NCBI GenBank assembly: GCA_024642665.1
Contig: JAHEAR010000021.1
Span: 453-64,452, forward strand
Length of the DNA stretch: 64,000 nucleotides
Direction of reading: 5' to 3'
Source: Bacteroidota bacterium
Lineage (GTDB): Bacteria; Bacteroidota; Bacteroidia; Chitinophagales; Saprospiraceae
The translations under genes and the position numbers were made by a program. The stretch's first letter is position 1. Every line of letters begins with the position of its first letter. The notes under the pieces were generated by a model. The model saw nothing but the letters and a program-made list of their open reading frames with translations. It had not been told where the DNA came from and did no database searches. Below are positions 1 to 64,000 of the stretch, piece by piece.

Positions 1-127
1 GCGATAGATGGCTTTAACTTATTCATAATTAGGTTAATATGTCTTAATTGGTGGGACAATGATTTTTTTAAAAATAATAGCCGGTACAGATCAAAAACAC
101 GTTAAAGTATAGGTATCATTCCTGAGC

Positions 128-1480
128 TTATTTCTTATGCCGATCCCTAAGCCGCCAATTCATTGGATAATGGTTTTTCCAGGCGTGACCGGTCCATTTT
201 GCCCACCCAAGATGAGACCCATCATAGGTTACGACATACCATCCCTTTACGTCAACCGGTGGCAAAGTGTTAGCATCTCTTTCCAGGTAATCCAGCGCAG
301 TAGATAAATCCAGATCGATGGTCTCATAAGAAGCAGATTGCAAGGACGCCATTGCAAGAGTATGGGCGGGCACAAAATCACGGCCTTTTAATTCTCCTGC
401 AAAATTGATCGATTTTGCTTTTGGTAAGTGCATCAAAAGTTCGTTTGCCTTATCAATGGCTTGCAAATTAATTATTTCATGTTGTGTACTGTTTTTATGG
501 ACTGCTAATGCTTCCGGATTTGCTACGTGCGATTTTAGCCATGCAGGAATCGGTTCAAAAATTTGAAATGGCTTTTTATTTTTTTTATGAGAAGATTGTT
601 TTTCAGCATTGTTTTTCATCACAGCGATGAATAGGCCTTCCCCTTGAAGTTTATGCGGATACAATTGATAGCCAATAGCTGTTCCTTTTTCAATCACGGA
701 TATACCCCATACTTCAGGAAAGTCCAGGGAAATTGATGTCAAATGAAAATGATCCGCAAAATAGTTTAGGTTTTGAATGTTTTCCTCAGGACTATAGGAG
801 CATGTGCTGTACACTAAAAATCCATTAGGATTTAATGCGCTTGCTGCATTTTGTACAATTTGTTTTTGAAGGAGGCTACAGGATTCCACTAATGCCTGGT
901 TCCACTGATTGATAGCCTCCGATTCTTTTCTCATCATGCCCTCACCTGCGCAAGGGGCATCCACAAGAATGATATCTGCAAATGGTACCTGAAATGAATC
1001 TATCGATTCACCGCTAATGAATGTATTATGAAACCCTGCTTTCGATAGATTTTCCCAAAGAACTGTTCTGCGTGGGCTGACTACTTCATTGGCCACCAGG
1101 ACATCAGCAGGTTGCAAGTGCTTCGCCATTAAACCGGTTTTTCCTCCGGGAGCTGCACACATATCTACCCAAATTTTCCCTTCATGGCTCAAAGAAAGTT
1201 GCTTCAATACATGGTCTAAAATCATTGAAGATGCTTCCTGCACATAATAGGCGCCTGCATGCCAGTGCGGATCGAGATAAAAAGCGGGACGCTCTTCGAG
1301 GTAAAAGCCAAGATCACACCAGGGCACCTGCCCGGAAGTCCTAAAGGAAGATTTACCTTTTTTATGATGAAGTCGAATGCTGGTTGGCGGTGGTTTTTTT
1401 AATGCATTATAAAACGACTCTGCTTCTTCGCCAAGTTGAGCGAGCATGCGTTTCATAAAGGCTTCCGGAAGCGGCTTCAT
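128..1480 (-). CDS. rRNA cytosine-C5 methyltransferase, NOL1/NOP2/Sun (RsmB/RsmF) family
   Basis: 450-aa ORF. It has the SAM-binding motif DMCAAPGGKTG and the catalytic-type motifs DAPCAGEG and YSTCS. It overlaps the upstream gene by 4 nt. Confidence 0.85.
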   Translation of the reverse strand: MKPLPEAFMKRMLAQLGEEAESFYNALKKPPPTSIRLHHKKGKSSFRTSGQVPWCDLGFYLEERPAFYLDPHWHAGAYYVQEASSMILDHVLKQLSLSHEGKIWVDMCAAPGGKTGLMAKHLQPADVLVANEVVSPRRTVLWENLSKAGFHNTFISGESIDSFQVPFADIILVDAPCAGEGMMRKESEAINQWNQALVESCSLLQKQIVQNAASALNPNGFLVYSTCSYSPEENIQNLNYFADHFHLTSISLDFPEVWGISVIEKGTAIGYQLYPHKLQGEGLFIAVMKNNAEKQSSHKKNKKPFQIFEPIPAWLKSHVANPEALAVHKNSTQHEIINLQAIDKANELLMHLPKAKSINFAGELKGRDFVPAHTLAMASLQSASYETIDLDLSTALDYLERDANTLPPVDVKGWYVVTYDGSHLGWAKWTGHAWKNHYPMNWRLRDRHKK

Positions 1481-3315
1481 AACCCCTTTACTTTGCCATG
1501 TAACATGCCTCCTTTGGCAAAGAGCTGATCGACTTTTTTACTGACCACCGGATCCTTTGTCAGCACAGGTGCATGATGAGGCTTAATGCGCGCATCAATG
1601 ATTAAGGGTGCTTCACATGTCCAATGCTTATGCTCAAATGTGGCATGTACGCCATAAATATCTCTGGCAGGTTGTGATCTGGTAAAGGTGGCCCAAATAA
1701 AGTTATTTAAATGCGCACTCATCCACTGACTGTCTTCCGTAAGGATCCATAAAGGCCAGGCATCATTTTTTCCGGAAGAAAGGTGACGAATCAATTCATC
1801 CAATTCAATTTTTGTATTTTCTGCATTGATATATGCATCGAATGATACAGCCACCACGCCTGGCATGATTAAATTGATGTGTTTGCAGGAAGCAGGCAGT
1901 GCAATGTCTTGAGGTAATTCTTTTGCAAGTTGTCTGACTTCAGGACCGCGTGCAGCAATCACAAGTTTTGATCCGGTATTCCAGCCATCACCACTGTAAT
2001 CCAACGTATCAATGGTCGTGCGTGTTTGAAAGTGTAAGTCACGTTTGAAGTCGATGCGGCTAAGCATGTGTTGAAAAAAAGAGGCTATATCATGTGTTGA
2101 CAGCGAAGGGTTGTCATCATCACTGGCGATAAATAAATACTTTGTTAAAGAGGTTTGTCCCTTACCCAAAAGATGATTAGCAATCGTCAGTATTTCTTCC
2201 GGAACACGTTGGCGAAACGGCATATAACGTTCCATCCCAATGGCCAGAAGTAAGGGATGTACGCCTGCAGCATCGACGGCATGGACTTCCTTCAATCCGG
2301 GAAATTCTTTCGGAGCGAGTGGTGTAACTAATTGATGAATCAGCCATCCAAAATAACTGTCTTCCTGTGGTGGTCGACCAACGACAGTAAATTGCCAGAT
2401 CGGATTTTTTCGATGGTATACATTTTTTATTTCCAACACCGGAAAGTCATGCATTAAGCTATAATATCCGAGGTGGTCACCAAAAGGACCTTCGGGTTTC
2501 ATTTCTTTCTTTTTTATCACACCGGTGATACAGAAATCTGCGTCCGCCGAGATCACAAATCCGTCATGCCAAAAATAACGATATCGACGGCCTGATAATA
2601 AACCGGCAAAGGTCACTTCACTTAACCCTTCAGGTAGAGGCATGATCGCTGCAAAGGCATGAGCAGGTGGTCCACCAACAAAAATGGAAACTTTGAATTC
2701 CTCTTCCGTTTCATTATATAACGTGTGATGGATGCCAATACCTCTATGCAATTGATAATGCATCCCGGCCTCACGATTTGGCAGATAGGTATTGCCGCTG
2801 ATTTGAATTCGGTACATCCCAATATTCGAATGCATGATATGGCTGTCATTGGGTGGCAAACTCATTACCTGAGGCAATGTGATGAAAGCACCGCCATCCG
2901 CTGGCCAACTAATCACTTGAGGAAGCTGGTCAAGTGTCGTTGTGTTTTGAAGAATTGATTTATTCCATCTGCTTTTTAACGGTAAACCAGTTAAAGCGGT
3001 GAAAGGAGTCTTCACATATTGACCAGGATGTCTGAAGAGGTCAGAAGGATCAGCTTTTAATTGTATGAGCCGCTGGACCTGCTCAAGTTGATTTCTAAAA
3101 AGATAGGTGGTTCGTTCTTTCGTACCATAAACATTCGAGACGGCTTGAAATGGGCTGCCTTTTACTTTTTCAAAAAGTAAAGCCGGACCTGAAACTTCAA
3201 AAACCCTTCTATGAATTTCTGCCATTTCAAGATTAGGATCCACCTCGCCTGTCACCCGAAGGAGTTGGCTTTCCGGCAGATCATTTAAGGCTTGTTGTAA
3301 GGAACTATAGGACAA
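1477..3315 (-). CDS. UbiD-family (prenyl-FMN dependent) aromatic decarboxylase
   Basis: 612-aa ORF whose length and N-terminal region (LRVTGEVDPNLEMAEIHRRV...GPALLFEKVKGS) are typical of the UbiD / menaquinone-biosynthesis decarboxylase family. Confidence 0.88.
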   Translation of the reverse strand: MSYSSLQQALNDLPESQLLRVTGEVDPNLEMAEIHRRVFEVSGPALLFEKVKGSPFQAVSNVYGTKERTTYLFRNQLEQVQRLIQLKADPSDLFRHPGQYVKTPFTALTGLPLKSRWNKSILQNTTTLDQLPQVISWPADGGAFITLPQVMSLPPNDSHIMHSNIGMYRIQISGNTYLPNREAGMHYQLHRGIGIHHTLYNETEEEFKVSIFVGGPPAHAFAAIMPLPEGLSEVTFAGLLSGRRYRYFWHDGFVISADADFCITGVIKKKEMKPEGPFGDHLGYYSLMHDFPVLEIKNVYHRKNPIWQFTVVGRPPQEDSYFGWLIHQLVTPLAPKEFPGLKEVHAVDAAGVHPLLLAIGMERYMPFRQRVPEEILTIANHLLGKGQTSLTKYLFIASDDDNPSLSTHDIASFFQHMLSRIDFKRDLHFQTRTTIDTLDYSGDGWNTGSKLVIAARGPEVRQLAKELPQDIALPASCKHINLIMPGVVAVSFDAYINAENTKIELDELIRHLSSGKNDAWPLWILTEDSQWMSAHLNNFIWATFTRSQPARDIYGVHATFEHKHWTCEAPLIIDARIKPHHAPVLTKDPVVSKKVDQLFAKGGMLHGKVKGL

Positions 3316-3602
3316 GGTAATGGCAGCAATTTAAGTCTGATGATAAGATCGTACGAAAAATCATGATCTCTGGTTAAGAAACACAAACCTAAACGAAAGG
3401 AAAGAATTTAGCATCATTTTCATTTAACAGTATTGCTATTCAGAAAACAAACCGATCATATTAATATTTTTAATATTATATTTGGCTATCATCGAACATG
3501 AGTTATGCGCATGATTTTTCGCTTGTTTTCCATTAATGAAAGAGGGAAATGTTGACTCGATAAGCAGGAACAGTATTTAGTAAACCTTAAATAGTAATTG
3601 AT

Positions 3603-3854
3603 ATGGGACTTTTATGGACTCTTTTAGTAGGGGCAATTGCCGGATGGCTTGGAAGTAAAATTTTTACAGGGAGTGGACTCGGCTTGATCGGCAACATCAT
3701 CATCGGTATCTTAGGAAGCTATGTTGGTTCCTGGGCATTGGGCTTGCTCAACTTCAGTTTTGGAGGAGGTACGATCGGTGCCATTCTGACCGGTGCAGTA
3801 GGAGCTATTGTCATTCTTGCATTGGCCAATTTGATTTTCGGAGGAAAAAAGTAA
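3603..3854 (+). CDS. GlsB/YeaQ/YmgE family (transglycosylase-associated) small membrane protein
   Basis: 83 aa and Gly-rich, with three predicted TM segments. It has the typical start GLLWTLLVGAIAGWLGSKI. Confidence 0.85.
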   Translation: MGLLWTLLVGAIAGWLGSKIFTGSGLGLIGNIIIGILGSYVGSWALGLLNFSFGGGTIGAILTGAVGAIVILALANLIFGGKK

Positions 3855-3919
3855 TCTATGACCAAAAGTTTCGGATATAATCGTAATCCGTTTCTGAAAT
3901 ATAATTGCGACTGCATTCT

Positions 3920-4921
3920 ATGACGTATTACCGGGTTGTTTGGTTGGTCTGCAGTAAGTATGTTTGCCGGTTTGTGATTAGCTGGCTGATCGTTGGGTTT
4001 CCGATAATGTCCTTTGCACAATCCGATACGCTTTCGGTGCAGCAGTTTATCAATGGGGTGGCATTGTACAGATCGCATTTTAACAACGATATCAAAGATG
4101 CATTTCAGGATCTTGCGTATTTATCTGACAGCCTGAAACAGTTTTCTCTGAACCCGGAGGCGCATGACTTATTCATTAAACGATTTTTGGATCATTTTTC
4201 AAAAGGGGAAGCCTACTATATTCAGGATGCCATTGATGCTGCTATTCCGGAATCGATACGAGAGGAGAAAGATGCCCAAATGCTCTACCGGCAATGGGGT
4301 AGTAAACATCAGCTGGAAATCGTACAAATGCATTTTCTGGTTTCAAACAAGATTATCAGGCAGGCAGATCCTTTCCCTTTGACAAGCAATACGGACATTT
4401 GGGATGAAATCCATTTTTACGGACTTCGAGAGGGTCAGACGATGGTGGAGGTCGGAGCGGGTATAGGTGAAATATCATTTCTGCTTATTTACTCAGGTAT
4501 TGGACTTCAATTTTATATGACGGAGTTAAATACGTATTGTTTAACCAAACTTTCGGAACAATTAAACAAATCAATGATAGATTTATCAGATCGTTCTATT
4601 CAGATAGTGATGGCAAAAGAAAAATCACTGGGGTTGCCTGAGCATCTGCAGGCGGATTGTATCCTCATGAGAGATGTATATCATCATCTGGACTATCCCT
4701 ATCAAGTGCTTGGTAGTGTCCGGGAGCATTTGTCTGCCGATGGTACATTAATTCTGGTTGAATCAGTGAAGGATCTGAAAGCAAACAAGAAGGAAGGATG
4801 TCGACAAGCTTTGTCGCTTAAAAAAGTGAAATATGAGGTGACCAAAAACGGTTATGCATTAACAGGGCAGAAACGTGTAGCCGATCGGTATGTACTAAAA
4901 TTTCAAAAGACAAAAAACTGA
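3920..4921 (+). CDS. class I SAM-dependent methyltransferase with N-terminal signal/anchor
   Basis: Contains the glycine-rich SAM motif VEVGAGIGEISF. I prefer the ATG at 3920 over the TTG at 3905 used in the ORF track. The N-terminus is hydrophobic and ends in SFAQ. Confidence 0.6.
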   Translation: MTYYRVVWLVCSKYVCRFVISWLIVGFPIMSFAQSDTLSVQQFINGVALYRSHFNNDIKDAFQDLAYLSDSLKQFSLNPEAHDLFIKRFLDHFSKGEAYYIQDAIDAAIPESIREEKDAQMLYRQWGSKHQLEIVQMHFLVSNKIIRQADPFPLTSNTDIWDEIHFYGLREGQTMVEVGAGIGEISFLLIYSGIGLQFYMTELNTYCLTKLSEQLNKSMIDLSDRSIQIVMAKEKSLGLPEHLQADCILMRDVYHHLDYPYQVLGSVREHLSADGTLILVESVKDLKANKKEGCRQALSLKKVKYEVTKNGYALTGQKRVADRYVLKFQKTKN

Positions 4922-4990
4922 AAAGATCCTTTTATCAAATATGAATTATTTTCATATATATTTTTACCTTAGCCGTGAAATATCATACTA

Positions 4991-5785
4991 TTGAATAATT
5001 ATCAGGATCTCCTCCGCCACATCCTTGATCAGGGTATACAAAAGAGTGATCGTACCGGTACAGGGACGATCAGTACGTTTGGCTATCAGATGCGTTTCGA
5101 TCTGAGTGAAGGATTCCCGCTGATGACCACCAAAAAAGTCCACCTTAAATCCATCATTCATGAGCTCCTCTGGTTTTTACAGGGTGATACCAATATTGCC
5201 TACCTAAAGGAGCATGGCGTTCGCATTTGGAATGAATGGGCTGATACAGAGGGCAACCTTGGCCCGGTCTACGGCCATCAGTGGCGTAGCTGGTCAGGAG
5301 CGGATGGTCAGACCATTGACCAGATTTCCCAGGCGGTGGAGATGTTAAAGTCTAATCCTGACAGCAGAAGAATCATTGTGTCAGCATGGAATGTGGGAGA
5401 GATTGACCAAATGGCGCTTGCTCCATGCCATTGTTTATTCCAGTTTTATGTAGCCGATGGCAAATTAAGTTGTCAGTTATATCAACGCTCAGCAGATGTA
5501 TTTCTCGGAGTTCCATTCAATATAGCTTCTTATGCACTGCTGACCATGATGATGGCTCAGGTCTGTGATTTGATGCCCGGGGACTTTGTACATACATTTG
5601 GTGATGTCCATATATACAATGATCATATGGATCAGGTGCAGGAACAACTCTCCAGAAAGCCCAGATCATTGCCCGAAATGAAGATTAACCCAAATATTAA
5701 AGATATTTTTTCATTTAGATTTGAAGATTTTAGTCTGGTAGATTACCATCCGTACCCGCCCATATCAGCGCGCGTATCGGTGTAA
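4991..5785 (+). CDS. thyA: thymidylate synthase
   Basis: 264 aa. Carries the canonical ThyA motifs DRTGTGT, the LAPCH active-site Cys and [17 protein letters not shown]. It starts at TTG. Confidence 0.97.
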
Positions 5786-5912
5786 ATTTTCCTTCTGGCT
5801 GTTTAGAATTTTTCTAAATAACAAAATTCATGTATTGCAGTCAGCATAAGTCTTCTATCTAATTATTTTTGCAACAGAATCAGCTATTATATAAGAGTCT
5901 ACTTCCACTGTT

Positions 5913-7322
5913 ATGCATCATAACTCATTGAAATACTGTATCCTTCTAGCTCTTAGCTACATTTTTTTTGTAGGCAGCACCCTGGCGGCACCAACCGCCG
6001 ACGCAGGAAAAACCCTTTTTCAAAATCAATGTGCTTCCTGCCATAATAAAAATATGAAGGATGATCTCACCGGCCCTGCGCTGGGAGGTGCACAAGAAAG
6101 ATGGTCCGAATACCCGCAGGAAGATCTGTACAACTGGATCCGAAATTCACAAGCCATGATCGCAGCAGGTCACCCTCGGGCAGTGGAGATGTGGAATAAG
6201 TATAAGCCTACCGTCATGACGTCCTTTCCGGGTTTTACGGATGAGGATATTGCTTCTGTCTTGCTTTTTATTGATGAACAGTACAATAAGGTTCCGGCGG
6301 GACCTGTAGTGGCAGCCGGAGGAGGTGCAACAGCCCCCCAGGACCAACCGGGCAAGTACATCTATTTTTTCCTGTTTGCTATTTTAGCTGTAGTCGTTAG
6401 TGTGCTTTCCCGAGTCATCTATAATCTGCGCGCTATGGTGGCTGCAGAAGACGGAGTGGATATCCCAAAACAAAAATCCCTGCTTCAAATGCTTACAAGC
6501 AAAGGCGTAGTAGGGTTTCTGATATTTGCATTAGTTGTTTTTGGTGGGTACACCACAGTGAATAACGGCGTTTCATTCGGACGTCAGCAAGGGTATGCGC
6601 CTGAGCAACCCGTCAAATTTTCCCATGCCACCCATGCCGGGGTTCAGGGTATTGACTGTCAGTATTGTCATGATGGAGCCCGCAGGAGTAAGCATGCTTC
6701 AATTCCTGCAGCGAATACCTGTATGAATTGCCACAAGGCGATAGAAAAAGGATCCACGTATGGAACACAAGAGCTGACAAAGATTTTCGCTTCCATAGGC
6801 TATGACCCGTCAACAGATAAATATGTTGAAAATTATGATCAGCTTTCAAATGAAGAAATCAAAGCTATTTATACCAAATGGATAGGGGATTCCTATATGA
6901 AGGATAATGAGCTTACCTCGCTGGATCGCAAAGGAGAGCGAACGGTTTCAGAACAATGGGAAGGCATTGAATCCGCCCTCACCAATGACTTAAAAGAAAA
7001 CATTGCAGGGCCTATCGAATGGACCAGAATCCATATGTTACCTGATCATGTATATTTCAATCACTCACAGCATGTGAATATTGGTAAACTGGCATGTCAG
7101 CAGTGTCATGGAAAAGTAGAAGAAATGGATTTGATGTACCAGTACGCACCATTATCCATGGGATGGTGCATTAATTGCCACAGAGAAACAGAAGTAAAGT
7201 TTACAGGTAACGATTATTATAATACCTACAAGCAATATCACGATGCTATTGCTAAAGGGGAACGAACCAAAGTGACAGTTGAAGACATCGGCGGACTAGA
7301 ATGCCAGAAATGTCACTATTGA
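5913..7322 (+). CDS. actA: alternative complex III subunit ActA (multi-heme cytochrome c) with extra N-terminal monoheme domain
   Basis: Six CxxCH motifs are present (CASCH, CQYCH, CMNCH, CQQCH, CINCH, CQKCH). There is a signal peptide, and two TM helices sit between heme motifs 1 and 2. It is the first gene of the act cluster. Confidence 0.85.
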   Translation: MHHNSLKYCILLALSYIFFVGSTLAAPTADAGKTLFQNQCASCHNKNMKDDLTGPALGGAQERWSEYPQEDLYNWIRNSQAMIAAGHPRAVEMWNKYKPTVMTSFPGFTDEDIASVLLFIDEQYNKVPAGPVVAAGGGATAPQDQPGKYIYFFLFAILAVVVSVLSRVIYNLRAMVAAEDGVDIPKQKSLLQMLTSKGVVGFLIFALVVFGGYTTVNNGVSFGRQQGYAPEQPVKFSHATHAGVQGIDCQYCHDGARRSKHASIPAANTCMNCHKAIEKGSTYGTQELTKIFASIGYDPSTDKYVENYDQLSNEEIKAIYTKWIGDSYMKDNELTSLDRKGERTVSEQWEGIESALTNDLKENIAGPIEWTRIHMLPDHVYFNHSQHVNIGKLACQQCHGKVEEMDLMYQYAPLSMGWCINCHRETEVKFTGNDYYNTYKQYHDAIAKGERTKVTVEDIGGLECQKCHY

Positions 7323-7374
7323 TTTTAATATATTGAATAATCGGAATCATCACCATTAGAACTTAATATAGATC

Positions 7375-10300
7375 ATGAAAGATCAAACATCATACAAGGA
7401 TATTTGGATTGGGTCAGAAGACTTAGGGCGTGAAGAGAAGTTTATCGAATTGGCAACGCAGGAAATGCCTGATGCTTCTATTGCTTCTACACTGGCGCAG
7501 GGAGGTTCATTTGCCTCCGCGAGTACAGGTCGTCGTGATTTTCTTAAATATCTTGGATTTAGCATTGGTGCTGCGACGATAGCCGCTAGTTGTGAAATAC
7601 CGGTTAAAAAGGCCATCCCTTTCGTAACGAAACCGGATGATTTAGTCCCTGGTATCGCCAATTATTACGCTAGTACTATTGCCCAGGGTGGAGATTATTG
7701 CAGTGTTCTGGTAAAAACCAGAGAAGGTCGTCCGATTAAGATTGAAGGCAATAGCTTATCCGGTATCACCGGAGGTGGCACCTCAGCCCGTGCGCAGGCA
7801 GCTGTCCTTAGCTTGTATGACACGCACCGTTTGAAAAGTCCACAAATAAAGAATTCCGAAGGGCAATTCGAAGCAGCCAGCTGGCAGCAAATAGATGACC
7901 TCGTATCCAGTACGATTTCACCAACCAGTAAGATTGCCATTGTTTCTCATACCATGCTCAGTCCAACAGAAAAGCAGGTAGTAAAAGATTTTCAAACAAA
8001 GTATTCAAACACTACAGTCGCCGTTTATGATGCTTCATCATCAGCCGCGATCCTACGTGCAAATCAATTGATGTACGGTGTTTCAATGATACCCGGATAT
8101 CATTTTGATAAGGCAAAAGTGATTGTCAGTGTGCAGGCAGATTTTCTGGGGACATGGATTTCTCCAATTCAATTTGCCCGCCAATATGCTGCCGGACGAA
8201 AGATAGAAGATCCAAAAGATGCCAAAATGTCCAGGCATATTCAGATAGAAAGTTACATGTCATTGTCCGGTACGAACGCCGACAACAGAATTCGAATTAA
8301 ACCGAGTGAGATTGGGGCCGTTTTGGCCAGAATCTACAATAAAATAGCCTCTGCGAAAGGAGGTTCAACTGTTTCAGCACCGGAGTTAAGTCAGTCTATT
8401 GCTGCATCCGTTGACAAAACAGCAAATGAATTACTCAGCGCATCCGGACAGAGTCTGCTTGTTTCAGGATCTAATAATGTTGCCGAACAAGCAATGGTTT
8501 GTGCCATTAACCACCTGCTGGGTAATGAAGGCAAAACAGTAGATATTGAACAATACTCATTGCAACGTCAGGGGGATGAAAAGAGTGTTTCCAATTTAAT
8601 GACTTCAATGAATAGTGGTCAGGTAGATGCACTCATTATCCTGGGTGCCAATCCTGTTTTTGAACTTCCCTACGGAGCTGCATTTGCAGAGGCCATGGGA
8701 AAAGTGGGCTTAACGATTAGTACAGCAGGTGCCATGAACGAAACGGCAGCTGCATGCCGTGCAATTGCACCTTCACACCATATGCTTGAATCATGGGGAG
8801 ATGCAGAGCCTGTCAGAGGTCATATTAGTATGATTCAGCCAACGATTGCTCCATTATTTGATACACGTCAGCGGGAAACAAGTCTTTTGAAATGGATAGG
8901 AGATGACAACACGCTGTTGATCACCGATCAGCCCTACCTTGAATATTTGAAGAAAAACTGGGCGTCTCATGTAAGTACCCAAGCGGCCTGGAATGAGCTC
9001 CTTCATGATGGTGTTTTCACCTATACCCCTGAATCTTCCGGAGCAAGTTATACTGACAACCTTGCCTCTGTAGCTTCAAAAATATCAAAGCCGGGTGGTG
9101 GTACAGAAATCACCTTCATGGAAACGGTTGCCATAGGAACTGGTTTGGATGCCAACAATCCCTGGTTGCAGGAAATGACTGATCCGGTGACCCGATGCGC
9201 CTGGGGTAATTACCTTGCCCTGCCGGTTCATTTTGACGGAACGCGCAAGTTTATTGCTCATGAAAATCTCTCCGATGGAGATTTGGCGGAGGTGACTATT
9301 GGTGATCAAACCTTAAAAGTGCCTGTGGTGAAGCAATTTGGGCAAACGCCTGATTCGTTCGCACTTGCCTTAGGATATGGCCGTACAGTTACCGGACGAG
9401 CAGGAATAAATGTTGGTGTCAATGTGCACCCATGGTTGGCGACAGATGTGGATGGCTTGACACAGTATTATGCTAGTGGTGTGACGGTTTCCGGAAAGAA
9501 AGGAAAAGAAGAATACTTCTCCTGCGTACAATACCATCATACGATGGGAGTTACCGCAGAAGATGCTAAAACAAAACAAACCATTAATGCGGATGAAGCT
9601 GCTACGGTCTTCATGACTTACGGACTTGTTGATCAGGGATTCCAGGGCTCTCTCGTGAATAGAACGATCATTCGCAAGAGTCATTTGGATCATGTGGAAG
9701 CATTCTCGCATGATCTTGCGGAAGAACGTCATCATCATCAGGAACTGAATAAACAACAAGTGTATCCTGGCCACGACGATGTGTATGCTCGAGGACATCA
9801 ATGGGGTATGCATGTTGATCTGAATGCCTGCATCGGTTGTGGAGCTTGTACAGTTGCTTGTATGGCAGAAAACAATGTTCCGGTTGTCGGAAAGCGCGAA
9901 GTGAGTCGCCACCATGAAATGGCCTGGTTAAGAATTGACCGCTATTTCTATGGGGATGTTGACAATCCAAGCGCAGTGTATCAACCTATGATGTGCCAGC
10001 ACTGTAACAATGCACCTTGTGAAAATGTATGCCCGGTAAATGCGACTAACCATAGTGCAGAAGGGCTCAACCAAATGGCATATAATCGTTGTGTCGGAAC
10101 CAGATATTGTGCGAACAATTGTCCTTACAAAGTGCGTCGATTCAATTGGTTGGATTACAACGCAGCTGATCTTTGGCCAATCAATGAAGCGGATCTGGGA
10201 TTGGAATCCGATAGTGATGATATTCCATATGGTGCAGACAACCTGACGCGTATGGTTTTGAATCCGGATGTGACTGTTCGATCCAGAGGGGTTATTGAAA

Positions 10301-10572
10301 AATGTAGTTTCTGCGTTCAGCGTATACAGGAAGGTAAATTGCGAGCAAAAACAGAAGAGCGCTTATTGCGTGATGCTGATGTGAAGACAGCTTGCCAGAC
10401 GGCTTGTCCAACAGGGGCCATCACATTTGGAGATAGCAATAATGCAGAAGGGGAGTTAAGTAAAAAACTTGCTTCACCTTTGAACTACCTCGTACTGGAA
10501 GAAGTAAATACAAGGTCAGCAGTAAATTATAAGGCCAGAGTAATAAATAAAGCAGAAGGCGTTGATGCCTGA
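7375..10572 (+). CDS. actB: alternative complex III subunit ActB (Tat-exported molybdopterin-oxidoreductase-like plus 4Fe-4S ferredoxin domains)
   Basis: 1065 aa with a twin-arginine motif GRRDFLKYLG. The C-terminal part has Cys clusters CIGCGACTVAC, CQHCNNAPCENVCP and CVGTRYCANNCP. Confidence 0.9.
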   Translation: MKDQTSYKDIWIGSEDLGREEKFIELATQEMPDASIASTLAQGGSFASASTGRRDFLKYLGFSIGAATIAASCEIPVKKAIPFVTKPDDLVPGIANYYASTIAQGGDYCSVLVKTREGRPIKIEGNSLSGITGGGTSARAQAAVLSLYDTHRLKSPQIKNSEGQFEAASWQQIDDLVSSTISPTSKIAIVSHTMLSPTEKQVVKDFQTKYSNTTVAVYDASSSAAILRANQLMYGVSMIPGYHFDKAKVIVSVQADFLGTWISPIQFARQYAAGRKIEDPKDAKMSRHIQIESYMSLSGTNADNRIRIKPSEIGAVLARIYNKIASAKGGSTVSAPELSQSIAASVDKTANELLSASGQSLLVSGSNNVAEQAMVCAINHLLGNEGKTVDIEQYSLQRQGDEKSVSNLMTSMNSGQVDALIILGANPVFELPYGAAFAEAMGKVGLTISTAGAMNETAAACRAIAPSHHMLESWGDAEPVRGHISMIQPTIAPLFDTRQRETSLLKWIGDDNTLLITDQPYLEYLKKNWASHVSTQAAWNELLHDGVFTYTPESSGASYTDNLASVASKISKPGGGTEITFMETVAIGTGLDANNPWLQEMTDPVTRCAWGNYLALPVHFDGTRKFIAHENLSDGDLAEVTIGDQTLKVPVVKQFGQTPDSFALALGYGRTVTGRAGINVGVNVHPWLATDVDGLTQYYASGVTVSGKKGKEEYFSCVQYHHTMGVTAEDAKTKQTINADEAATVFMTYGLVDQGFQGSLVNRTIIRKSHLDHVEAFSHDLAEERHHHQELNKQQVYPGHDDVYARGHQWGMHVDLNACIGCGACTVACMAENNVPVVGKREVSRHHEMAWLRIDRYFYGDVDNPSAVYQPMMCQHCNNAPCENVCPVNATNHSAEGLNQMAYNRCVGTRYCANNCPYKVRRFNWLDYNAADLWPINEADLGLESDSDDIPYGADNLTRMVLNPDVTVRSRGVIEKCSFCVQRIQEGKLRAKTEERLLRDADVKTACQTACPTGAITFGDSNNAEGELSKKLASPLNYLVLEEVNTRSAVNYKARVINKAEGVDA

Positions 10573-10624
10573 TAGCCATAAAACGAATATAGACGACAAA
10601 CCTATTATCCTTAGACAATAAAAT

Positions 10625-12085
10625 ATGGGTGCAGCACCTACATCACCGATCAGAGAACCGTTAGTACAAGGACATAAGACCTACCACCAGATTACGGAAG
10701 ATCTTTGTTCTCCTACGGAGCGGGCGCCAGGCAAAGCATGGACATTAGCTTTTATTGTGGCTTTAATGGCCGCCACCTGGGGAATTGTTAGTATCATCAT
10801 CACCATCTGGGTCGGTATTGGCACATGGAGATTGAACAGAACCATTGGATGGGGATGGGACATTACTAATTTCGTATGGTGGATTGGTATTGGACATGCC
10901 GGTACGCTGATTTCAGCGATCCTGTTACTGTTCCGACAGAAATGGCGTACGGGTGTAAACCGGGCAGCGGAAGCGATGACCATTTTTGCCGTTATTTGTG
11001 CCGCCCTTTTTCCGGCTATTCACGTTGGACGTATTTGGGTGGTATTTTTCTTTTTTCCTTATCCGAATACAAGAGGACCGGTTTGGCCAAACTTTAATTC
11101 ACCACTTCTTTGGGACGTTTTTGCGATCTCTACATACTTTACGGTTTCTTTATTATTTTGGTATACGGGACTCGTTCCGGATTTTGCTACGGTACGAGAC
11201 AGAGCAAAAGGATTCAGGAAAAAAATGTACACCTTTCTTTCTTTTGGATGGACAGGATCAGCAAAACACTGGCAGCGCCATGAATCACTTTCATTGGTAT
11301 TAGCCGGACTTGCGACACCACTTGTACTTTCTGTTCATACGATAGTAAGTTTTGACTTTGCCACCTCTGTTATTCCTGGATGGCACACCACAATTTTCCC
11401 TCCTTACTTTGTGGCAGGAGCGATCTTTTCTGGATTTGCAATGGTGCAGACATTGATGGTAATCACCAGAAAGGTGCTTAACCTTCAAAACTATATTACC
11501 ATAGGACACATAGAATCCATGAACAAGGTGATTCTTGTGACAGGTACTATTGTTGGTGTAGCCTATTTGACGGAGTTATTTATTGCCTGGTATTCCGGGT
11601 ATGTTTATGAGCAGTTTGCATTTTTTAATCGTGCACTCGGTCCTTATTGGTGGTCCTATTTCGGTATGATGACTTGTAATGTGCTTTCTCCTCAGTTGTT
11701 TTGGTCAAAGAAGATCAGAAGAAATGTCACCATGACTTTCTTTATGTCCATATTCGTCAACATTGGAATGTGGTTTGAGCGATTTGTGATTATAGCCACA
11801 ACGCTAGCTCGCGATTATTTACCTTCCAGTTGGAGTTTCTACGTTCCATCTATTGTTGAGATCGGAATCTATGTGGGCACTATCGGAATCTTTTTTGTTT
11901 TCTACCTGGTCTTCGTTCGAGTAGCACCGGTCGTAGCGATCGCCGAGATTAAGCACATCCTGAAGAGTTCAGGAGATCAATATGTAATAACGAATGGTCA
12001 AACTACACTGCATCAAATAGAGCAGGGTGGAACCGCGCTTCAGGTAGCCGGTCATGGCGATTCACATGGAAATGCACATCATTAA
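10625..12085 (+). CDS. actC: alternative complex III subunit ActC (NrfD/PsrC-like quinol-binding membrane subunit)
   Basis: 486-aa polytopic membrane protein in the position after actB. It has a His-rich C-terminal tail (GHGDSHGNAHH). Confidence 0.88.
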   Translation: MGAAPTSPIREPLVQGHKTYHQITEDLCSPTERAPGKAWTLAFIVALMAATWGIVSIIITIWVGIGTWRLNRTIGWGWDITNFVWWIGIGHAGTLISAILLLFRQKWRTGVNRAAEAMTIFAVICAALFPAIHVGRIWVVFFFFPYPNTRGPVWPNFNSPLLWDVFAISTYFTVSLLFWYTGLVPDFATVRDRAKGFRKKMYTFLSFGWTGSAKHWQRHESLSLVLAGLATPLVLSVHTIVSFDFATSVIPGWHTTIFPPYFVAGAIFSGFAMVQTLMVITRKVLNLQNYITIGHIESMNKVILVTGTIVGVAYLTELFIAWYSGYVYEQFAFFNRALGPYWWSYFGMMTCNVLSPQLFWSKKIRRNVTMTFFMSIFVNIGMWFERFVIIATTLARDYLPSSWSFYVPSIVEIGIYVGTIGIFFVFYLVFVRVAPVVAIAEIKHILKSSGDQYVITNGQTTLHQIEQGGTALQVAGHGDSHGNAHH

Positions 12086-12118
12086 TTGATTATTTAAACA
12101 CTGGTGATCCAATAGATC

Positions 12119-12649
12119 ATGAAGCACGGAGAAAAAAATATATTATTCGGATTGTACGATGATGAAGAAGATCTGAAGAAGGCTGTCGTTCAGGCTAATC
12201 AGGATCATCTTGACATCATGGATGTGTTAACACCCTTTCCAGTTCATGGATTGGATCCACTATTAGGTCTTGCTGAATCAAGATTGCATATAGCGGGATT
12301 TGTATTTGGACTGACTGGGACCTTAACGGCGTTCTTAGGAATGACCTGGATATTTACAAGAGACTGGCCTAATATTTTTGGTGGGAAGCCCTACTGGCCA
12401 ATACTATCCTTTGTTCCGATTTCATTTGAGTTGACAGTACTATTTGCTTCCATCGGAATGGTGGTTACGTTTTACATTGTTAATGGGCAAGGACCAGGTA
12501 TTAAAAACCCGGTTATACACCCGCGCATTACAGATGATAAGTTCTGTATCGCATTTAATACTGATCATCTTGGGGATGCTCAGGTGAGTAAACTCAGAAA
12601 TTTTTTCCAACAAACCGGAGCCAGTCTGGTAGAAACGAAGACGATCTGA
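12119..12649 (+). CDS. actD: alternative complex III subunit ActD (DUF3341-type)
   Basis: 176 aa with two central TM helices. The call rests on conserved gene order between actC and actE. Confidence 0.78.
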   Translation: MKHGEKNILFGLYDDEEDLKKAVVQANQDHLDIMDVLTPFPVHGLDPLLGLAESRLHIAGFVFGLTGTLTAFLGMTWIFTRDWPNIFGGKPYWPILSFVPISFELTVLFASIGMVVTFYIVNGQGPGIKNPVIHPRITDDKFCIAFNTDHLGDAQVSKLRNFFQQTGASLVETKTI

Positions 12650-12651
12650 AC

Positions 12652-13536
12652 ATGAGGTATACGATACAATTTTCAATTCTTGCATGCGTAACATTGTTTA
12701 CCGCATGTTCACCCGCCGAGGGTGATCGTACAGGGCATGAATTTATGCCGGATATGGTACATACCACCGGGTATGAAGCAAACCTCTACGATTATTATTA
12801 CTACAACCGATGGGGTACTGAAGCAGAGTACAAACAATTTGTTTCGCCACGCCACAGTGTAAATGGAGCTGTTGCCAGAGGGCAAGTCTCCGTTGCTAAT
12901 GCAGGTGATGCAATGGCCAGAATGCAAGCGATGGAAGCTTTTGAAGGTATGGGCGATGGTAATTTTCCTATGGTTGCAAATGGAAGTGTGCCTTACTACT
13001 ATGGTAATACAGAAGAAGAGCGTACTAGAGCTTCTGAAGAAATTACAAAAAATCCTTTTCCAATTACTGAGAAAGGGCTGGCGCATGGAAAAGAGTTATA
13101 CAATATTTATTGCGGCATTTGCCATGGAGAAAAAGCAGATGGTCTGGGTTATCTGGTAAGAGAAGAGGACCCTGCGAAAGGCATTGTAGCCGGAGTATAT
13201 CCGGCAGCGCCTGCCAACTTTCTGCTAGATACATTTTTGCATTCTTCTGTTGGCCGTTTTTATCATGGTATCATGCATGGTAAAAATGTGATGGGTTCGT
13301 ATGCCGATAAATTGAGCTATGTGGAACGATGGGAAGTGATTCATTATATCCGATCGCTGCAAGCTAAAGCTAAAAAAGCAACGTACTCACCGGAAGAAAA
13401 TACATTAAATAATGAAGCGATCACCTGGGCTGCATTTGAAAAGATGATCCCTCAGAAAATGACTGCTGAAAATAATGGAGGAGAAGGACATGATCACGAG
13501 CCAGCAGAAGATCACCAACATAATAATGAACATTAA
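12652..13536 (+). CDS. actE: alternative complex III subunit ActE (monoheme cytochrome c lipoprotein)
   Basis: Single CGICH heme motif and a lipobox-like LFTAC. The C-terminal tail is His-rich (GHDHEPAEDHQHNNEH). Confidence 0.8.
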   Translation: MRYTIQFSILACVTLFTACSPAEGDRTGHEFMPDMVHTTGYEANLYDYYYYNRWGTEAEYKQFVSPRHSVNGAVARGQVSVANAGDAMARMQAMEAFEGMGDGNFPMVANGSVPYYYGNTEEERTRASEEITKNPFPITEKGLAHGKELYNIYCGICHGEKADGLGYLVREEDPAKGIVAGVYPAAPANFLLDTFLHSSVGRFYHGIMHGKNVMGSYADKLSYVERWEVIHYIRSLQAKAKKATYSPEENTLNNEAITWAAFEKMIPQKMTAENNGGEGHDHEPAEDHQHNNEH

Positions 13537-13539
13537 TCA

Positions 13540-14811
13540 TTGACCGAATCGACTACAACAGATATGAATCAGTTTATATTCGAAACAAGACAGAAAACAA
13601 TACTTGGCCTGATGATGCTGGTCGGTATATTTTCATTGGTCGCCACGTATATTGGGGATGATCATTTCCATACCCGATTTTGGTCTAACGTACTGCACAA
13701 TTCTGTATTTTTTACAGGGGTAGCACTGATGGCTTTATTTCTTCTGGCAGCTAAAATTACAGCGTGGTCAGGCTGGCATACCATTTTTAAAAGAGTTTGG
13801 GAAGCCTATTCCTTATTTCTGGTGGTAGGACTGGTCCTGATCATGATCATCGCTTTAGGTATTTGGGGTGGATGGCACCACTTATACCACTGGGCAGATA
13901 TTAAGTCCGTAGAGTCAGATGTAATCTTAACAGGGAAGAGTTCATTTTTGAATAAAAACTGGTACACCTTCGGCAGTTTATTATTTGTTGGGTTATGGGT
14001 GTTTTTTGCCATTCGTATTCGCCAGCTTTCTGTGGATGAGGATATAAATGGAGACAGCAATTTTACCCATGCCCGTAAAATGAGAGTACTTGGTGCAGCA
14101 GCACTTCCGGTGATTGGATTTACCAGTGCTGCGTTGATCTGGCAATGGGTGATGTCTGTGGATGCACACTGGTACAGTACACTTTTTGCCTGGTATGCTT
14201 CTGCGAGCATGATGGTGACGATGATAGCCCTGACGATTATTACGTTAATCATGCTAAAGGTGAGAGGATATTTCCCGCTAGTCAATATTGAGCACTTGCA
14301 TGACTTAGGGAAGTATATGTTTGCATTTAGTATTTTCTGGACGTATTTGTGGTTCTCTCAATATATGTTGATCTGGTATGCTAACATTCCGGAAGAAACG
14401 ATCTATTTCAATACCCGACTACATCAATATCCGGTATTGTTTTACCTCAATATTGGATTAAATTTCGTGCTGCCATTTTTAGTGTTATTGCGCAACGATA
14501 CAAAACGTAAATACGGAACACTCTTGTTTATTTCATGTGTGCTTGTGTTTAGTCACTGGCTGGATTTCTTCCTGATGTTGAAACCTGGAATTATCCACAC
14601 AGCCCATGAATTAGCTGCGGCTGCAGGAGAAGCGGGGCATCATACAGCAGGAGCCACCCCAGGATTTACATTGCCCGGATTTTTGGAAATAGGAACTTTC
14701 ATTGGATTCCTTGGACTTTTCTTCTTTGTTGTGTTCAACAGATTAGAAAAAGCAAGTCTTGTACCATCCAGAGATCCTTACTTAATGGAAAGTGTATCTC
14801 ATCATACCTAA
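13540..14811 (+). CDS. actF: alternative complex III subunit ActF (membrane subunit)
   Basis: 423-aa polytopic membrane protein and the last gene of the act block. It starts at TTG 13540, with an alternative ATG at 13564. Confidence 0.78.
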   Translation: MTESTTTDMNQFIFETRQKTILGLMMLVGIFSLVATYIGDDHFHTRFWSNVLHNSVFFTGVALMALFLLAAKITAWSGWHTIFKRVWEAYSLFLVVGLVLIMIIALGIWGGWHHLYHWADIKSVESDVILTGKSSFLNKNWYTFGSLLFVGLWVFFAIRIRQLSVDEDINGDSNFTHARKMRVLGAAALPVIGFTSAALIWQWVMSVDAHWYSTLFAWYASASMMVTMIALTIITLIMLKVRGYFPLVNIEHLHDLGKYMFAFSIFWTYLWFSQYMLIWYANIPEETIYFNTRLHQYPVLFYLNIGLNFVLPFLVLLRNDTKRKYGTLLFISCVLVFSHWLDFFLMLKPGIIHTAHELAAAAGEAGHHTAGATPGFTLPGFLEIGTFIGFLGLFFFVVFNRLEKASLVPSRDPYLMESVSHHT

Positions 14812-14867
14812 TCGTTTGGTGAGTAATCGATAAACTATTGAATGAAGTATATAAAGCCAGATAGCAA

Positions 14868-16388
14868 ATGACCGCTTTGATTATTGGATTAAGTATTCTG
14901 CTTTTAGTGATTGTAATTTTACAGATCAGTAAACTGACAGATCTATATGCCCGCATCCGTGGGGAAGAGGAGGTGGATGAACGCCTCAATCGCAGTCAGG
15001 GGAATGCGATGATATTATTTATGGTGGGTTTTCTGACGCTTTGTATTATCTCTGCCTATTGGATGAGAAACTATATGCTGGGTTATGGACCTCATAAAGC
15101 CGCTTCCGCTCACGGAAGTACTTTAGATAATCTCTTTAATACCACCTTGTTGTTTACAGGAATTGTCTTTGTGATTACGCACATTGCGCTTTTCTATTTT
15201 TCCTGGAGATACAAAAAGACTAAAACCTCTAAAGCGACTCACTGGTCACATAATAACACGCTTGAAATCGTATGGTCTGCTATTCCTGCAGTGGTCATGA
15301 CTTATCTGGTGATCAAAGGATTGCTGGCATGGAATGCGGTTATGGCAGATATTAAACCAGGAGAGGAGCATATTGAAATTGAGGCTACCGGTTACCAGTT
15401 TGCCTGGCATCTTCGTTATCCCGGGGCTGATGGTGTGATAGGAACAAGAAAGTACACATTGATTTCCGCCAGCAACCCTTTAGGGCAGGACTGGACAGAT
15501 CCGCATAATTATGACGACTTCCATCCGGATGAACTTTGGTTACCGGTCGGAAAAAAAGTACGCGTGCGAATTATCGCGAGAGATGTACTGCATAACTTTT
15601 TTCTGCCTCACTTTAGAGTGAAGATGGATGCCGTACCAGGTCTTCCTACGTATTTCGTATTCACACCTGAAAAAACTACGGAAGATTACCGAAATGAGTT
15701 GCGAAATTATCCTGAATATAATGTACCAAAGGATCCTTCTGATCCGGACAGCAAGATGTTGTGGGAAGAGTTCAATTACGAACTTGCCTGCGCTGAATTG
15801 TGTGGAAAGAGTCATTACAGTATGCGCAGAGTAGTCCGTATTGTTTCTCAGGAAGAATATGATGCATGGTTGGCTAAGCAACAATCATACTATCAAAGCA
15901 CAATCCGTAATACCGATGATGATCCCAACAAAGGGAAATTACTCGGATATGAAATGGATCGAAACAGAGAGGCCTTGAATATGGCAGTGGATAAAGCATT
16001 AGTTGATGCAGGTATTCCTATGACAGCGGAGGAAAAGGCAGCTTTAAGACTTATTCCTCTTGATTATGTTGGCTTTGAAACAGGATCAAGTGTCCTTACC
16101 TCTCAATCTACAAGTCAGATTGATGATTTGGTGGGGATATTAAACAGGTACCCTGATATATCCATTGAGATTGAAGGGCATACAGACAGCACCGGTGAGG
16201 TAGCGGCTAATCAAGTGCTATCACAGGACCGTGCCCAGGTGATTGAAAACTATCTCATTGAGAAAGGCATTGCCCAGGGCAGATTGAAGGCCATTGGTTA
16301 TGGGTCATCTCGACCTATAGATACGAATGATACTGACGAAGGTCGGGCGAAGAATAGAAGAACGCAATTTAGAATTATATCCAACTAA
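14868..16388 (+). CDS. coxB: cytochrome c oxidase subunit II fused to a C-terminal OmpA-like peptidoglycan-binding domain
   Basis: Two N-terminal TM helices and a cupredoxin CuA site (HNFF...CAELCGKSHYSM). The C-terminal ~110 aa match the OmpA_C pattern (GHTDSTG...N..LS..RA..V..YL...G....GYGSSRP...NRRTQF). Confidence 0.9.
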   Translation: MTALIIGLSILLLVIVILQISKLTDLYARIRGEEEVDERLNRSQGNAMILFMVGFLTLCIISAYWMRNYMLGYGPHKAASAHGSTLDNLFNTTLLFTGIVFVITHIALFYFSWRYKKTKTSKATHWSHNNTLEIVWSAIPAVVMTYLVIKGLLAWNAVMADIKPGEEHIEIEATGYQFAWHLRYPGADGVIGTRKYTLISASNPLGQDWTDPHNYDDFHPDELWLPVGKKVRVRIIARDVLHNFFLPHFRVKMDAVPGLPTYFVFTPEKTTEDYRNELRNYPEYNVPKDPSDPDSKMLWEEFNYELACAELCGKSHYSMRRVVRIVSQEEYDAWLAKQQSYYQSTIRNTDDDPNKGKLLGYEMDRNREALNMAVDKALVDAGIPMTAEEKAALRLIPLDYVGFETGSSVLTSQSTSQIDDLVGILNRYPDISIEIEGHTDSTGEVAANQVLSQDRAQVIENYLIEKGIAQGRLKAIGYGSSRPIDTNDTDEGRAKNRRTQFRIISN

Positions 16389-16400
16389 TATTAGACGATT

Positions 16401-18257
16401 ATGTCATCTTCACAGCAGCAGGAAACCGATGTTCTGATTAATGAACAAGGATATGATGATCATTTTCATGAGCATCATCATGGGGATAAGTATCAATCCA
16501 ACTTTATCACCCATTATATCTTTAGTCAGGACCATAAGATCATCGCGCGGCAGTTTCTCGTAACCGGTATTTTCTGGGCGATCATCGGTGCCAGCATGAG
16601 TATTATATTCAGGCTTCAACTGGGGTTTCCGGATGACAGTATGGCCTGGTTGAAGCCCATATTAGGGAAATGGATCACCATCAACGATGCAGGTCACGGA
16701 GCATTAAATCCGGAGTTTTATTATGCATTGGTCACCATGCACGGTACGATTATCGTATTCTTTGTATTGACCGCCGGATTGAGTGGAACATTTGCCAATT
16801 TATTGATTCCCTACCAACTTGGGGCGAGAGATATGGCATCGCCATTTCTTAACATGCTTTCCTATTGGTTTTTCTTTTTAGCAAGCGTGGTGATGTTTAT
16901 CTCCTTGTTTTTAAGTACAGGGCCTTTTGCCGGTGGATGGACAGCCTATCCTCCGCTCAGTGCATTACCGGAGGCAAGCTCCGGTTCAGGAGCCGGTATG
17001 ACATTGTGGCTGGTGAGTCTTACATTTTTCGTAGTCTCGGTGCTTTTGGGAGGTATAAATTATGTAACAACTGTTTTAAACCTGCGAACAAAAGGAATGA
17101 ATCTGTGGCGTATGCCATTGACAGTTTGGGCACTGCTTGTAACGGCAATTCTTGGTATTCTTTCTTTCCCGGTTTTGGTTTCCGGTTTCTTCCTATTGAT
17201 TTTCGACCGAGGGATGGGTACCAGTTTTTACCTGAGTGAGATATTTGTCAACGGTGCGGCCATGCAGAATGTGGGAGGTAGTCCAATTTTATATCAGCAT
17301 TTATTCTGGTTCCTCGGGCATCCGGAGGTATATATTATTATTCTTCCGGCGATGGGTCTGACCAGTGAGGTTTTATCTGTGCATGCGCGCAAACCAATTT
17401 TTGGTTACAAAGCGATGGTGTATTCCATTCTGGCGATTGGATTCTTATCCTTTATCGTTTGGGCCCACCACATGTTTATGTCAGGTGTCAATCCATTTAT
17501 ATCTAATTTCTTTGTTGTCTTTACTTTGATTATCGCTGTTCCTTCTGCGGTCAAAGTGTTCAACTGGATTTCTACCTTGTATAAAGGGAATATCAGATTT
17601 ACGTCTGCAATGCTTTTTGCCATCGGTTTTGTGTCGATGTTTATTTCCGGAGGTCTGACGGGTATATTCCTGGGTAACTCCGCTATTGATATTCAATTAC
17701 ACGATACGTACTTCGTCGTAGCGCACTTTCATATTGTAATGGGTATAGCTGCATTCTTTGGCATGTTTGCCGGAGTGTATCATTGGTTCCCGAGGATGTA
17801 TGGTCGTTTTATGAATGAGACCTTAGGACGAATTCATTTTTGGATGACCATTGTAGGCGCGTATGCTATCTTCTGGCCAATGCACTATATGGGTATGGCG
17901 GGTGTACCCAGACGATATTATCGTTTTGATACTTTTGATGCCTTCGGACATTTTGGGGGTTTAAATGAGTTTATCACCATCGCAGCGATCATTACTTTTT
18001 CAGCGCAACTATTATTTGTGTTCAATTTCTTCTATAGCATTTGGTATGGCAAGAAGATGACTACCAAAAATCCATGGGGTGCAACGACGTTGGAATGGAC
18101 TACACCGATTAAGGCAGGTCATGGTAACTGGCCGGGTAAATTACCAACTGTGCACAGATGGGCATATGATTACAGTAAAGAAGGTGCGGATAAAGATTTT
18201 ATCCAGCAACATTTACCATTAACGGATAAGGAAAAAGCTGAGGAAGCCAATCATTAA
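16401..18257 (+). CDS. ctaD: cytochrome c oxidase subunit I
   Basis: 618-aa heme-copper oxidase subunit I with motifs WFLGHPEVYIIILP, WAHHMF and VAHFHIV. Confidence 0.97.
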   Translation: MSSSQQQETDVLINEQGYDDHFHEHHHGDKYQSNFITHYIFSQDHKIIARQFLVTGIFWAIIGASMSIIFRLQLGFPDDSMAWLKPILGKWITINDAGHGALNPEFYYALVTMHGTIIVFFVLTAGLSGTFANLLIPYQLGARDMASPFLNMLSYWFFFLASVVMFISLFLSTGPFAGGWTAYPPLSALPEASSGSGAGMTLWLVSLTFFVVSVLLGGINYVTTVLNLRTKGMNLWRMPLTVWALLVTAILGILSFPVLVSGFFLLIFDRGMGTSFYLSEIFVNGAAMQNVGGSPILYQHLFWFLGHPEVYIIILPAMGLTSEVLSVHARKPIFGYKAMVYSILAIGFLSFIVWAHHMFMSGVNPFISNFFVVFTLIIAVPSAVKVFNWISTLYKGNIRFTSAMLFAIGFVSMFISGGLTGIFLGNSAIDIQLHDTYFVVAHFHIVMGIAAFFGMFAGVYHWFPRMYGRFMNETLGRIHFWMTIVGAYAIFWPMHYMGMAGVPRRYYRFDTFDAFGHFGGLNEFITIAAIITFSAQLLFVFNFFYSIWYGKKMTTKNPWGATTLEWTTPIKAGHGNWPGKLPTVHRWAYDYSKEGADKDFIQQHLPLTDKEKAEEANH

Positions 18258-19156
18258 TGAAAGCAAAAGCACCGGCACAGGTTAGAACGGCATCTATTAC
18301 GCTTAAGGATTGGGTCCAGGACTTTGGTCTTCTGGTCAAGTTCCGCCTAAGCACGTTTGTTGTATTCTCCTCATTGGTGGCCTACAGCATTGCTGCGGGA
18401 AGTGCATTTGCAACAGGCCCTTTTCTTGTCCTTTTAGCAGGTGGGTATCTGATCACATTTGCCGCCAATATTTTTAATGAAATTTTGGAAGCGGACTATG
18501 ATCGCGTCATGGAGCGCACATCCAACCGACCTTTGGCTGCGCAACGCTGGACCGCTTCTTCTGCTTTAGTTTTGGCAGGTTTGTTTTCAATACTTGGCAT
18601 TGTTCTGCTGGCTTTGTTAAATCCTTTGACATCCTTTATTGGTACGTTGTCATTGGTGACCTACGCCTTCCTATATACCCCATTAAAGCGTTATAGTCCA
18701 ATATCAGTTGTTGTAGGGGCAATTCCCGGTGCACTACCTGTATTGATTGGAATGATTGCACATGATGGAGTGCTGACATCTGCAGCATTATTTCTCTTTG
18801 CAATTCAGTTCATTTGGCAATTTCCGCACTTCTGGGCTATTGGATTTTTATCGTATGACCAATATCAGAAAGCTGGGTATAAGTTATTGCCGGAAGAAAA
18901 TAATACTATTGATCGAAGACTTGGATCTCAAACATTAATATACACATGTTTGCTTTTGCCAGTCATTGCGATCGGTTTTTTCATGGGACTAATAACACTG
19001 GTAGGAACAATAGGTTTGACTTTAGTGTCGGGATATTTCATTTGGAAGGCCTGGCAGTTTTATATGCGTTTTGATAAAATCAGCGCCAGAGCGTTGATGT
19101 TTTCATCTTTCATATTCCTTCCGTTGGCACTTTTTGCCCTTTGGTGGGGTATGTAA
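18257..19156 (+). CDS. cyoE: protoheme IX farnesyltransferase (heme O synthase)
   Basis: 299-aa UbiA-superfamily membrane protein with motif NIFNEILEADYDRVMERTSNRPL. It has a TAATG overlap with ctaD. Confidence 0.92.
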   Translation: MKAKAPAQVRTASITLKDWVQDFGLLVKFRLSTFVVFSSLVAYSIAAGSAFATGPFLVLLAGGYLITFAANIFNEILEADYDRVMERTSNRPLAAQRWTASSALVLAGLFSILGIVLLALLNPLTSFIGTLSLVTYAFLYTPLKRYSPISVVVGAIPGALPVLIGMIAHDGVLTSAALFLFAIQFIWQFPHFWAIGFLSYDQYQKAGYKLLPEENNTIDRRLGSQTLIYTCLLLPVIAIGFFMGLITLVGTIGLTLVSGYFIWKAWQFYMRFDKISARALMFSSFIFLPLALFALWWGM

Positions 19157-19182
19157 ATAATTAATCACAAGTATTGATAGGA

Positions 19183-19761
19183 ATGAGCAATAGCGGTATT
19201 ATAGAACATAAAGTAAAACGGGGAATTCATCCTCCGCTCTTTGCGTTATGGGCAGCTATGGCAAGCATCGTGATGATGTTTGGCTCATTGACCAGTGCTT
19301 ATATAGTTCGCCAGGCGGCAGGCAACTGGCTGGAATTCAGAATGCCGGATATATTTTTTTACAGCACGATTACGATACTGATCAGTAGTGTGACCTTGCA
19401 TACCAGTTATTGGGCGTTCCGCAATGGCAGAAAAAATTTGTACAGATTATTTTTACCGGTAACCCTTATATTGGGTATTGCTTTTGTGGTGATGCAATAT
19501 CAGGGTTGGCAGGCATTATATGATATTGGTGTAGCCTTGGATGGCAATCCCGGAGGATCATTCTTTTATTTGATTTCCGGAGTTCATGCTGCACATGTGG
19601 TTGGAGGGCTTTTTGCGCTCATCGTAGCCGCCATTTATGCATTTACATTACCATATAACTATACTGAAAAGAGAAGAAGGAGATTTCAATTAGTGCTCCA
19701 TTACTGGCACTTCGTTGATATCTTATGGGTATATCTTTTTTTATTCTTATTGATCCAATGA
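19183..19761 (+). CDS. cytochrome c oxidase subunit III family protein (short form)
   Basis: Five TM helices and the C-terminal motif HYWHFVDILWVYLF. I prefer the ATG at 19183 over the TTG at 19174 in the ORF track. Confidence 0.8.
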   Translation: MSNSGIIEHKVKRGIHPPLFALWAAMASIVMMFGSLTSAYIVRQAAGNWLEFRMPDIFFYSTITILISSVTLHTSYWAFRNGRKNLYRLFLPVTLILGIAFVVMQYQGWQALYDIGVALDGNPGGSFFYLISGVHAAHVVGGLFALIVAAIYAFTLPYNYTEKRRRRFQLVLHYWHFVDILWVYLFLFLLIQ

Positions 19762-19776
19762 TATATTTTTAGATAG

Positions 19777-20790
19777 ATGAATACAGATACCACAGACATT
19801 AAACATACGGACCACGATACCACGGCCAATGGAAGTTGGGAAGGTGCAGCGTTTCCTTTTAAGGTAGGTTATGGCAAACTAATGATCTGGTACTTCTTGT
19901 TATCAGATGCGTTTACATTTGCCGGATTCCTGATCGCATATGGTACGCTTCGATTCAGTATGCCAAGCTGGCCCGTTCCGGATTATGTATTTAGTACATT
20001 CCCGTTTCTCGAAGGACACCATCCGTTGCTATTCGTAACGTTTATGACTTTTGTCCTTCTCTTTAGTTCATTTACGATGATTAGAGCGGTACAGGAAGGA
20101 CACCGTGAGAATAGAAGAGGTGTTGCTATCTGGATGGGACTGACGATCATTGGCGGATTGGGATTCCTTGGCTGTCAGGCCTGGGAGTGGACTACCCTGA
20201 TAGGGGGTGAGCATATGAGTCTCACGACCAATCCATTTGGTACGCACACAGAATCAGGGGTTTATTTGAATACAGACGGTACGCCATCTGAGGAGACTTT
20301 TCATGCGGGCTCAACTTATCTGATTCACAGAATGCATCTGGCAGATGCACATGAGGTTGCAGATGCACATGAAAGTGATCATGGGGCATCCCATGAGGTT
20401 GCAGGTGCAGAGGCGCATGATGCCGGTCACGAAGATGCACATGGTGGACATAGCTATGCGGGAGCAGGAGATTATCCCGATGCGATAGTTGATGAAAGAG
20501 GCTATATCCACAGGAAGTTTATTCCTTCTGAAGGTGAAAATGCCGGTAAAACAATACATGAAGCATTTGGACCAAAAGCATTTGGAGCTTTATTCTTCTT
20601 CATTACCGGATTTCACGGATTTCACGTTTTTTCAGGCGTCGCTTTTCTTCTGATTATTTTGATAAATGTATTGAGTGGACTTTACGTTGCACGAAAGAAT
20701 GGAAATGAAATGGTTGAGAAAATTGGACTTTATTGGCACTTTGTGGATTTAGTCTGGGTATTTGTTTTTCTTGTTTTTTATCTGCTATAA
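19777..20790 (+). CDS. cytochrome c oxidase subunit III family protein with large His/Asp/Ala-rich loop insertion
   Basis: Subunit III motifs are present (GFHGFHVFSGV, LYWHFVDLVWVFVF). The internal segment HRMHLADAHEVADAHESDHGASHEVAGAEAHDAGHEDAHGGH has 10 His in 42 residues. Confidence 0.85.
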   Translation: MNTDTTDIKHTDHDTTANGSWEGAAFPFKVGYGKLMIWYFLLSDAFTFAGFLIAYGTLRFSMPSWPVPDYVFSTFPFLEGHHPLLFVTFMTFVLLFSSFTMIRAVQEGHRENRRGVAIWMGLTIIGGLGFLGCQAWEWTTLIGGEHMSLTTNPFGTHTESGVYLNTDGTPSEETFHAGSTYLIHRMHLADAHEVADAHESDHGASHEVAGAEAHDAGHEDAHGGHSYAGAGDYPDAIVDERGYIHRKFIPSEGENAGKTIHEAFGPKAFGALFFFITGFHGFHVFSGVAFLLIILINVLSGLYVARKNGNEMVEKIGLYWHFVDLVWVFVFLVFYLL

Positions 20791-20844
20791 AACAGTTTAA
20801 AGCATAAGCATTCCACCAAAAAATATTGATTAAAAAAAGCATCG

Positions 20845-21204
20845 ATGGCACACGAATATACAGCAGCAAAAAAAATCGCCACAAAGACGATTATCATATT
20901 GGCAGTGGTTACAGTACTTGAAGTTATGTTGGCTTTGACCGGTAAAGGGTATATCATTGAAGGATGGCATATGACACCATGGATTATGCACATCAGTATG
21001 ATAGCCATGAGTGCCTACAAAGCCTACCTCATCGTTTTTGAGTTTATGCACATGAAGTATGAAGCAAAAGGACTTAAGCTCAGCGTGATTTTACCAACGG
21101 CCTTACTCATTTGGGCGGTGATTGCTTTTCTATACGAAGGCAATGCCTGGAAGGGCAACCGGGATACCGTAAAGGAGCTATCGAAAATAGAAGCGGTAGA
21201 GTAG
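20845..21204 (+). CDS. cytochrome c oxidase subunit IV (prokaryotic COX4-type small membrane subunit)
   Basis: 119 aa with three TM helices, located after the subunit III genes. Confidence 0.7.
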   Translation: MAHEYTAAKKIATKTIIILAVVTVLEVMLALTGKGYIIEGWHMTPWIMHISMIAMSAYKAYLIVFEFMHMKYEAKGLKLSVILPTALLIWAVIAFLYEGNAWKGNRDTVKELSKIEAVE

Positions 21205-21295
21205 TATGGTAAAATGATTGCCACGTGTATCAGATTTTAGCTTACCATCTTCAGCACTTGTTTCTATATCTTGAGCGTATTCAAGATTGATTAAT

Positions 21296-21889
21296 ATGAT
21301 CAAAATGTCAAGGAAGTTTTTAATTACAATTATTATTATCCTCTTCCTTCTCCCTTTTGTTTCCTGGTATTATCTGCAGTCCGGTCTCGACTGGCGTAAA
21401 GCAGCACAGCAGGTCATGCAGGGCACTAATCCTTTTCCGGAAGGTACTTATACAGATGCCGATGGTGATCTTTTTACGGCTGACAGTCTTGCCTACCGCG
21501 TATCTATAGTGAGTTTCTTTGCTTGTGATGGAAGTGATCCAGAAAGGAAAAGTGTGCTGGAAGACATCTACAATCAATTTAAAGACACGGGGAAGGCAAA
21601 CTATATTGTGCTTGATACCTGTGCATCTGATTCAGGGCAGGCTATGCTAATTGATCGTGATAAATGGTATATGCTTTCCTGTGATTCTTCGCAAGCCCTC
21701 TGTCAAACCTTATTAGCCGATTGGCCCTCTGATAAAGTATTTGCACTGGTAGATCAGCACGGAATTATCAGAAGTTATTATGCCATCGAAACGATTGATG
21801 ATAAGCGAATGCTGGTAGAACATATGTCCCTGCTTCTTCCACGTGATCGATCGGAAAAAGTGGAGCTCAAAAGAGGAGATAAAAAATGA
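21296..21889 (+). CDS. membrane-anchored thioredoxin-fold protein, SCO/SenC-like but lacking the CxxxC copper site
   Basis: It has an N-terminal TM anchor and sits inside the cox cluster. The segment VSIVSFFACDGSD aligns by eye to the SCO1 strand-CxxxC region, but only one Cys is present. The start is uncertain (21287 TTG, 21296 or 21305 ATG). Confidence 0.4.
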   Translation: MIKMSRKFLITIIIILFLLPFVSWYYLQSGLDWRKAAQQVMQGTNPFPEGTYTDADGDLFTADSLAYRVSIVSFFACDGSDPERKSVLEDIYNQFKDTGKANYIVLDTCASDSGQAMLIDRDKWYMLSCDSSQALCQTLLADWPSDKVFALVDQHGIIRSYYAIETIDDKRMLVEHMSLLLPRDRSEKVELKRGDKK

Positions 21890-22419
21890 CCGAGTCAATC
21901 CACCACAAACAAATTAAAAAGCTAAACACACTGGCCTGGGTGATTACGGTTATTGTTTGGCTTTTGGTTGGGGCTATGCGACGATATAAGTTTGAAGTAC
22001 CGTATGATCTAAGTTTTCTTGCAGGGCTAAATGCTTTTTTTAATACAGGGGTGACCGTTGCATTACTTTCAGCTTATTATTTTATCATGCAGGGCAAAGT
22101 GGAACAGCATCGTAGAAGTATATATGTGGCCATGTCCCTATCTGCCGGGTTCTTGCTTTCCTACGTTGGGTATCACTTTACCAATGAAGAAATTGTCTTT
22201 TGCAAAGAAGGTTTTGTTCGACAGGCCTACTATTTTATTCTATTGAGTCATATACTATTGGCCGGGTTAAGTTTGCCATTTATTCTGCTCACCTTTATCA
22301 GGGGGTATATGGGTGACTATATCACGCATCGAAAGATGGCCAAGTGGGTATTTCCGTTTTGGCTGTATGTCGCAGCGACTGGTCCGGTGATTTATTTTAT
22401 GTTGTTACCATGCAAATAA
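21886..22419 (+). CDS. DUF420 family membrane protein (CtaM-like oxidase-associated)
   Basis: 177 aa with four TM helices and conserved His residues (YHF, SHILLAG, HRKMAKW). It overlaps the upstream gene by 4 nt. Confidence 0.75.
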   Translation: MTESIHHKQIKKLNTLAWVITVIVWLLVGAMRRYKFEVPYDLSFLAGLNAFFNTGVTVALLSAYYFIMQGKVEQHRRSIYVAMSLSAGFLLSYVGYHFTNEEIVFCKEGFVRQAYYFILLSHILLAGLSLPFILLTFIRGYMGDYITHRKMAKWVFPFWLYVAATGPVIYFMLLPCK

Positions 22420-22442
22420 ATAGAACACAATTCACTATTTTT

Positions 22443-22712
22443 ATGGCAATGAAAGGCTTATACCGTTTTGCATTCATACTTATTCTTGGTCTTGGGACTA
22501 TGTTTTATATCCCGGAGGCACAAGCCCAGTGTCCTATGTGTAAAATGTCCGCCGAATCGAACATGAGAAATGGTGGAAATGGTGGAAAAGGGCTGAATGC
22601 AGGTATTCTATATATGCTAGCACTACCTTATACCTTAGTAGGTACACTCGGTTTTATCTGGTGGAGAAATAGCCGTCGTAAAGAAGAGGACGAAGTTGAG
22701 GTTTTACCTTAG
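22443..22712 (+). CDS. small secreted/anchored protein with CPMC motif (hypothetical)
   Basis: 89 aa. It has a signal peptide ending AQAQ, immediately followed by CPMCK, then a C-terminal TM helix and a charged tail. It is the last ORF of the cox cluster. The ATG at 22443 avoids overlapping the DUF420 gene. Confidence 0.5.
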   Translation: MAMKGLYRFAFILILGLGTMFYIPEAQAQCPMCKMSAESNMRNGGNGGKGLNAGILYMLALPYTLVGTLGFIWWRNSRRKEEDEVEVLP

Positions 22713-22935
22713 GTCAAAGCGTTGAGAGGAGTTGAGTACGCTGTGCCTTTGGAACATGTTGTTGAGTGAGTTTAGTTTAATAGCTATCTTGACACAGATA
22801 TTAGGTCTAACTTCTCGTGTCTTCCTTTGGTTTAATATTCAGGGTGTAAATTGTATCCATATCCATGTTTCAGGAAAGAACACGCTATGCCCTGCGCTTT
22901 CCGCTTAGCGGAACCTTGCACTCTATACCCCTCGA

Positions 22936-22991
22936 CCTAAGCTCGTTGCCCCATGCCCCATGCGTCTAAGGTCTACAAGTCCAAGGTCACC
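22936..22991. repeat. eight in-register degenerate heptamers (cctaagc tcgttgc cccatgc cccatgc gtctaag gtctaca agtccaa ggtcacc)
   Basis: Read directly from the sequence. The CCCCATG and GTCNNNN units are shared with the arrays at 39.4, 42.8 and 59.9 kb. Confidence 0.6.
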
Positions 22992-23002
22992 TTTTCTGCA
23001 TT

Positions 23003-23041
23003 GAAAAGAAAAGAGGTACACTGATTTCGCAATGCACCTCT
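23003..23041 (-). terminator. rho-independent terminator downstream of the 23066-23770 gene
   Basis: On the minus strand there is a 9-bp stem (agaggtgca / tgtacctct, with one G-U pair) followed by tttcttttc. Confidence 0.6.
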
Positions 23042-23065
23042 GATTCTCATGAAAAATTATATGAT

Positions 23066-23770
23066 TTAGAATCGCATGGTAAATCCTGCGCCGGCAGATA
23101 ATCCATGTGACTTGATTTTAATGTTTGTGATATTATCCTGAAACATATCATTCAGACTATGACGATAGGTCAAATCGAAATGGATAGATCCAATTTCTTG
23201 GATGGGTATACTAACACCCGCGCCTACCAGCGCAGAAACATCCACTCGGTTATACATGTCATTGTTTAAATTGATCTGTATGGCAGGTAGACTCCAGGTC
23301 AATAATGCGTTTATTTTTGGAGTGATCTTTCCATTAAAAGCATATCCGGTGGACGCTCCGGCCTTGATGTATGGCGTCACACCTTTTTCAACCAGATTAT
23401 ATTTTGCAATCAAAGGCACTTCGATATAATCAAGGCGGGTTTCTATTTGTGCCCCCACAGGAAGATCCAGTCCAAATACATTCACATTGAAATCTTCCCG
23501 CGCACCGAAACCTCTTGATGCATACTGTAGCCCAGTCATCAGTACCAATCGATTCGACATCGCCCGCTCATATGCAATGCCGGCAGTGTATTGTGCGATT
23601 GGTTTGATGTAAGGACTGATCAGTCCATCGATTGGTGTACCTCTCACTTCCATATTAGACGTGCCAAATCCGGCATGTGCGGTGAGATAAGACTGAGCCA
23701 GCATTTGGTGATGGATGAAAAAAACAACAGTACCAACGCTCAGCAATCGAAATGGTAGATTCGCTTTCAT
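23066..23770 (-). CDS. outer-membrane beta-barrel (porin-family) protein
   Basis: It has a signal peptide, an alternating hydrophobic pattern and a C-terminal aromatic residue (GAGFTMRF). Confidence 0.7.
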   Translation of the reverse strand: MKANLPFRLLSVGTVVFFIHHQMLAQSYLTAHAGFGTSNMEVRGTPIDGLISPYIKPIAQYTAGIAYERAMSNRLVLMTGLQYASRGFGAREDFNVNVFGLDLPVGAQIETRLDYIEVPLIAKYNLVEKGVTPYIKAGASTGYAFNGKITPKINALLTWSLPAIQINLNNDMYNRVDVSALVGAGVSIPIQEIGSIHFDLTYRHSLNDMFQDNITNIKIKSHGLSAGAGFTMRF

Positions 23771-23882
23771 GGCTAAATGTTTTTATTGAAAGAAAGACGC
23801 AGTTAGTTATGACATCATAACATAATAGGGCGTTAAGAAGAATTAAGAGAAACTTAAAATTAGTTATGCGAAGGGATGGCAC

Positions 23883-23915
23883 AAAAAAAAAGCTGCTTCA
23901 ATGACGAAGCAGCTT
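23883..23915 (-). terminator. rho-independent (bidirectional-type) terminator downstream of the 23935-24435 gene
   Basis: Perfect 10-bp stem (aagctgcttc / gaagcagctt) with a 6-nt loop, flanked by an A8 run and a T run. Confidence 0.75.
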
Positions 23916-23934
23916 TTTTATAATAACAAATCGT

Positions 23935-24435
23935 TTATCGTTTGAGTATATATCTTGCTGAAAGAGCACCCCATGGATAGAACCCTGAATCCCAACCTCC
24001 AATGCGGATCGTAGGAGCGAAATCCAAACTAAGTTCAATTGGTGCATCTGCGAAAGCATAATCCAATCCAATAATACCGCTTAGACCTACGCCAAATTTT
24101 CCGGGAAGATCAATCCAGCCACTATATGCATTGTTATAATTTAAAAATAATACACTTGCGCCAAATCCATAAAACCACTTAAGGCCATCCACGCCATTGA
24201 TGTCATTATGGATTTCATAAAATCCACCTACTGTAATGTAGCTATAGACATTAGCATAGCCCCGGTAACCAACATACAAATCCAAAGCACTTTTCTCTGT
24301 CAAAAAAGTCTTGTACGTAAGCGATAGTGGATATCCTAATCGCAATCCGATAGCACTCTTATAATCCTGTGCCTGAACATTGGATGCAAATGCAAATCCG
24401 GTAATGAGAAGAGATAGTAAAATAAATTTTTTCAT
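23935..24435 (-). CDS. small outer-membrane beta-barrel protein (hypothetical)
   Basis: 166 aa with a signal peptide (ASNVQAQ). It is Gly/Tyr-rich with alternating beta-strand patterns. Confidence 0.6.
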   Translation of the reverse strand: MKKFILLSLLITGFAFASNVQAQDYKSAIGLRLGYPLSLTYKTFLTEKSALDLYVGYRGYANVYSYITVGGFYEIHNDINGVDGLKWFYGFGASVLFLNYNNAYSGWIDLPGKFGVGLSGIIGLDYAFADAPIELSLDFAPTIRIGGWDSGFYPWGALSARYILKR

Positions 24436-24531
24436 AGCTGGGTTTTTGTTTTTGTGAATTAAATGGTCAATTGAAATTATGCTAAATATACAGATAATTC
24501 TAATTTGTTCATAAAATGTTTAGCATCTCAT

Positions 24532-24942
24532 TTAACGAATGGGTCGCTTAGATATACCATTGACCAATAGGGCAATCCAACCGGTAATAAAAAAAAGCCC
24601 GCCAAGGGGGGTCAAGATACCAATCATTGAGACCGGAAACCCTGTAAGATCGGATGTGGCAATAATAAAAAGGGAACCCGAAAAGAACAGAATCCCAAGG
24701 ATAAAACTGATTCCTGCGAATTTTAGCCACTTTGTGGGAGGTTGTATTTGACCCAAAATTCCGATGAGGATTATGGCAAGGACATGAATAAACAGGTACA
24801 AGACACCCGTTTTTAGCGTTGTCAAATCACTCGTGTCCAGCCGCGATTTTAAAAAATGGGCACCAAAAGCGCCTATCATAACTCCAAAAGCGCCAAGAAG
24901 TCCTGCGAGCGTAATCAACCGTGAAAAGAATGGATTATTCAT
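24532..24942 (-). CDS. DUF423 (YgdD-like) membrane protein
   Basis: 136 aa with four TM helices and the motif GAFGAHFLK. Confidence 0.8.
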   Translation of the reverse strand: MNNPFFSRLITLAGLLGAFGVMIGAFGAHFLKSRLDTSDLTTLKTGVLYLFIHVLAIILIGILGQIQPPTKWLKFAGISFILGILFFSGSLFIIATSDLTGFPVSMIGILTPLGGLFFITGWIALLVNGISKRPIR

Positions 24943-25597
24943 ATAATGACCAGTTTACAGGGCTTTGCCCTTGTTTTATGAGAATGTCATTCACCTTTGA
25001 AAAATGGCGACAACCACTAAAGGCATTTCGTGCAAGGGGAGAAGGGTGGGCAGCTTCCAGAATGGTATGCTGATCCTTGTTGATGAGTTCTTTTTTTGAC
25101 CGGGCATAGTTGCCCCAAAGCAGGAAAATAACACCTTGCCGTTGGTCTGATATTTTTTTAATGACGGCATCGGTAAATAATTGCCAGCCGATTTTACTGT
25201 GCGAGCCTGCATTCCCTTTTTCTACCGTTAAAATAGCATTTAACATAAATACTCCTTGTGTGGCCCATGGCGTCAGATCGCCATGAGACGGAATCGTAAA
25301 GTTGATATCTGACTTTAATTCCTTGTAGATGTTTTTCAGCGAAGCGGGAACGGGTACTTTTTTGGAAACAGAAAAGCAAAGCCCCATGGCCTGATGATCA
25401 CCATGGTAAGGGTCCTGACCCAGGATGACCACCTTAACTTTTTCAAACGGTGTTTGATTGAATGCATTAAAAATTTGAGGTCCGGGAGGAAATATGACTT
25501 TCCCTTTAGCTTTCTCAATGCTGAGGAATTGTTTGATCTGAGCAAAATAGGGTTTCGAAAACTCATCCTTCATTTGCTCCTTCCAACCAGACTCCAT
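24935..25597 (-). CDS. ung: uracil-DNA glycosylase
   Basis: Motifs GQDPYHG and AAHPSPLA are present. I prefer the start at MESGWKEQ (25597). The ORF track extends the ORF to 25636. Confidence 0.92.
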   Translation of the reverse strand: MESGWKEQMKDEFSKPYFAQIKQFLSIEKAKGKVIFPPGPQIFNAFNQTPFEKVKVVILGQDPYHGDHQAMGLCFSVSKKVPVPASLKNIYKELKSDINFTIPSHGDLTPWATQGVFMLNAILTVEKGNAGSHSKIGWQLFTDAVIKKISDQRQGVIFLLWGNYARSKKELINKDQHTILEAAHPSPLARNAFSGCRHFSKVNDILIKQGQSPVNWSLYE

Positions 25598-25658
25598 CCG
25601 TATGGTGGTTGGATCGATCTGTGGCAAGGGCACCATAAGAGAGTATAAGTTGAGAAAG

Positions 25659-25732
25659 TGACTCCACCAGGGCTCGAACCTGGAACCTACGGTTTAGAAA
25701 ACCGTTGCTCTATCCTGTTGAGCTATGGAGCC
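25659..25732 (-). tRNA. tRNA-Arg (anticodon TCT)
   Basis: Hand-folded 74-nt cloverleaf: GGCTCCA TA GCTC AACAGGATA GAGC A ACGGT TTTCTAA ACCGT AGGTT CCAGG TTCGAGC CCTGG TGGAGTC A. No CCA is encoded. Confidence 0.9.
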
Positions 25733-25840
25733 ATTAAAAGAGGTGCAAATATAAAGGACTTCAGGCAGAGCAAAAAGACTTCTCACACTTCTATGCAGAA
25801 ACAGCACAAAATGATTGTTAAGTGTTTGGCTAATAAGTGA

Positions 25841-26350
25841 TTAGGACTTCGCTTTGAACTCCTGCCAGGTGATTTTTTTATAGTGTTCTTCAGAAGCAAA
25901 CGTCAATTCTTTTAAAATATCAGGACTCTCAATGTACCCCGGGGCTACCAGAATCCTAGAAAAGGCACTATCCATAATGACATAGGTTGGATAAGACAAC
26001 TGACCATTGAGCAGATCGTAGGCTAGTTGGTTGATACCATCGCGCTTATAGGGGATCCACTTATATTCCTGCTCTTTCCATATAATGGTCTCTTTTTGTT
26101 CTGCATTTAGTTTTACAGCATAAAAATCCGCGTTGATGGAAGCGATGACGGCAGGATCTTTAAAAGTCGTTGCATCCATCTTCTTGCACCAGCCACACCA
26201 ATCCGTGTAGACATCCACAAATATTTTTTTGGGATGGACTTGGTTGGCTTGAGTGGCCTCTTCCCAGGTCATCCAATGAATTTCCTGGGCACTCAGGAGG
26301 ATTGTAAAAAGAACCAACAGCGTCGTTAAACAATATCTGAATAAAGACAT
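25841..26350 (-). CDS. secreted thioredoxin-fold protein (thioredoxin/DUF255-like)
   Basis: It has a signal peptide and the redox motif WCGWCKKMD. Confidence 0.75.
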   Translation of the reverse strand: MSLFRYCLTTLLVLFTILLSAQEIHWMTWEEATQANQVHPKKIFVDVYTDWCGWCKKMDATTFKDPAVIASINADFYAVKLNAEQKETIIWKEQEYKWIPYKRDGINQLAYDLLNGQLSYPTYVIMDSAFSRILVAPGYIESPDILKELTFASEEHYKKITWQEFKAKS

Positions 26351-26382
26351 TTTATTACATTGTTAGGTGAAGCCACAAATAT

Positions 26383-26943
26383 ATGCATAAACTAATAGTA
26401 GGTCTGGGAGGTTCAAGCGGTTCGATCTATGCGCGCCTTCTATTGGACCGTCTGGAACAGATCTCAGAGCAGTATGAGGAGATAGGAATTGTGATGAGCC
26501 GAAATGCGGAGATCAACTGGGCCCTTGAGATAAAGGATAAATCCATAAAGGATTATGGACACACGGTCTATCGGCAGGATGACTTCAATGCCCCTTTTGC
26601 CAGTGGATCTGCTAAATTTGCAACGATGATTGTTTGCCCATGTTCGATGGGTTCGATGGCCAGAATAGCGCATGGCTTTTCAGATGACCTGATGACCCGT
26701 GCCGCGGATGTTATTTTGAAGGAAAGAAGAAAGTTGATACTCGTTCCCAGAGAAACCCCCTTTAGTCTTATTCACATTGAAAATATGCATAAGCTTACCC
26801 AGGCCGGAGCAATTATTTGTCCGGCGATTCCTTCGTTTTATAATGGAGCGGACTCCGTTGAGAAGGCTTGTCTTACAGTCGTCGATCGAGTGTTGGATCT
26901 CGCTGGATTTGATATTGATTCATTCAGATGGGGCGGAAAGTGA
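26383..26943 (+). CDS. ubiX: UbiX-family flavin prenyltransferase
   Basis: 186 aa with motifs GGSSGSIY, CPCSMGSMARIAHG and LVPRETP. Confidence 0.9.
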   Translation: MHKLIVGLGGSSGSIYARLLLDRLEQISEQYEEIGIVMSRNAEINWALEIKDKSIKDYGHTVYRQDDFNAPFASGSAKFATMIVCPCSMGSMARIAHGFSDDLMTRAADVILKERRKLILVPRETPFSLIHIENMHKLTQAGAIICPAIPSFYNGADSVEKACLTVVDRVLDLAGFDIDSFRWGGK

Positions 26944-27049
26944 AAATTGAAAATTGAAGAGCAGATCGTTTTCGCCAGGCAGGAGAAAGATCTCTTGCTA
27001 TTTGCCTTTCGCTTCAATCCCTTATTTTTGTTATTGAAATATATCCATC

Positions 27050-27316
27050 ATGACATCCGCACCATTACAGCAACTTGAAAATGGCATTTCTTATCAGGAT
27101 GGGGAGTATCCTTGTCGGATACACTTTGATCATGAGCGAGGCGATTGGTTTAATCTGGATGAGATAATTCCAATTATCACAGTACTAAAAACACCGACAG
27201 GTGAATGGAAGGTCAAAGGGCTGGTAAGTCCAACCATGCTCCTTAATGCAGATAATCCGATGAAGCACTTGTATGAAATTGCTTTGAATGATTATCATAA
27301 AGCTATTGATCAATAG
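27050..27316 (+). CDS. hypothetical protein
   Basis: 88-aa ORF in an otherwise empty gap. I recognise no motif. Confidence 0.4.
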   Translation: MTSAPLQQLENGISYQDGEYPCRIHFDHERGDWFNLDEIIPIITVLKTPTGEWKVKGLVSPTMLLNADNPMKHLYEIALNDYHKAIDQ

Positions 27317-27364
27317 CCTAGAATTTAATAAAGGCAGCACCTTACATACTTTGAATCAGGTACG

Positions 27365-28219
27365 CTAAGGTTCAGGGGGTGCGAAATCTTTTTTATAAAC
27401 GATCGTTCGATAAGGAAAAGGAATTTCAATGCCTTCGCGTTCAAAGCGCTCTTTAACCGATTTGAGCATATCGCACATGAGGACAAAAGCATTGTCGCTT
27501 CCTTCTGTCCAGATATATGCTTTTAAATCAACAGAATAATCTGAAAGCGCAATCACCCGTATGATGACGGCCGGATGATTGGATTCAATCTCTTCCTTAT
27601 CCCGATTGTCCAGAAAGAGGGGATGTTTTTCTGCTTCGGAGCGAATAATATCCATTGCTTTATCAATGCTGGAATCATAACTTATCGAAAAGACAATATG
27701 CTTTCTTATTTTCTCATCCTGGATATTGCTATTGATGATGGTTTCTTCGCTGATGACACTATTTGGTATGACGATCCTTCTGTTTTCATAATTATTAATC
27801 AGGGTATGTCGCAGTGTGATGTCTTCAATGACACCTATGGATCCATCTTTTAATTCTATGATATCTGATATCCTGTACGGTTTGAAGATCAAAATAAATA
27901 TCCCGCTGATAATATTGGCAAAAGCTTTTTGGGAAGCAAAACCAACAATCACCGCAACGATTCCTGCTCCGGCGAAAAGGGCAGTACCGAGGGATTTTAA
28001 ATAAGGGATTTTTAAAAAGATGAATAAAGTGGCAATGGCATAAATGATAAATCCAATTGAATTTTTGATGAAAGAAAAATTGGTCGGATCAGCATTTAGT
28101 TTTTCTGCATAATTGTCGATGAAGACATTGAGTATTTTTCGCAGGATCAGTGAAAAAACAACAGCAATGGCTAAGGTGATAGCGATTAATATAAGATACT
28201 GAAGTACTTCGTGATTCAT
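27365..28219 (-). CDS. mechanosensitive ion channel (MscS family)
   Basis: Three N-terminal TM helices, followed by the MscS beta-domain pattern (ISGIFILIFKPYRISDIIEL...GVIEDITLRHT). Confidence 0.85.
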   Translation of the reverse strand: MNHEVLQYLILIAITLAIAVVFSLILRKILNVFIDNYAEKLNADPTNFSFIKNSIGFIIYAIATLFIFLKIPYLKSLGTALFAGAGIVAVIVGFASQKAFANIISGIFILIFKPYRISDIIELKDGSIGVIEDITLRHTLINNYENRRIVIPNSVISEETIINSNIQDEKIRKHIVFSISYDSSIDKAMDIIRSEAEKHPLFLDNRDKEEIESNHPAVIIRVIALSDYSVDLKAYIWTEGSDNAFVLMCDMLKSVKERFEREGIEIPFPYRTIVYKKDFAPPEP

Positions 28220-28392
28220 GAAATTTGACTTTGATCATTTAAGTAGGGAGGGGCAATTTAAGAAAATGATAAGGCTCCTCCATGCGCTTTGGCAGGTTGG
28301 CCTAAAGTTAGGTAAAAACAATTATAACAATTTGAAAAACAGCAAAGTAGGAGAATGCCGGTGGAAGATTAAAGCGAAGTATGAAAAATTTG

Positions 28393-28464
28393 TAGTCCCG
28401 GCAGGAATCGAACCTGCATCTAAAGTTTAGGAAACTTCTATTCTATCCATTGAACTACGGGACC
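28393..28464 (-). tRNA. tRNA-Arg (anticodon CCT)
   Basis: Hand-folded 72-nt cloverleaf: GGTCCCG TA GTTC AATGGATA GAAT A GAAGT TTCCTAA ACTTT AGAT GCAGG TTCGATT CCTGC CGGGACT A. Confidence 0.85.
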
Positions 28465-28633
28465 AAGAGCGTGCAAATATAAGGCTATTGCCATGGAAAC
28501 ACAGGTAAATTGTCCTTTGGCCTACTCGCTGATTCACACCTTATTAACAGGAAGTCATACATCATTCTTTTTAGATATGTATAGTTGTATTAATTTTGCA
28601 TAGCTATTTAAGAATCTAAAAATTTATATAAAA

Positions 28634-29173
28634 ATGACTCTATTAAAGAATTTATTTGCTGCAGTAGTTTTGTTACTATCCGTAGTAATGATCTCCTGCC
28701 AAAGCGGAGCCGAGGAGGCTCGTGATGAAGCCAGAGAAAGCCTGACTCAAACTGAAGGAGCAGCGGCCGCGTCTCAAGTGTCCTCTACACCGGCAGCTCA
28801 ACCATCATCAGTAGCTGCAGAATCAGATGCACCGGTAGGTCCTACTACGGTGATGAAGTTTGAACACATGGATTATGAGTTCGGCACCGTAAAGGAAGGA
28901 GAGAAAGTTTCTCATACCTACAAATTTACCAATACAGGAGATGAGCCTTTGATCATCAGCAGTGCTAAAGGAAGCTGCGGTTGTACAGTTCCAAAGTGGC
29001 CATCTGAGCCTATTGCACCAGGAGCTACAGGCGTGATTGATGTTGTTTTTGATAGTAAGGGTAAGCCAGGAAAACAAGCTAAGCGTGTAACTGTTAATGC
29101 TAATACAGTACCTGCTCAAACTTTTCTGAATATCTCAGGTACAGTAGAAAAAGCGGCTGATGCGCCAAACTAA
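28634..29173 (+). CDS. DUF1573 domain lipoprotein
   Basis: Lipobox-like VMISC and a low-complexity linker. The C-terminal domain has the pattern FGTVKEGEKVSHTYKFTNTGDEPLIISSAKGSCGCT. Confidence 0.8.
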   Translation: MTLLKNLFAAVVLLLSVVMISCQSGAEEARDEARESLTQTEGAAAASQVSSTPAAQPSSVAAESDAPVGPTTVMKFEHMDYEFGTVKEGEKVSHTYKFTNTGDEPLIISSAKGSCGCTVPKWPSEPIAPGATGVIDVVFDSKGKPGKQAKRVTVNANTVPAQTFLNISGTVEKAADAPN

Positions 29174-29226
29174 AAAATGAAATAGACCTAGTTCTAGGTA
29201 ACCTTGTGTTACAATCGTTAAAAAAT

Positions 29227-29260
29227 GCCTGTAAAGCGTATTACTTTACAGGCATTTTTA
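29227..29260 (+). terminator. rho-independent terminator after the DUF1573 gene
   Basis: Perfect 10-bp stem (gcctgtaaag / ctttacaggc) with a 7-nt loop, followed by atttttaatttt. Confidence 0.75.
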
Positions 29261-29270
29261 ATTTTGTCCT

Positions 29271-30137
29271 ATGAAGTCTTACTTCTCCCTTGTCAAATTT
29301 GCGCATACGGTCTTTGCCTTGCCATTTGCGATGCTTGCTTTTTTCCTCGGCATGGCCGCTGCAGGGAGTGGAATCAACTGGGTACTTTTTCTCCTGATCT
29401 TTCTTTGTATGGTGTTTGCAAGAAGTGCCGCCATGGCATTTAACCGCTATGTTGACCGAGACATAGATGCCCTTAATAAGCGAACAGCTATCCGAGAGAT
29501 TCCTTCAGGTGTAATCAAAGCCAAATCGGCTCTTCTTTTAGTCTGGCTATCGTCCATTGCTTTTGTACTCACTACTTTTTGGATAAATACATTATGTTTT
29601 TATCTCTCACCCATTGCTCTTCTTGTTATTCTGGGGTATAGCTACACCAAGCGATTTACCTGGTTATGTCACTTCGTACTTGGATTGGGCCTTGGGCTTG
29701 CCCCTGTAGGTGCATATATCGCAGTGACCGGGAGGTTCGAAGTATTGCCGGTGTTATATGGCATCATGGTCATGCTATGGGTCAGTGGGTTTGATATACT
29801 GTATGCATTACAGGATGAAGAATTTGATCAGACGCACGGTTTGCATTCCGTGCCGGGTCGATTCGGTAAGCAAGGCGCAAAAAATATTTCAATTGTACTG
29901 CACTCTCTTTGTGCATTACTGATCGGATTTCTGGCCTGGTATCAAAGCCAATTGTTTTCCACCTTAGGAATCCTTTCCTGGATAGGCGCTGTAGGATTCG
30001 TGGGGCTATTGGCATGGCAGCACTTTCTGGTTTTTAAGTATGATCTTGCTAAAATTAATCAGGCGTTTTTCGAAACAAATGGAATCGCAAGTATACTTTT
30101 TGGTTCGGCAGTGATATTGGATGTTCTTTTTAAATAA
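29271..30137 (+). CDS. UbiA-family aromatic polyprenyltransferase (4-hydroxybenzoate polyprenyltransferase-like)
   Basis: 288-aa polytopic protein with the Asp-rich motifs NRYVDRDIDALN and YALQDEEFD. Confidence 0.88.
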   Translation: MKSYFSLVKFAHTVFALPFAMLAFFLGMAAAGSGINWVLFLLIFLCMVFARSAAMAFNRYVDRDIDALNKRTAIREIPSGVIKAKSALLLVWLSSIAFVLTTFWINTLCFYLSPIALLVILGYSYTKRFTWLCHFVLGLGLGLAPVGAYIAVTGRFEVLPVLYGIMVMLWVSGFDILYALQDEEFDQTHGLHSVPGRFGKQGAKNISIVLHSLCALLIGFLAWYQSQLFSTLGILSWIGAVGFVGLLAWQHFLVFKYDLAKINQAFFETNGIASILFGSAVILDVLFK

Positions 30138-30163
30138 CTCCGCCCCGCACGTTAAAGGGTTAA

Positions 30164-30751
30164 CTAATTTGTGCTTGTATGCAGGAAGCTCAGGAATTTT
30201 GTCATTGCTTTTGCCCGATGACTGATTGCTTTTTTTACGCTATCCTTTAACTGCCCAAAGCTTTGATCAAAACCTGCAGGAATAAAAACAGGATCATATC
30301 CAAATCCTCCGGAACCCATTGGTGTTAAGCTAATCCGGCCTTCTACCTGACCCTTAAAAAAGTAACATTGTTCTTCATTCATTTGATAAGCAAAGACCGC
30401 TACAAAACGGGCATGTCTGAAAGGGATGTCCCGAAGTTCAAACAGGAGTTTAGCAATATTGTCTTCAGCACTTTTTTGCGGACCCGCATATCTGGCAGAT
30501 AAAATGCCGGGTTGATTGTTGAGCGCTATTACTTCCAAACCACTATCATCTGAAAAAGAAGGAATGCCGGTCTTTTTGAAAGTATATAATGCTTTTGCCT
30601 GCGCATTAGCCTCAAAAGAATCAAAGGGCTCAGGAATGTCTTCAGTCAATTCCACATCATGAAGCCCAAATAATTCATACCTGCCGGATACCATGGCGCG
30701 TACTTCACGTATTTTATTTTCATTATGACTGGCAAAGAGAAGTTGCTTCAT
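30164..30751 (-). CDS. rdgB: non-canonical purine NTP pyrophosphatase (RdgB/HAM1)
   Basis: 195 aa with motifs ASHNENKIRE, DDSGLEV and GGFGYDPVF. Confidence 0.92.
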   Translation of the reverse strand: MKQLLFASHNENKIREVRAMVSGRYELFGLHDVELTEDIPEPFDSFEANAQAKALYTFKKTGIPSFSDDSGLEVIALNNQPGILSARYAGPQKSAEDNIAKLLFELRDIPFRHARFVAVFAYQMNEEQCYFFKGQVEGRISLTPMGSGGFGYDPVFIPAGFDQSFGQLKDSVKKAISHRAKAMTKFLSFLHTSTN

Positions 30752-30755
30752 GGTA

Positions 30756-31223
30756 CTATTTCGATTCCATAAAGCGTTGCATCGCTATCCATAAATCTTT
30801 CTTGGCATTGGAACTCTTCGCGAGAGACCCCAATGAAGCAGTCAGAATAAAAGAGAATCGTTCTAAGGTCAACAGGCCTGTTTTTGGGAGATCAATCCAG
30901 AGACCTAAAGCAGCAGGCGCAACACCAAAACTGATCATCAATTTAGGTTTGGGTCCATCATAGGCTGCCAACGATTTGGTGTCGCCAGAAGCTATTTGGA
31001 GACAATAAGTATCCTGCTCAAAATCGGCATTTAATGCATTGGAGATTTTGGCAAGGAGGGTCTTTTCTTCGTCCCCAGGTTCATTATCGATGATAATCCA
31101 CAGCCATTGGTCACCCGATGGGGGCTTAATGTCAAGGCTTTCAGGTATATTATACGTCGTATACGGTAACATTTGCCAAATTTTGTTGCAAGGTATTGTA
31201 AAATCAAAGAATAAAGTTAGCAA
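30756..31223 (-). CDS. hypothetical protein
   Basis: ORF with no motif I recognise. The alternative ATG at 31172 would leave a longer divergent promoter region with ilvE. Confidence 0.45.
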   Translation of the reverse strand: MLTLFFDFTIPCNKIWQMLPYTTYNIPESLDIKPPSGDQWLWIIIDNEPGDEEKTLLAKISNALNADFEQDTYCLQIASGDTKSLAAYDGPKPKLMISFGVAPAALGLWIDLPKTGLLTLERFSFILTASLGSLAKSSNAKKDLWIAMQRFMESK

Positions 31224-31291
31224 AATCGATATATAACATACTGACTATGAGAAAGTAATGTTTTTTATTATTTTTGTAGCAAATCTAAGAT

Positions 31292-32365
31292 ATGAAGAAC
31301 CTAAACGTAACATTGACTAATGAATCAAGGGTAGGTGAGGTAGATTTTCATAACCTTCCTTTTGGAAAGATTATTTCGGATCATATGTTTCAAATGGACT
31401 ATGATGGCGAAAATTGGGTAAATCCCCGAATATCTCCTGTCGAGAAGATGAGTATTCATCCGATGAACATGGCCCTGCATTATGGTCAATCCATCTTTGA
31501 AGGGATGAAAGCCTCCAGATCAAAAGAGGGTGTTCCTTTATTGTTTCGTCCGGAACTTCATGCCAAACGCATGAATGCCTCAGCCAAAAGGATGTGTATG
31601 CCTGAACTTCCTGAGGAGATTTTTGTGGAAGCTATTCATGCGATTGTAGGGCTGGAAAAGGAGTGGATTCCAAAAATTGAAGGGAGTGCTCTTTATGTGC
31701 GACCATTTATGTTTGCCATGGATGAAATGATTGGAGTCAGAGCATCCTTTACGTACAAATTTATGATCATCTGTTTACCGGTTGGTCCATATTATCCAAA
31801 ACCCATCAAGCTCCTTGTGGAGCAGCACTATATCCGTGCAGCGATCGGTGGGGTAGGTGAGGCAAAGACTTCAGGAAATTATGCAGCAGCCTTATACCCT
31901 TCAAAGCAAGGCCGGGAAAAAGGATATGATCAGTTACTTTGGTTAGATGCTGAAAAGCGAAAGTTCGTTCAGGAAGTCGGTACAATGAATATCTTTTTTG
32001 TTTTCAAAAATGAAGTCGTAACGCCGTCGACTACCGGTGCTATCCTAAAGGGTATCACACGAATGACGGCTATTGAAATCATGAAAGACAAAGGATTGAC
32101 AGTGAATGAACGTGAGCTTTCCATGGATGAAATCGTCAGCAGATATGAAGCTGGTGAATTGATCGAAGTATTTGGAACAGGTACGGCGGCACTTGTAGCC
32201 AATGTGGAAGAAGTCAAATACGGCGACATGTTCCTGCGTTTTGAAAGTAAGAATTGGGATCTTTCCACTTCCATTCGAACAGAAATAAATCAATTGCGCT
32301 ACGGTACGATTGCAGATAAGAAAGGCTGGACTGTTCCTGCTAAAGGAATTGAAATGGCAGTTTAA
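31292..32365 (+). CDS. ilvE: branched-chain amino acid aminotransferase
   Basis: 357-aa class IV aminotransferase pattern (YGQSIFEGMKA, GVGEAKTSGNYAA, EVGTMNIFFV). Confidence 0.92.
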   Translation: MKNLNVTLTNESRVGEVDFHNLPFGKIISDHMFQMDYDGENWVNPRISPVEKMSIHPMNMALHYGQSIFEGMKASRSKEGVPLLFRPELHAKRMNASAKRMCMPELPEEIFVEAIHAIVGLEKEWIPKIEGSALYVRPFMFAMDEMIGVRASFTYKFMIICLPVGPYYPKPIKLLVEQHYIRAAIGGVGEAKTSGNYAAALYPSKQGREKGYDQLLWLDAEKRKFVQEVGTMNIFFVFKNEVVTPSTTGAILKGITRMTAIEIMKDKGLTVNERELSMDEIVSRYEAGELIEVFGTGTAALVANVEEVKYGDMFLRFESKNWDLSTSIRTEINQLRYGTIADKKGWTVPAKGIEMAV

Positions 32366-32404
32366 GCTGTGATTTCCAGGAGGAATAGTGTTTAGAAAGT
32401 TTAG

Positions 32405-32431
32405 CAAAAAGCACCGTAGGTGCTTTTTTTT
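32405..32431 (+). terminator. rho-independent terminator after ilvE
   Basis: 6-bp stem agcacc/ggtgct with a 3-nt loop, followed by a T8 run. Confidence 0.6.
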
Positions 32432-32588
32432 AGCGGGTTTAGCAATAAAATTTCGTGACAAAATCAATCATCGAAGAAATCAAAAAACTAAACGTTTTTA
32501 TCGTTAGATAATAGTACTCAACCTCGATACCGCAAGGCATCGAAACTAAACTTACTCAACACACGGACCATTTACCCCTTTTCTTTTT

Positions 32589-32632
32589 AAAAAAAAATCC
32601 CGCCATCTTAGACAAGAGGCGGGATTTTTTTT
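32589..32632 (-). terminator. rho-independent (bidirectional-type) terminator after groEL
   Basis: Perfect 8-bp stem atcccgcc/ggcgggat, flanked by an A9 run and a T8 run. Confidence 0.75.
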
Positions 32633-32652
32633 ATCCAGTCAGTACCAATGTA

Positions 32653-34302
<1,650 letters not shown>

Positions 34303-34353
34303 TTATTTTGTTAATGTTGAATAGTTAAATGGAGGTTTGCTTTCTATAAAAGT

Positions 34354-34626
34354 TTACCCAATGATGACTAATACGTCATCTTCTCGCATGATCAGATAGT
34401 CAACACCTTCATGGCTCAATTCCTGCCCGGAATATTTTCCATACAGGACAATGTCACCTGGTTTGACAGTCATTTTAACATCTTCCTTTCCAGGACCAAC
34501 GGCTATAACCTCACCGCGTTGGGGTTTTTCTTTCGCTGTATCCGGGATGATAATCCCTCCCTTTGTCTTTTCTTCAGCGGGAGCAGGTTTAATCACGATC
34601 CGGTCATTGATAGGTTTAAGTTTCAT
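34354..34626 (-). CDS. groS: co-chaperonin GroES
   Basis: 90 aa starting [14 protein letters not shown]. The ORF-track start at 34719 adds a non-conserved extension. Confidence 0.96.
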
Positions 34627-34876
34627 AGATTTTAATGATTTTATTGTTGAGTATATATTAAGCATTCCATTACAGGTACCTATTATCATAAGATGTACCA
34701 GTTGGGGTATACCTGACAAAATTTCAGCATTGTTGAGTTTCTCAGACCTGCTATTATATTTTTACTTTCCGATGTGCCGGAATCGCTGCCAATATGACAA
34801 AGGCCTATATGCCCTGTCAAGAAGACGTCAGGGAATCAAAATTGTTGTGATAACTCGATGAAATCGTAAAAAGTGC

Positions 34877-35104
34877 TTACTGGACAAAGAAACTGGCAAA
34901 AACACAAAGACCAAATAGTGCTGCCGTAAGACCCCAGGTCAATTTTTCGATAAAATCAACGGATTTGGCTGCACCGAACATTTGGTTGGCACTCTGCCCG
35001 CCGAAAGTGCTGTCCACACCTCCCCCTTTGGGATTCTGGATTAGAATAACCGCCATCAGGAGGACACAGATAAGGGCAATGATGATTGTGATTAACTTGA
35101 GCAT
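34877..35104 (-). CDS. secG: preprotein translocase subunit SecG
   Basis: 75 aa with two TM helices and the motif LIQNPKGGG. Confidence 0.8.
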   Translation of the reverse strand: MLKLITIIIALICVLLMAVILIQNPKGGGVDSTFGGQSANQMFGAAKSVDFIEKLTWGLTAALFGLCVFASFFVQ

Positions 35105-35119
35105 GACAAAACGATATAA

Positions 35120-36097
35120 TTACTGTAAAGCCTCTATTTTGGCTGCAAAGAAACTACTTTTTTCCGGATATTTTTCAATGAGCTTAAGATACATCTCAAT
35201 GGCCCGCTCCTTATAGCCCTGCGCAGCCAATACATCGGCGTAAGTCTCTGATATAACCTCATTTAAGGCGCCTTTTTCCTGTGACAACGCAAAATCATCA
35301 TCATAGGGGTGCACATAATCAGCACCACCCAGATCCTTCAACCATTGGGTGAATGGCGACAAAGTGAATTTTTCACGGGAAGAGACATTTTTGACAACTG
35401 CTTTTATAACTGCCGGTGTTTGAGTTACTATTTTGACTGGTGAGGTCTTTTTAGTCGGGACTTTTTTAGCAGGGACTTTTTTTGCCGGTGTTTTTCCGCT
35501 CACCACCTTTTTGGCCGGCTTTTTCTTCGCTGCAGCCTTTTTTACTGCAGATTTCTTTAATTTCTCTTTTTTATCCTTTTGCTGTTTTTGAACAACTTTT
35601 GCAGCTTTTAAGATTCGTTTTCCCGGGGTTGGGGCCTTTTTGGTATCCTGTTCATCTTCAGGCAGTGGAGCTATTTCTGAGGATGGCGGTTCAATTGATT
35701 TTGGCAGAATCAGCGCAGCGCTATCATCTTCAAGGGGCGGTTTAACTTCTTTGGTTTTCTTGGGTTTTATCTTCCGGGATGCTTTGGTGTCGGTCTCATT
35801 TGCAGCGCCGGATTCTTCATTTAATGTTTTGACAGGTTTATTCACATCAGCCTTTAAGGTATCAGGAGAAGGTGTGCCCTCGTCATCGGGTGCCAATACA
35901 TTCTCAGAATCCTTACTTTGAACATAAGCAGTAAAGGATGGAAGTAGGTCTTCAAGCGTTTTGGTTGGATCAGGACTAAGTAGTTTAAAAGCATGATCAC
36001 TTTCAGCAAATGAAACACCATTGGCTATCTCAGGATGAAGCGCTTCCGGTAGACCAGGGGTAAGGGTATTTTTAAAATCTTTCTCTTCCATGCGCAA
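35120..36097 (-). CDS. hypothetical protein with Lys/Ala/Pro-rich histone-H1-like repeats and TPR-like C-terminus
   Basis: The central region reads KKAAAKKKPAKKVVSGKTPAKKVPAKKVPTKK. The C-terminal helix pair reads AQGYKERAIEMYLKLIEKYPEKS. Confidence 0.6.
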   Translation of the reverse strand: MRMEEKDFKNTLTPGLPEALHPEIANGVSFAESDHAFKLLSPDPTKTLEDLLPSFTAYVQSKDSENVLAPDDEGTPSPDTLKADVNKPVKTLNEESGAANETDTKASRKIKPKKTKEVKPPLEDDSAALILPKSIEPPSSEIAPLPEDEQDTKKAPTPGKRILKAAKVVQKQQKDKKEKLKKSAVKKAAAKKKPAKKVVSGKTPAKKVPAKKVPTKKTSPVKIVTQTPAVIKAVVKNVSSREKFTLSPFTQWLKDLGGADYVHPYDDDFALSQEKGALNEVISETYADVLAAQGYKERAIEMYLKLIEKYPEKSSFFAAKIEALQ

Positions 36098-36100
36098 GGG

Positions 36101-36616
36101 CTACCAATTTGTAAAGGCCTCGTTAAAAACGTCTTCCAGAATTTGATTAAAGATAATAACGATGAGCTCATCCTGCACCTGTAGAAGGTTTTGATCCGAA
36201 GGGAAGTCAGCAAAATGCGAAAAGGTCTTGGTCCATTGATCCTTTTCATCCAGATTATTCGTATAGTCAATGGCGACATAGATGGTCAGCCGGTTAAATG
36301 AGGTCTGTTCATCCGGCCGAGGAGCCACCGCCATTACGACATAGTTTTCAATCGAACCATTAAATTCAAGATCAGCATCCGTATCAATGTATTTCAATTT
36401 CGACTGCCGGGCCACTTTGTCTTTAAGCTGTTCTTGAAAGGTATTGGCTATTGTTGCAGGGGCATTCTGAGCTTTCTGTTTGAAAGTCCCGACATAAAAT
36501 GTTTTTGCCAGAGGATCTATGCTGTATCCGTTCATGGAAACCTTGCATCCGCATCCCGCTATAACGGGGAGAAAAAGACTCAGTAAAAGTAATCTCAGGA
36601 TGCTATTCATTTGCAA
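36101..36616 (-). CDS. LptE-like lipoprotein
   Basis: It has a signal peptide with the lipobox-like sequence VIAGC. Its size and position between the sigma-54 activator and secG match a neighbourhood I recall in Bacteroidota, but this was not checked against genomes. Confidence 0.55.
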   Translation of the reverse strand: MQMNSILRLLLLSLFLPVIAGCGCKVSMNGYSIDPLAKTFYVGTFKQKAQNAPATIANTFQEQLKDKVARQSKLKYIDTDADLEFNGSIENYVVMAVAPRPDEQTSFNRLTIYVAIDYTNNLDEKDQWTKTFSHFADFPSDQNLLQVQDELIVIIFNQILEDVFNEAFTNW

Positions 36617-36637
36617 TCAGCGGTTAATTTCTTTTGA

Positions 36638-37888
36638 TTAAATATCGTATTGTTTGATCTTTCGGTAGAGGGTTCGTTCAGAAATGCCAAGTTCGATGGC
36701 AGCTTCTTTTCTGCGCCCGCCATGTCGTTTAAGTGATTTTCGGATCATTTCTTTTTCCATATCCTCCAGCGCGAGATGATCGTCGACCACTTCCGTGCGA
36801 TCATATTTTTTCTCATCCAGAATGATAGGTTGCCGATCATTATGTGACGCAGATCCTGAAATTTCCGGGATAGAGGGGCTTTTCCATGGCTCAGGAGCAA
36901 TCACATCGTCATTAGCCATTTGCTTATCAAAAGCATTGAAGCTGATTGTGTCCGGCATCCGAAGATTATTACCGCGAATCAATTCAAATACCAATTGTTT
37001 CAGATCATGTAAGTCTCCTTTCATATCAAAAAGCAATTTGTACAGAATCTCTCTTTCCTGAAGACTGTCCTTGCCTTTTGTAAGTGCGGGAAGATTAGTT
37101 TTGGTGATGTGCGGTGCAATTCCAATGATGGTATCGACATCTATCACTTTATCCTCTGAAAGGACACTCAGCTGCTCTACCAGATTTTTAAGCTCTCTGA
37201 TATTTCCCGGCCAGGGATATTTCATCAAAAGCGTTTTGGACTGTTCATCCAAATGAATCGAATCTGTATGGTAGGCTTCTGCAAAATCAACCGCAAATCG
37301 TCTGATGAGGATAGGGATGTCTTCGATACGTTCTTTTAGACTTGGAATGTGGATGGGAACCGTATTGAGCCTGTAATACAAATCTTCTCTGAACTTTCCT
37401 TGCTGAATAGCTTTCATGAGATCAACATTGCTGGCGGCAATGACACGCACATCGGTTTTTTGCGTCGTGGAGGAACCTACCCGAATGTATTCTCCTGACT
37501 CCAATACACGCAGTAGATAGGATTGGGTGTCCAGGGGCATCTCACTGATCTCATCAAGAAAAATAGTACCGCCGTCCACGGTTTCAAAGTAACCTTTGCG
37601 GTCAGCGGTCGCTCCTGTAAAAGCCCCTTTTTCATGTCCAAACAATTCAGAATTGATTGTCCCTTGCGGTATAGCTCCGCAGTTGACGGCAATAAATTTG
37701 TTATGTTTTCTGGTGCTTAAGGCATGGATAATCTGACTGAAAATTTCTTTTCCGACACCACTTTCTCCGGTGATTAAAACAGTGAGATCAGTCGCGGCAA
37801 CACGAATAGCGGTATTCAGGGCTCTATCATAGACCGCTGATTTTCCGACCAGACCGAATCGTTGTTTGATAGCTGCTATTGAACTCAT
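36638..37888 (-). CDS. sigma-54-dependent transcriptional activator (AAA+ plus Fis-type HTH, no receiver domain)
   Basis: Walker A motif GESGVGKE, GAFTGA loop, and C-terminal HTH AAIELGISERTLYRKIKQY. Confidence 0.9.
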   Translation of the reverse strand: MSSIAAIKQRFGLVGKSAVYDRALNTAIRVAATDLTVLITGESGVGKEIFSQIIHALSTRKHNKFIAVNCGAIPQGTINSELFGHEKGAFTGATADRKGYFETVDGGTIFLDEISEMPLDTQSYLLRVLESGEYIRVGSSTTQKTDVRVIAASNVDLMKAIQQGKFREDLYYRLNTVPIHIPSLKERIEDIPILIRRFAVDFAEAYHTDSIHLDEQSKTLLMKYPWPGNIRELKNLVEQLSVLSEDKVIDVDTIIGIAPHITKTNLPALTKGKDSLQEREILYKLLFDMKGDLHDLKQLVFELIRGNNLRMPDTISFNAFDKQMANDDVIAPEPWKSPSIPEISGSASHNDRQPIILDEKKYDRTEVVDDHLALEDMEKEMIRKSLKRHGGRRKEAAIELGISERTLYRKIKQYDI

Positions 37889-37900
37889 TGAATATAATTA

Positions 37901-39331
37901 TTAGTTAGGCACAATGCGCCCCATCAATGTGGCACTGGTTGCTGATTCAATCAGGACTTGCACATAATCGCCGGGTTTTAAGCCGGGTTGCTTAGGAAAG
38001 ATGATCATTTTGTTCTGAGCGCTCCGTCCTTTAAAATCAAGATTTGATTTTTTCGAATCGCCTTCAATCAGCACTTTGAATGTGTGACCGATATCACGCG
38101 TAAGATTTTTTAGCGAAACTTCACTCTGCATGGCGACAATTTCACTGAGTCGTCGCTGTTTTATTTCTTCAGGTATATCATCTGTGTACTTTCTGGCAGC
38201 CAGTGTACCAGGCCGTTCTGAGTATTTAAACATATAACTCATACTGTAATCTGCCCAGCTGATCATCGACAGAGTGTCCTGATGCTCCTCTTCCGTCTCA
38301 GTGCAGAAGCCAGCGATGATGTCAGATGATATAGCGCAATCCGGTACAATCTTTCTGATCGCTCGAATTCGATCTTCATACCATGCACGATCATAAGTTC
38401 TGTTCATCAACGAAAGGATACGACTGTTACCCGACTGAATCGGCAGATGAATGTAGCTGCAAATGTTTTCGTATCGAGCCATGATGTAGAGAACATCATC
38501 CAGCATATCCTTTGGGTGTGATGTGCTGAAGCGAACACGCAAGTCCGGATGAATAAGCGCTACGAGCTCAAGTAGTTTTGCAAAGGAATATGTTTCATGC
38601 GTTTCCGGATGGATCCATTTGTAGGAATCTACATTTTGCCCCAACAAGGTTATTTCCCGGTAGCCATTATCAAACAGGTGCGTGGCTTCTGATACAATGG
38701 TAAACGGGTCTCTGGAGCGCTCTCTTCCTCTGGTAAATGGAACGACACAAAACGAACACATGTTGTCACAACCCCGCATGATGGAGATAAAAGCAGTCAC
38801 GCCATTGCTTTCCAGGCGAACCGGATTGATATCAGCGTATGTTTCATCCCTTGAGAGGAGGACATTGATTCCTTTATCACCATCATCCACCTGCCCCAGA
38901 AGGTTGGGAAGATCTCTGTAGGCATCCGGTCCAACGACAAGATCCACCAGCTTTTCTTCCTCCAGCAGTGTTTTTTTCAGACGTTCAGCCATGCATCCTA
39001 AAACGCCCACCGTCATACCGGGTCTTCGTTTCTTCATTTTGTCGATGACTCTTAAGCGCTGTCTGACGGTATCTTCTGCCTTTTCCCGGATAGAGCAAGT
39101 ATTCAATAATACCAGGTCTGCGCTTTCTATATCCCTGGTTGGCCTATACTGGCAATCAGATAGAATGGAAGCCACGATTTCACTGTCGCTGAAATTCATT
39201 GAACATCCATAGCTTTCTATATAAAACTGCTTTAGATTTCCATGGTTAATAACCTCTGAATCAGTATTATAGAATGCTTCTCCCTGTCGGGATTCATCGA
39301 TGTTTTTGCTATTGGAAACTGTTGGATTCAT
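37901..39331 (-). CDS. miaB: tRNA (i6A37) methylthiotransferase MiaB
   Basis: N-terminal Cys triad in YGCSMN...NTCSIRE, radical-SAM motif [11 protein letters not shown], and a TRAM-like C-terminus. Confidence 0.94.
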
Positions 39332-39384
39332 ATTTTAAAAGGGGATCAAAGATAGAGAATATCTGCCATTTTGGCACATTTTTT

Positions 39385-39528
39385 TGATTTAGTGATGGAG
39401 TGATTTGGTGATTGGGCAGGGAGCATGGGGCATGGGGTGATTTAATGATAAGTGAGTCGCGCTTCGCGCGTCGAAAAGTCTCAGTTCTAAAAATCCCAAG
39501 TCTCAGGTCCATAAGTCACAGGTCTCCA
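39385..39528. repeat. composite short-period array: (G)TGATNNN octamers, 2x CATGGGG, GC hairpin, GTC-phased heptamers
   Basis: TGAT recurs at 39385, 39393, 39401 and 39409. CATGGGG occurs twice at 39424-39437. The hairpin is cgcgc-ttc-gcgcg. The last block reads agtctcaggtccataagtcacaggtctcc. Confidence 0.6.
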
Positions 39529-39584
39529 TTATCTCGATTGTTCCTCAAAAAGGTGGTACTTTTATGGGCTAAAATTTTCCAATT

Positions 39585-40862
39585 ATGAGCACAGAGACAG
39601 TTAAAAAATCAGCCTATTTCATTGACCTGGAAGACAAGTACGGAGCCCATAATTATCATCCGCTGCCGGTTGTCCTAACCAAAGGAGAAGGAGTATTCCT
39701 TTGGGATGCAGAAGGAAAAAAGTATTACGATTTTTTATCGGCTTACAGTGCGGTCAATCAAGGGCATTGCCACCCAAGAATTATAAAAGCTCTGGTGGAT
39801 CAGGCCAGTGAGTTGACGCTCACTTCAAGAGCATTTTACAACAATAAGTTAGGGGTGTATGAGGAATATCTCACTTCATACTTTGGATTTGACAAAGCAC
39901 TCATCGCCAATTCCGGCGTTGAGGCGGTTGAATCAGCCATCAAGCTTTGCCGAAAGTGGGCTTACGAAAAGAAAGGTTTGACAGATCAGTCCGCCAAGAT
40001 AGTTTTCGTTGAGGGTAATTTTCATGGACGAACATTGGGGGTTATTTCTGCTTCAACAGATCCTTTGAGTACCTCTGGATTTGGCCCGTATCTTCCGGGT
40101 ATTATCATAGTTCCCTATAATGATCAGGCGGCCATGGCAGAAGCACTTGAGGATCCGAATGTAGCAGGAGTTCTTGTAGAGCCTATTCAGGGTGAAGCCG
40201 GCGTTGTGGTGCCGGATGCAGATTATCTTCCCTTTATCAGAAAGCAGTGTACTGATAAAAATATCCTCATGATTGCTGATGAGGTACAAACAGGCATCGC
40301 GCGAACAGGAAAACTCCTGGCAACATGCGGTAATTGTAGTTGCGATGGATTTTGTGAAAACCAACCTGAAGTGAAACCTGATATACTTATTCTTGGAAAA
40401 GCCATTTCTGGTGGGGTATTACCGGTTTCCGCCATCCTGGCCAATGACGATGTGATGCTTTGCATTCGTCCCGGAGAACATGGATCTACCTTCGGTGGAA
40501 ATCCACTGGCCTGTGTAGTAAGTATGGCTGCATTGGACGTGATCAGAGATGAACGACTCGATGCCAACGCAGAACAACTTGGAAGGATCTTCAGAGATCG
40601 TATGCGTCGAATGATCGAATCCAATCCGATAGTCACATTAGTGAGAGGTAAAGGACTCCTTAATGCGATTGTGCTGGATGATTCAGAAGAAGGTAAACTC
40701 GCCTGGAATATCTGCGTGCGACTCTCAGAAAATGGGCTATTAGCCAAACCCACGCATGGCAACATTATTCGTTTCTCACCGCCTTTGGTGATGACGGAGG
40801 ATCAGATTCATGAATGTTGTGACATTATTGAAAAAGTCATTGGTGAATTTAGAAAACAATAG
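39585..40862 (+). CDS. rocD: ornithine aminotransferase (class III aminotransferase)
   Basis: 425 aa with motifs [22 protein letters not shown] and ILGKAISGG. It contains a Cys-rich insert, [10 protein letters not shown]. Confidence 0.88.
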
Positions 40863-40913
40863 AGCGAAAAGTATGCTTTGCCCTTAGGGTAGAGCGTTCT
40901 GCAAAAACAATCC

Positions 40914-41510
40914 TCAGCTTATTTCTAAAATCATATGATGTATATCCCTCACCTGCTCAATGAGTGATCGGCCACTATCATTGTAAATCACATAATCGGC
41001 TAAAGGGATTTTGTTCTGATCCGGCCATTGATGACTTATTCGCTGACGAACTTGTTCTGCACTTGTTTTGTCTCGATCGACTACGCGTTGAATTCTAGTC
41101 TCTTCGTCTGCAATGACAAGGATAATGGCGTCTAATCGGTCCGTTAAGTTTTCTTCGAAAAGGATAGCGCTTTCCTGAATCAGATATGGTGCTGCTTTCT
41201 GTTCTGATTCTTCTGCCCAGGCAAGTAAGTCATGATACACAGCCGGGTGAACGATTGCATTTAGTTTTTTTAATAGATTAGTATTGTTAAAAACCTTTGA
41301 GGCGATCCACTGCCGGTTTACGGAGCCATCCGGTAGAAATGCATCTCTTCCAAATAACGTTTGAACGCCGGATCGAACATTTTCGTTTTCATGCATTAAA
41401 ACTTTTGCACGATGGTCAGATTCATACACGGCGATACCCAATGTTTGAAACATACCGGCCACAGTAGATTTTCCTGAGCCAATTCCTCCTGTAAGTCCAA
41501 TGAGCTTCAT
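40914..41510 (-). CDS. coaE: dephospho-CoA kinase
   Basis: Starts MKLIGLTGGIGSGKST (P-loop). The ORF-track start at 41528 adds 6 residues. Confidence 0.9.
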   Translation of the reverse strand: MKLIGLTGGIGSGKSTVAGMFQTLGIAVYESDHRAKVLMHENENVRSGVQTLFGRDAFLPDGSVNRQWIASKVFNNTNLLKKLNAIVHPAVYHDLLAWAEESEQKAAPYLIQESAILFEENLTDRLDAIILVIADEETRIQRVVDRDKTSAEQVRQRISHQWPDQNKIPLADYVIYNDSGRSLIEQVRDIHHMILEIS

Positions 41511-41920
41511 AGCGATGTAAAGTTGCAAAGAATATAGATACTATTAGCTTTTTCCATTTTTCTTGAGGGAAACATTTATTTGCATGCAAAGGCAAAGGAA
41601 AAAAACCGCACGCAAGGAAAAAAAAGAAAAATCATAGAATACAAGTACCCCCATTTAGGGGGCAAAGGGGGTTCACGCGAGTAATGCGAATCAATTTCAA
41701 TGTAAAATTAGCACGCAATGGCAGAAGCGTCTTTTTTTTGTTTTTCCGGTGGATATTGTGTTGAGTCAAGATACCTTTCGGTCTCTTTGGTTTAGCACGA
41801 GGCGCCTTAGGCGCATGTTGTTGAGAGAGTTTAGTGGAATGACTATCGCCCTTTTAGAATTGAAGCGCTGTAAAAGATAGCCGAATTTATTTTCACCATA
41901 AGCCCTTCTTCTTCTCTGCC

Positions 41921-42592
41921 TTAAACAATAACATCTTCATCAATAAAATCAATTTTGATATTTAAATGCTTCGTATAGTCCTCAATAATTTCGAAATCCA
42001 TTTGACTAAAATCCTTCAAGGCAAGCAATAAATCATCCTGAACTGTAGATTTGTTAAACCCGATGATGATTAGTGCTTCTTCTGTATAAACTTCGTCCAG
42101 TACCGGTATCTCTTTTTGTTTGCAGTAGTTTAGAAAGTGGGGAAAAGCATCATAGCTTATTTTGATACTTGCTTTGGTCATGACATGACGTTCAACTTTT
42201 TGAGCGGCTTCAATGGCATTGGCTGTACTGGTTTTGTAAGCTTCTATTAAGCCGGGGATGCCGAGTTTGGTGCCACCAAAGTAGCGAACGACTACAGCAC
42301 AAATATTCGTTAAATCGTTTTTGACAAGCTGACCTAAAATGGGTTTTCCCGCTGAACCGGAAGGCTCCCCATCGTCATTTGATCGTTCAAGAGAAGCATC
42401 CGGATGAAGTCGAAGAGCCGAACAAAAATGACGTGCCTTTGGATGATCTTTTTTAATCGATTGCAGGAACTGACTAAACTCCTCTTCACTTCCAATCGGA
42501 CTTATATAAGCGAGAAACTTACTTCCACGTTCCATGTAATAGCCTTCAGCGGAGGAGGAGATGGTAATGAATTTGTCGCTTCTGTCGGGCAT
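41921..42592 (-). CDS. yigZ: IMPACT/YigZ family protein
   Basis: Motifs RHFCSALRL, DDGEPSGSAGKPIL and VVRYFGGTKLG. Confidence 0.85.
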   Translation of the reverse strand: MPDRSDKFITISSSAEGYYMERGSKFLAYISPIGSEEEFSQFLQSIKKDHPKARHFCSALRLHPDASLERSNDDGEPSGSAGKPILGQLVKNDLTNICAVVVRYFGGTKLGIPGLIEAYKTSTANAIEAAQKVERHVMTKASIKISYDAFPHFLNYCKQKEIPVLDEVYTEEALIIIGFNKSTVQDDLLLALKDFSQMDFEIIEDYTKHLNIKIDFIDEDVIV

Positions 42593-42598
42593 ATTGAG

Positions 42599-42858
42599 TG
42601 ATGTGGTGATTAGGTGATTTAGTTATTTAATGATTTCGTGATGAGGTCATATGTCGATTTAGTTTATTACCTCTCTGATCTATGCCTTCCGCTGAACTGA
42701 GCCCCATGCTATGCGCCCTTTGCCTATCGCCACCTGTTCTGCGTGTCTAATATTCTTATGTCCCATTGTTTAAATGATTATCTTTTAATCACTACATCAC
42801 CTAATCACCACATCAATCAATCTGTCTAAGGTCTCAGGTCAAAAAGTCTCATGTCTCC
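42599..42858. repeat. inverted-repeat-bounded (MITE-like) element followed by a GTC-phased heptamer block
   Basis: A 20-bp perfect inverted repeat (42599-42618 tgatgtggtgattaggtgat and 42796-42815) is built from 8-bp-period GTGATNNN/NNNATCAC units. It is followed by gtctaaggtctcaggtcaaaaagtctcatgtctcc, which ends 2 nt before the stop codon of the EamA-like gene. Confidence 0.6.
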
Positions 42859-42860
42859 TT

Positions 42861-43745
42861 TCACTGATGTTGCAAATGGGCATAAGCAATCAAAAGAATG
42901 GCAATAGTCGCAAACGTTACACCAATCCAATTTATGCGGCTAAGTTTTTCACGAAAAGCCATGACAGCCGTCAGCGTGGAAAGCAACAGGACAGTGACAT
43001 TGATCATCGGGTACAGAATCGAACCATTCCAGCCCTGGTTGAGCATGACCATGAGCAAATAGATCGAAAAGAAATTGGGAATGCCCAGAAGGATACCACC
43101 GATCACATCTCTGGAGGTGATCTTTAGTTTTTTTCTCAAAAATAACCATCCAAAGGATATCCAGCCAAAGACGGCCGCACTCCCAAAAGCATGTGTAGTA
43201 AATGCCAATTGGGATTCACCGGTGATCCCTGTTTTTTCAACAAAAAATAGCAGGATTTCAATAACAGCAGCCAGCACTAACACAATCATTAATATCCAGG
43301 GAAACGGTGTGTCACCTGCCAGATTGAATTTTTTTCCTTTTTGGTTTATGGCGATAATGGCCAGAATAGCAAGTGTAATACCTGAGATCTCCAATAATCC
43401 AAAATGCTCATGAAAAAACACTACCGTATAGGTGACCGTAAGGATCAGGGACATACGCTGCATTAATGAGGTCAGCGTGATCCCGGCGGTTTGAATAGCA
43501 TATGCATTTAAATTGAAGCCAACGATAAACAAGGCGCCCAGGATAACATCGAATTTGAACCAGGGGGATGTGATGATATCGCTTGAAAAAGGAACACTGA
43601 CCTGTGGATCGAGCAGCGTGCCCAGCATAAGGCAAACCGTGTAATTGATCACGATCGCATTAAAGGTGTTTACCTTGAAACGGGAGAAGAGCTTTAGGCC
43701 AATACCGATCAGGGTAGATGCTATAATATCCCAAAAGAAGATCAT
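42861..43745 (-). CDS. DMT/EamA-like transporter
   Basis: 294 aa with about 10 TM helices and a two-fold internal repeat architecture. Confidence 0.65.
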   Translation of the reverse strand: MIFFWDIIASTLIGIGLKLFSRFKVNTFNAIVINYTVCLMLGTLLDPQVSVPFSSDIITSPWFKFDVILGALFIVGFNLNAYAIQTAGITLTSLMQRMSLILTVTYTVVFFHEHFGLLEISGITLAILAIIAINQKGKKFNLAGDTPFPWILMIVLVLAAVIEILLFFVEKTGITGESQLAFTTHAFGSAAVFGWISFGWLFLRKKLKITSRDVIGGILLGIPNFFSIYLLMVMLNQGWNGSILYPMINVTVLLLSTLTAVMAFREKLSRINWIGVTFATIAILLIAYAHLQHQ

Positions 43746-43878
43746 CCGAATATTGGTTTAGGTCTCTATTAACAGGCCAAAATTAATTTTTTGATAATCT
43801 TTGTACCTGATTTTGCTGTTTACCAGCTGATCATCATTCATTTTTACTTCATCGTACAACTTTATATATCTATCATCC

Positions 43879-44415
43879 GTGGAACAAAGTCTTAGCCAAT
43901 ACGATAGTGTCATCCATACCTGCAAGGCCTTATTCCTTCGTAAAAACAAGGATTACGGTACGGCATGGCGGATACTCAGACTATCTTCTCTCACAGACCA
44001 AATCTACATCAAGGCTTCCCGCGTCAGAACGATCGAAGAACAAGGTACACGTAAAGTGGAAGACCGCGTGGAGGATGAATATATAGGCATGATCAACTAC
44101 TGCCTGATGGCGCTTATCCAGCATGATCTGGAGGATGGTGCCGAGCAAGATATCCCTATTGCGGTACTGGAGCCTTTATATGATACCTGCGTCAGTAAGA
44201 CCAGACAGCTTTTTCAGGATAAAAACCATGACTACGGGGAGATTTGGCGGGATATGCGGATCAGTAGCTATACGGATCTGATTCTGATGAAGATCCTCCG
44301 CATCAAACAGATAGAAAATAACGAAGGACTTCTTCTGGCTTCAGAGGGAGTAGATGCCAATTATATGGACATCATCAATTATTGCATTTTTGCGTTAATC
44401 CGTTTAGAAGAATAA
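43879..44415 (+). CDS. DUF1599 domain protein
   Basis: Two internal repeats: KNKDYGTAWRILRLSSLTDQIYIKASRVRTIEE and KNHDYGEIWRDMRISSYTDLILMKILRIKQIE. It starts at GTG. Confidence 0.8.
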   Translation: MEQSLSQYDSVIHTCKALFLRKNKDYGTAWRILRLSSLTDQIYIKASRVRTIEEQGTRKVEDRVEDEYIGMINYCLMALIQHDLEDGAEQDIPIAVLEPLYDTCVSKTRQLFQDKNHDYGEIWRDMRISSYTDLILMKILRIKQIENNEGLLLASEGVDANYMDIINYCIFALIRLEE

Positions 44416-44423
44416 CAAACCAT

Positions 44424-45896
44424 ATGACACTTCAAGTTCTCATTTTATACATTGCCATTATTGCCATCGTACTCACTGCGTTAATTGGTTTTTTGAAAAA
44501 AGGCCATAAAAACTGGGGGATGACTTTCCTTCAAAACTTCACCGGTGTGCTGTTTATCATTTCCGGTTTAGTCAAGGCGGTTGATCCCATGGGTACTGCC
44601 TTTAAGATGGAGCAATATTTTACAGAATTTCAGTACACGTTTGCTGATACTGCGATGAGTTTTATAGCGCCGATATTCCCCTTTTTGAGCAGTATATCGC
44701 TTGTGTTTTCGGTCGGTATGATTCTGTTCGAGATAGTCCTTGGACTGATGCTGATTATTGGCTATAAATCAAAACTGACGAGTTGGGCGTTCCTTCTTCT
44801 GGTGGTCTTTTTTACCATTCTGACCGGCTTTACCTACATGACCGGATACGTGCCGGGGGATGTCAATTTCTTTCAATTTGGAGACTGGGGCCCTTATACG
44901 GCCACGAATATGAGAGTAACGGATTGTGGATGTTTCGGAGATTTTATCAAGTTGGAACCAAAGACTTCGTTTTTTAAGGATATCGTTTTGCTGGTACCGG
45001 CTATCTATTTTGTTTTTCGTCATAAGGACATGCATCAGTTGTTTACACCTAAAATGGGTATGTCAATCGTTAGCGCGACAACGGTTTTTCTTCTGTTTTT
45101 CTGTCTGAGTGGTTTCTATTGGGGATTACCCATGGTCGATTTCAGACCTTTTAGCGTAGGCACTGATTTATATGAAAAGAAAACGCTCGAGGAAGAGGCC
45201 GCAGCTTCTGTGACGGTGGTCGCCTGGAAAATTCAAAACAGAGAAAGCGGGGAGATTCAGGAGATTCCTAATGCAGATTTCCTGAAGAATCTGGCGAATT
45301 ATCCGAAGGATAAATGGGAGGTGCTTGAGCAAATCAAAACAGAACCGGCTATTCCGGCTACCAAAGTGAGTGAGTTTTCAATCATGAGTCACGATGGATT
45401 TGATCTGGCGGAAGATATTCTGACCGATGAGGGAGATGTATTCCTTATTGTTGCCTATAAATTAAAAGGAGAACCATACGATGAATCGATCATGGTCTCT
45501 GATACAGTTTGGGTAGTCGATTCCCTGAATGTAGGGACAGATAGTCTTATGCTGGTTAAAAGCATTGACAAAATCGATTCACACAAAGAGATTATTGAAA
45601 GATACAAGTGGGACGAAGATTATATCAAATGGTATACGGACAAGGTAAATCCATTGATGGACAACGTCATGCAACAAGGTGCTACGGTATACGCACTGGC
45701 TGGTGGGGCAGGAGAGGAAAAGCTGGCTTCCTTTAAGGAGGCTACAGACAGTCGGGTAGAATGGTATGAAGTGGATGATATTCTGTTGAAGACAATCATT
45801 CGTTCCAACCCGGGGGTAGTCCATCTAAAAGGTGGTAAAGTGATGAACAAGTGGCATATCAAACACCTGCCAAAAACCTTGGATTTAGAAAAATAG
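44424..45896 (+). CDS. BT_3928-family protein (DoxX-like membrane N-terminus plus soluble C-terminal domain)
   Basis: Several N-terminal TM helices and the TDCGCFGDF motif. I recall it being commonly paired with DUF1599, but this was not verified. The ATG at 44424 avoids overlapping the upstream gene. Confidence 0.7.
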   Translation: MTLQVLILYIAIIAIVLTALIGFLKKGHKNWGMTFLQNFTGVLFIISGLVKAVDPMGTAFKMEQYFTEFQYTFADTAMSFIAPIFPFLSSISLVFSVGMILFEIVLGLMLIIGYKSKLTSWAFLLLVVFFTILTGFTYMTGYVPGDVNFFQFGDWGPYTATNMRVTDCGCFGDFIKLEPKTSFFKDIVLLVPAIYFVFRHKDMHQLFTPKMGMSIVSATTVFLLFFCLSGFYWGLPMVDFRPFSVGTDLYEKKTLEEEAAASVTVVAWKIQNRESGEIQEIPNADFLKNLANYPKDKWEVLEQIKTEPAIPATKVSEFSIMSHDGFDLAEDILTDEGDVFLIVAYKLKGEPYDESIMVSDTVWVVDSLNVGTDSLMLVKSIDKIDSHKEIIERYKWDEDYIKWYTDKVNPLMDNVMQQGATVYALAGGAGEEKLASFKEATDSRVEWYEVDDILLKTIIRSNPGVVHLKGGKVMNKWHIKHLPKTLDLEK

Positions 45897-46021
45897 TCCG
45901 TTAAACCGACTGCTTAAGGCAACATATTTGTAAAATTATTATTCGTTTTACTTCAGTAAGTTCAAATATGTTTTAATTTCGCGGAATAATGTTCGTTGAA
46001 TCAATCTGAGGCATAACCGAT

Positions 46022-46960
46022 ATGGTAAGTAGGAGAAGTATAAGGGTTAAGATCATGCAATTACTTTATTCCCTGGATCGAGACCCCGGTGTTAATGCAA
46101 ATGAGCTGCTTAAAAGCTATGACAAATCAGTAGATCTGGCCTACGAAAGCCTGTTGTTTAACCTCTTCCTCTTATTAGAAGTATTTCATCAATCTGTAGC
46201 TGACAGGGATGCGCGCCATGGTAAATTGAGACCGGGGGCTGATGATCCTTTGTGGAATGCAAAACTGTACCAGAATTCATTGGTGCAAAGTCTGGTGCAA
46301 AACAACTCATTGCAGGGTTATTTTAAAAAACGATTTGGCGCTATCAAACCGGATCAGGATCTGATGATGAAGATCTATAAGACCTTTTCAAAAACCCCGG
46401 AATATCGCGAATATGTCCTTGGGGAAACTGATGAAGCAGCCCACCGCGAATTTTTACTGAATACCTACAGAGATCTCCGTAAAAATGAGATTTATGAAGA
46501 AATTATTGACGAACAATACTCCTTTTGGCTGGAGGATAAATCACTCGTCATAGGTGCTATAAAGAAAATCATCAAGCAGCTGCCGGAAGTCAATGAGAAG
46601 TTTTATGAGGAATACCTTCCTGATGATGAAACTGTTCTAGAATTTGGTCGCAGATTGTTGGAGGTGACGATGGAGCAAGCAGATGTTTTGGAGAAACTCA
46701 TTGAACCTACGCTTAAAAACTGGGAGATGGAGCGCCTTGCTATTCTTGATGTGATCATCATAAAGATGGCCTTAGTGGAGTTCATTTATTTTCCAACGAT
46801 TCCAACCAAGGTAACGCTCGATGAGTATGTTGACATCTCAAAAGAGTACAGCACACCAAAAAGCAAGGACTTTGTCAATGGAATTTTAGATACACTGATG
46901 AAATCACTTTTGGAAGAAGGCAATATTCAGAAAGAAGGTCGGGGACTCTTAGAAGATTAA
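46022..46960 (+). CDS. nusB: transcription antitermination factor NusB (long form)
   Basis: The C-terminal NusB core reads ERLAILDVIIIKMALVEF...EYVDISKEYSTPKSKDFVNGILD. Confidence 0.85.
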   Translation: MVSRRSIRVKIMQLLYSLDRDPGVNANELLKSYDKSVDLAYESLLFNLFLLLEVFHQSVADRDARHGKLRPGADDPLWNAKLYQNSLVQSLVQNNSLQGYFKKRFGAIKPDQDLMMKIYKTFSKTPEYREYVLGETDEAAHREFLLNTYRDLRKNEIYEEIIDEQYSFWLEDKSLVIGAIKKIIKQLPEVNEKFYEEYLPDDETVLEFGRRLLEVTMEQADVLEKLIEPTLKNWEMERLAILDVIIIKMALVEFIYFPTIPTKVTLDEYVDISKEYSTPKSKDFVNGILDTLMKSLLEEGNIQKEGRGLLED

Positions 46961-47029
46961 TCGGTCGTGAGTAGTTTGATTTGACAAGCTAAATTATTCA
47001 TACAACTATAAAATTTTAGCCATACCCTG

Positions 47030-48574
47030 ATGAAGGAAAAAGTACTCATACTTGACTTCGGAGCGCAATACACGCAGTTGATCGCCCGCCGTGTCCGTGA
47101 ACTGGAAATCTACAGTGAAATCATTCCTTACAATGCCCTGCCGGAAACTATTCCTTCAGATGTAAAAGCATTAATCCTTTCGGGAAGTCCATTTTCGGTG
47201 CGTGATGAAAATGCCCTTAAGCCTGATATATCAGCATGGGTTGGCAAGATGCCTATCCTTGGCATTTGCTATGGTGCACAATATATCGCTGATACGTTTG
47301 GAGGTGAAGTCGCGCGCTCTGATCGCCGTGAATACGGAAAAGCTCACCTGAATATCCTGAATGCAAACCATCCTCTTTTTGTAAATATGCCTCAGGACTC
47401 TCAGATCTGGATGTCACATGGAGATACCATTCTGGAAATGCCAAAAGGATTTGAATTGCTTGCCAACACAGAAAGTATTCCGGTGGCTGCCTACGCCAGT
47501 CAACCCGGACAATTTGGCGAAATGATTTGCTGCGTGCAGTTTCATCCTGAAGTGACCCATTCTCTGGATGGCCAGGTGATGCTATCTAATTTCCTCAGAG
47601 GGATAGCAGGGCTTACTGAGCGATGGACGCCTGATCAGTTTATTGAAGAGACCATTGAAAATATTAGGGGGCTCACGAATGGAGAAGAAGTGCTAATGGC
47701 ACTTTCAGGTGGTGTAGATAGTACCGTCGGCGCGATTCTATTGCATAAGGCAATAGGTGATAAGCTCCACTGTTTTTTTGTTGATAATGGCTTATTACGA
47801 AAAAATGAATTTGAAGAAGTGCTTAAAAATTATGAAGGCATGGGACTCAATATTCATGGGATTGATGCAAAAGAAAAGTTTTATACTGCACTGAAAGACG
47901 TGACGGATCCTGAGTCAAAAAGGAAAGCCATCGGCAGATTGTTTATTGAAGTTTTTGAAGAGGAAGCTGCGGCTTACCCGGAAGTCAAATGGCTTGGACA
48001 AGGAACAATATATCCCGATGTCATTGAATCTGTCTCCGTGCATGGGCCATCCGCCACTATCAAATCGCACCACAATGTTGGTGGGTTGCCGGAGCATTTA
48101 AAATTAAAGATTGTTGAGCCATTGCGCATGTTGTTTAAGGACGAGGTGCGCCAGGTCGGAAAAGCACTTGGGATCAATAAAGATTTACTCGGCAGACATC
48201 CATTTCCCGGACCCGGATTAGCAATACGGATAATCAGTGATGTCACGCCGGAAAAAGTCAGAACACTTCAGGAGGCAGATGCTATTTATACCGCCATTCT
48301 TCGCAAGCATGGCTGGTATGATAAAATCTGGCAATCCGGGGCAATATTGCTCCCGGTTTTATCCGTTGGAGTCATGGGTGATGAGCGGAGTTATGAAAAT
48401 GCAGTGGCGCTCAGAGCGGTCAATTCAATGGATGGCATGACGGCTGAGTGGAGTAAAATTCCACACGAAATACTTGCTGAGATTTCCAGTGAGATCATTA
48501 ATAAAGTAAAGGGCATCAACAGAGTCGTCTATGATATCAGTACAAAGCCACCGGCTACGATTGAATGGGAATAA
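47030..48574 (+). CDS. guaA: GMP synthase (glutamine-hydrolysing)
   Basis: GATase domain (GICYGAQ, FHPEV), ATP-PPase motif SGGVDS, and the C-terminal ending PPATIEWE. Confidence 0.98.
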
Positions 48575-49934
48575 TCACTATCTCCTTGTATTGGCGATTG
48601 CATTGATCTGTTCCTGCACTTCTCAAAAGCGCACAATTGACAAGCCGGTCACTACGAAGGATCCTAAATTGGAACAGGCCGGGGAGATGGTTGAAAAGTA
48701 TGATCCGGCTACCGGCAAAATAATTCTTGTTCCTAGCGATGAGATAGTCGTGGATACGGTGCGATGGGTGGAAGATAGTACTCCCCCCATTGTCACGGAT
48801 GAAGATGTGAAGAGCATAATGCCGACTGCTGATCATCCGGTAGAGATCGCCTTGCTGATGCCATTTGATGCTTCCCGGGCTCCACTGTTCAGTGAGCAAC
48901 AGGATCCAAAACTAAATCGGTATTTACATTACTATGGGGGGATCGTACTGGCACTAGATGATCTGAAAGCATTGAATCTTCCGATTAACATCCAGGCTTT
49001 TGATGCTGAAGCGGTGACTAATTCGTTTCCAACGCTTTCTAAAAAGAGGGCTATACAACAGGCAGATGTTATCGTAGGGCCATACGAGAAAAGGGATATT
49101 GAAAGTTATGCTGCGCTGGGGCTGGCCAATGAAACCATGGTGATTTCCCCATGGCGTCCGGCGTTTCGCACAGAAGGTGAAAATCCATTCTTTCTCCAAT
49201 TATATGCCGGATTGGAAGCGCATGCGGAAGCCCTTATAACGTATATTCAAGAACAATACAGTGATGATGACGTGTATGTGGTAGGTCGGGATGCTGAAAG
49301 TGAACGAAATCGTGTGAAACTTTTTACGGAGAGTGATTCGCAGCTCTTTAAAGAACTGATTGTGACCGATACCACTCCTGATTTAATGGAAACGGATGTG
49401 CGAATCCTAATGGATACGCTTGAAACGACCGTTTTTGTTTTACCGTATTATTCAAGATCAGATGAAGCTTTTGTCAATGAATTTCTGAGGAAGCTGCATG
49501 AGGTCAATAATGTTCGCGATATCGTTGTTTTTGGCTTACCTCAATGGGTCGGTTTTACAAATCTCAATCCTAATTATCTGGAAAGCCTGGATCTGCATTT
49601 GAGTATTTCTTCCTTCATTGATGTTGATCATCCCGGGTATGATGATTTCAGAAAAAGGTTTTTCAACAAGTTTCATGTAGTTCCGGATATAAATGCCTTT
49701 ATGGGATATGATTTTATGGTGTGGTTGGCAAAATCAGTGAGTAAAGAAGGGCCGGAAGGGTTGATTCACCATCAAGACTTATTCAATGATGGATTTGCTT
49801 CTGGTTTTAATCTGCAACCTGTCTACAATGAGCATACGATTGAACTGAAAGAGATGAAAGTCCCATTATACTATGAAAACCGAAGGATAAGAATACTTCG
49901 CTATCAGGAACAGGATTTTAAATTGATTCGGTAG
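48531..49934 (+). CDS. lipoprotein with periplasmic-binding-protein type 1-like domain (hypothetical)
   Basis: Lipobox-like ALICSC. The body resembles Leu/Ile/Val-binding-fold proteins by eye only. The only ATG start overlaps the guaA 3-prime end by 44 nt, so the start is uncertain. Confidence 0.55.
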
Positions 49935-49935
49935 T

Positions 49936-51153
49936 TCAGGCTAGTGTGCTCAATGCCTCAGCAATCCGCTGTGCAGCATCCTTTATTTTAGCATCAGAAG
50001 TGGCATAGGATAATCTGATGCAATCAGGATTTCCAAAAGCGACCCCTGAAACTGTACTGACGTGTGCCTCCGACAGTAGAAACAAACTCATATCATCTGC
50101 GTCTTTGACATGATATCCTGTTGCCGATGTTTTACCAAAATAGCCCGATACATCAGGAAAAATATAAAATGCTCCCTGCGGGCGGTTAACGCGCAATAGC
50201 GGGATTTCTTCGAGCAGTCTGATGATGAGATCTCTTCGGCTTTTAAATGCTTTCACCATATCATGGGTTGGTCCATGATCAGCTGCCAGACCAACAGCAG
50301 CTGCTTTCTGTCCAAAGGAAGTCGCCCCACTAGTCACCTGCCCTTGTATTTTGGTGCAAGCCTTGGCAATCCATTCAGGACCGGCAGTATAGCCTAATCG
50401 CCACCCGGTCATCGCATAGCCTTTAGCCATACCATTAATAATGACCGTGCGATCTTTCATGCCTTCCAGAGCAGCTATCGTATAGTGATGATTGGTGAAA
50501 TTTATATGTTGGTATATCTCATCAGAAATGACGTACACATGTGGATGTCTCCGGAGCATGGCTGCCAGGGCCTCAAGTTCCTCCAGATTCAATACGGAAC
50601 CACTTGGATTACATGGGGAAGAGTATAAAATAAATTTTGTTCGCTCAGTGATGCCGGCTTCAATAGCCTCCGGAGAGCACTTAAAGTCATCATCAATCGA
50701 AGATGGAATCACAACCGGCGTAGCGCCTACCATTTTGACAATGCCATCATAAGATACCCAGTAAGGCGCTGGAAGGATAACTTCATCTCCAGGATCAAGA
50801 AGTGCTCTGCAAAGATTATAGACACTCTGTTTGGCTCCATTGGAGACCACAATTTCATTAAGGGAGTATTGAAGATTGTACTCTCTTGCAAGTTTGTCGA
50901 CAATAGCCTGCCTTAATTCAACCAATCCATTGACAGGGGTATATTTGGTATACCCTTCATCTAATGCGATTTTTGCTGCTTCCTTAATATGATGTGGGGT
51001 GTCAAAATCCGGTTCGCCAAGACTTAGGTCAATGATGTCCAATCCCTGAGCTTTTAATTCACGGGCCATGGAGGCCATTTTCAGCGTGGCTGATTCTTCC
51101 ATATCCCGAACAAGTTTGGAGACAGTTGGGGTTGATAGCTGACTTTCCTTCAT
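49936..51153 (-). CDS. class I/II pyridoxal-phosphate aminotransferase (aspartate aminotransferase-like)
   Basis: 405 aa with motifs SNGAKQS, NPSG and NGMAKGYAMTGWRLGY (PLP Lys). Confidence 0.88.
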   Translation of the reverse strand: MKESQLSTPTVSKLVRDMEESATLKMASMARELKAQGLDIIDLSLGEPDFDTPHHIKEAAKIALDEGYTKYTPVNGLVELRQAIVDKLAREYNLQYSLNEIVVSNGAKQSVYNLCRALLDPGDEVILPAPYWVSYDGIVKMVGATPVVIPSSIDDDFKCSPEAIEAGITERTKFILYSSPCNPSGSVLNLEELEALAAMLRRHPHVYVISDEIYQHINFTNHHYTIAALEGMKDRTVIINGMAKGYAMTGWRLGYTAGPEWIAKACTKIQGQVTSGATSFGQKAAAVGLAADHGPTHDMVKAFKSRRDLIIRLLEEIPLLRVNRPQGAFYIFPDVSGYFGKTSATGYHVKDADDMSLFLLSEAHVSTVSGVAFGNPDCIRLSYATSDAKIKDAAQRIAEALSTLA

Positions 51154-51196
51154 TTTGTAGGTTTATTCTTTATTTTGGCGCTAAGTTACCAACAGT

Positions 51197-52738
51197 ATGG
51201 ATAAGAAAAAGCAAGAATTAACCAGAAGACAAGATCAGGCCGCTTTAGGTGGTGGTCAGGACAGGATTGAAAAGCAGCATGCAAAGGGAAAGCTCTCTGC
51301 CAGAGAGCGTATTCAATTACTGTTTGATGAAAATACTTTTGAGGAAATCGGAATGATGGTTGTGCATCGATCCACCGATTTTGGTCTGGATCGTCAGAAA
51401 ATTTATGGAGACGGGGTGGTGACAGGCTATGGCACCATTGATGGTCGATTGGTATATGCGTATGCTCAGGATTTTACGGTATTTGGTGGTTCCTTATCAG
51501 AAACACATGCGGAGAAGATCTGTAAGATCATGGATCTTGCGGTTGAAAACGGAGTACCCTTGATTGGATTGAATGATAGTGGTGGTGCCAGGATACAAGA
51601 AGGAGTGCGCTCTTTAGGAGGGTATGCAGATATCTTCTACCGAAATGTGCGAGCCTCAGGTGTGATTCCTCAGATCAGTGCGATCATGGGACCTTGTGCC
51701 GGAGGAGCCGTCTATAGCCCTGCCATGACAGATTTTACAATCATGGTAGAAGGAAGTTCTTATATGTTCGTGACCGGCCCTAATGTGGTCAAAACGGTAA
51801 CCAATGAAGAAGTGACGAGTGAGGAGTTGGGTGGAGCCATGACGCATGCTACTAAATCCGGCGTAACCCACCTTACCGCGGCCAATGATGTGGATTGTAT
51901 TAAACAGATACAACAATTACTAAGCTATCTGCCACAGTCCAATGGCAATAAACCAAGCATTAATGGTTTTGTATTGAGCGATGAATTGCGTCCGAAGTTA
52001 AATGATATTATGCCGGAGAGTTCAACGACACCCTATGATATGCGTCATGTGATTACTGAATTAGTAGATGTGGATAGTTTTATGGAAATCCACGAACATT
52101 TTGCTTCCAATATTATTGTGGGATTTGGAAGAGTGGCAGGTATGTCAATTGGTATTGTTGCCAATCAACCAATGCACCTTGCCGGTGTATTGGATACCGA
52201 TGCCTCCAGAAAAGCAGCACGATTCGTTCGGACGTGTGATTGTTTTAATATTCCATTGCTTGTGCTTGTGGATGTTCCCGGTTTTCTGCCCGGCACCGAT
52301 CAGGAATGGAATGGGGTTATTCACCACGGGGCCAAACTTCTGTATGCCTTTAGTGATGCCACAGTGCCGCGTATCACACTGATCACCAGAAAAGCATATG
52401 GTGGGGCTTATGATGTAATGAATTCAAAACACATAGGAGCGGATATGAATTTCGCCTGGCCAACTGCTGAAATCGCGGTGATGGGCGCCAAGGGAGCCAC
52501 AGAAATTATTTTCAAAAAAGAAATAAGCAGTGCTGATGATCCACAGGCGACCTTAATCGAAATGGAAAAGGAGTACAGTGATATGTTTGCTAACCCATAC
52601 AAGGCAGCAGAAAGAGGTTTCGTAGATGAAGTGATCTTACCTGAAGAGTCAAGACGGAAAATCATTAAAGCGTTTTCCTTGCTGGCCAATAAAAAGAAAT
52701 TAACACCGGATCGAAAACACGGCAATATTCCGCTATAA
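51197..52738 (+). CDS. acyl-CoA carboxylase carboxyltransferase (beta) subunit (propionyl-/methylmalonyl-CoA type)
   Basis: 513 aa with motifs [24 protein letters not shown] and [13 protein letters not shown]. Confidence 0.92.
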
Positions 52739-52748
52739 AAATCTGTAG

Positions 52749-53222
52749 ATGAAATCACATTTGATCGATATGTTTCTTTTTAACAGAGAAGCCAATAGTA
52801 AGATGGTTTCCTCCTTTGTAGATATTTCCGGCAATGGTGAAATACTGAAGCACTTGAGTCACTTAGCCAATTGTCAATACAAATGGTTGGGAAGAATCAG
52901 AACTTTTCCGGAAGCAGAAAGTGTCAGTTGGTGGGAACCGGTCTATGAGGCAGATGAATTGTTACAGCATATTTCACAGAGTACACAATTTTGGTTAGAC
53001 TATTTAAATGGCTTGAACGAAGAGGATTTAGAGAACAGAATCAACTTTGCCCGAGGAGCTTCCGGATCGGCCGAAGTCTCTATAAAGGATATTGCCCTTC
53101 AGTTGATCTTTCACTCCTTTCATCATCGGGCACAGATACAAATGATGATCAGAGAAAAAGGGATACCTCCGGAGGGCATCGATTACATCCGATCCAGGAT
53201 GATAAAAAAAGGGGAGAGCTGA
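52749..53222 (+). CDS. DinB-family protein
   Basis: 157 aa with a four-helix pattern and His motifs (HLANCQ, FHSFHHRAQI). Confidence 0.72.
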   Translation: MKSHLIDMFLFNREANSKMVSSFVDISGNGEILKHLSHLANCQYKWLGRIRTFPEAESVSWWEPVYEADELLQHISQSTQFWLDYLNGLNEEDLENRINFARGASGSAEVSIKDIALQLIFHSFHHRAQIQMMIREKGIPPEGIDYIRSRMIKKGES

Positions 53223-53241
53223 TACAGCTTTCCCCTTTTTT
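53204..53241. terminator. bidirectional hairpin terminator between the convergent DinB-like and giant T9SS genes
   Basis: 10-bp stem ggggagagct/agctttcccc (one G-T pair) with a 5-nt loop, flanked by an A7 run and a T6 run. The DinB stop codon lies at the stem-loop junction. Confidence 0.7.
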
Positions 53242-53263
53242 ATTTTTATTGATGTTGCTCGGA

Positions 53264-56200
53264 TTAATTGCCCGATTTAACCAGTTTAACCGGCCACATG
53301 TTATCACCGTTTTTCAACAGGACTATATAAAGTCCTGCCGGTTCTGTGCTTAATTCATACTGCTCATCAGCGGTTAGCGGTAATTGATAAATGACGTTCC
53401 TGCCACTGGCATTGAACATAGACAGCACCAGATCTTTTTTGGCATAAATACCGGGCATAGACCCATTATTAAAGATGGTAAAAAACTCATCATAATCCAC
53501 CGGAAGTGTTGAGACAAAACAATCAACCATTCCTGGAATAATAACAGATGAGCAATTCGGATTGGCATCATCAAAAACCAGAAATTCATAATCCGTATCA
53601 TCTGCTGGAAATGGTCCCAATTCCAAAGGGAGATCATCATAACTGAAGTTTCCGTAATTGTTGCCATTACCGAGGACATTAAAACCATCAAAGCCTACAT
53701 TGGTAAAATCAAAATCAAGAATGAAAAAGAAATTGCCGTCATCGTCACAAGGCGTCATGGTGTATTCAAGATTATAAATACTGCATCCTCCGGCACCACA
53801 AGTTGGTCCATCAAACGAATAACTACTGCAGCATTCCATGCCATCACTTTCACAGATCGTTATCGTATAATCACCACTATCATTAGTAGGGTAATTATTG
53901 ATTTCCACTGGCATTTGATTTAGAGGATAGAAGCCCAGATAGTCATCCCCTGAATAGATATCCACACCACCTCCCGGTAGGTTTTCGTAATTGTAATCTA
54001 CCAGCACCACAAAAGTGGAATCTGAATTACAATCAAATACACTAACGGCAATATCAAATATGGCACAATCACCTCCGTTACAATTTGGATTAACAATCGT
54101 ATAAGAAGCACAGCATGCTGAATTGTTTTGAGCGCAAACAGTGATTACGGTTTCTTCTATATCAAAGACAGGGAAATTTTCAATGCGTATAAAATTTGGC
54201 GCATTAAAATAAGTGCCCAGTAAAATTCCATTCGCGAAAATATCCACTGAATCCGTCGGGAGACTATTATCATCAAACACAATATCTACTAGGAAAGTAG
54301 AATCAGAGTTGCAATCACCGGTCTCCGCAAACAGATTATAGATTTCACAATCAAATCCCTGTCCGCAATCGGGTGTTTCTAAAACATATTGATCACAACA
54401 ATCCGGACCTTCTAAAGCACAAACGGTAATTGTCGTATGACTAAAGTTTGAAGCAGGGAAATTAGGAATCGTAAATCCGGCCGGATTATGCACAAAATGA
54501 GCTGAGTATCCATTGTCCGAACTAACCACTACGGAATCCGAAGGAAGGTTGTTGGATAAGTAATGGATAAAGACCGAAAAGGTAGAATCGTCATTACAAA
54601 CGCCAAAATCTGCTACCAGATCAAACAAGTGACACATACCACCACCGGCACAATGAGGCGTTTCAAATTCAATAGCAGCACAACAATCCGGTGCTTCAAC
54701 AGCACAAACAGAAAGGACCGTGTGGTTGGTTTCAAATTCAGGGAAATTGCTGATGGTTAATCCTTCACTGACTGCCAGATATTGCCCGATCAAATTACCA
54801 TTACCATAAACAAAAACAGAGTCATTCGGCAGATTCTCAAAATTGAAGTCGATGTGAATAGAATAGGTTGTGTCAGACGTACAGTCTCCAACGAATATTT
54901 CAAGATCCCAGATGCTGCAATTTCCGGAGCCGGGGCAGTCAGGCGTATCAAATTCAACTACATCACAACAATCAGGATTGCCAACTGCACAAACTGAAAG
55001 GGTTGTATTGTTGGTTTCAAAGGTTGGAAAATTGACGATAGTCAGTCCTTCATTGATTGCAAGATATTGCCCGATCAAATTGCCATTGGCATACACCAGG
55101 ACAGAATCTTCAGGGAGATTGCTAAAATTAAAGTCAATATGAATGGAGTAGGTTGAGTCTGACGTACAGTCGCCAACGAAATATTCAAGATCCCAGATAT
55201 TGCACTGACCAAAAGTGGAACAATCAGGGGTAGCATATTCTACAACAGCACAGCAATCAGGATTGCCAACCGCACAAACTGAAAGGGTTGTATTGTCGGT
55301 TTCAAAAGTTGGGAAATTTTCAATGGTCAATCCTTCATTGACGGCAAGATATTGTCCGATCAAATTGCCATTAGCATACACCAGGACAGAATCTTCAGGA
55401 AGATTGATAAAATTAAAGTCAATATGAATGGAGTAGGTTGAGTCTGACGTACAGTCACCAACGAAATATTCAAGATCCCAGATATTGCACTGACCAAAAG
55501 TAGAGCAATCAGGGGTAGCATATTCTACAGCAGCACAGCAATCAGGATTGCCAACCGCACAAACTGAAAGGGTTGTATTGTCGGTTTCAAAAGTTGGGAA
55601 ATTTTCAATGGTCAATCCTTCATTAACAGCAAGATATTGTCCGATCAAATTGCCATTAGCATACACCAGGACAGAATCTTCAGGAAGATTAATAAAATTA
55701 AAGTCAATCTGAATGGAGTAGGTTGAGTCTGACGTGCAGTCCCCAACAAAATATTCAAGATCCCAGATATTGCATTGTCCAAAGGTGGAACAATCAGGGG
55801 CTTCAAACGTAAGCGTATCACAACACTCGGCATCACCCAGAATACAAACAACCAGTATTGTGGAATCCGTTTCAAAAACCGGAAATTCTTCAATCCGATT
55901 AAAATTGGGTTGAATCTCGTACACCCCGACTAGCTCACCATTGCCATAAACAGCAATCGAGTCACTATCTGTATTAATCGTCTCAAATACAATATCAAGT
56001 ATATAAGTAGAATCAGAGTTGCATTCTCCTGTTTCAGCAAACAAGTCATACAGGTTGCAAACCGGAGATTCGCAATTCATCAATTCAAAAAGGACTTCAT
56101 CACAGCAGCTTCCGAGGTCATTCGCACAAACAGAGAGTACTGCTGTGCCATCGCCTTCAGGAATATCTAAAATGATTGGGATTTCATCTACGTTATAAAA

Positions 56201-58057
56201 TCCCACAAATACGCCGTCCAGAAAAACATCGACGGATTCACCCGGTAGATTTTCGTAAAAATATTCGAGGGCCACTTCGAAAGTACTATCGGTCGTACAA
56301 CCGATTACTTCGACATTGACATCATAAATGCTGCAAGCACATTCAGGGGAATCAAAGATTAAGGTAGCACAACAATTGTTATTATCATTTTCGCAAACAG
56401 TGATCGTATCTGTGCCTGTTCCGTTGGACGGAAATTCGTTGATCATCAAAGGAAGATCGGTATAGTCATAAAAGCCAAAATTTTCTCCATTTACATACAA
56501 ATCAAACCCAACGCCTGAAACACCCTGATAATCAAAATCAATCGTAGCAGCAAACGTATTATTTCCGGTGCATTCTCCGGTGATAACGGAAAGATTGGAT
56601 AGCTCACAAATGGTATCACAATCAATAAAGCCTAATTCAATACTTTCAAAACATAATTGGTTGACTAAATCGGTCACTACAAATTCAAAATACTGGCTAC
56701 CATCACCAACGAAGGGACCAACTTGAACCGGTAGGTCTTCATAAGCAAAGGAACCATAGTTTTCTCCGTTGCCGGTGATTTCAAATCCTTCATTCGATTG
56801 ATTCTGATAATCAAAATTTATTTGAATAAAAATCTCATCATCATCATTACATGGAAGTGGAAAAGCTTCCAGATTATAAATCAAACAACCTGCACACAGT
56901 AGTGCTTCAAATGGAGTGGTCGAACAACATTCAAGATACTCGTTGTCGCAGACAGTGACATAATCAATAAATTCACCTGATCCCTCAAATTCAGGAAGTG
57001 TTATCGGTAAGTCGTCATACATATAACTTCCATAATAACCTGTTTCAGAAAAAACTGCAAACCCAAGATCTCCTTCTCCTTCGATGTCCAGTCCAATCAA
57101 TAATGAATAAGCTTCATTGCCATTACATTCCAATGCCAAAGCTTCCATGGATCGCACATCACAAGGTGGAGGACAATGGTATATCCCAAATACTTCCGTC
57201 GTTTGACAGTCACCATCCTCAATATGAAATTCCCATTCGATGTCTGTCCCACCATTTAATGGTCCAACGGTAATTGGTAAATCGATGTAGGCAAAATTGC
57301 CATAATTGAGACCATTTCCGGTCATGTGAAAACTATCTGATGGAGGATTATCGTAACCAAAATTAATATGCATCAGAAAGTTGGCACCATTGCAATCAGG
57401 ATCAAAAGTTACGCTGTACATCTCACAGTTGTCCGGATTGCAATCAATCGCATCTAACACAAACGTTTCACAACAGGAAGATTCAAGATGATCACATACA
57501 GTTAAAATGATTGGTGCTGCTCCGTTTACTTCAAAGAATGGAATTGTAATGGGCAGGCTTGAGTATAAATAAGTACTAATCAAATCACCCTCCTCATCGC
57601 GCAAGTCAAAAGTTAATCCTGCCGGATTCTCATAATCAAAGTCAAACACTACAATTGCGCTATTGTCACTGACACAAGCCACAAACTCAAGATCGAAGTT
57701 TGAGATAGAACAAATCGGTCCACAATCAGCGGCAACCATGGTGGTGAATTGCTGACACATGCCATCTTCTTTATCCCAGGCAATAAATTCGTATTCTGAT
57801 TCTGCATCACCAAGCAGGTTTCCAACAGAAACCGGGAGGTCAGCATAAGCAAATTGACCATAAACGACTCCATTTCCGGCAAGCATAAAACTATCGCTGG
57901 CGGGGTTAATGACCTCAAGATCAACTGAAGCAGAAAAATAATTTCCATCACAGGATTCCGCTATAGCGGTGACAGAAGTAATTTCACAATCCTGGGCCCA
58001 TATGGAAGTAGGTAAATAATTAACTATCAAGCAAATGGAAAGTAGAATCTTATACAT
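53264..58057 (-). CDS. giant secreted modular Cys-rich repeat protein with T9SS C-terminal sorting domain
   Basis: 1597 aa. The signal peptide is MYKILLSICLIVNYLPTSIWAQ. It is followed by 16 tandem Cys-framed modules of 88-95 aa. The last ~80 aa resemble a Por/T9SS CTD (LSMFNASGRNV...AGLYIVLLKNGDNMWPVKLVKS). Confidence 0.9.
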   Translation of the reverse strand: MYKILLSICLIVNYLPTSIWAQDCEITSVTAIAESCDGNYFSASVDLEVINPASDSFMLAGNGVVYGQFAYADLPVSVGNLLGDAESEYEFIAWDKEDGMCQQFTTMVAADCGPICSISNFDLEFVACVSDNSAIVVFDFDYENPAGLTFDLRDEEGDLISTYLYSSLPITIPFFEVNGAAPIILTVCDHLESSCCETFVLDAIDCNPDNCEMYSVTFDPDCNGANFLMHINFGYDNPPSDSFHMTGNGLNYGNFAYIDLPITVGPLNGGTDIEWEFHIEDGDCQTTEVFGIYHCPPPCDVRSMEALALECNGNEAYSLLIGLDIEGEGDLGFAVFSETGYYGSYMYDDLPITLPEFEGSGEFIDYVTVCDNEYLECCSTTPFEALLCAGCLIYNLEAFPLPCNDDDEIFIQINFDYQNQSNEGFEITGNGENYGSFAYEDLPVQVGPFVGDGSQYFEFVVTDLVNQLCFESIELGFIDCDTICELSNLSVITGECTGNNTFAATIDFDYQGVSGVGFDLYVNGENFGFYDYTDLPLMINEFPSNGTGTDTITVCENDNNNCCATLIFDSPECACSIYDVNVEVIGCTTDSTFEVALEYFYENLPGESVDVFLDGVFVGFYNVDEIPIILDIPEGDGTAVLSVCANDLGSCCDEVLFELMNCESPVCNLYDLFAETGECNSDSTYILDIVFETINTDSDSIAVYGNGELVGVYEIQPNFNRIEEFPVFETDSTILVVCILGDAECCDTLTFEAPDCSTFGQCNIWDLEYFVGDCTSDSTYSIQIDFNFINLPEDSVLVYANGNLIGQYLAVNEGLTIENFPTFETDNTTLSVCAVGNPDCCAAVEYATPDCSTFGQCNIWDLEYFVGDCTSDSTYSIHIDFNFINLPEDSVLVYANGNLIGQYLAVNEGLTIENFPTFETDNTTLSVCAVGNPDCCAVVEYATPDCSTFGQCNIWDLEYFVGDCTSDSTYSIHIDFNFSNLPEDSVLVYANGNLIGQYLAINEGLTIVNFPTFETNNTTLSVCAVGNPDCCDVVEFDTPDCPGSGNCSIWDLEIFVGDCTSDTTYSIHIDFNFENLPNDSVFVYGNGNLIGQYLAVSEGLTISNFPEFETNHTVLSVCAVEAPDCCAAIEFETPHCAGGGMCHLFDLVADFGVCNDDSTFSVFIHYLSNNLPSDSVVVSSDNGYSAHFVHNPAGFTIPNFPASNFSHTTITVCALEGPDCCDQYVLETPDCGQGFDCEIYNLFAETGDCNSDSTFLVDIVFDDNSLPTDSVDIFANGILLGTYFNAPNFIRIENFPVFDIEETVITVCAQNNSACCASYTIVNPNCNGGDCAIFDIAVSVFDCNSDSTFVVLVDYNYENLPGGGVDIYSGDDYLGFYPLNQMPVEINNYPTNDSGDYTITICESDGMECCSSYSFDGPTCGAGGCSIYNLEYTMTPCDDDGNFFFILDFDFTNVGFDGFNVLGNGNNYGNFSYDDLPLELGPFPADDTDYEFLVFDDANPNCSSVIIPGMVDCFVSTLPVDYDEFFTIFNNGSMPGIYAKKDLVLSMFNASGRNVIYQLPLTADEQYELSTEPAGLYIVLLKNGDNMWPVKLVKSGN
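54920..55774 (-). repeat. three near-identical in-frame 285-bp tandem repeats (modules 9-11 of the giant protein)
   Basis: The landmark tgcactgaccaaaag recurs at 55201 and 55486, and related landmarks occur at 54916 and 55771, giving an exact period of 285 bp. The copies at 55201-55485 and 55486-55770 differ at about 10 positions by hand alignment. Confidence 0.9.
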
Positions 58058-58178
58058 AGAAAAGTCTTTTTTTGTAGTTACACAAAGCTATACAAAAGTG
58101 TTCAATTAAGCCCACTAGTTTCAAGATACCAATATCTTTACGAGCGTTGCACCTTTGATTGCTTAAATTAGTGTGGAT

Positions 58179-59153
58179 ATGAGCTCAATGATACTCTCTG
58201 GTCACGACAGGCCACTTGAATCTGGTGAAATCCTGCCCTCCTTGCCTGAAGAGGGGGAGGTGTTTGTGCGCCTGCATGCCGCAGCATTGAATAAAAGAGA
58301 CTACTGGATCACTAAAGGTATGTATCCCGGTATTACCTATCCATTAGTGCTGGGTAGCGATGGTGCGGGAATAGTGGATGGTCGAGATGTAATCATCAAC
58401 CCGAGTATTCATTGGGGTGATGATCCTGAATATTTTGCAACGGATTTTACCATTTTAGGTTTACCGGCTCACGGAACTTTTTCTGATTTGGTTAAAGTGC
58501 CGGAAGAGAATTTGTTTGATAAACCTGCACATCTTTCCTGGGTAGAAGCTGCTGCATTACCGGTATGTGGCGTTACAGCATACAGGGCGATGTTCACCAG
58601 AGGACGGGCACGTAGTGGGGAGAGAATGCTTATCACAGGTATTGGGGGTGGCGTTGCTACCATGGCACTTCTTTTTGGTGTAGCCCTTGAGATGGAGGTA
58701 TGGGTGACAAGTTCCTCTGACCAAAAAATTGCCAGGGCGATCCAATATGGCGCTAAAGGTGGGGTGATGTATTCGGCACCTGATTGGGAGAAAGAATTAG
58801 TATCAAAAGCCGGTGGTAAATTTGATCTTGTCATAGACGGTGCAGGTGGAAAAGATTTTTCAAAAATGACTCAATTTATGAGCCCGCGAGGCCGAATTGT
58901 TATCTATGGGGGAACCAGCGGAAATATTGAAGACCTTAGCCCTCAGCGCATCTTCTGGAAGCAACTGGATATTCTTGGTTCAACGATGGGCTCGCCGGAA
59001 GATTTTTCCCGTATGATTGATTTTGTGGCCATAAATAAAATCAAACCGATTGTCAGTCATGTGTTTCCATTAGAAAAAGTCAATGATGCTATGGAAATAA
59101 TTGCACGTAATGAACAGTTTGGTAAAGTCTGCCTTGAGATACCACAACCATGA
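58179..59153 (+). CDS. zinc-type alcohol dehydrogenase-like / NADPH:quinone oxidoreductase (MDR superfamily)
   Basis: Shows the MDR pattern, the nucleotide-binding motif ITGIGGGVATMAL, and an ending typical of quinone oxidoreductases. The start is the ATG at 58179 or the GTG at 58173. Confidence 0.83.
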   Translation: MSSMILSGHDRPLESGEILPSLPEEGEVFVRLHAAALNKRDYWITKGMYPGITYPLVLGSDGAGIVDGRDVIINPSIHWGDDPEYFATDFTILGLPAHGTFSDLVKVPEENLFDKPAHLSWVEAAALPVCGVTAYRAMFTRGRARSGERMLITGIGGGVATMALLFGVALEMEVWVTSSSDQKIARAIQYGAKGGVMYSAPDWEKELVSKAGGKFDLVIDGAGGKDFSKMTQFMSPRGRIVIYGGTSGNIEDLSPQRIFWKQLDILGSTMGSPEDFSRMIDFVAINKIKPIVSHVFPLEKVNDAMEIIARNEQFGKVCLEIPQP

Positions 59154-59638
59154 CCAGGATAGGCGTCATATCGGATACGCATAGTTTTCTGGATCCCCTT
59201 CTGACACCGATTCTGTCCAAATGTGATGAACTTTGGCATGCCGGTGATATCGGTAGTAGACACGTCCTTACAGAGCTTGAAAAATTAAACAAACCTATAC
59301 GGGCTGTCTATGGAAATATTGATGGACAGGATATTCGGATCGATACGCCGAAACATTTGATTTGGCATGTTGAAAAACGGAAGATTTTGATGACTCATAT
59401 TGGTGGGTATCCCGGACATTATACCGCAGAGTTAAAGCAAATGCTCCTGAAGGAAAAACCTGATATTTATGTTTGCGGTCACTCACATATTCTTAAGGTA
59501 ATTTATGACAAGCAACTTGAATTGCTCCATATTAATCCCGGCGCCTGCGGTAGAGAAGGATTTCAAAAAGTCAGGACAATGATTCAGTTTGTCATTGATG
59601 GTGAAGCGATCAGGGATATGGCGATTGTAGAACTCTGA
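59150..59638 (+). CDS. metallophosphoesterase (YfcE/MJ0936 family)
   Basis: Motifs SDTHS, GDIG, GNIDG and GHSH. It overlaps the upstream gene by 4 nt. Confidence 0.85.
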   Translation: MTRIGVISDTHSFLDPLLTPILSKCDELWHAGDIGSRHVLTELEKLNKPIRAVYGNIDGQDIRIDTPKHLIWHVEKRKILMTHIGGYPGHYTAELKQMLLKEKPDIYVCGHSHILKVIYDKQLELLHINPGACGREGFQKVRTMIQFVIDGEAIRDMAIVEL

Positions 59639-59643
59639 AAATC

Positions 59644-59868
59644 AATTACGAATTACGAATGCGTAAATTACGATTGAATGACTGAAGGAAGAAAGGTAGA
59701 TAAGCAGAAGGGCGGAAAACAAAATCACATCTTTATCTCATGTCTGTACTTGCGGAAAAAGCACCCCGCTCAATCCTTAAAAAAATGCAGAAATAACAGA
59801 AAAAAACAAAATAAAAATTGCCTCTATCTGTAATTAAACAATTGTGCGATTTTTCGTAATTCGTAATT
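59644..59868. repeat. 14-bp perfect inverted repeat made of AATTACG heptamer pairs, flanking a 197-bp A-rich core
   Basis: aattacgaattacg at 59644-59657 and cgtaattcgtaatt at 59855-59868. Confidence 0.7.
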
Positions 59869-59876
59869 TTTATTTT

Positions 59877-59995
59877 TCCCCATGCCCTACGCTCTAAGCC
59901 CTACGCTCTACGCCCCATGCCCCATGCCCCATGCTCCATGCCCCATGCCCCATGCCCCTTGCTCCATGCCCCTTGCCCTTCGCCCTACGCCTCAA
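59877..59995. repeat. tandem array of 17 in-register heptamers, consensus CCCCATG
   Basis: The array reads ccccatg ccctacg ctctaag ccctacg ctctacg ccccatg x3 ctccatg ccccatg x2 ccccttg ctccatg ccccttg cccttcg ccctacg cctcaat. It runs into the stop codon (59985-59987) of the minus-strand gene. Confidence 0.9.
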
Positions 59996-61175
59996 TCGCT
60001 TGGAGCATATCAGCAATAATATCTTCCGCATCTTCAATACCCACAGACACGCGAATCAACCCATCGGATATGCCCACTTGTTTACGCACTTCCGGATTGA
60101 CTCTTAAATGCGAGGAGGATGCTGGATGCAAAACCATCGTGTCCACATCGCCTAAGGTTGGGGTAAGCGAACAAAATTGCATTCGGTTCATCGCTTTTAA
60201 GGAAGCATCGATTCCACCTTTTAGTTCGAAACTCATCATACCCCCAAAGGCACGCATTTGATTTTTCGCGATCCTGTGATCAGGATGAGATTCCAGTCCG
60301 GGGTAATTGACCTTTTGTACTTTGTCATGGGAGGCAAGTGCTGTCGCTAAAGCCATTGCATTTTGTGAATGTTTATTCATTCGAAGTGGTAGTGTCTTCA
60401 ACCCCTGATAAACTAACCAGGCTTCAAATGGACTGCAATTAGCACCGGTAAGCTTCATGGTGTTCCATATGCGTGTTTTAAACGAGTCAATATCTTTTCC
60501 TAAGACCACCCCTGAAATAGTAGTGCCATGTCCATTAAGGAACTTACTCGTGGAGTGTATGATAAAATCAGCCCCAAATAAAAATGGTTGTTGCAAGTAG
60601 GGAGTTGCAAACGTATTATCAATGGCCGACCAGACCATATGCTGTTTGGTGATGTTGCATAAAGCCTGAATATCTATACATGCCAGCGTAGGATTGGCCG
60701 GTGTTTCAAAGAATACGAGTTTAATGGCCTGGTCGTTTTGTAAAACTTTTTCGACCTCTTCGGAATTGCTTAGATCAGTGTAGACTAATTCAATTTTCCA
60801 GTGTTTACTCATTTGGTGCAGGAGTTCCGTACTTCCTCCATAGATGTTCGCTTGCGTGAGAATTTTATCACCGGAATTTAATAGTCCGGATATCAACACA
60901 TGTAGCGCGGACATGCCGGAACTAGTCATCACAGCGTGTGCCTCGATATTGCTGCCATGTGTTTCCATGGCAGCAATTTTCGCCGCAGTAGCTTCAACCG
61001 TAGGATTGCCATACCGACTATAGGTATGGCCCGGAATCTTGTTTGAAAAGATATCGATGCTCTGATCCATATCTTCAAAGTCGTACGAAGCTGTTGCATA
61101 TATTGGAAGGATATGGGGTGTTGTTGTTTTAGGATCCGGCCATTCTCTGGCAGAAAGTGAATCAAAACTTTTCAT
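59985..61175 (-). CDS. PLP-dependent Cys/Met-metabolism enzyme (cystathionine gamma-synthase / beta-lyase / methionine gamma-lyase family)
   Basis: 396 aa with motifs YSRYGNPT and HSTSKFLNGHG (PLP Lys). Confidence 0.88.
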   Translation of the reverse strand: MKSFDSLSAREWPDPKTTTPHILPIYATASYDFEDMDQSIDIFSNKIPGHTYSRYGNPTVEATAAKIAAMETHGSNIEAHAVMTSSGMSALHVLISGLLNSGDKILTQANIYGGSTELLHQMSKHWKIELVYTDLSNSEEVEKVLQNDQAIKLVFFETPANPTLACIDIQALCNITKQHMVWSAIDNTFATPYLQQPFLFGADFIIHSTSKFLNGHGTTISGVVLGKDIDSFKTRIWNTMKLTGANCSPFEAWLVYQGLKTLPLRMNKHSQNAMALATALASHDKVQKVNYPGLESHPDHRIAKNQMRAFGGMMSFELKGGIDASLKAMNRMQFCSLTPTLGDVDTMVLHPASSSHLRVNPEVRKQVGISDGLIRVSVGIEDAEDIIADMLQAIEA

Positions 61176-61304
61176 GAAGTTACCGTTTGAAATAGTTGAT
61201 ATGGATAAGTGATTACGGGTGAATTTTTTAATGAAATGACCGAGTGATTTATATTTGTAAATGTCGCTAGATTTATCGAATTACCTCTGAATGTATTAGG
61301 TGGA

Positions 61305-61341
61305 TAAAAAAAGCCCCAGGAAAATCTTCCTGAGGCTTTTT
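61305..61341 (-). terminator. hairpin terminator downstream of the 61381-63798 gene
   Basis: The stem agccccagg/cctgaggct has one mismatch and is flanked by an A7 run and a T5 run. Confidence 0.6.
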
Positions 61342-61380
61342 CTGATAGGGTAGCTGTATAGTGCTACTTATAAAGTCATT

Positions 61381-63798
61381 TTACTTTACAATAATCACCG
61401 GAACAGAACGCTGTCCATCAACAGTTTCAACCTGTAGCAGATAATTACCTGCCGCCATTTGGCTGACCGTGATTGGTTCTATATGGTTGGTGATGGTATT
61501 GTTTAGTGCATTGTAGTAAACTACTCTTCCCAGATTGTCAATCAATCGCAACTTCACATCGCTGTAAGGCTTTGAGAATTCTAATTTAACCTGAACTACA
61601 TCAGTAGCCGGGTTAGGGAATGCAGAGATTGTGTTGTCCAATGGAAGTGGATCCACTGTATTCGTAGTTCTTGTAACTACACGAACTAATGGAACGATAT
61701 CCTGACCGAAGAAAATACGACTGTCGTTGACATCAAGCTCTCTTACTTCATAGTCGATATTGGCAATGTTTCCATCAGGTGAGAATCCAAGTACCGCTGT
61801 GTAGACCAAATGATCAGTCAAGCCATAAGCTACTGCTGTATCAGAAGCAAGAACAACAGCACCGAAATCTCTGGCTTCACTGGCGAGCAAGAAAAACTGT
61901 GGATCAGAAGCTGTAGCAGCCTGATATTCAACAATGGCAATATAGCCAAAACCACCTTTCATTACGACATCATCACCAGGATTGTCAAAGTTTTCAAGTG
62001 TGCTTTCAAGAATAGCATTATCCCCTTCAGCACCACTAAATGTATAATCTGCAAAACCGATAAACTTACGTTCGTTACTTTGCGCAATCTGATCACCATT
62101 ATTGTCAGTCCACTGCAGAAGATAAATCTGAACAGTTTTATCAACCATGTCAGTTGGGTTATTCACACCCCATACAATTCTATCTACAACAGCATCAGCT
62201 TGGGGAAAGAAGTAATTACCAAAAGCATAAGAAAGTGGAGCACCGGCATCATAAATGCCATTAGCAACCGCTACTGATCTGGTGAATCCATCTTCCATTC
62301 CGAATGTATTTCCTCCAACAGTGTAGCTGGTTGAAATAACGTTGTCAGCTGGATCGAAATCTGTTTCATCCTGTGTTAATGTGAATACAGCTGTATAGTT
62401 ACCATCAACACCGGATGGCAATTCGATAAGGGTTGGGTTTAATCGGTTTTCAATAGTTGTATCCGGATCAATGGTGCCATAATCTAAATTTTCGTTATAG
62501 ACTTCTTCCATTGTATCTGAATTGTAAACGGTATGATTCAGTACAACATTTGTCTGAGGAGCGGCTCCAATATTTCTTACATCAGCCAGGGCACCAAATG
62601 GATATATCTGATCATTTGGAATGGTTCCCCATGGTGCTAAAGAATAAAAGTTTTCCTGAACTCTGATGTTGTTGGCTTCAGTTTCTACGATTTTTACGTC
62701 GTCAATACCCCATAGATAATAGTTGGCATTGTAGACGAAACGAATCTGGAGTAAGTCATGACCTGCAGCACCAGCCATAAAGAATCGCTGTATATCGGCA
62801 GGAAAAAATGCACTATTGATTACAAATTCAGTATTGACCTGAATATCGGTCCAGTCGGTCCAGTCATCAGCTCCATCTTTCGTACGGAAGGAGATGAAAT
62901 AAGTACTTTGATACTGGCGAAGTGCTTGTGTCCAGGTTAAACTAAGTCCTACTGCTGTCCATTCAGACGTATTGATTTCAGGTGAAATAAGGATATGTTG
63001 TGCAGTAGCTGGGCAAGGACCATTACCGGCATTGCCATCAATACCACCGTTATCACCATAATCACTATCAACACCAACGGATCCATCACAATAAGTAGCC
63101 GATTGAACACCATAAGTTGGTTGACTGTACAAACCCTGATTAATCAGGTTATCAGCACGGTAAGTCCATCCTGCATTTACATTAGAGTCAGCAACAGCAC
63201 ATGTACCTTCTGTGGTCCATCCGTTTATTTCAAGTCCTCCGGCAAAAGTTTCCCAGAAAAGAGGTGCTTCAGTAGAGGTGTCCTCAAAGACTCCACAACT
63301 TAATGTACCTTCTGTAGCAGGGGTGTTACCGGTAGACCATACACGGACAACATATTCGTTATCAGTAAGCAGGCATCCACTGGATAGGACAATTTTGTTG
63401 TCCTCAGGTTGATCAGAGGAGAAACATGCAATCGGTGTCTCACCTGCACCACAACTCGCATAAATAGCCATTCCAATAGCCGGAACATCCGTTGGCGTAA
63501 TGGCATTGTTAAAATAAATTCTAACAATTAATCCATTTGCAGGGAGTACTGATCCGGTGGTAAACTTAAACCAGATGTCATCGGTATACCATGATCCTGA
63601 ACAAACATTAGTAGGCACTGTAGATGCGGTAGCCCCGCGTGAATCACCAGCTACGGTTACTGCATTCATTTCGCTGTCTCCGATGGAGACTTCAAACGCA
63701 CCGGAACAATCATCGTTTAGCGGTTGCGCCCAGGCGGTGATACTCATTAAAATAAGTCCAATAAATAGACTTGAAAAACGTAAAGTTACTTTCATCAT
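61381..63798 (-). CDS. secreted protein with T9SS C-terminal sorting domain (function unknown)
   Basis: 805 aa with signal peptide ...ITAWAQ. The N-terminal module starts PLNDDCSGAF. The C-terminal ~80 aa are a typical T9SS CTD (AFPNPATDVVQV...LIDNLGRVV...AGNYLLQVETVDGQRSVPVIIVK). Confidence 0.85.
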   Translation of the reverse strand: MMKVTLRFSSLFIGLILMSITAWAQPLNDDCSGAFEVSIGDSEMNAVTVAGDSRGATASTVPTNVCSGSWYTDDIWFKFTTGSVLPANGLIVRIYFNNAITPTDVPAIGMAIYASCGAGETPIACFSSDQPEDNKIVLSSGCLLTDNEYVVRVWSTGNTPATEGTLSCGVFEDTSTEAPLFWETFAGGLEINGWTTEGTCAVADSNVNAGWTYRADNLINQGLYSQPTYGVQSATYCDGSVGVDSDYGDNGGIDGNAGNGPCPATAQHILISPEINTSEWTAVGLSLTWTQALRQYQSTYFISFRTKDGADDWTDWTDIQVNTEFVINSAFFPADIQRFFMAGAAGHDLLQIRFVYNANYYLWGIDDVKIVETEANNIRVQENFYSLAPWGTIPNDQIYPFGALADVRNIGAAPQTNVVLNHTVYNSDTMEEVYNENLDYGTIDPDTTIENRLNPTLIELPSGVDGNYTAVFTLTQDETDFDPADNVISTSYTVGGNTFGMEDGFTRSVAVANGIYDAGAPLSYAFGNYFFPQADAVVDRIVWGVNNPTDMVDKTVQIYLLQWTDNNGDQIAQSNERKFIGFADYTFSGAEGDNAILESTLENFDNPGDDVVMKGGFGYIAIVEYQAATASDPQFFLLASEARDFGAVVLASDTAVAYGLTDHLVYTAVLGFSPDGNIANIDYEVRELDVNDSRIFFGQDIVPLVRVVTRTTNTVDPLPLDNTISAFPNPATDVVQVKLEFSKPYSDVKLRLIDNLGRVVYYNALNNTITNHIEPITVSQMAAGNYLLQVETVDGQRSVPVIIVK

Positions 63799-64000
63799 TT
63801 TCAGAATTTAGTTTTAGTTAATAGCAATTCTTTTCAAGTAAAAAGGTGGTTGGAATTTCTTTATCCTTTATAGAGGGAGGAATATGTGGTAAAAATAGAA
63901 AAAATTGACATTAAAACACGATCGTAATTCATTTTTGTAGCCCGCGTGACAAATATTACGATATCCATTGATGTATGACCTTCACATCTACAGTGACAAC

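Follow-up and report, generated by a model that had tools for sequence, protein, structure and literature searches.

What is made by a 1597-codon reading frame whose product, behind its signal peptide, is sixteen cysteine-framed modules and a short tail? The frame is a single ORF with an ATG start, on the minus strand at 53264..58057 of the window (the whole stretch of DNA that was analysed, 64,000 nucleotides), and a search of the literature on Saprospiraceae, T9SS and cysteine-rich proteins found no description of the protein or of its domain. We suggest that its product is a Sec- and T9SS-exported, rod-like, polyanionic fibril that lies outside the outer membrane and is probably still attached to the cell, and we put the probability of this reading at roughly 60%. 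The features of the gene and its ends are as follows.

53264..58057, minus strand: the whole coding sequence, 1597 aa plus the stop codon (53264..53266), an ORF with an identical public protein (P0001)
58083..58090, minus strand: TAGCTTTG, a Bacteroidota -7-like promoter motif, a motif match only, read from the sequence
57995..58057, minus strand: the Sec signal peptide, aa 1-21, MYKILLSICLIVNYLPTSIWA-QD with Gln at +1, its cleavage site judged by eye
53267..53518, minus strand: the C-terminal 84 aa (aa 1514-1597), GLYIVLLK...WPVKLVKSGN, a divergent T9SS type A sorting domain
53205..53241, no strand assigned: a hairpin with a 17-bp stem and an A-run and a T-run at its sides, between two convergent genes

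Bacteroidota promoters have the -7 consensus TAnnTTTG, and the candidate element lies 25 nt upstream of the ATG, inside a 115-bp divergent intergenic region; a scan for sigma-70-type promoters gave 12 sites against 15.7 expected, none above chance. The hairpin beyond the stop codon is likely a bidirectional terminator. The gene neighbours (ADH, a phosphoesterase, a carboxyltransferase, DinB) are of the housekeeping kind, as are the flanks in all three loci examined, and no PorP/PorE-like or sprF/PorP-like partner gene adjoins any of the three. Another cargo with a PF18962 domain is encoded 3 kb away, at 61381..63798 of the window, and a six-frame search of the window found no further copies of the module.

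The two ends of the protein point to its export. By eye, MYKILLSICLIVNYLPTSIWA has the basic start, the hydrophobic core and the small-x-small cleavage site of a signal peptide. The preliminary description had let this peptide run to residue 22; its presence stands, but cleavage after A21 (IWA-QD) seems the likelier, again by eye, and the first module of the orthologues likewise begins at aa 23-25. The T9SS C-terminal domain claimed for the tail holds in that the best match is a type A sorting domain, but the tail's own scores fall just under both curated cutoffs: 22.4 bits against TIGR04183 (cutoff 23, E 9e-5) and 17 bits against PF18962 (cutoff 27). PF18962 is the top match for 9 of 10 tails of the clade, scoring 13-26.6 bits in eight of nine orthologue tails, and is canonical in distant family members (44-51 bits); CHU_C appears as a weak secondary match in three tails of the clade. 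All five Saprospiraceae genera studied from wastewater have been reported to possess a T9SS (PMC9304909). One of them, Ca. Opimibacter, carries an orthologue.

Between these ends, cutting at each first Cys divides residues 24-1513 into 16 back-to-back modules of 88-95 aa, as first described, which start at aa 24, 116, 211, 299, 391, 484, 575, 667, 762, 857, 952, 1047, 1142, 1237, 1331 and 1425, the last ending at 1513. Linkers from the last Cys of one module to the first Cys of the next are 1-5 residues long, and all 16 modules match a profile built from them. Their order, ABABABBBBBBBBBBA, agrees with that given before (A-B-A-B-A-B, nine more B, then A), with four-Cys A modules at 1, 3, 5 and 16 and six-Cys B modules at 2, 4 and 6-15. 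The blocks of the array are these.

56336..57988, minus strand: modules 1-6 (aa 24-574), alternating A-B-A-B-A-B, with position-specific orthology across the clade and an AlphaFold2 model of modules 5-6
53786..56335, minus strand: modules 7-15 (aa 575-1424), nine six-Cys B modules, with 18 of 20 sequons and an AlphaFold2 model of module 14
54635..55774, minus strand: modules 9-12, recent tandem duplicates of a 285-bp unit (by TRF), where copy number varies between orthologues
53519..53785, minus strand: module 16 (aa 1425-1513), type A, next to the sorting domain and the last module in nearly all orthologues

The Cys counts given for the two types are right, but the motifs attached to them were drawn too widely. 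The A motif GNGxNYGxFxYxDLPxxVGP is matched exactly by modules 3 and 5 alone; VYG and VGN stand in module 1 and LGP in module 16. Among the B motifs, VC-x6-CC-x9-C runs through 12 of 12 B modules (module 15 has IC for VC), while two further ones are found in only part of them: D[ST]T[FY] behind the second Cys in 9 of 12 (modules 7-15) and (N/E)FP in 8 of 12. The spacing C-x11-C occurs in 15 modules, module 3 having C-x10-C. TRF places a repeat array at 54667..55800 (period 285, 4.0 copies, 87% matches), and modules 9 and 10 are 98% identical in amino acids and 96.5% in DNA. The total of 88 cysteines is correct for the modules; the protein has 89, counting C9 in the signal peptide.

The family extends well beyond this genome, to some 951 cluster representatives, of which the 150 listed have 5-36 matched stretches apiece; among the matches listed every protein has several modules, and the taxa named are Saprospiraceae or relatives, with one exception. 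We collected 1527 modules from 120 related proteins, a recurrence beyond chance. In 48 orthologues the architecture ABABAB(B)nA is kept with 13-17 modules, of which modules 1-8 and 13-16 correspond one-to-one across orthologues and modules 9-12 are lineage-specific duplicates. A genome scan with the single protein found three loci, in two Saprospiraceae MAGs and one Bacteroidia MAG, and the two loci examined share the same gene neighbours at 48-56% protein identity.

An even number of cysteines per module had been taken to suggest intramodule disulfides, and the related proteins bear this out: cysteines are always paired, and the patterns of gain and loss fit. Over the six Cys columns of the profile, 1434 full-length modules gave the patterns CCCCCC (727), CC-C-C (656) and -C---C (4), and C72 or C80 stands without its partner in only 4 of the 1434. 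The module 6 orthologues of six proteins have lost both C72 and C80 in a sequence that is still B-like. Co-variation and strand topology make it most likely that each module would hold two disulfides, C1-C79 and C13-C90 (in profile columns), and because C72 and C80 come and go as a pair, a third, B-specific bond between them is implied. Some 44 disulfides are predicted overall, and they would be made in the periplasm ahead of export.

Profiles of A and B align with 99.5% probability in hhalign (E 4e-23 over 93 columns), and at this level the two are subtypes of one domain. We searched Pfam-A with the whole protein, with 15 modules of the window and with 127 diverse modules, and also NCBIfam and PDB sequence profiles, and obtained no significant match beyond the repeat-summed Pfam score taken up below, in keeping with the undescribed domain family proposed at the outset. 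PKD, Big/Ig, cadherin, FN3, SprB, HYR and Calx-beta domains gave nothing at E up to 1 for the whole protein or for the 15 and 127 modules, and known Ca-binding motifs (cadherin, Calx-beta, RTX, EF-hand) had no match to the whole protein in Pfam or NCBIfam. The best PDB profile hits with the 15- and 127-sequence queries, Flpp3/DUF3568 (E 0.49) and Lef3 and the STIV turret (E about 2), are at chance level. The Pfam label PF13364 arises only by summing sub-threshold repeat scores, with 0 stretches passing.

The earlier claim that the modules match no known repeat domain thus holds for the sequence but does not extend to the predicted fold, which is Ig/FN3-like. AlphaFold2 models a single B module (module 14) as seven strands with pLDDT 94.3 and pTM 0.83, and the A-B pair of modules 5-6 as two seven-stranded sandwiches with pLDDT 96.0 and pTM 0.74. 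Both have the predicted features of the Ig/FN3-like class: a two-sheet, seven-stranded sandwich of about 90 aa with Ig/FN3 structural matches. In Foldseek searches of the PDB the top matches of the single module are all Ig/FN3-like (TMq 0.48-0.65), none at E 1e-3 or better, and the pair retrieves only generic tandem Ig/FN3 arrays; the matches include a GH2 Ig-like domain, CbhA FN3-like modules, phage Hoc, SiiE, tenascin and the GhpA neck. Modelling of two modules, one of the checks proposed at the outset, gave confident sandwiches but not a new fold. Because Foldseek returns only generic Ig/FN3-like arrays and no profile matches, we take the fold as known and the sequence family as not.

The composition is as acidic and Asn-rich as had been claimed, with 259 D+E against 12 K+R in the whole protein. 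In the 1490 aa of the module region there are one Lys, four Arg, 144 Asp and 105 Glu (Asp+Glu about 17%), and Asn makes up 8.2%. K+R comes to 0.3% there, whereas nine other ORFs of the window have 4-12.5%; across 49 clade proteins the median is 0.3%, and in distant members it is 1.0%. Biopython gives a pI of 4.05, which appears to be the floor of its algorithm, and we take from it only that the pI is about 4 or lower. The Bacteroidota O-glycosylation sequon is D-(S/T)-(A/I/L/V/M/T) (PMC8550257). There are 20 D-[ST]-[AILVMT] sequons here against 7.0 +/- 2.5 in shuffled sequences, an enrichment inflated by the modules being homologous copies. Eighteen of the 20 lie in modules 7-15, where 16 occupy one or the other of two fixed loop sites, offsets 16 and 33 of the module. 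Family-wide the sequon occupies the two corresponding columns in 51% and 33% of B modules, and every A column stays below 8%. The protein thus offers predicted sites of O-glycosylation, the sequon in an exported protein, although the conserved D-S-T and D-S-V may instead have a structural part to play.

How might such a protein work? We propose that the alternating A/B block (modules 1-6) would be the distal, functional end of the fibril and that modules 7-15 would form its stalk, probably glycosylated because the sequon recurs at two fixed loop positions of the B run. Central B modules (9-12 here) duplicate and disappear between lineages and in this way would set the length of the fibril, which at about 4 nm per Ig-like module may be estimated at some 60 nm. 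Scarce Lys and Arg together with about one acidic residue in six would hold the rod in an extended state and repel it from anionic LPS and EPS, and would leave almost no sites for Lys/Arg-specific proteases; the acidic composition may also permit low-affinity binding of divalent cations. The role is most likely that of a surface spacer or adhesin fibril of floc-dwelling Saprospiraceae; the adhesin, matrix protein and cation binder suggested at the outset are all reasonable candidates. A tandem stalk array and a surface anchor, the marks of a fibrillar adhesin, are both present (16 modules and a CTD-like tail). The word adhesin is used here for a protein with no identified binding part, because profiles recognise no adhesive or enzymatic head domain and aa 24-1513 hold no non-repeat region. 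By FISH, Ca. Opimibacter occurs mostly as single cells within flocs, rarely attached to other bacteria (PMC9304909), and for this reason specific cell-cell adhesion is not indicated.

Other readings must be weighed against this one. The one that survives best, which we regard as possible though improbable, is a released or loosely bound polyanionic matrix protein that binds Ca2+ or other divalent metals and bridges floc polymers or buffers cations, with no specific ligand. It is consistent with the 249 D+E against 5 K+R of the module region, a bias that is clade-wide, with conserved Asp/Asn in loops predicted to face neighbouring modules, with the appearance of the Ca-binding adhesin SiiE among the Foldseek matches to the two-module model, and with hosts that live deep within activated-sludge flocs (PMC9304909). 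However, no known Ca-binding motif is matched, the similarity to SiiE is of a generic kind (E about 1e-3, TM about 0.33), and the position-specific conservation of 12 of 16 modules in a fixed A/B order exceeds what a bulk polyanion would need. A cation-binding role is in any case compatible with the surface fibril.

A bolder extension, which we hold to be rather doubtful, would make the Cys-framed module the unit of an unrecognised surface structure of Saprospiraceae and relatives: a K/R-free, glycosylated, disulfide-stapled fibril of the core genome, with a conserved, alternating A/B tip that has a role in binding a specific ligand or in oligomerisation. The tip would serve, for example, in Ca2+-dependent anchoring to the floc matrix or in the lateral assembly of a stiff multi-chain appendage like the grappling hook, and the scarcity of Lys and Arg would be protection against Lys/Arg-specific proteases, whether the cell's own or those of its neighbours.

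Quite unlikely, in our judgement, is that the protein is the protomer of a homo-oligomeric appendage in which parallel chains build a hollow, stiff stem like that of the heptameric GhpA of Aureispira. Aureispira is itself a member of the Saprospiraceae, and its GhpA is exported by the T9SS and has Ig-like repeats, disulfides and O-glycans (bioRxiv 10.1101/2024.01.29.577165); the GhpA neck (9flp) is found by Foldseek at rank 46 with E 7.5e-3. None of the three marks of the GhpA type is seen here, however: there is no detectable sequence relationship, because PDB profile searches return no GhpA chain at E up to 10; there is no N-terminal hook region, the modules beginning at aa 24; and adjacent PorP/PorE genes (ghpB/C) are lacking from the housekeeping flanks of three loci. 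The protein also has 1597 aa against the 5898 of GhpA.

We give little credence to a mobile gliding adhesin like SprB, moved over the cell surface by the gliding machinery. In Bacteroidota such large repetitive T9SS cargoes do drive gliding, and some Saprospiraceae glide (PMC9304909), but no SprB repeat (PF13573) is matched, the tail is type A-like (TIGR04183) unlike the type B/CHU_C sorting domain of SprB, no sprF/PorP-like partner lies close by, and a related genome (L005) has a separate, genuine SprB-repeat giant protein. Harder still to credit are carbohydrate-binding or glycosidase accessory modules of the BetaGal_ABD2, galactose-binding-like kind (PF13364), a label to which the whole protein scores 33.3 bits against a 23-bit cutoff, which is precomputed for several relatives, and which recurs as weak matches in 5 of 127 modules (STIV_turret_2nd in 6 of 127): the best single module reaches only E 0.009 before correction for 15 queries, the match spans 38 of 112 profile positions, the protein has no glycosidase catalytic domain, and in place of a domain-level match and a jelly-roll of about 112 aa we find a predicted 94-aa, seven-stranded Ig/FN3-like sandwich. 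Least credible of all is an assembly artefact, a long ORF made from collapsed or expanded repeats. Modules 9 and 10 are nearly identical in DNA and the window is apparently metagenome-assembled, with P0001 on a single 65-kb contig, but close copies are confined to four modules of the array, and even modules 9 and 10 show 10 differences over 285 positions and share no exact run longer than 94 nt. A relative at 71% identity (P0003) also has 16 modules, and the architecture recurs in 48 orthologues from independent assemblies. Orthologues are found on contigs of 743, 505, 463 and 301 kb, and some come from Ca. Opimibacter skivensis, which was described from the long-read MAGs of Singleton et al. 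2021. With the neighbours conserved as well, the ORF is real in outline.

Returning to the surface fibril, we do not think that it overturns current understanding. It does offer a well-bounded candidate for a new domain family, which would replace the misleading PF13364 label in automated annotation, and, for Saprospiraceae that abound in wastewater, a surface component that is conserved, syntenic and part of the core genome. Its relatives form a natural series in which to follow how the T9SS deals with a cargo predicted to hold 44 disulfides, how the duplication of modules drives the evolution of stalk length, and why an extracellular protein should lose nearly all of its Lys and Arg.

Among known systems, the nearest in kind is GhpA of Aureispira sp. 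CCB-QB (9flp; bioRxiv 10.1101/2024.01.29.577165), likewise a Saprospiraceae protein with a Sec signal peptide, a C-terminal T9SS sorting domain, which the tail here resembles, and a long Ig-like array. The stem of GhpA is a rigid extracellular structure with disulfides and with densities read as O-glycans, whereas for the protein here fibril, disulfides and glycans are only predicted. GhpA differs in its 52 repeats, its N-terminal hook of about 1400 aa, its heptameric state and its adjoining PorP/PorE homologues; its sequence shows no detectable similarity to the modules, the match in structure (E 7.5e-3, TMq 0.38) is a generic one, and the disulfide illustrated for it links nearby domains, while those we infer lie within modules. 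Salmonella SiiE (BIg domains, 2yn3) is also an acidic array of sandwiches of about 90 aa that forms a rod and varies in copy number, but it is a T1SS substrate with Ca2+ sites at its domain junctions and no cysteine framework, and in the present protein Pfam finds no Big/BIg domain, nor is any adhesive tip domain recognised.

Two further likenesses are those of fold. The FN3-like (X1) modules of Clostridium thermocellum CbhA (3pe9, 3pdd), seven-stranded sandwiches of about 90 aa, are among the best Foldseek matches (E 3e-2 for the single module and 3e-4 for the pair, TM about 0.4-0.5, 12-16% identity), but FN3 domains lack the four- or six-Cys framework and Pfam FN3 is not matched here. Phage Hoc (3shs), with tandem surface-decorating Ig-like modules, is the top match for the A-B pair at E 2.5e-4, but with TMq 0.33 and 10% identity, and it is a capsid protein with neither the cysteine framework nor a T9SS context.

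The TfsA and TfsB proteins of Tannerella forsythia are O-glycosylated T9SS type A S-layer proteins of the cell surface, with Ig-like content and the D-(S/T)-(A/I/L/V/M/T) sequon. They resemble the protein here in their type A CTD, to which its divergent tail is closest, and in Ig-like content, sequon and likely surface location, glycosylation being only predicted in our case, and they differ in forming a two-dimensional S-layer from other modules. Because the protein is most likely a cell-surface fibril, we conclude that its domain is most likely new as a sequence family while the protein itself, a tandem Ig-like T9SS cargo, is of a familiar kind.

The feature at 53264..58057 on the minus strand was confirmed as a single ORF with an ATG start, encoding 1597 aa. 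A signal peptide is followed by 16 consecutive modules of 88-95 aa, each with Cys first, and by an 84-aa tail. Cutting the ORF at its Cys residues reproduced the modules and the order given in the preliminary description, ABABABBBBBBBBBBA, in which modules 1, 3, 5 and 16 (numbered from the N-terminus) are of type A, with 4 Cys, and modules 2, 4 and 6-15 are of type B, with 6. The modules start as follows:

Modules 1-8: aa 24, 116, 211, 299, 391, 484, 575, 667
Modules 9-16: aa 762, 857, 952, 1047, 1142, 1237, 1331, 1425; module 16 ends at aa 1513

The count of 88 Cys made earlier holds for the modules, but the whole protein has 89, including C9 in the signal peptide. The motifs proposed are real but idealised: C-x11-C occurs in every module but module 3, which has x10, and VC-x6-CC-x9-C in 12/12 B modules (module 15 has IC), with D[ST]T[FY] in 9/12 B modules, (N/E)FP in 8/12 and the exact A motif in two of the four A modules. 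That A and B are subtypes of one domain is borne out, as the family-wide profiles align over 93 columns with an hhalign probability of 99.5% (E 4e-23). Four Cys are invariant in an end-to-end alignment of all modules, and B adds two, at profile columns 72 and 80.

We find the reading of this protein as a T9SS-exported, surface-exposed rod to be the best supported, at a probability of roughly 0.6. At an estimated 4 nm or so for each Ig-like module, it would be about 60 nm long. It would consist of disulfide-stapled Ig-like modules, with a conserved A/B tip and a B stalk that is variable in length and probably glycosylated; its surface would be strongly negative and Lys/Arg-free, and for Saprospiraceae living in flocs it may serve as a spacer or an adhesin fibril.

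AlphaFold2, given an alignment of 127 diverse family modules, modelled module 14 with seven strands (pLDDT 94.3, pTM 0.83). For the A-B pair formed by modules 5-6, where the alignment held 76 paired sequences, it gave two seven-strand sandwiches (pLDDT 96.0, pTM 0.74). Foldseek searches of the PDB with a single module gave no match at E 1e-3 or better, the best being GH2 glucuronidase Ig-like domains, CbhA FN3-like modules, monobodies and SleM (TMq 0.48-0.65). The A-B pair gave eight matches at that level, all to tandem Ig/FN3-like proteins; pair matches include phage Hoc, CbhA, an FN3 array, IL-7R-alpha and SiiE. Because of these models and matches, the module is predicted to be an Ig/FN3-like beta-sandwich. 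The last Cys of each module lies 1-5 residues from the first Cys of the next, a spacing that, together with the pTM of the pair, suggests a fairly stiff rod.

Intramodule disulfides had been proposed from the even number of Cys per module, and the Cys patterns fit: among 1434 full-length modules, 727 have all six Cys (columns 1, 13, 72, 79, 80 and 90) and 656 have four, without 72 and 80, with one of 72 and 80 alone in only 4. The loss of exactly C72 and C80 together from the module-6 counterparts of six orthologues, whose sequence is B-like, argues for a dispensable C72-C80 disulfide. Four modules retain C13 and C90 only. As the model places C1 and C79 where the first and last strands begin, and C13 and C90 at the far ends of these strands, this suggests the pairing C1-C79 and C13-C90.

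Export by the T9SS is likely from sequence, with the protein's own tail just below threshold. The T9SS C-terminal domain assigned earlier stands insofar as TIGR04183 scores 22.4 bits on the last 84 aa and PF18962 is the top Pfam match in 9/10 clade tails (13-26.6 bits), but both models stay below their cutoffs in the window protein (23 for TIGR04183; 17 bits vs 27 for PF18962). Another T9SS cargo (805 aa), with a clear PF18962 (36.5 bits) and a weak GBD_T9SS_assoc match, is encoded at 61381..63798 on the minus strand, and a similar gene lies at the same place in L001 and L006, two loci holding orthologues. All five of the Saprospiraceae genera studied in wastewater are reported to carry T9SS genes (PMC9304909).

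The 1490-aa module region contains 144 Asp, 105 Glu, 1 Lys and 4 Arg, a Lys/Arg content of 0.3%; nine other ORFs of the window have 4.3-12.5%. Across the clade's 49 proteins the median is 0.3% (range 0-1.4%), and in distant family members it is 1.0%; Lys/Arg avoidance is a conserved, selected property. Its cause may be cation binding, repulsion from anionic polymers of the envelope and matrix, or resistance to proteases specific for Lys/Arg. A bulk cation-binding matrix protein, which this composition would also suit, is a possible but rather doubtful alternative, compatible with the exported rod.

The Bacteroidota O-glycosylation sequon is D-(S/T)-(A/I/L/V/M/T) (PMC8550257), of which the window protein has 20. 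In 2000 composition-matched shuffles the count was 7.0 +/- 2.5 and never above 18, a test whose significance is overstated by the homology among the modules. In B modules 7-15, 16 of the 20 fall at offset 16 (D-S-T) or offset 33 (D-S-V) of the module, two places where the model passes from loop to strand. Across the family, a sequon is present at these two columns in 51% and 33% of B modules, and in A modules every column is below 8%; this conservation may be structural instead of marking candidate glycosylation sites.

The gene stands alone, in the following setting:

Divergent neighbours: a zinc-ADH-type oxidoreductase gene and a phosphoesterase gene
Convergent neighbours: a DinB-family gene and a carboxyltransferase gene
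Between the convergent gene ends: a hairpin with a 17-bp stem
25 nt upstream of the ATG: a TAnnTTTG-type motif

The same genes flank orthologues P0010 and P0029 (56% and 48% identity), so the gene belongs to the vertically inherited core and not to an island. The DinB-family gene (52749..53222, plus strand), between the carboxyltransferase gene and the window-protein gene, is missing in the otherwise syntenic L001 and L006, a minor insertion or loss particular to a lineage. The window-protein gene has no PorP/PorE-like, SprF-like, glycosyltransferase or protease partner next to it. An oligomeric appendage like GhpA, the Aureispira grappling hook, is unlikely; the GhpA neck does appear among the Foldseek matches to the A-B pair, at rank 46. 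We consider an SprB-like gliding adhesin very unlikely. No PKD, Big, cadherin, FN3, SprB, HYR or Calx-beta profile is in the Pfam-A and NCBIfam lists for the protein or its modules.

Elsewhere in the window, a respiratory cluster occupies 5913..18257 on the plus strand:

5913..7322, plus strand: multihaem cytochrome c
7375..10572, plus strand: molybdopterin/4Fe-4S protein
10625..12085, plus strand: NrfD-like membrane protein
14868..16388, plus strand: 506-aa single ORF with cytochrome c oxidase subunit II domains (COX2_TM and COX2, aa 76-260) and, at the C-terminus, an OmpA-family domain (aa 403-497, 81 bits)
16401..18257, plus strand: COX1

The genes at 5913..12085 resemble Alternative Complex III and are followed by COX2 and COX1; the 506-aa ORF joins a respiratory subunit to a domain of peptidoglycan-binding type, which is unusual.

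The sole Pfam-A listing for the whole protein is PF13364 (BetaGal_ABD2), at 33.3 bits summed across repeats, with no stretch passing alone and 38/112 profile positions matched. Scanned one by one, the best module reached E 0.009, and among 127 diverse B modules weak matches to PF13364 occurred in 5 and to STIV_turret_2nd in 6, none recurrent. A galactose-binding-like carbohydrate module is highly improbable, and the precomputed PF13364 label is best taken as a repeat-summing artefact. This label is carried by the window protein, relatives P0005, P0016, P0028, P0043 and others; its whole-protein cutoff is passed only through added sub-threshold repeats, which probably leads automated pipelines to misannotate such proteins. 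NCBIfam gave no match on the window protein besides the sorting-domain model, and PDB sequence-profile searches with modules reached a best E of 0.49. The domain family, as the preliminary description held, appears undescribed in Pfam-A (2025), NCBIfam 20.0 and PDB sequences. The exclusion of Ig-like and FN3 domains in that description holds for sequence, where no profile matches, but not for the predicted fold.

Close copies in the window protein are confined to modules 9-12, and TRF reports:

54667..55800: tandem array, 285-bp unit, 4.0 copies, 87% matches

An assembly artefact, the caveat raised earlier, is scarcely credible for the ORF in outline, the exact 285-bp copy number apart: 48 orthologues (P0002-P0049) from independent assemblies, at 42-71% identity, retain the signal peptide, ABABAB(B)nA and tail, and modules 9 and 10, the closest pair, differ at 10/285 nt (longest exact shared run 94 nt). 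Complete orthologues have 13-17 modules, and P0003 exactly 16. Orthologues occur on contigs of 301-743 kb, two of which are named Candidatus Opimibacter skivensis, a species whose description drew on the long-read MAGs of Singleton et al. 2021 (PMC9304909). Window modules were mapped by best match onto those of 45 orthologues; in the eight inspected, modules 1-7 and 15-16 are one-to-one in all, modules 8, 13 and 14 in most, and modules 9-12 all share just one or two counterparts in the orthologue. Median identity is 57-63% for modules 1-7 and 16, and 50-54% for modules 8-15. By this mapping and these identities, copy-number change is confined to the central B run, with the A/B alternating end and terminal A module fixed, as expected of a length-setting stalk.

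A word-indexed search found 145 relatives. When 1.84 billion cluster representatives were searched exhaustively with the profile, 951 matched at E 1e-3 or better, 548 of them reaching at least E 1e-30; each of the 150 matches listed has 5-36 matched stretches. Source names, where given, are Saprospiraceae, Lewinellaceae, Saprospirales, Phaeodactylibacter, Chitinophagales and unclassified Bacteroidota, plus one MAG labelled Polaribacter. In 120 relatives we counted 1527 modules; where the match covered >80 profile positions, six Cys were present in 800 modules and four in 627. Distant members (P0050-P0120, e.g. P0060 aa 1241-1573) pair the module with other parts:

N-terminal domain of ~190 aa (e.g. 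P0050 aa 1-192): weak Reeler match, NCBI name 'choice-of-anchor V'
Insert of ~170 aa: no family assigned
Dockerin-like segment (PF00404, 25 bits) and ~150 unassigned residues, then a canonical PF18962 tail

By eye, the region between the dockerin-like segment and the tail looks cohesin-like. Given these combinations, the module behaves like a stalk or spacer that T9SS cargo proteins of the clade reuse. At L005, the locus of distant member P0065 on a 6.19-Mb contig, P0065 is flanked by a >3821-aa protein with SprB repeats and a CHU_C tail (11895..15784, minus strand) and by a lysyl-oxidase-domain T9SS cargo (1053..3098).

The module merits a domain-family entry, and the disulfides, glycosylation and Lys/Arg avoidance merit some follow-up, with little surprise for the specialist. 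The fold is already well known, as is the kind of protein, with its signal peptide, tandem Ig-like repeats and T9SS tail.
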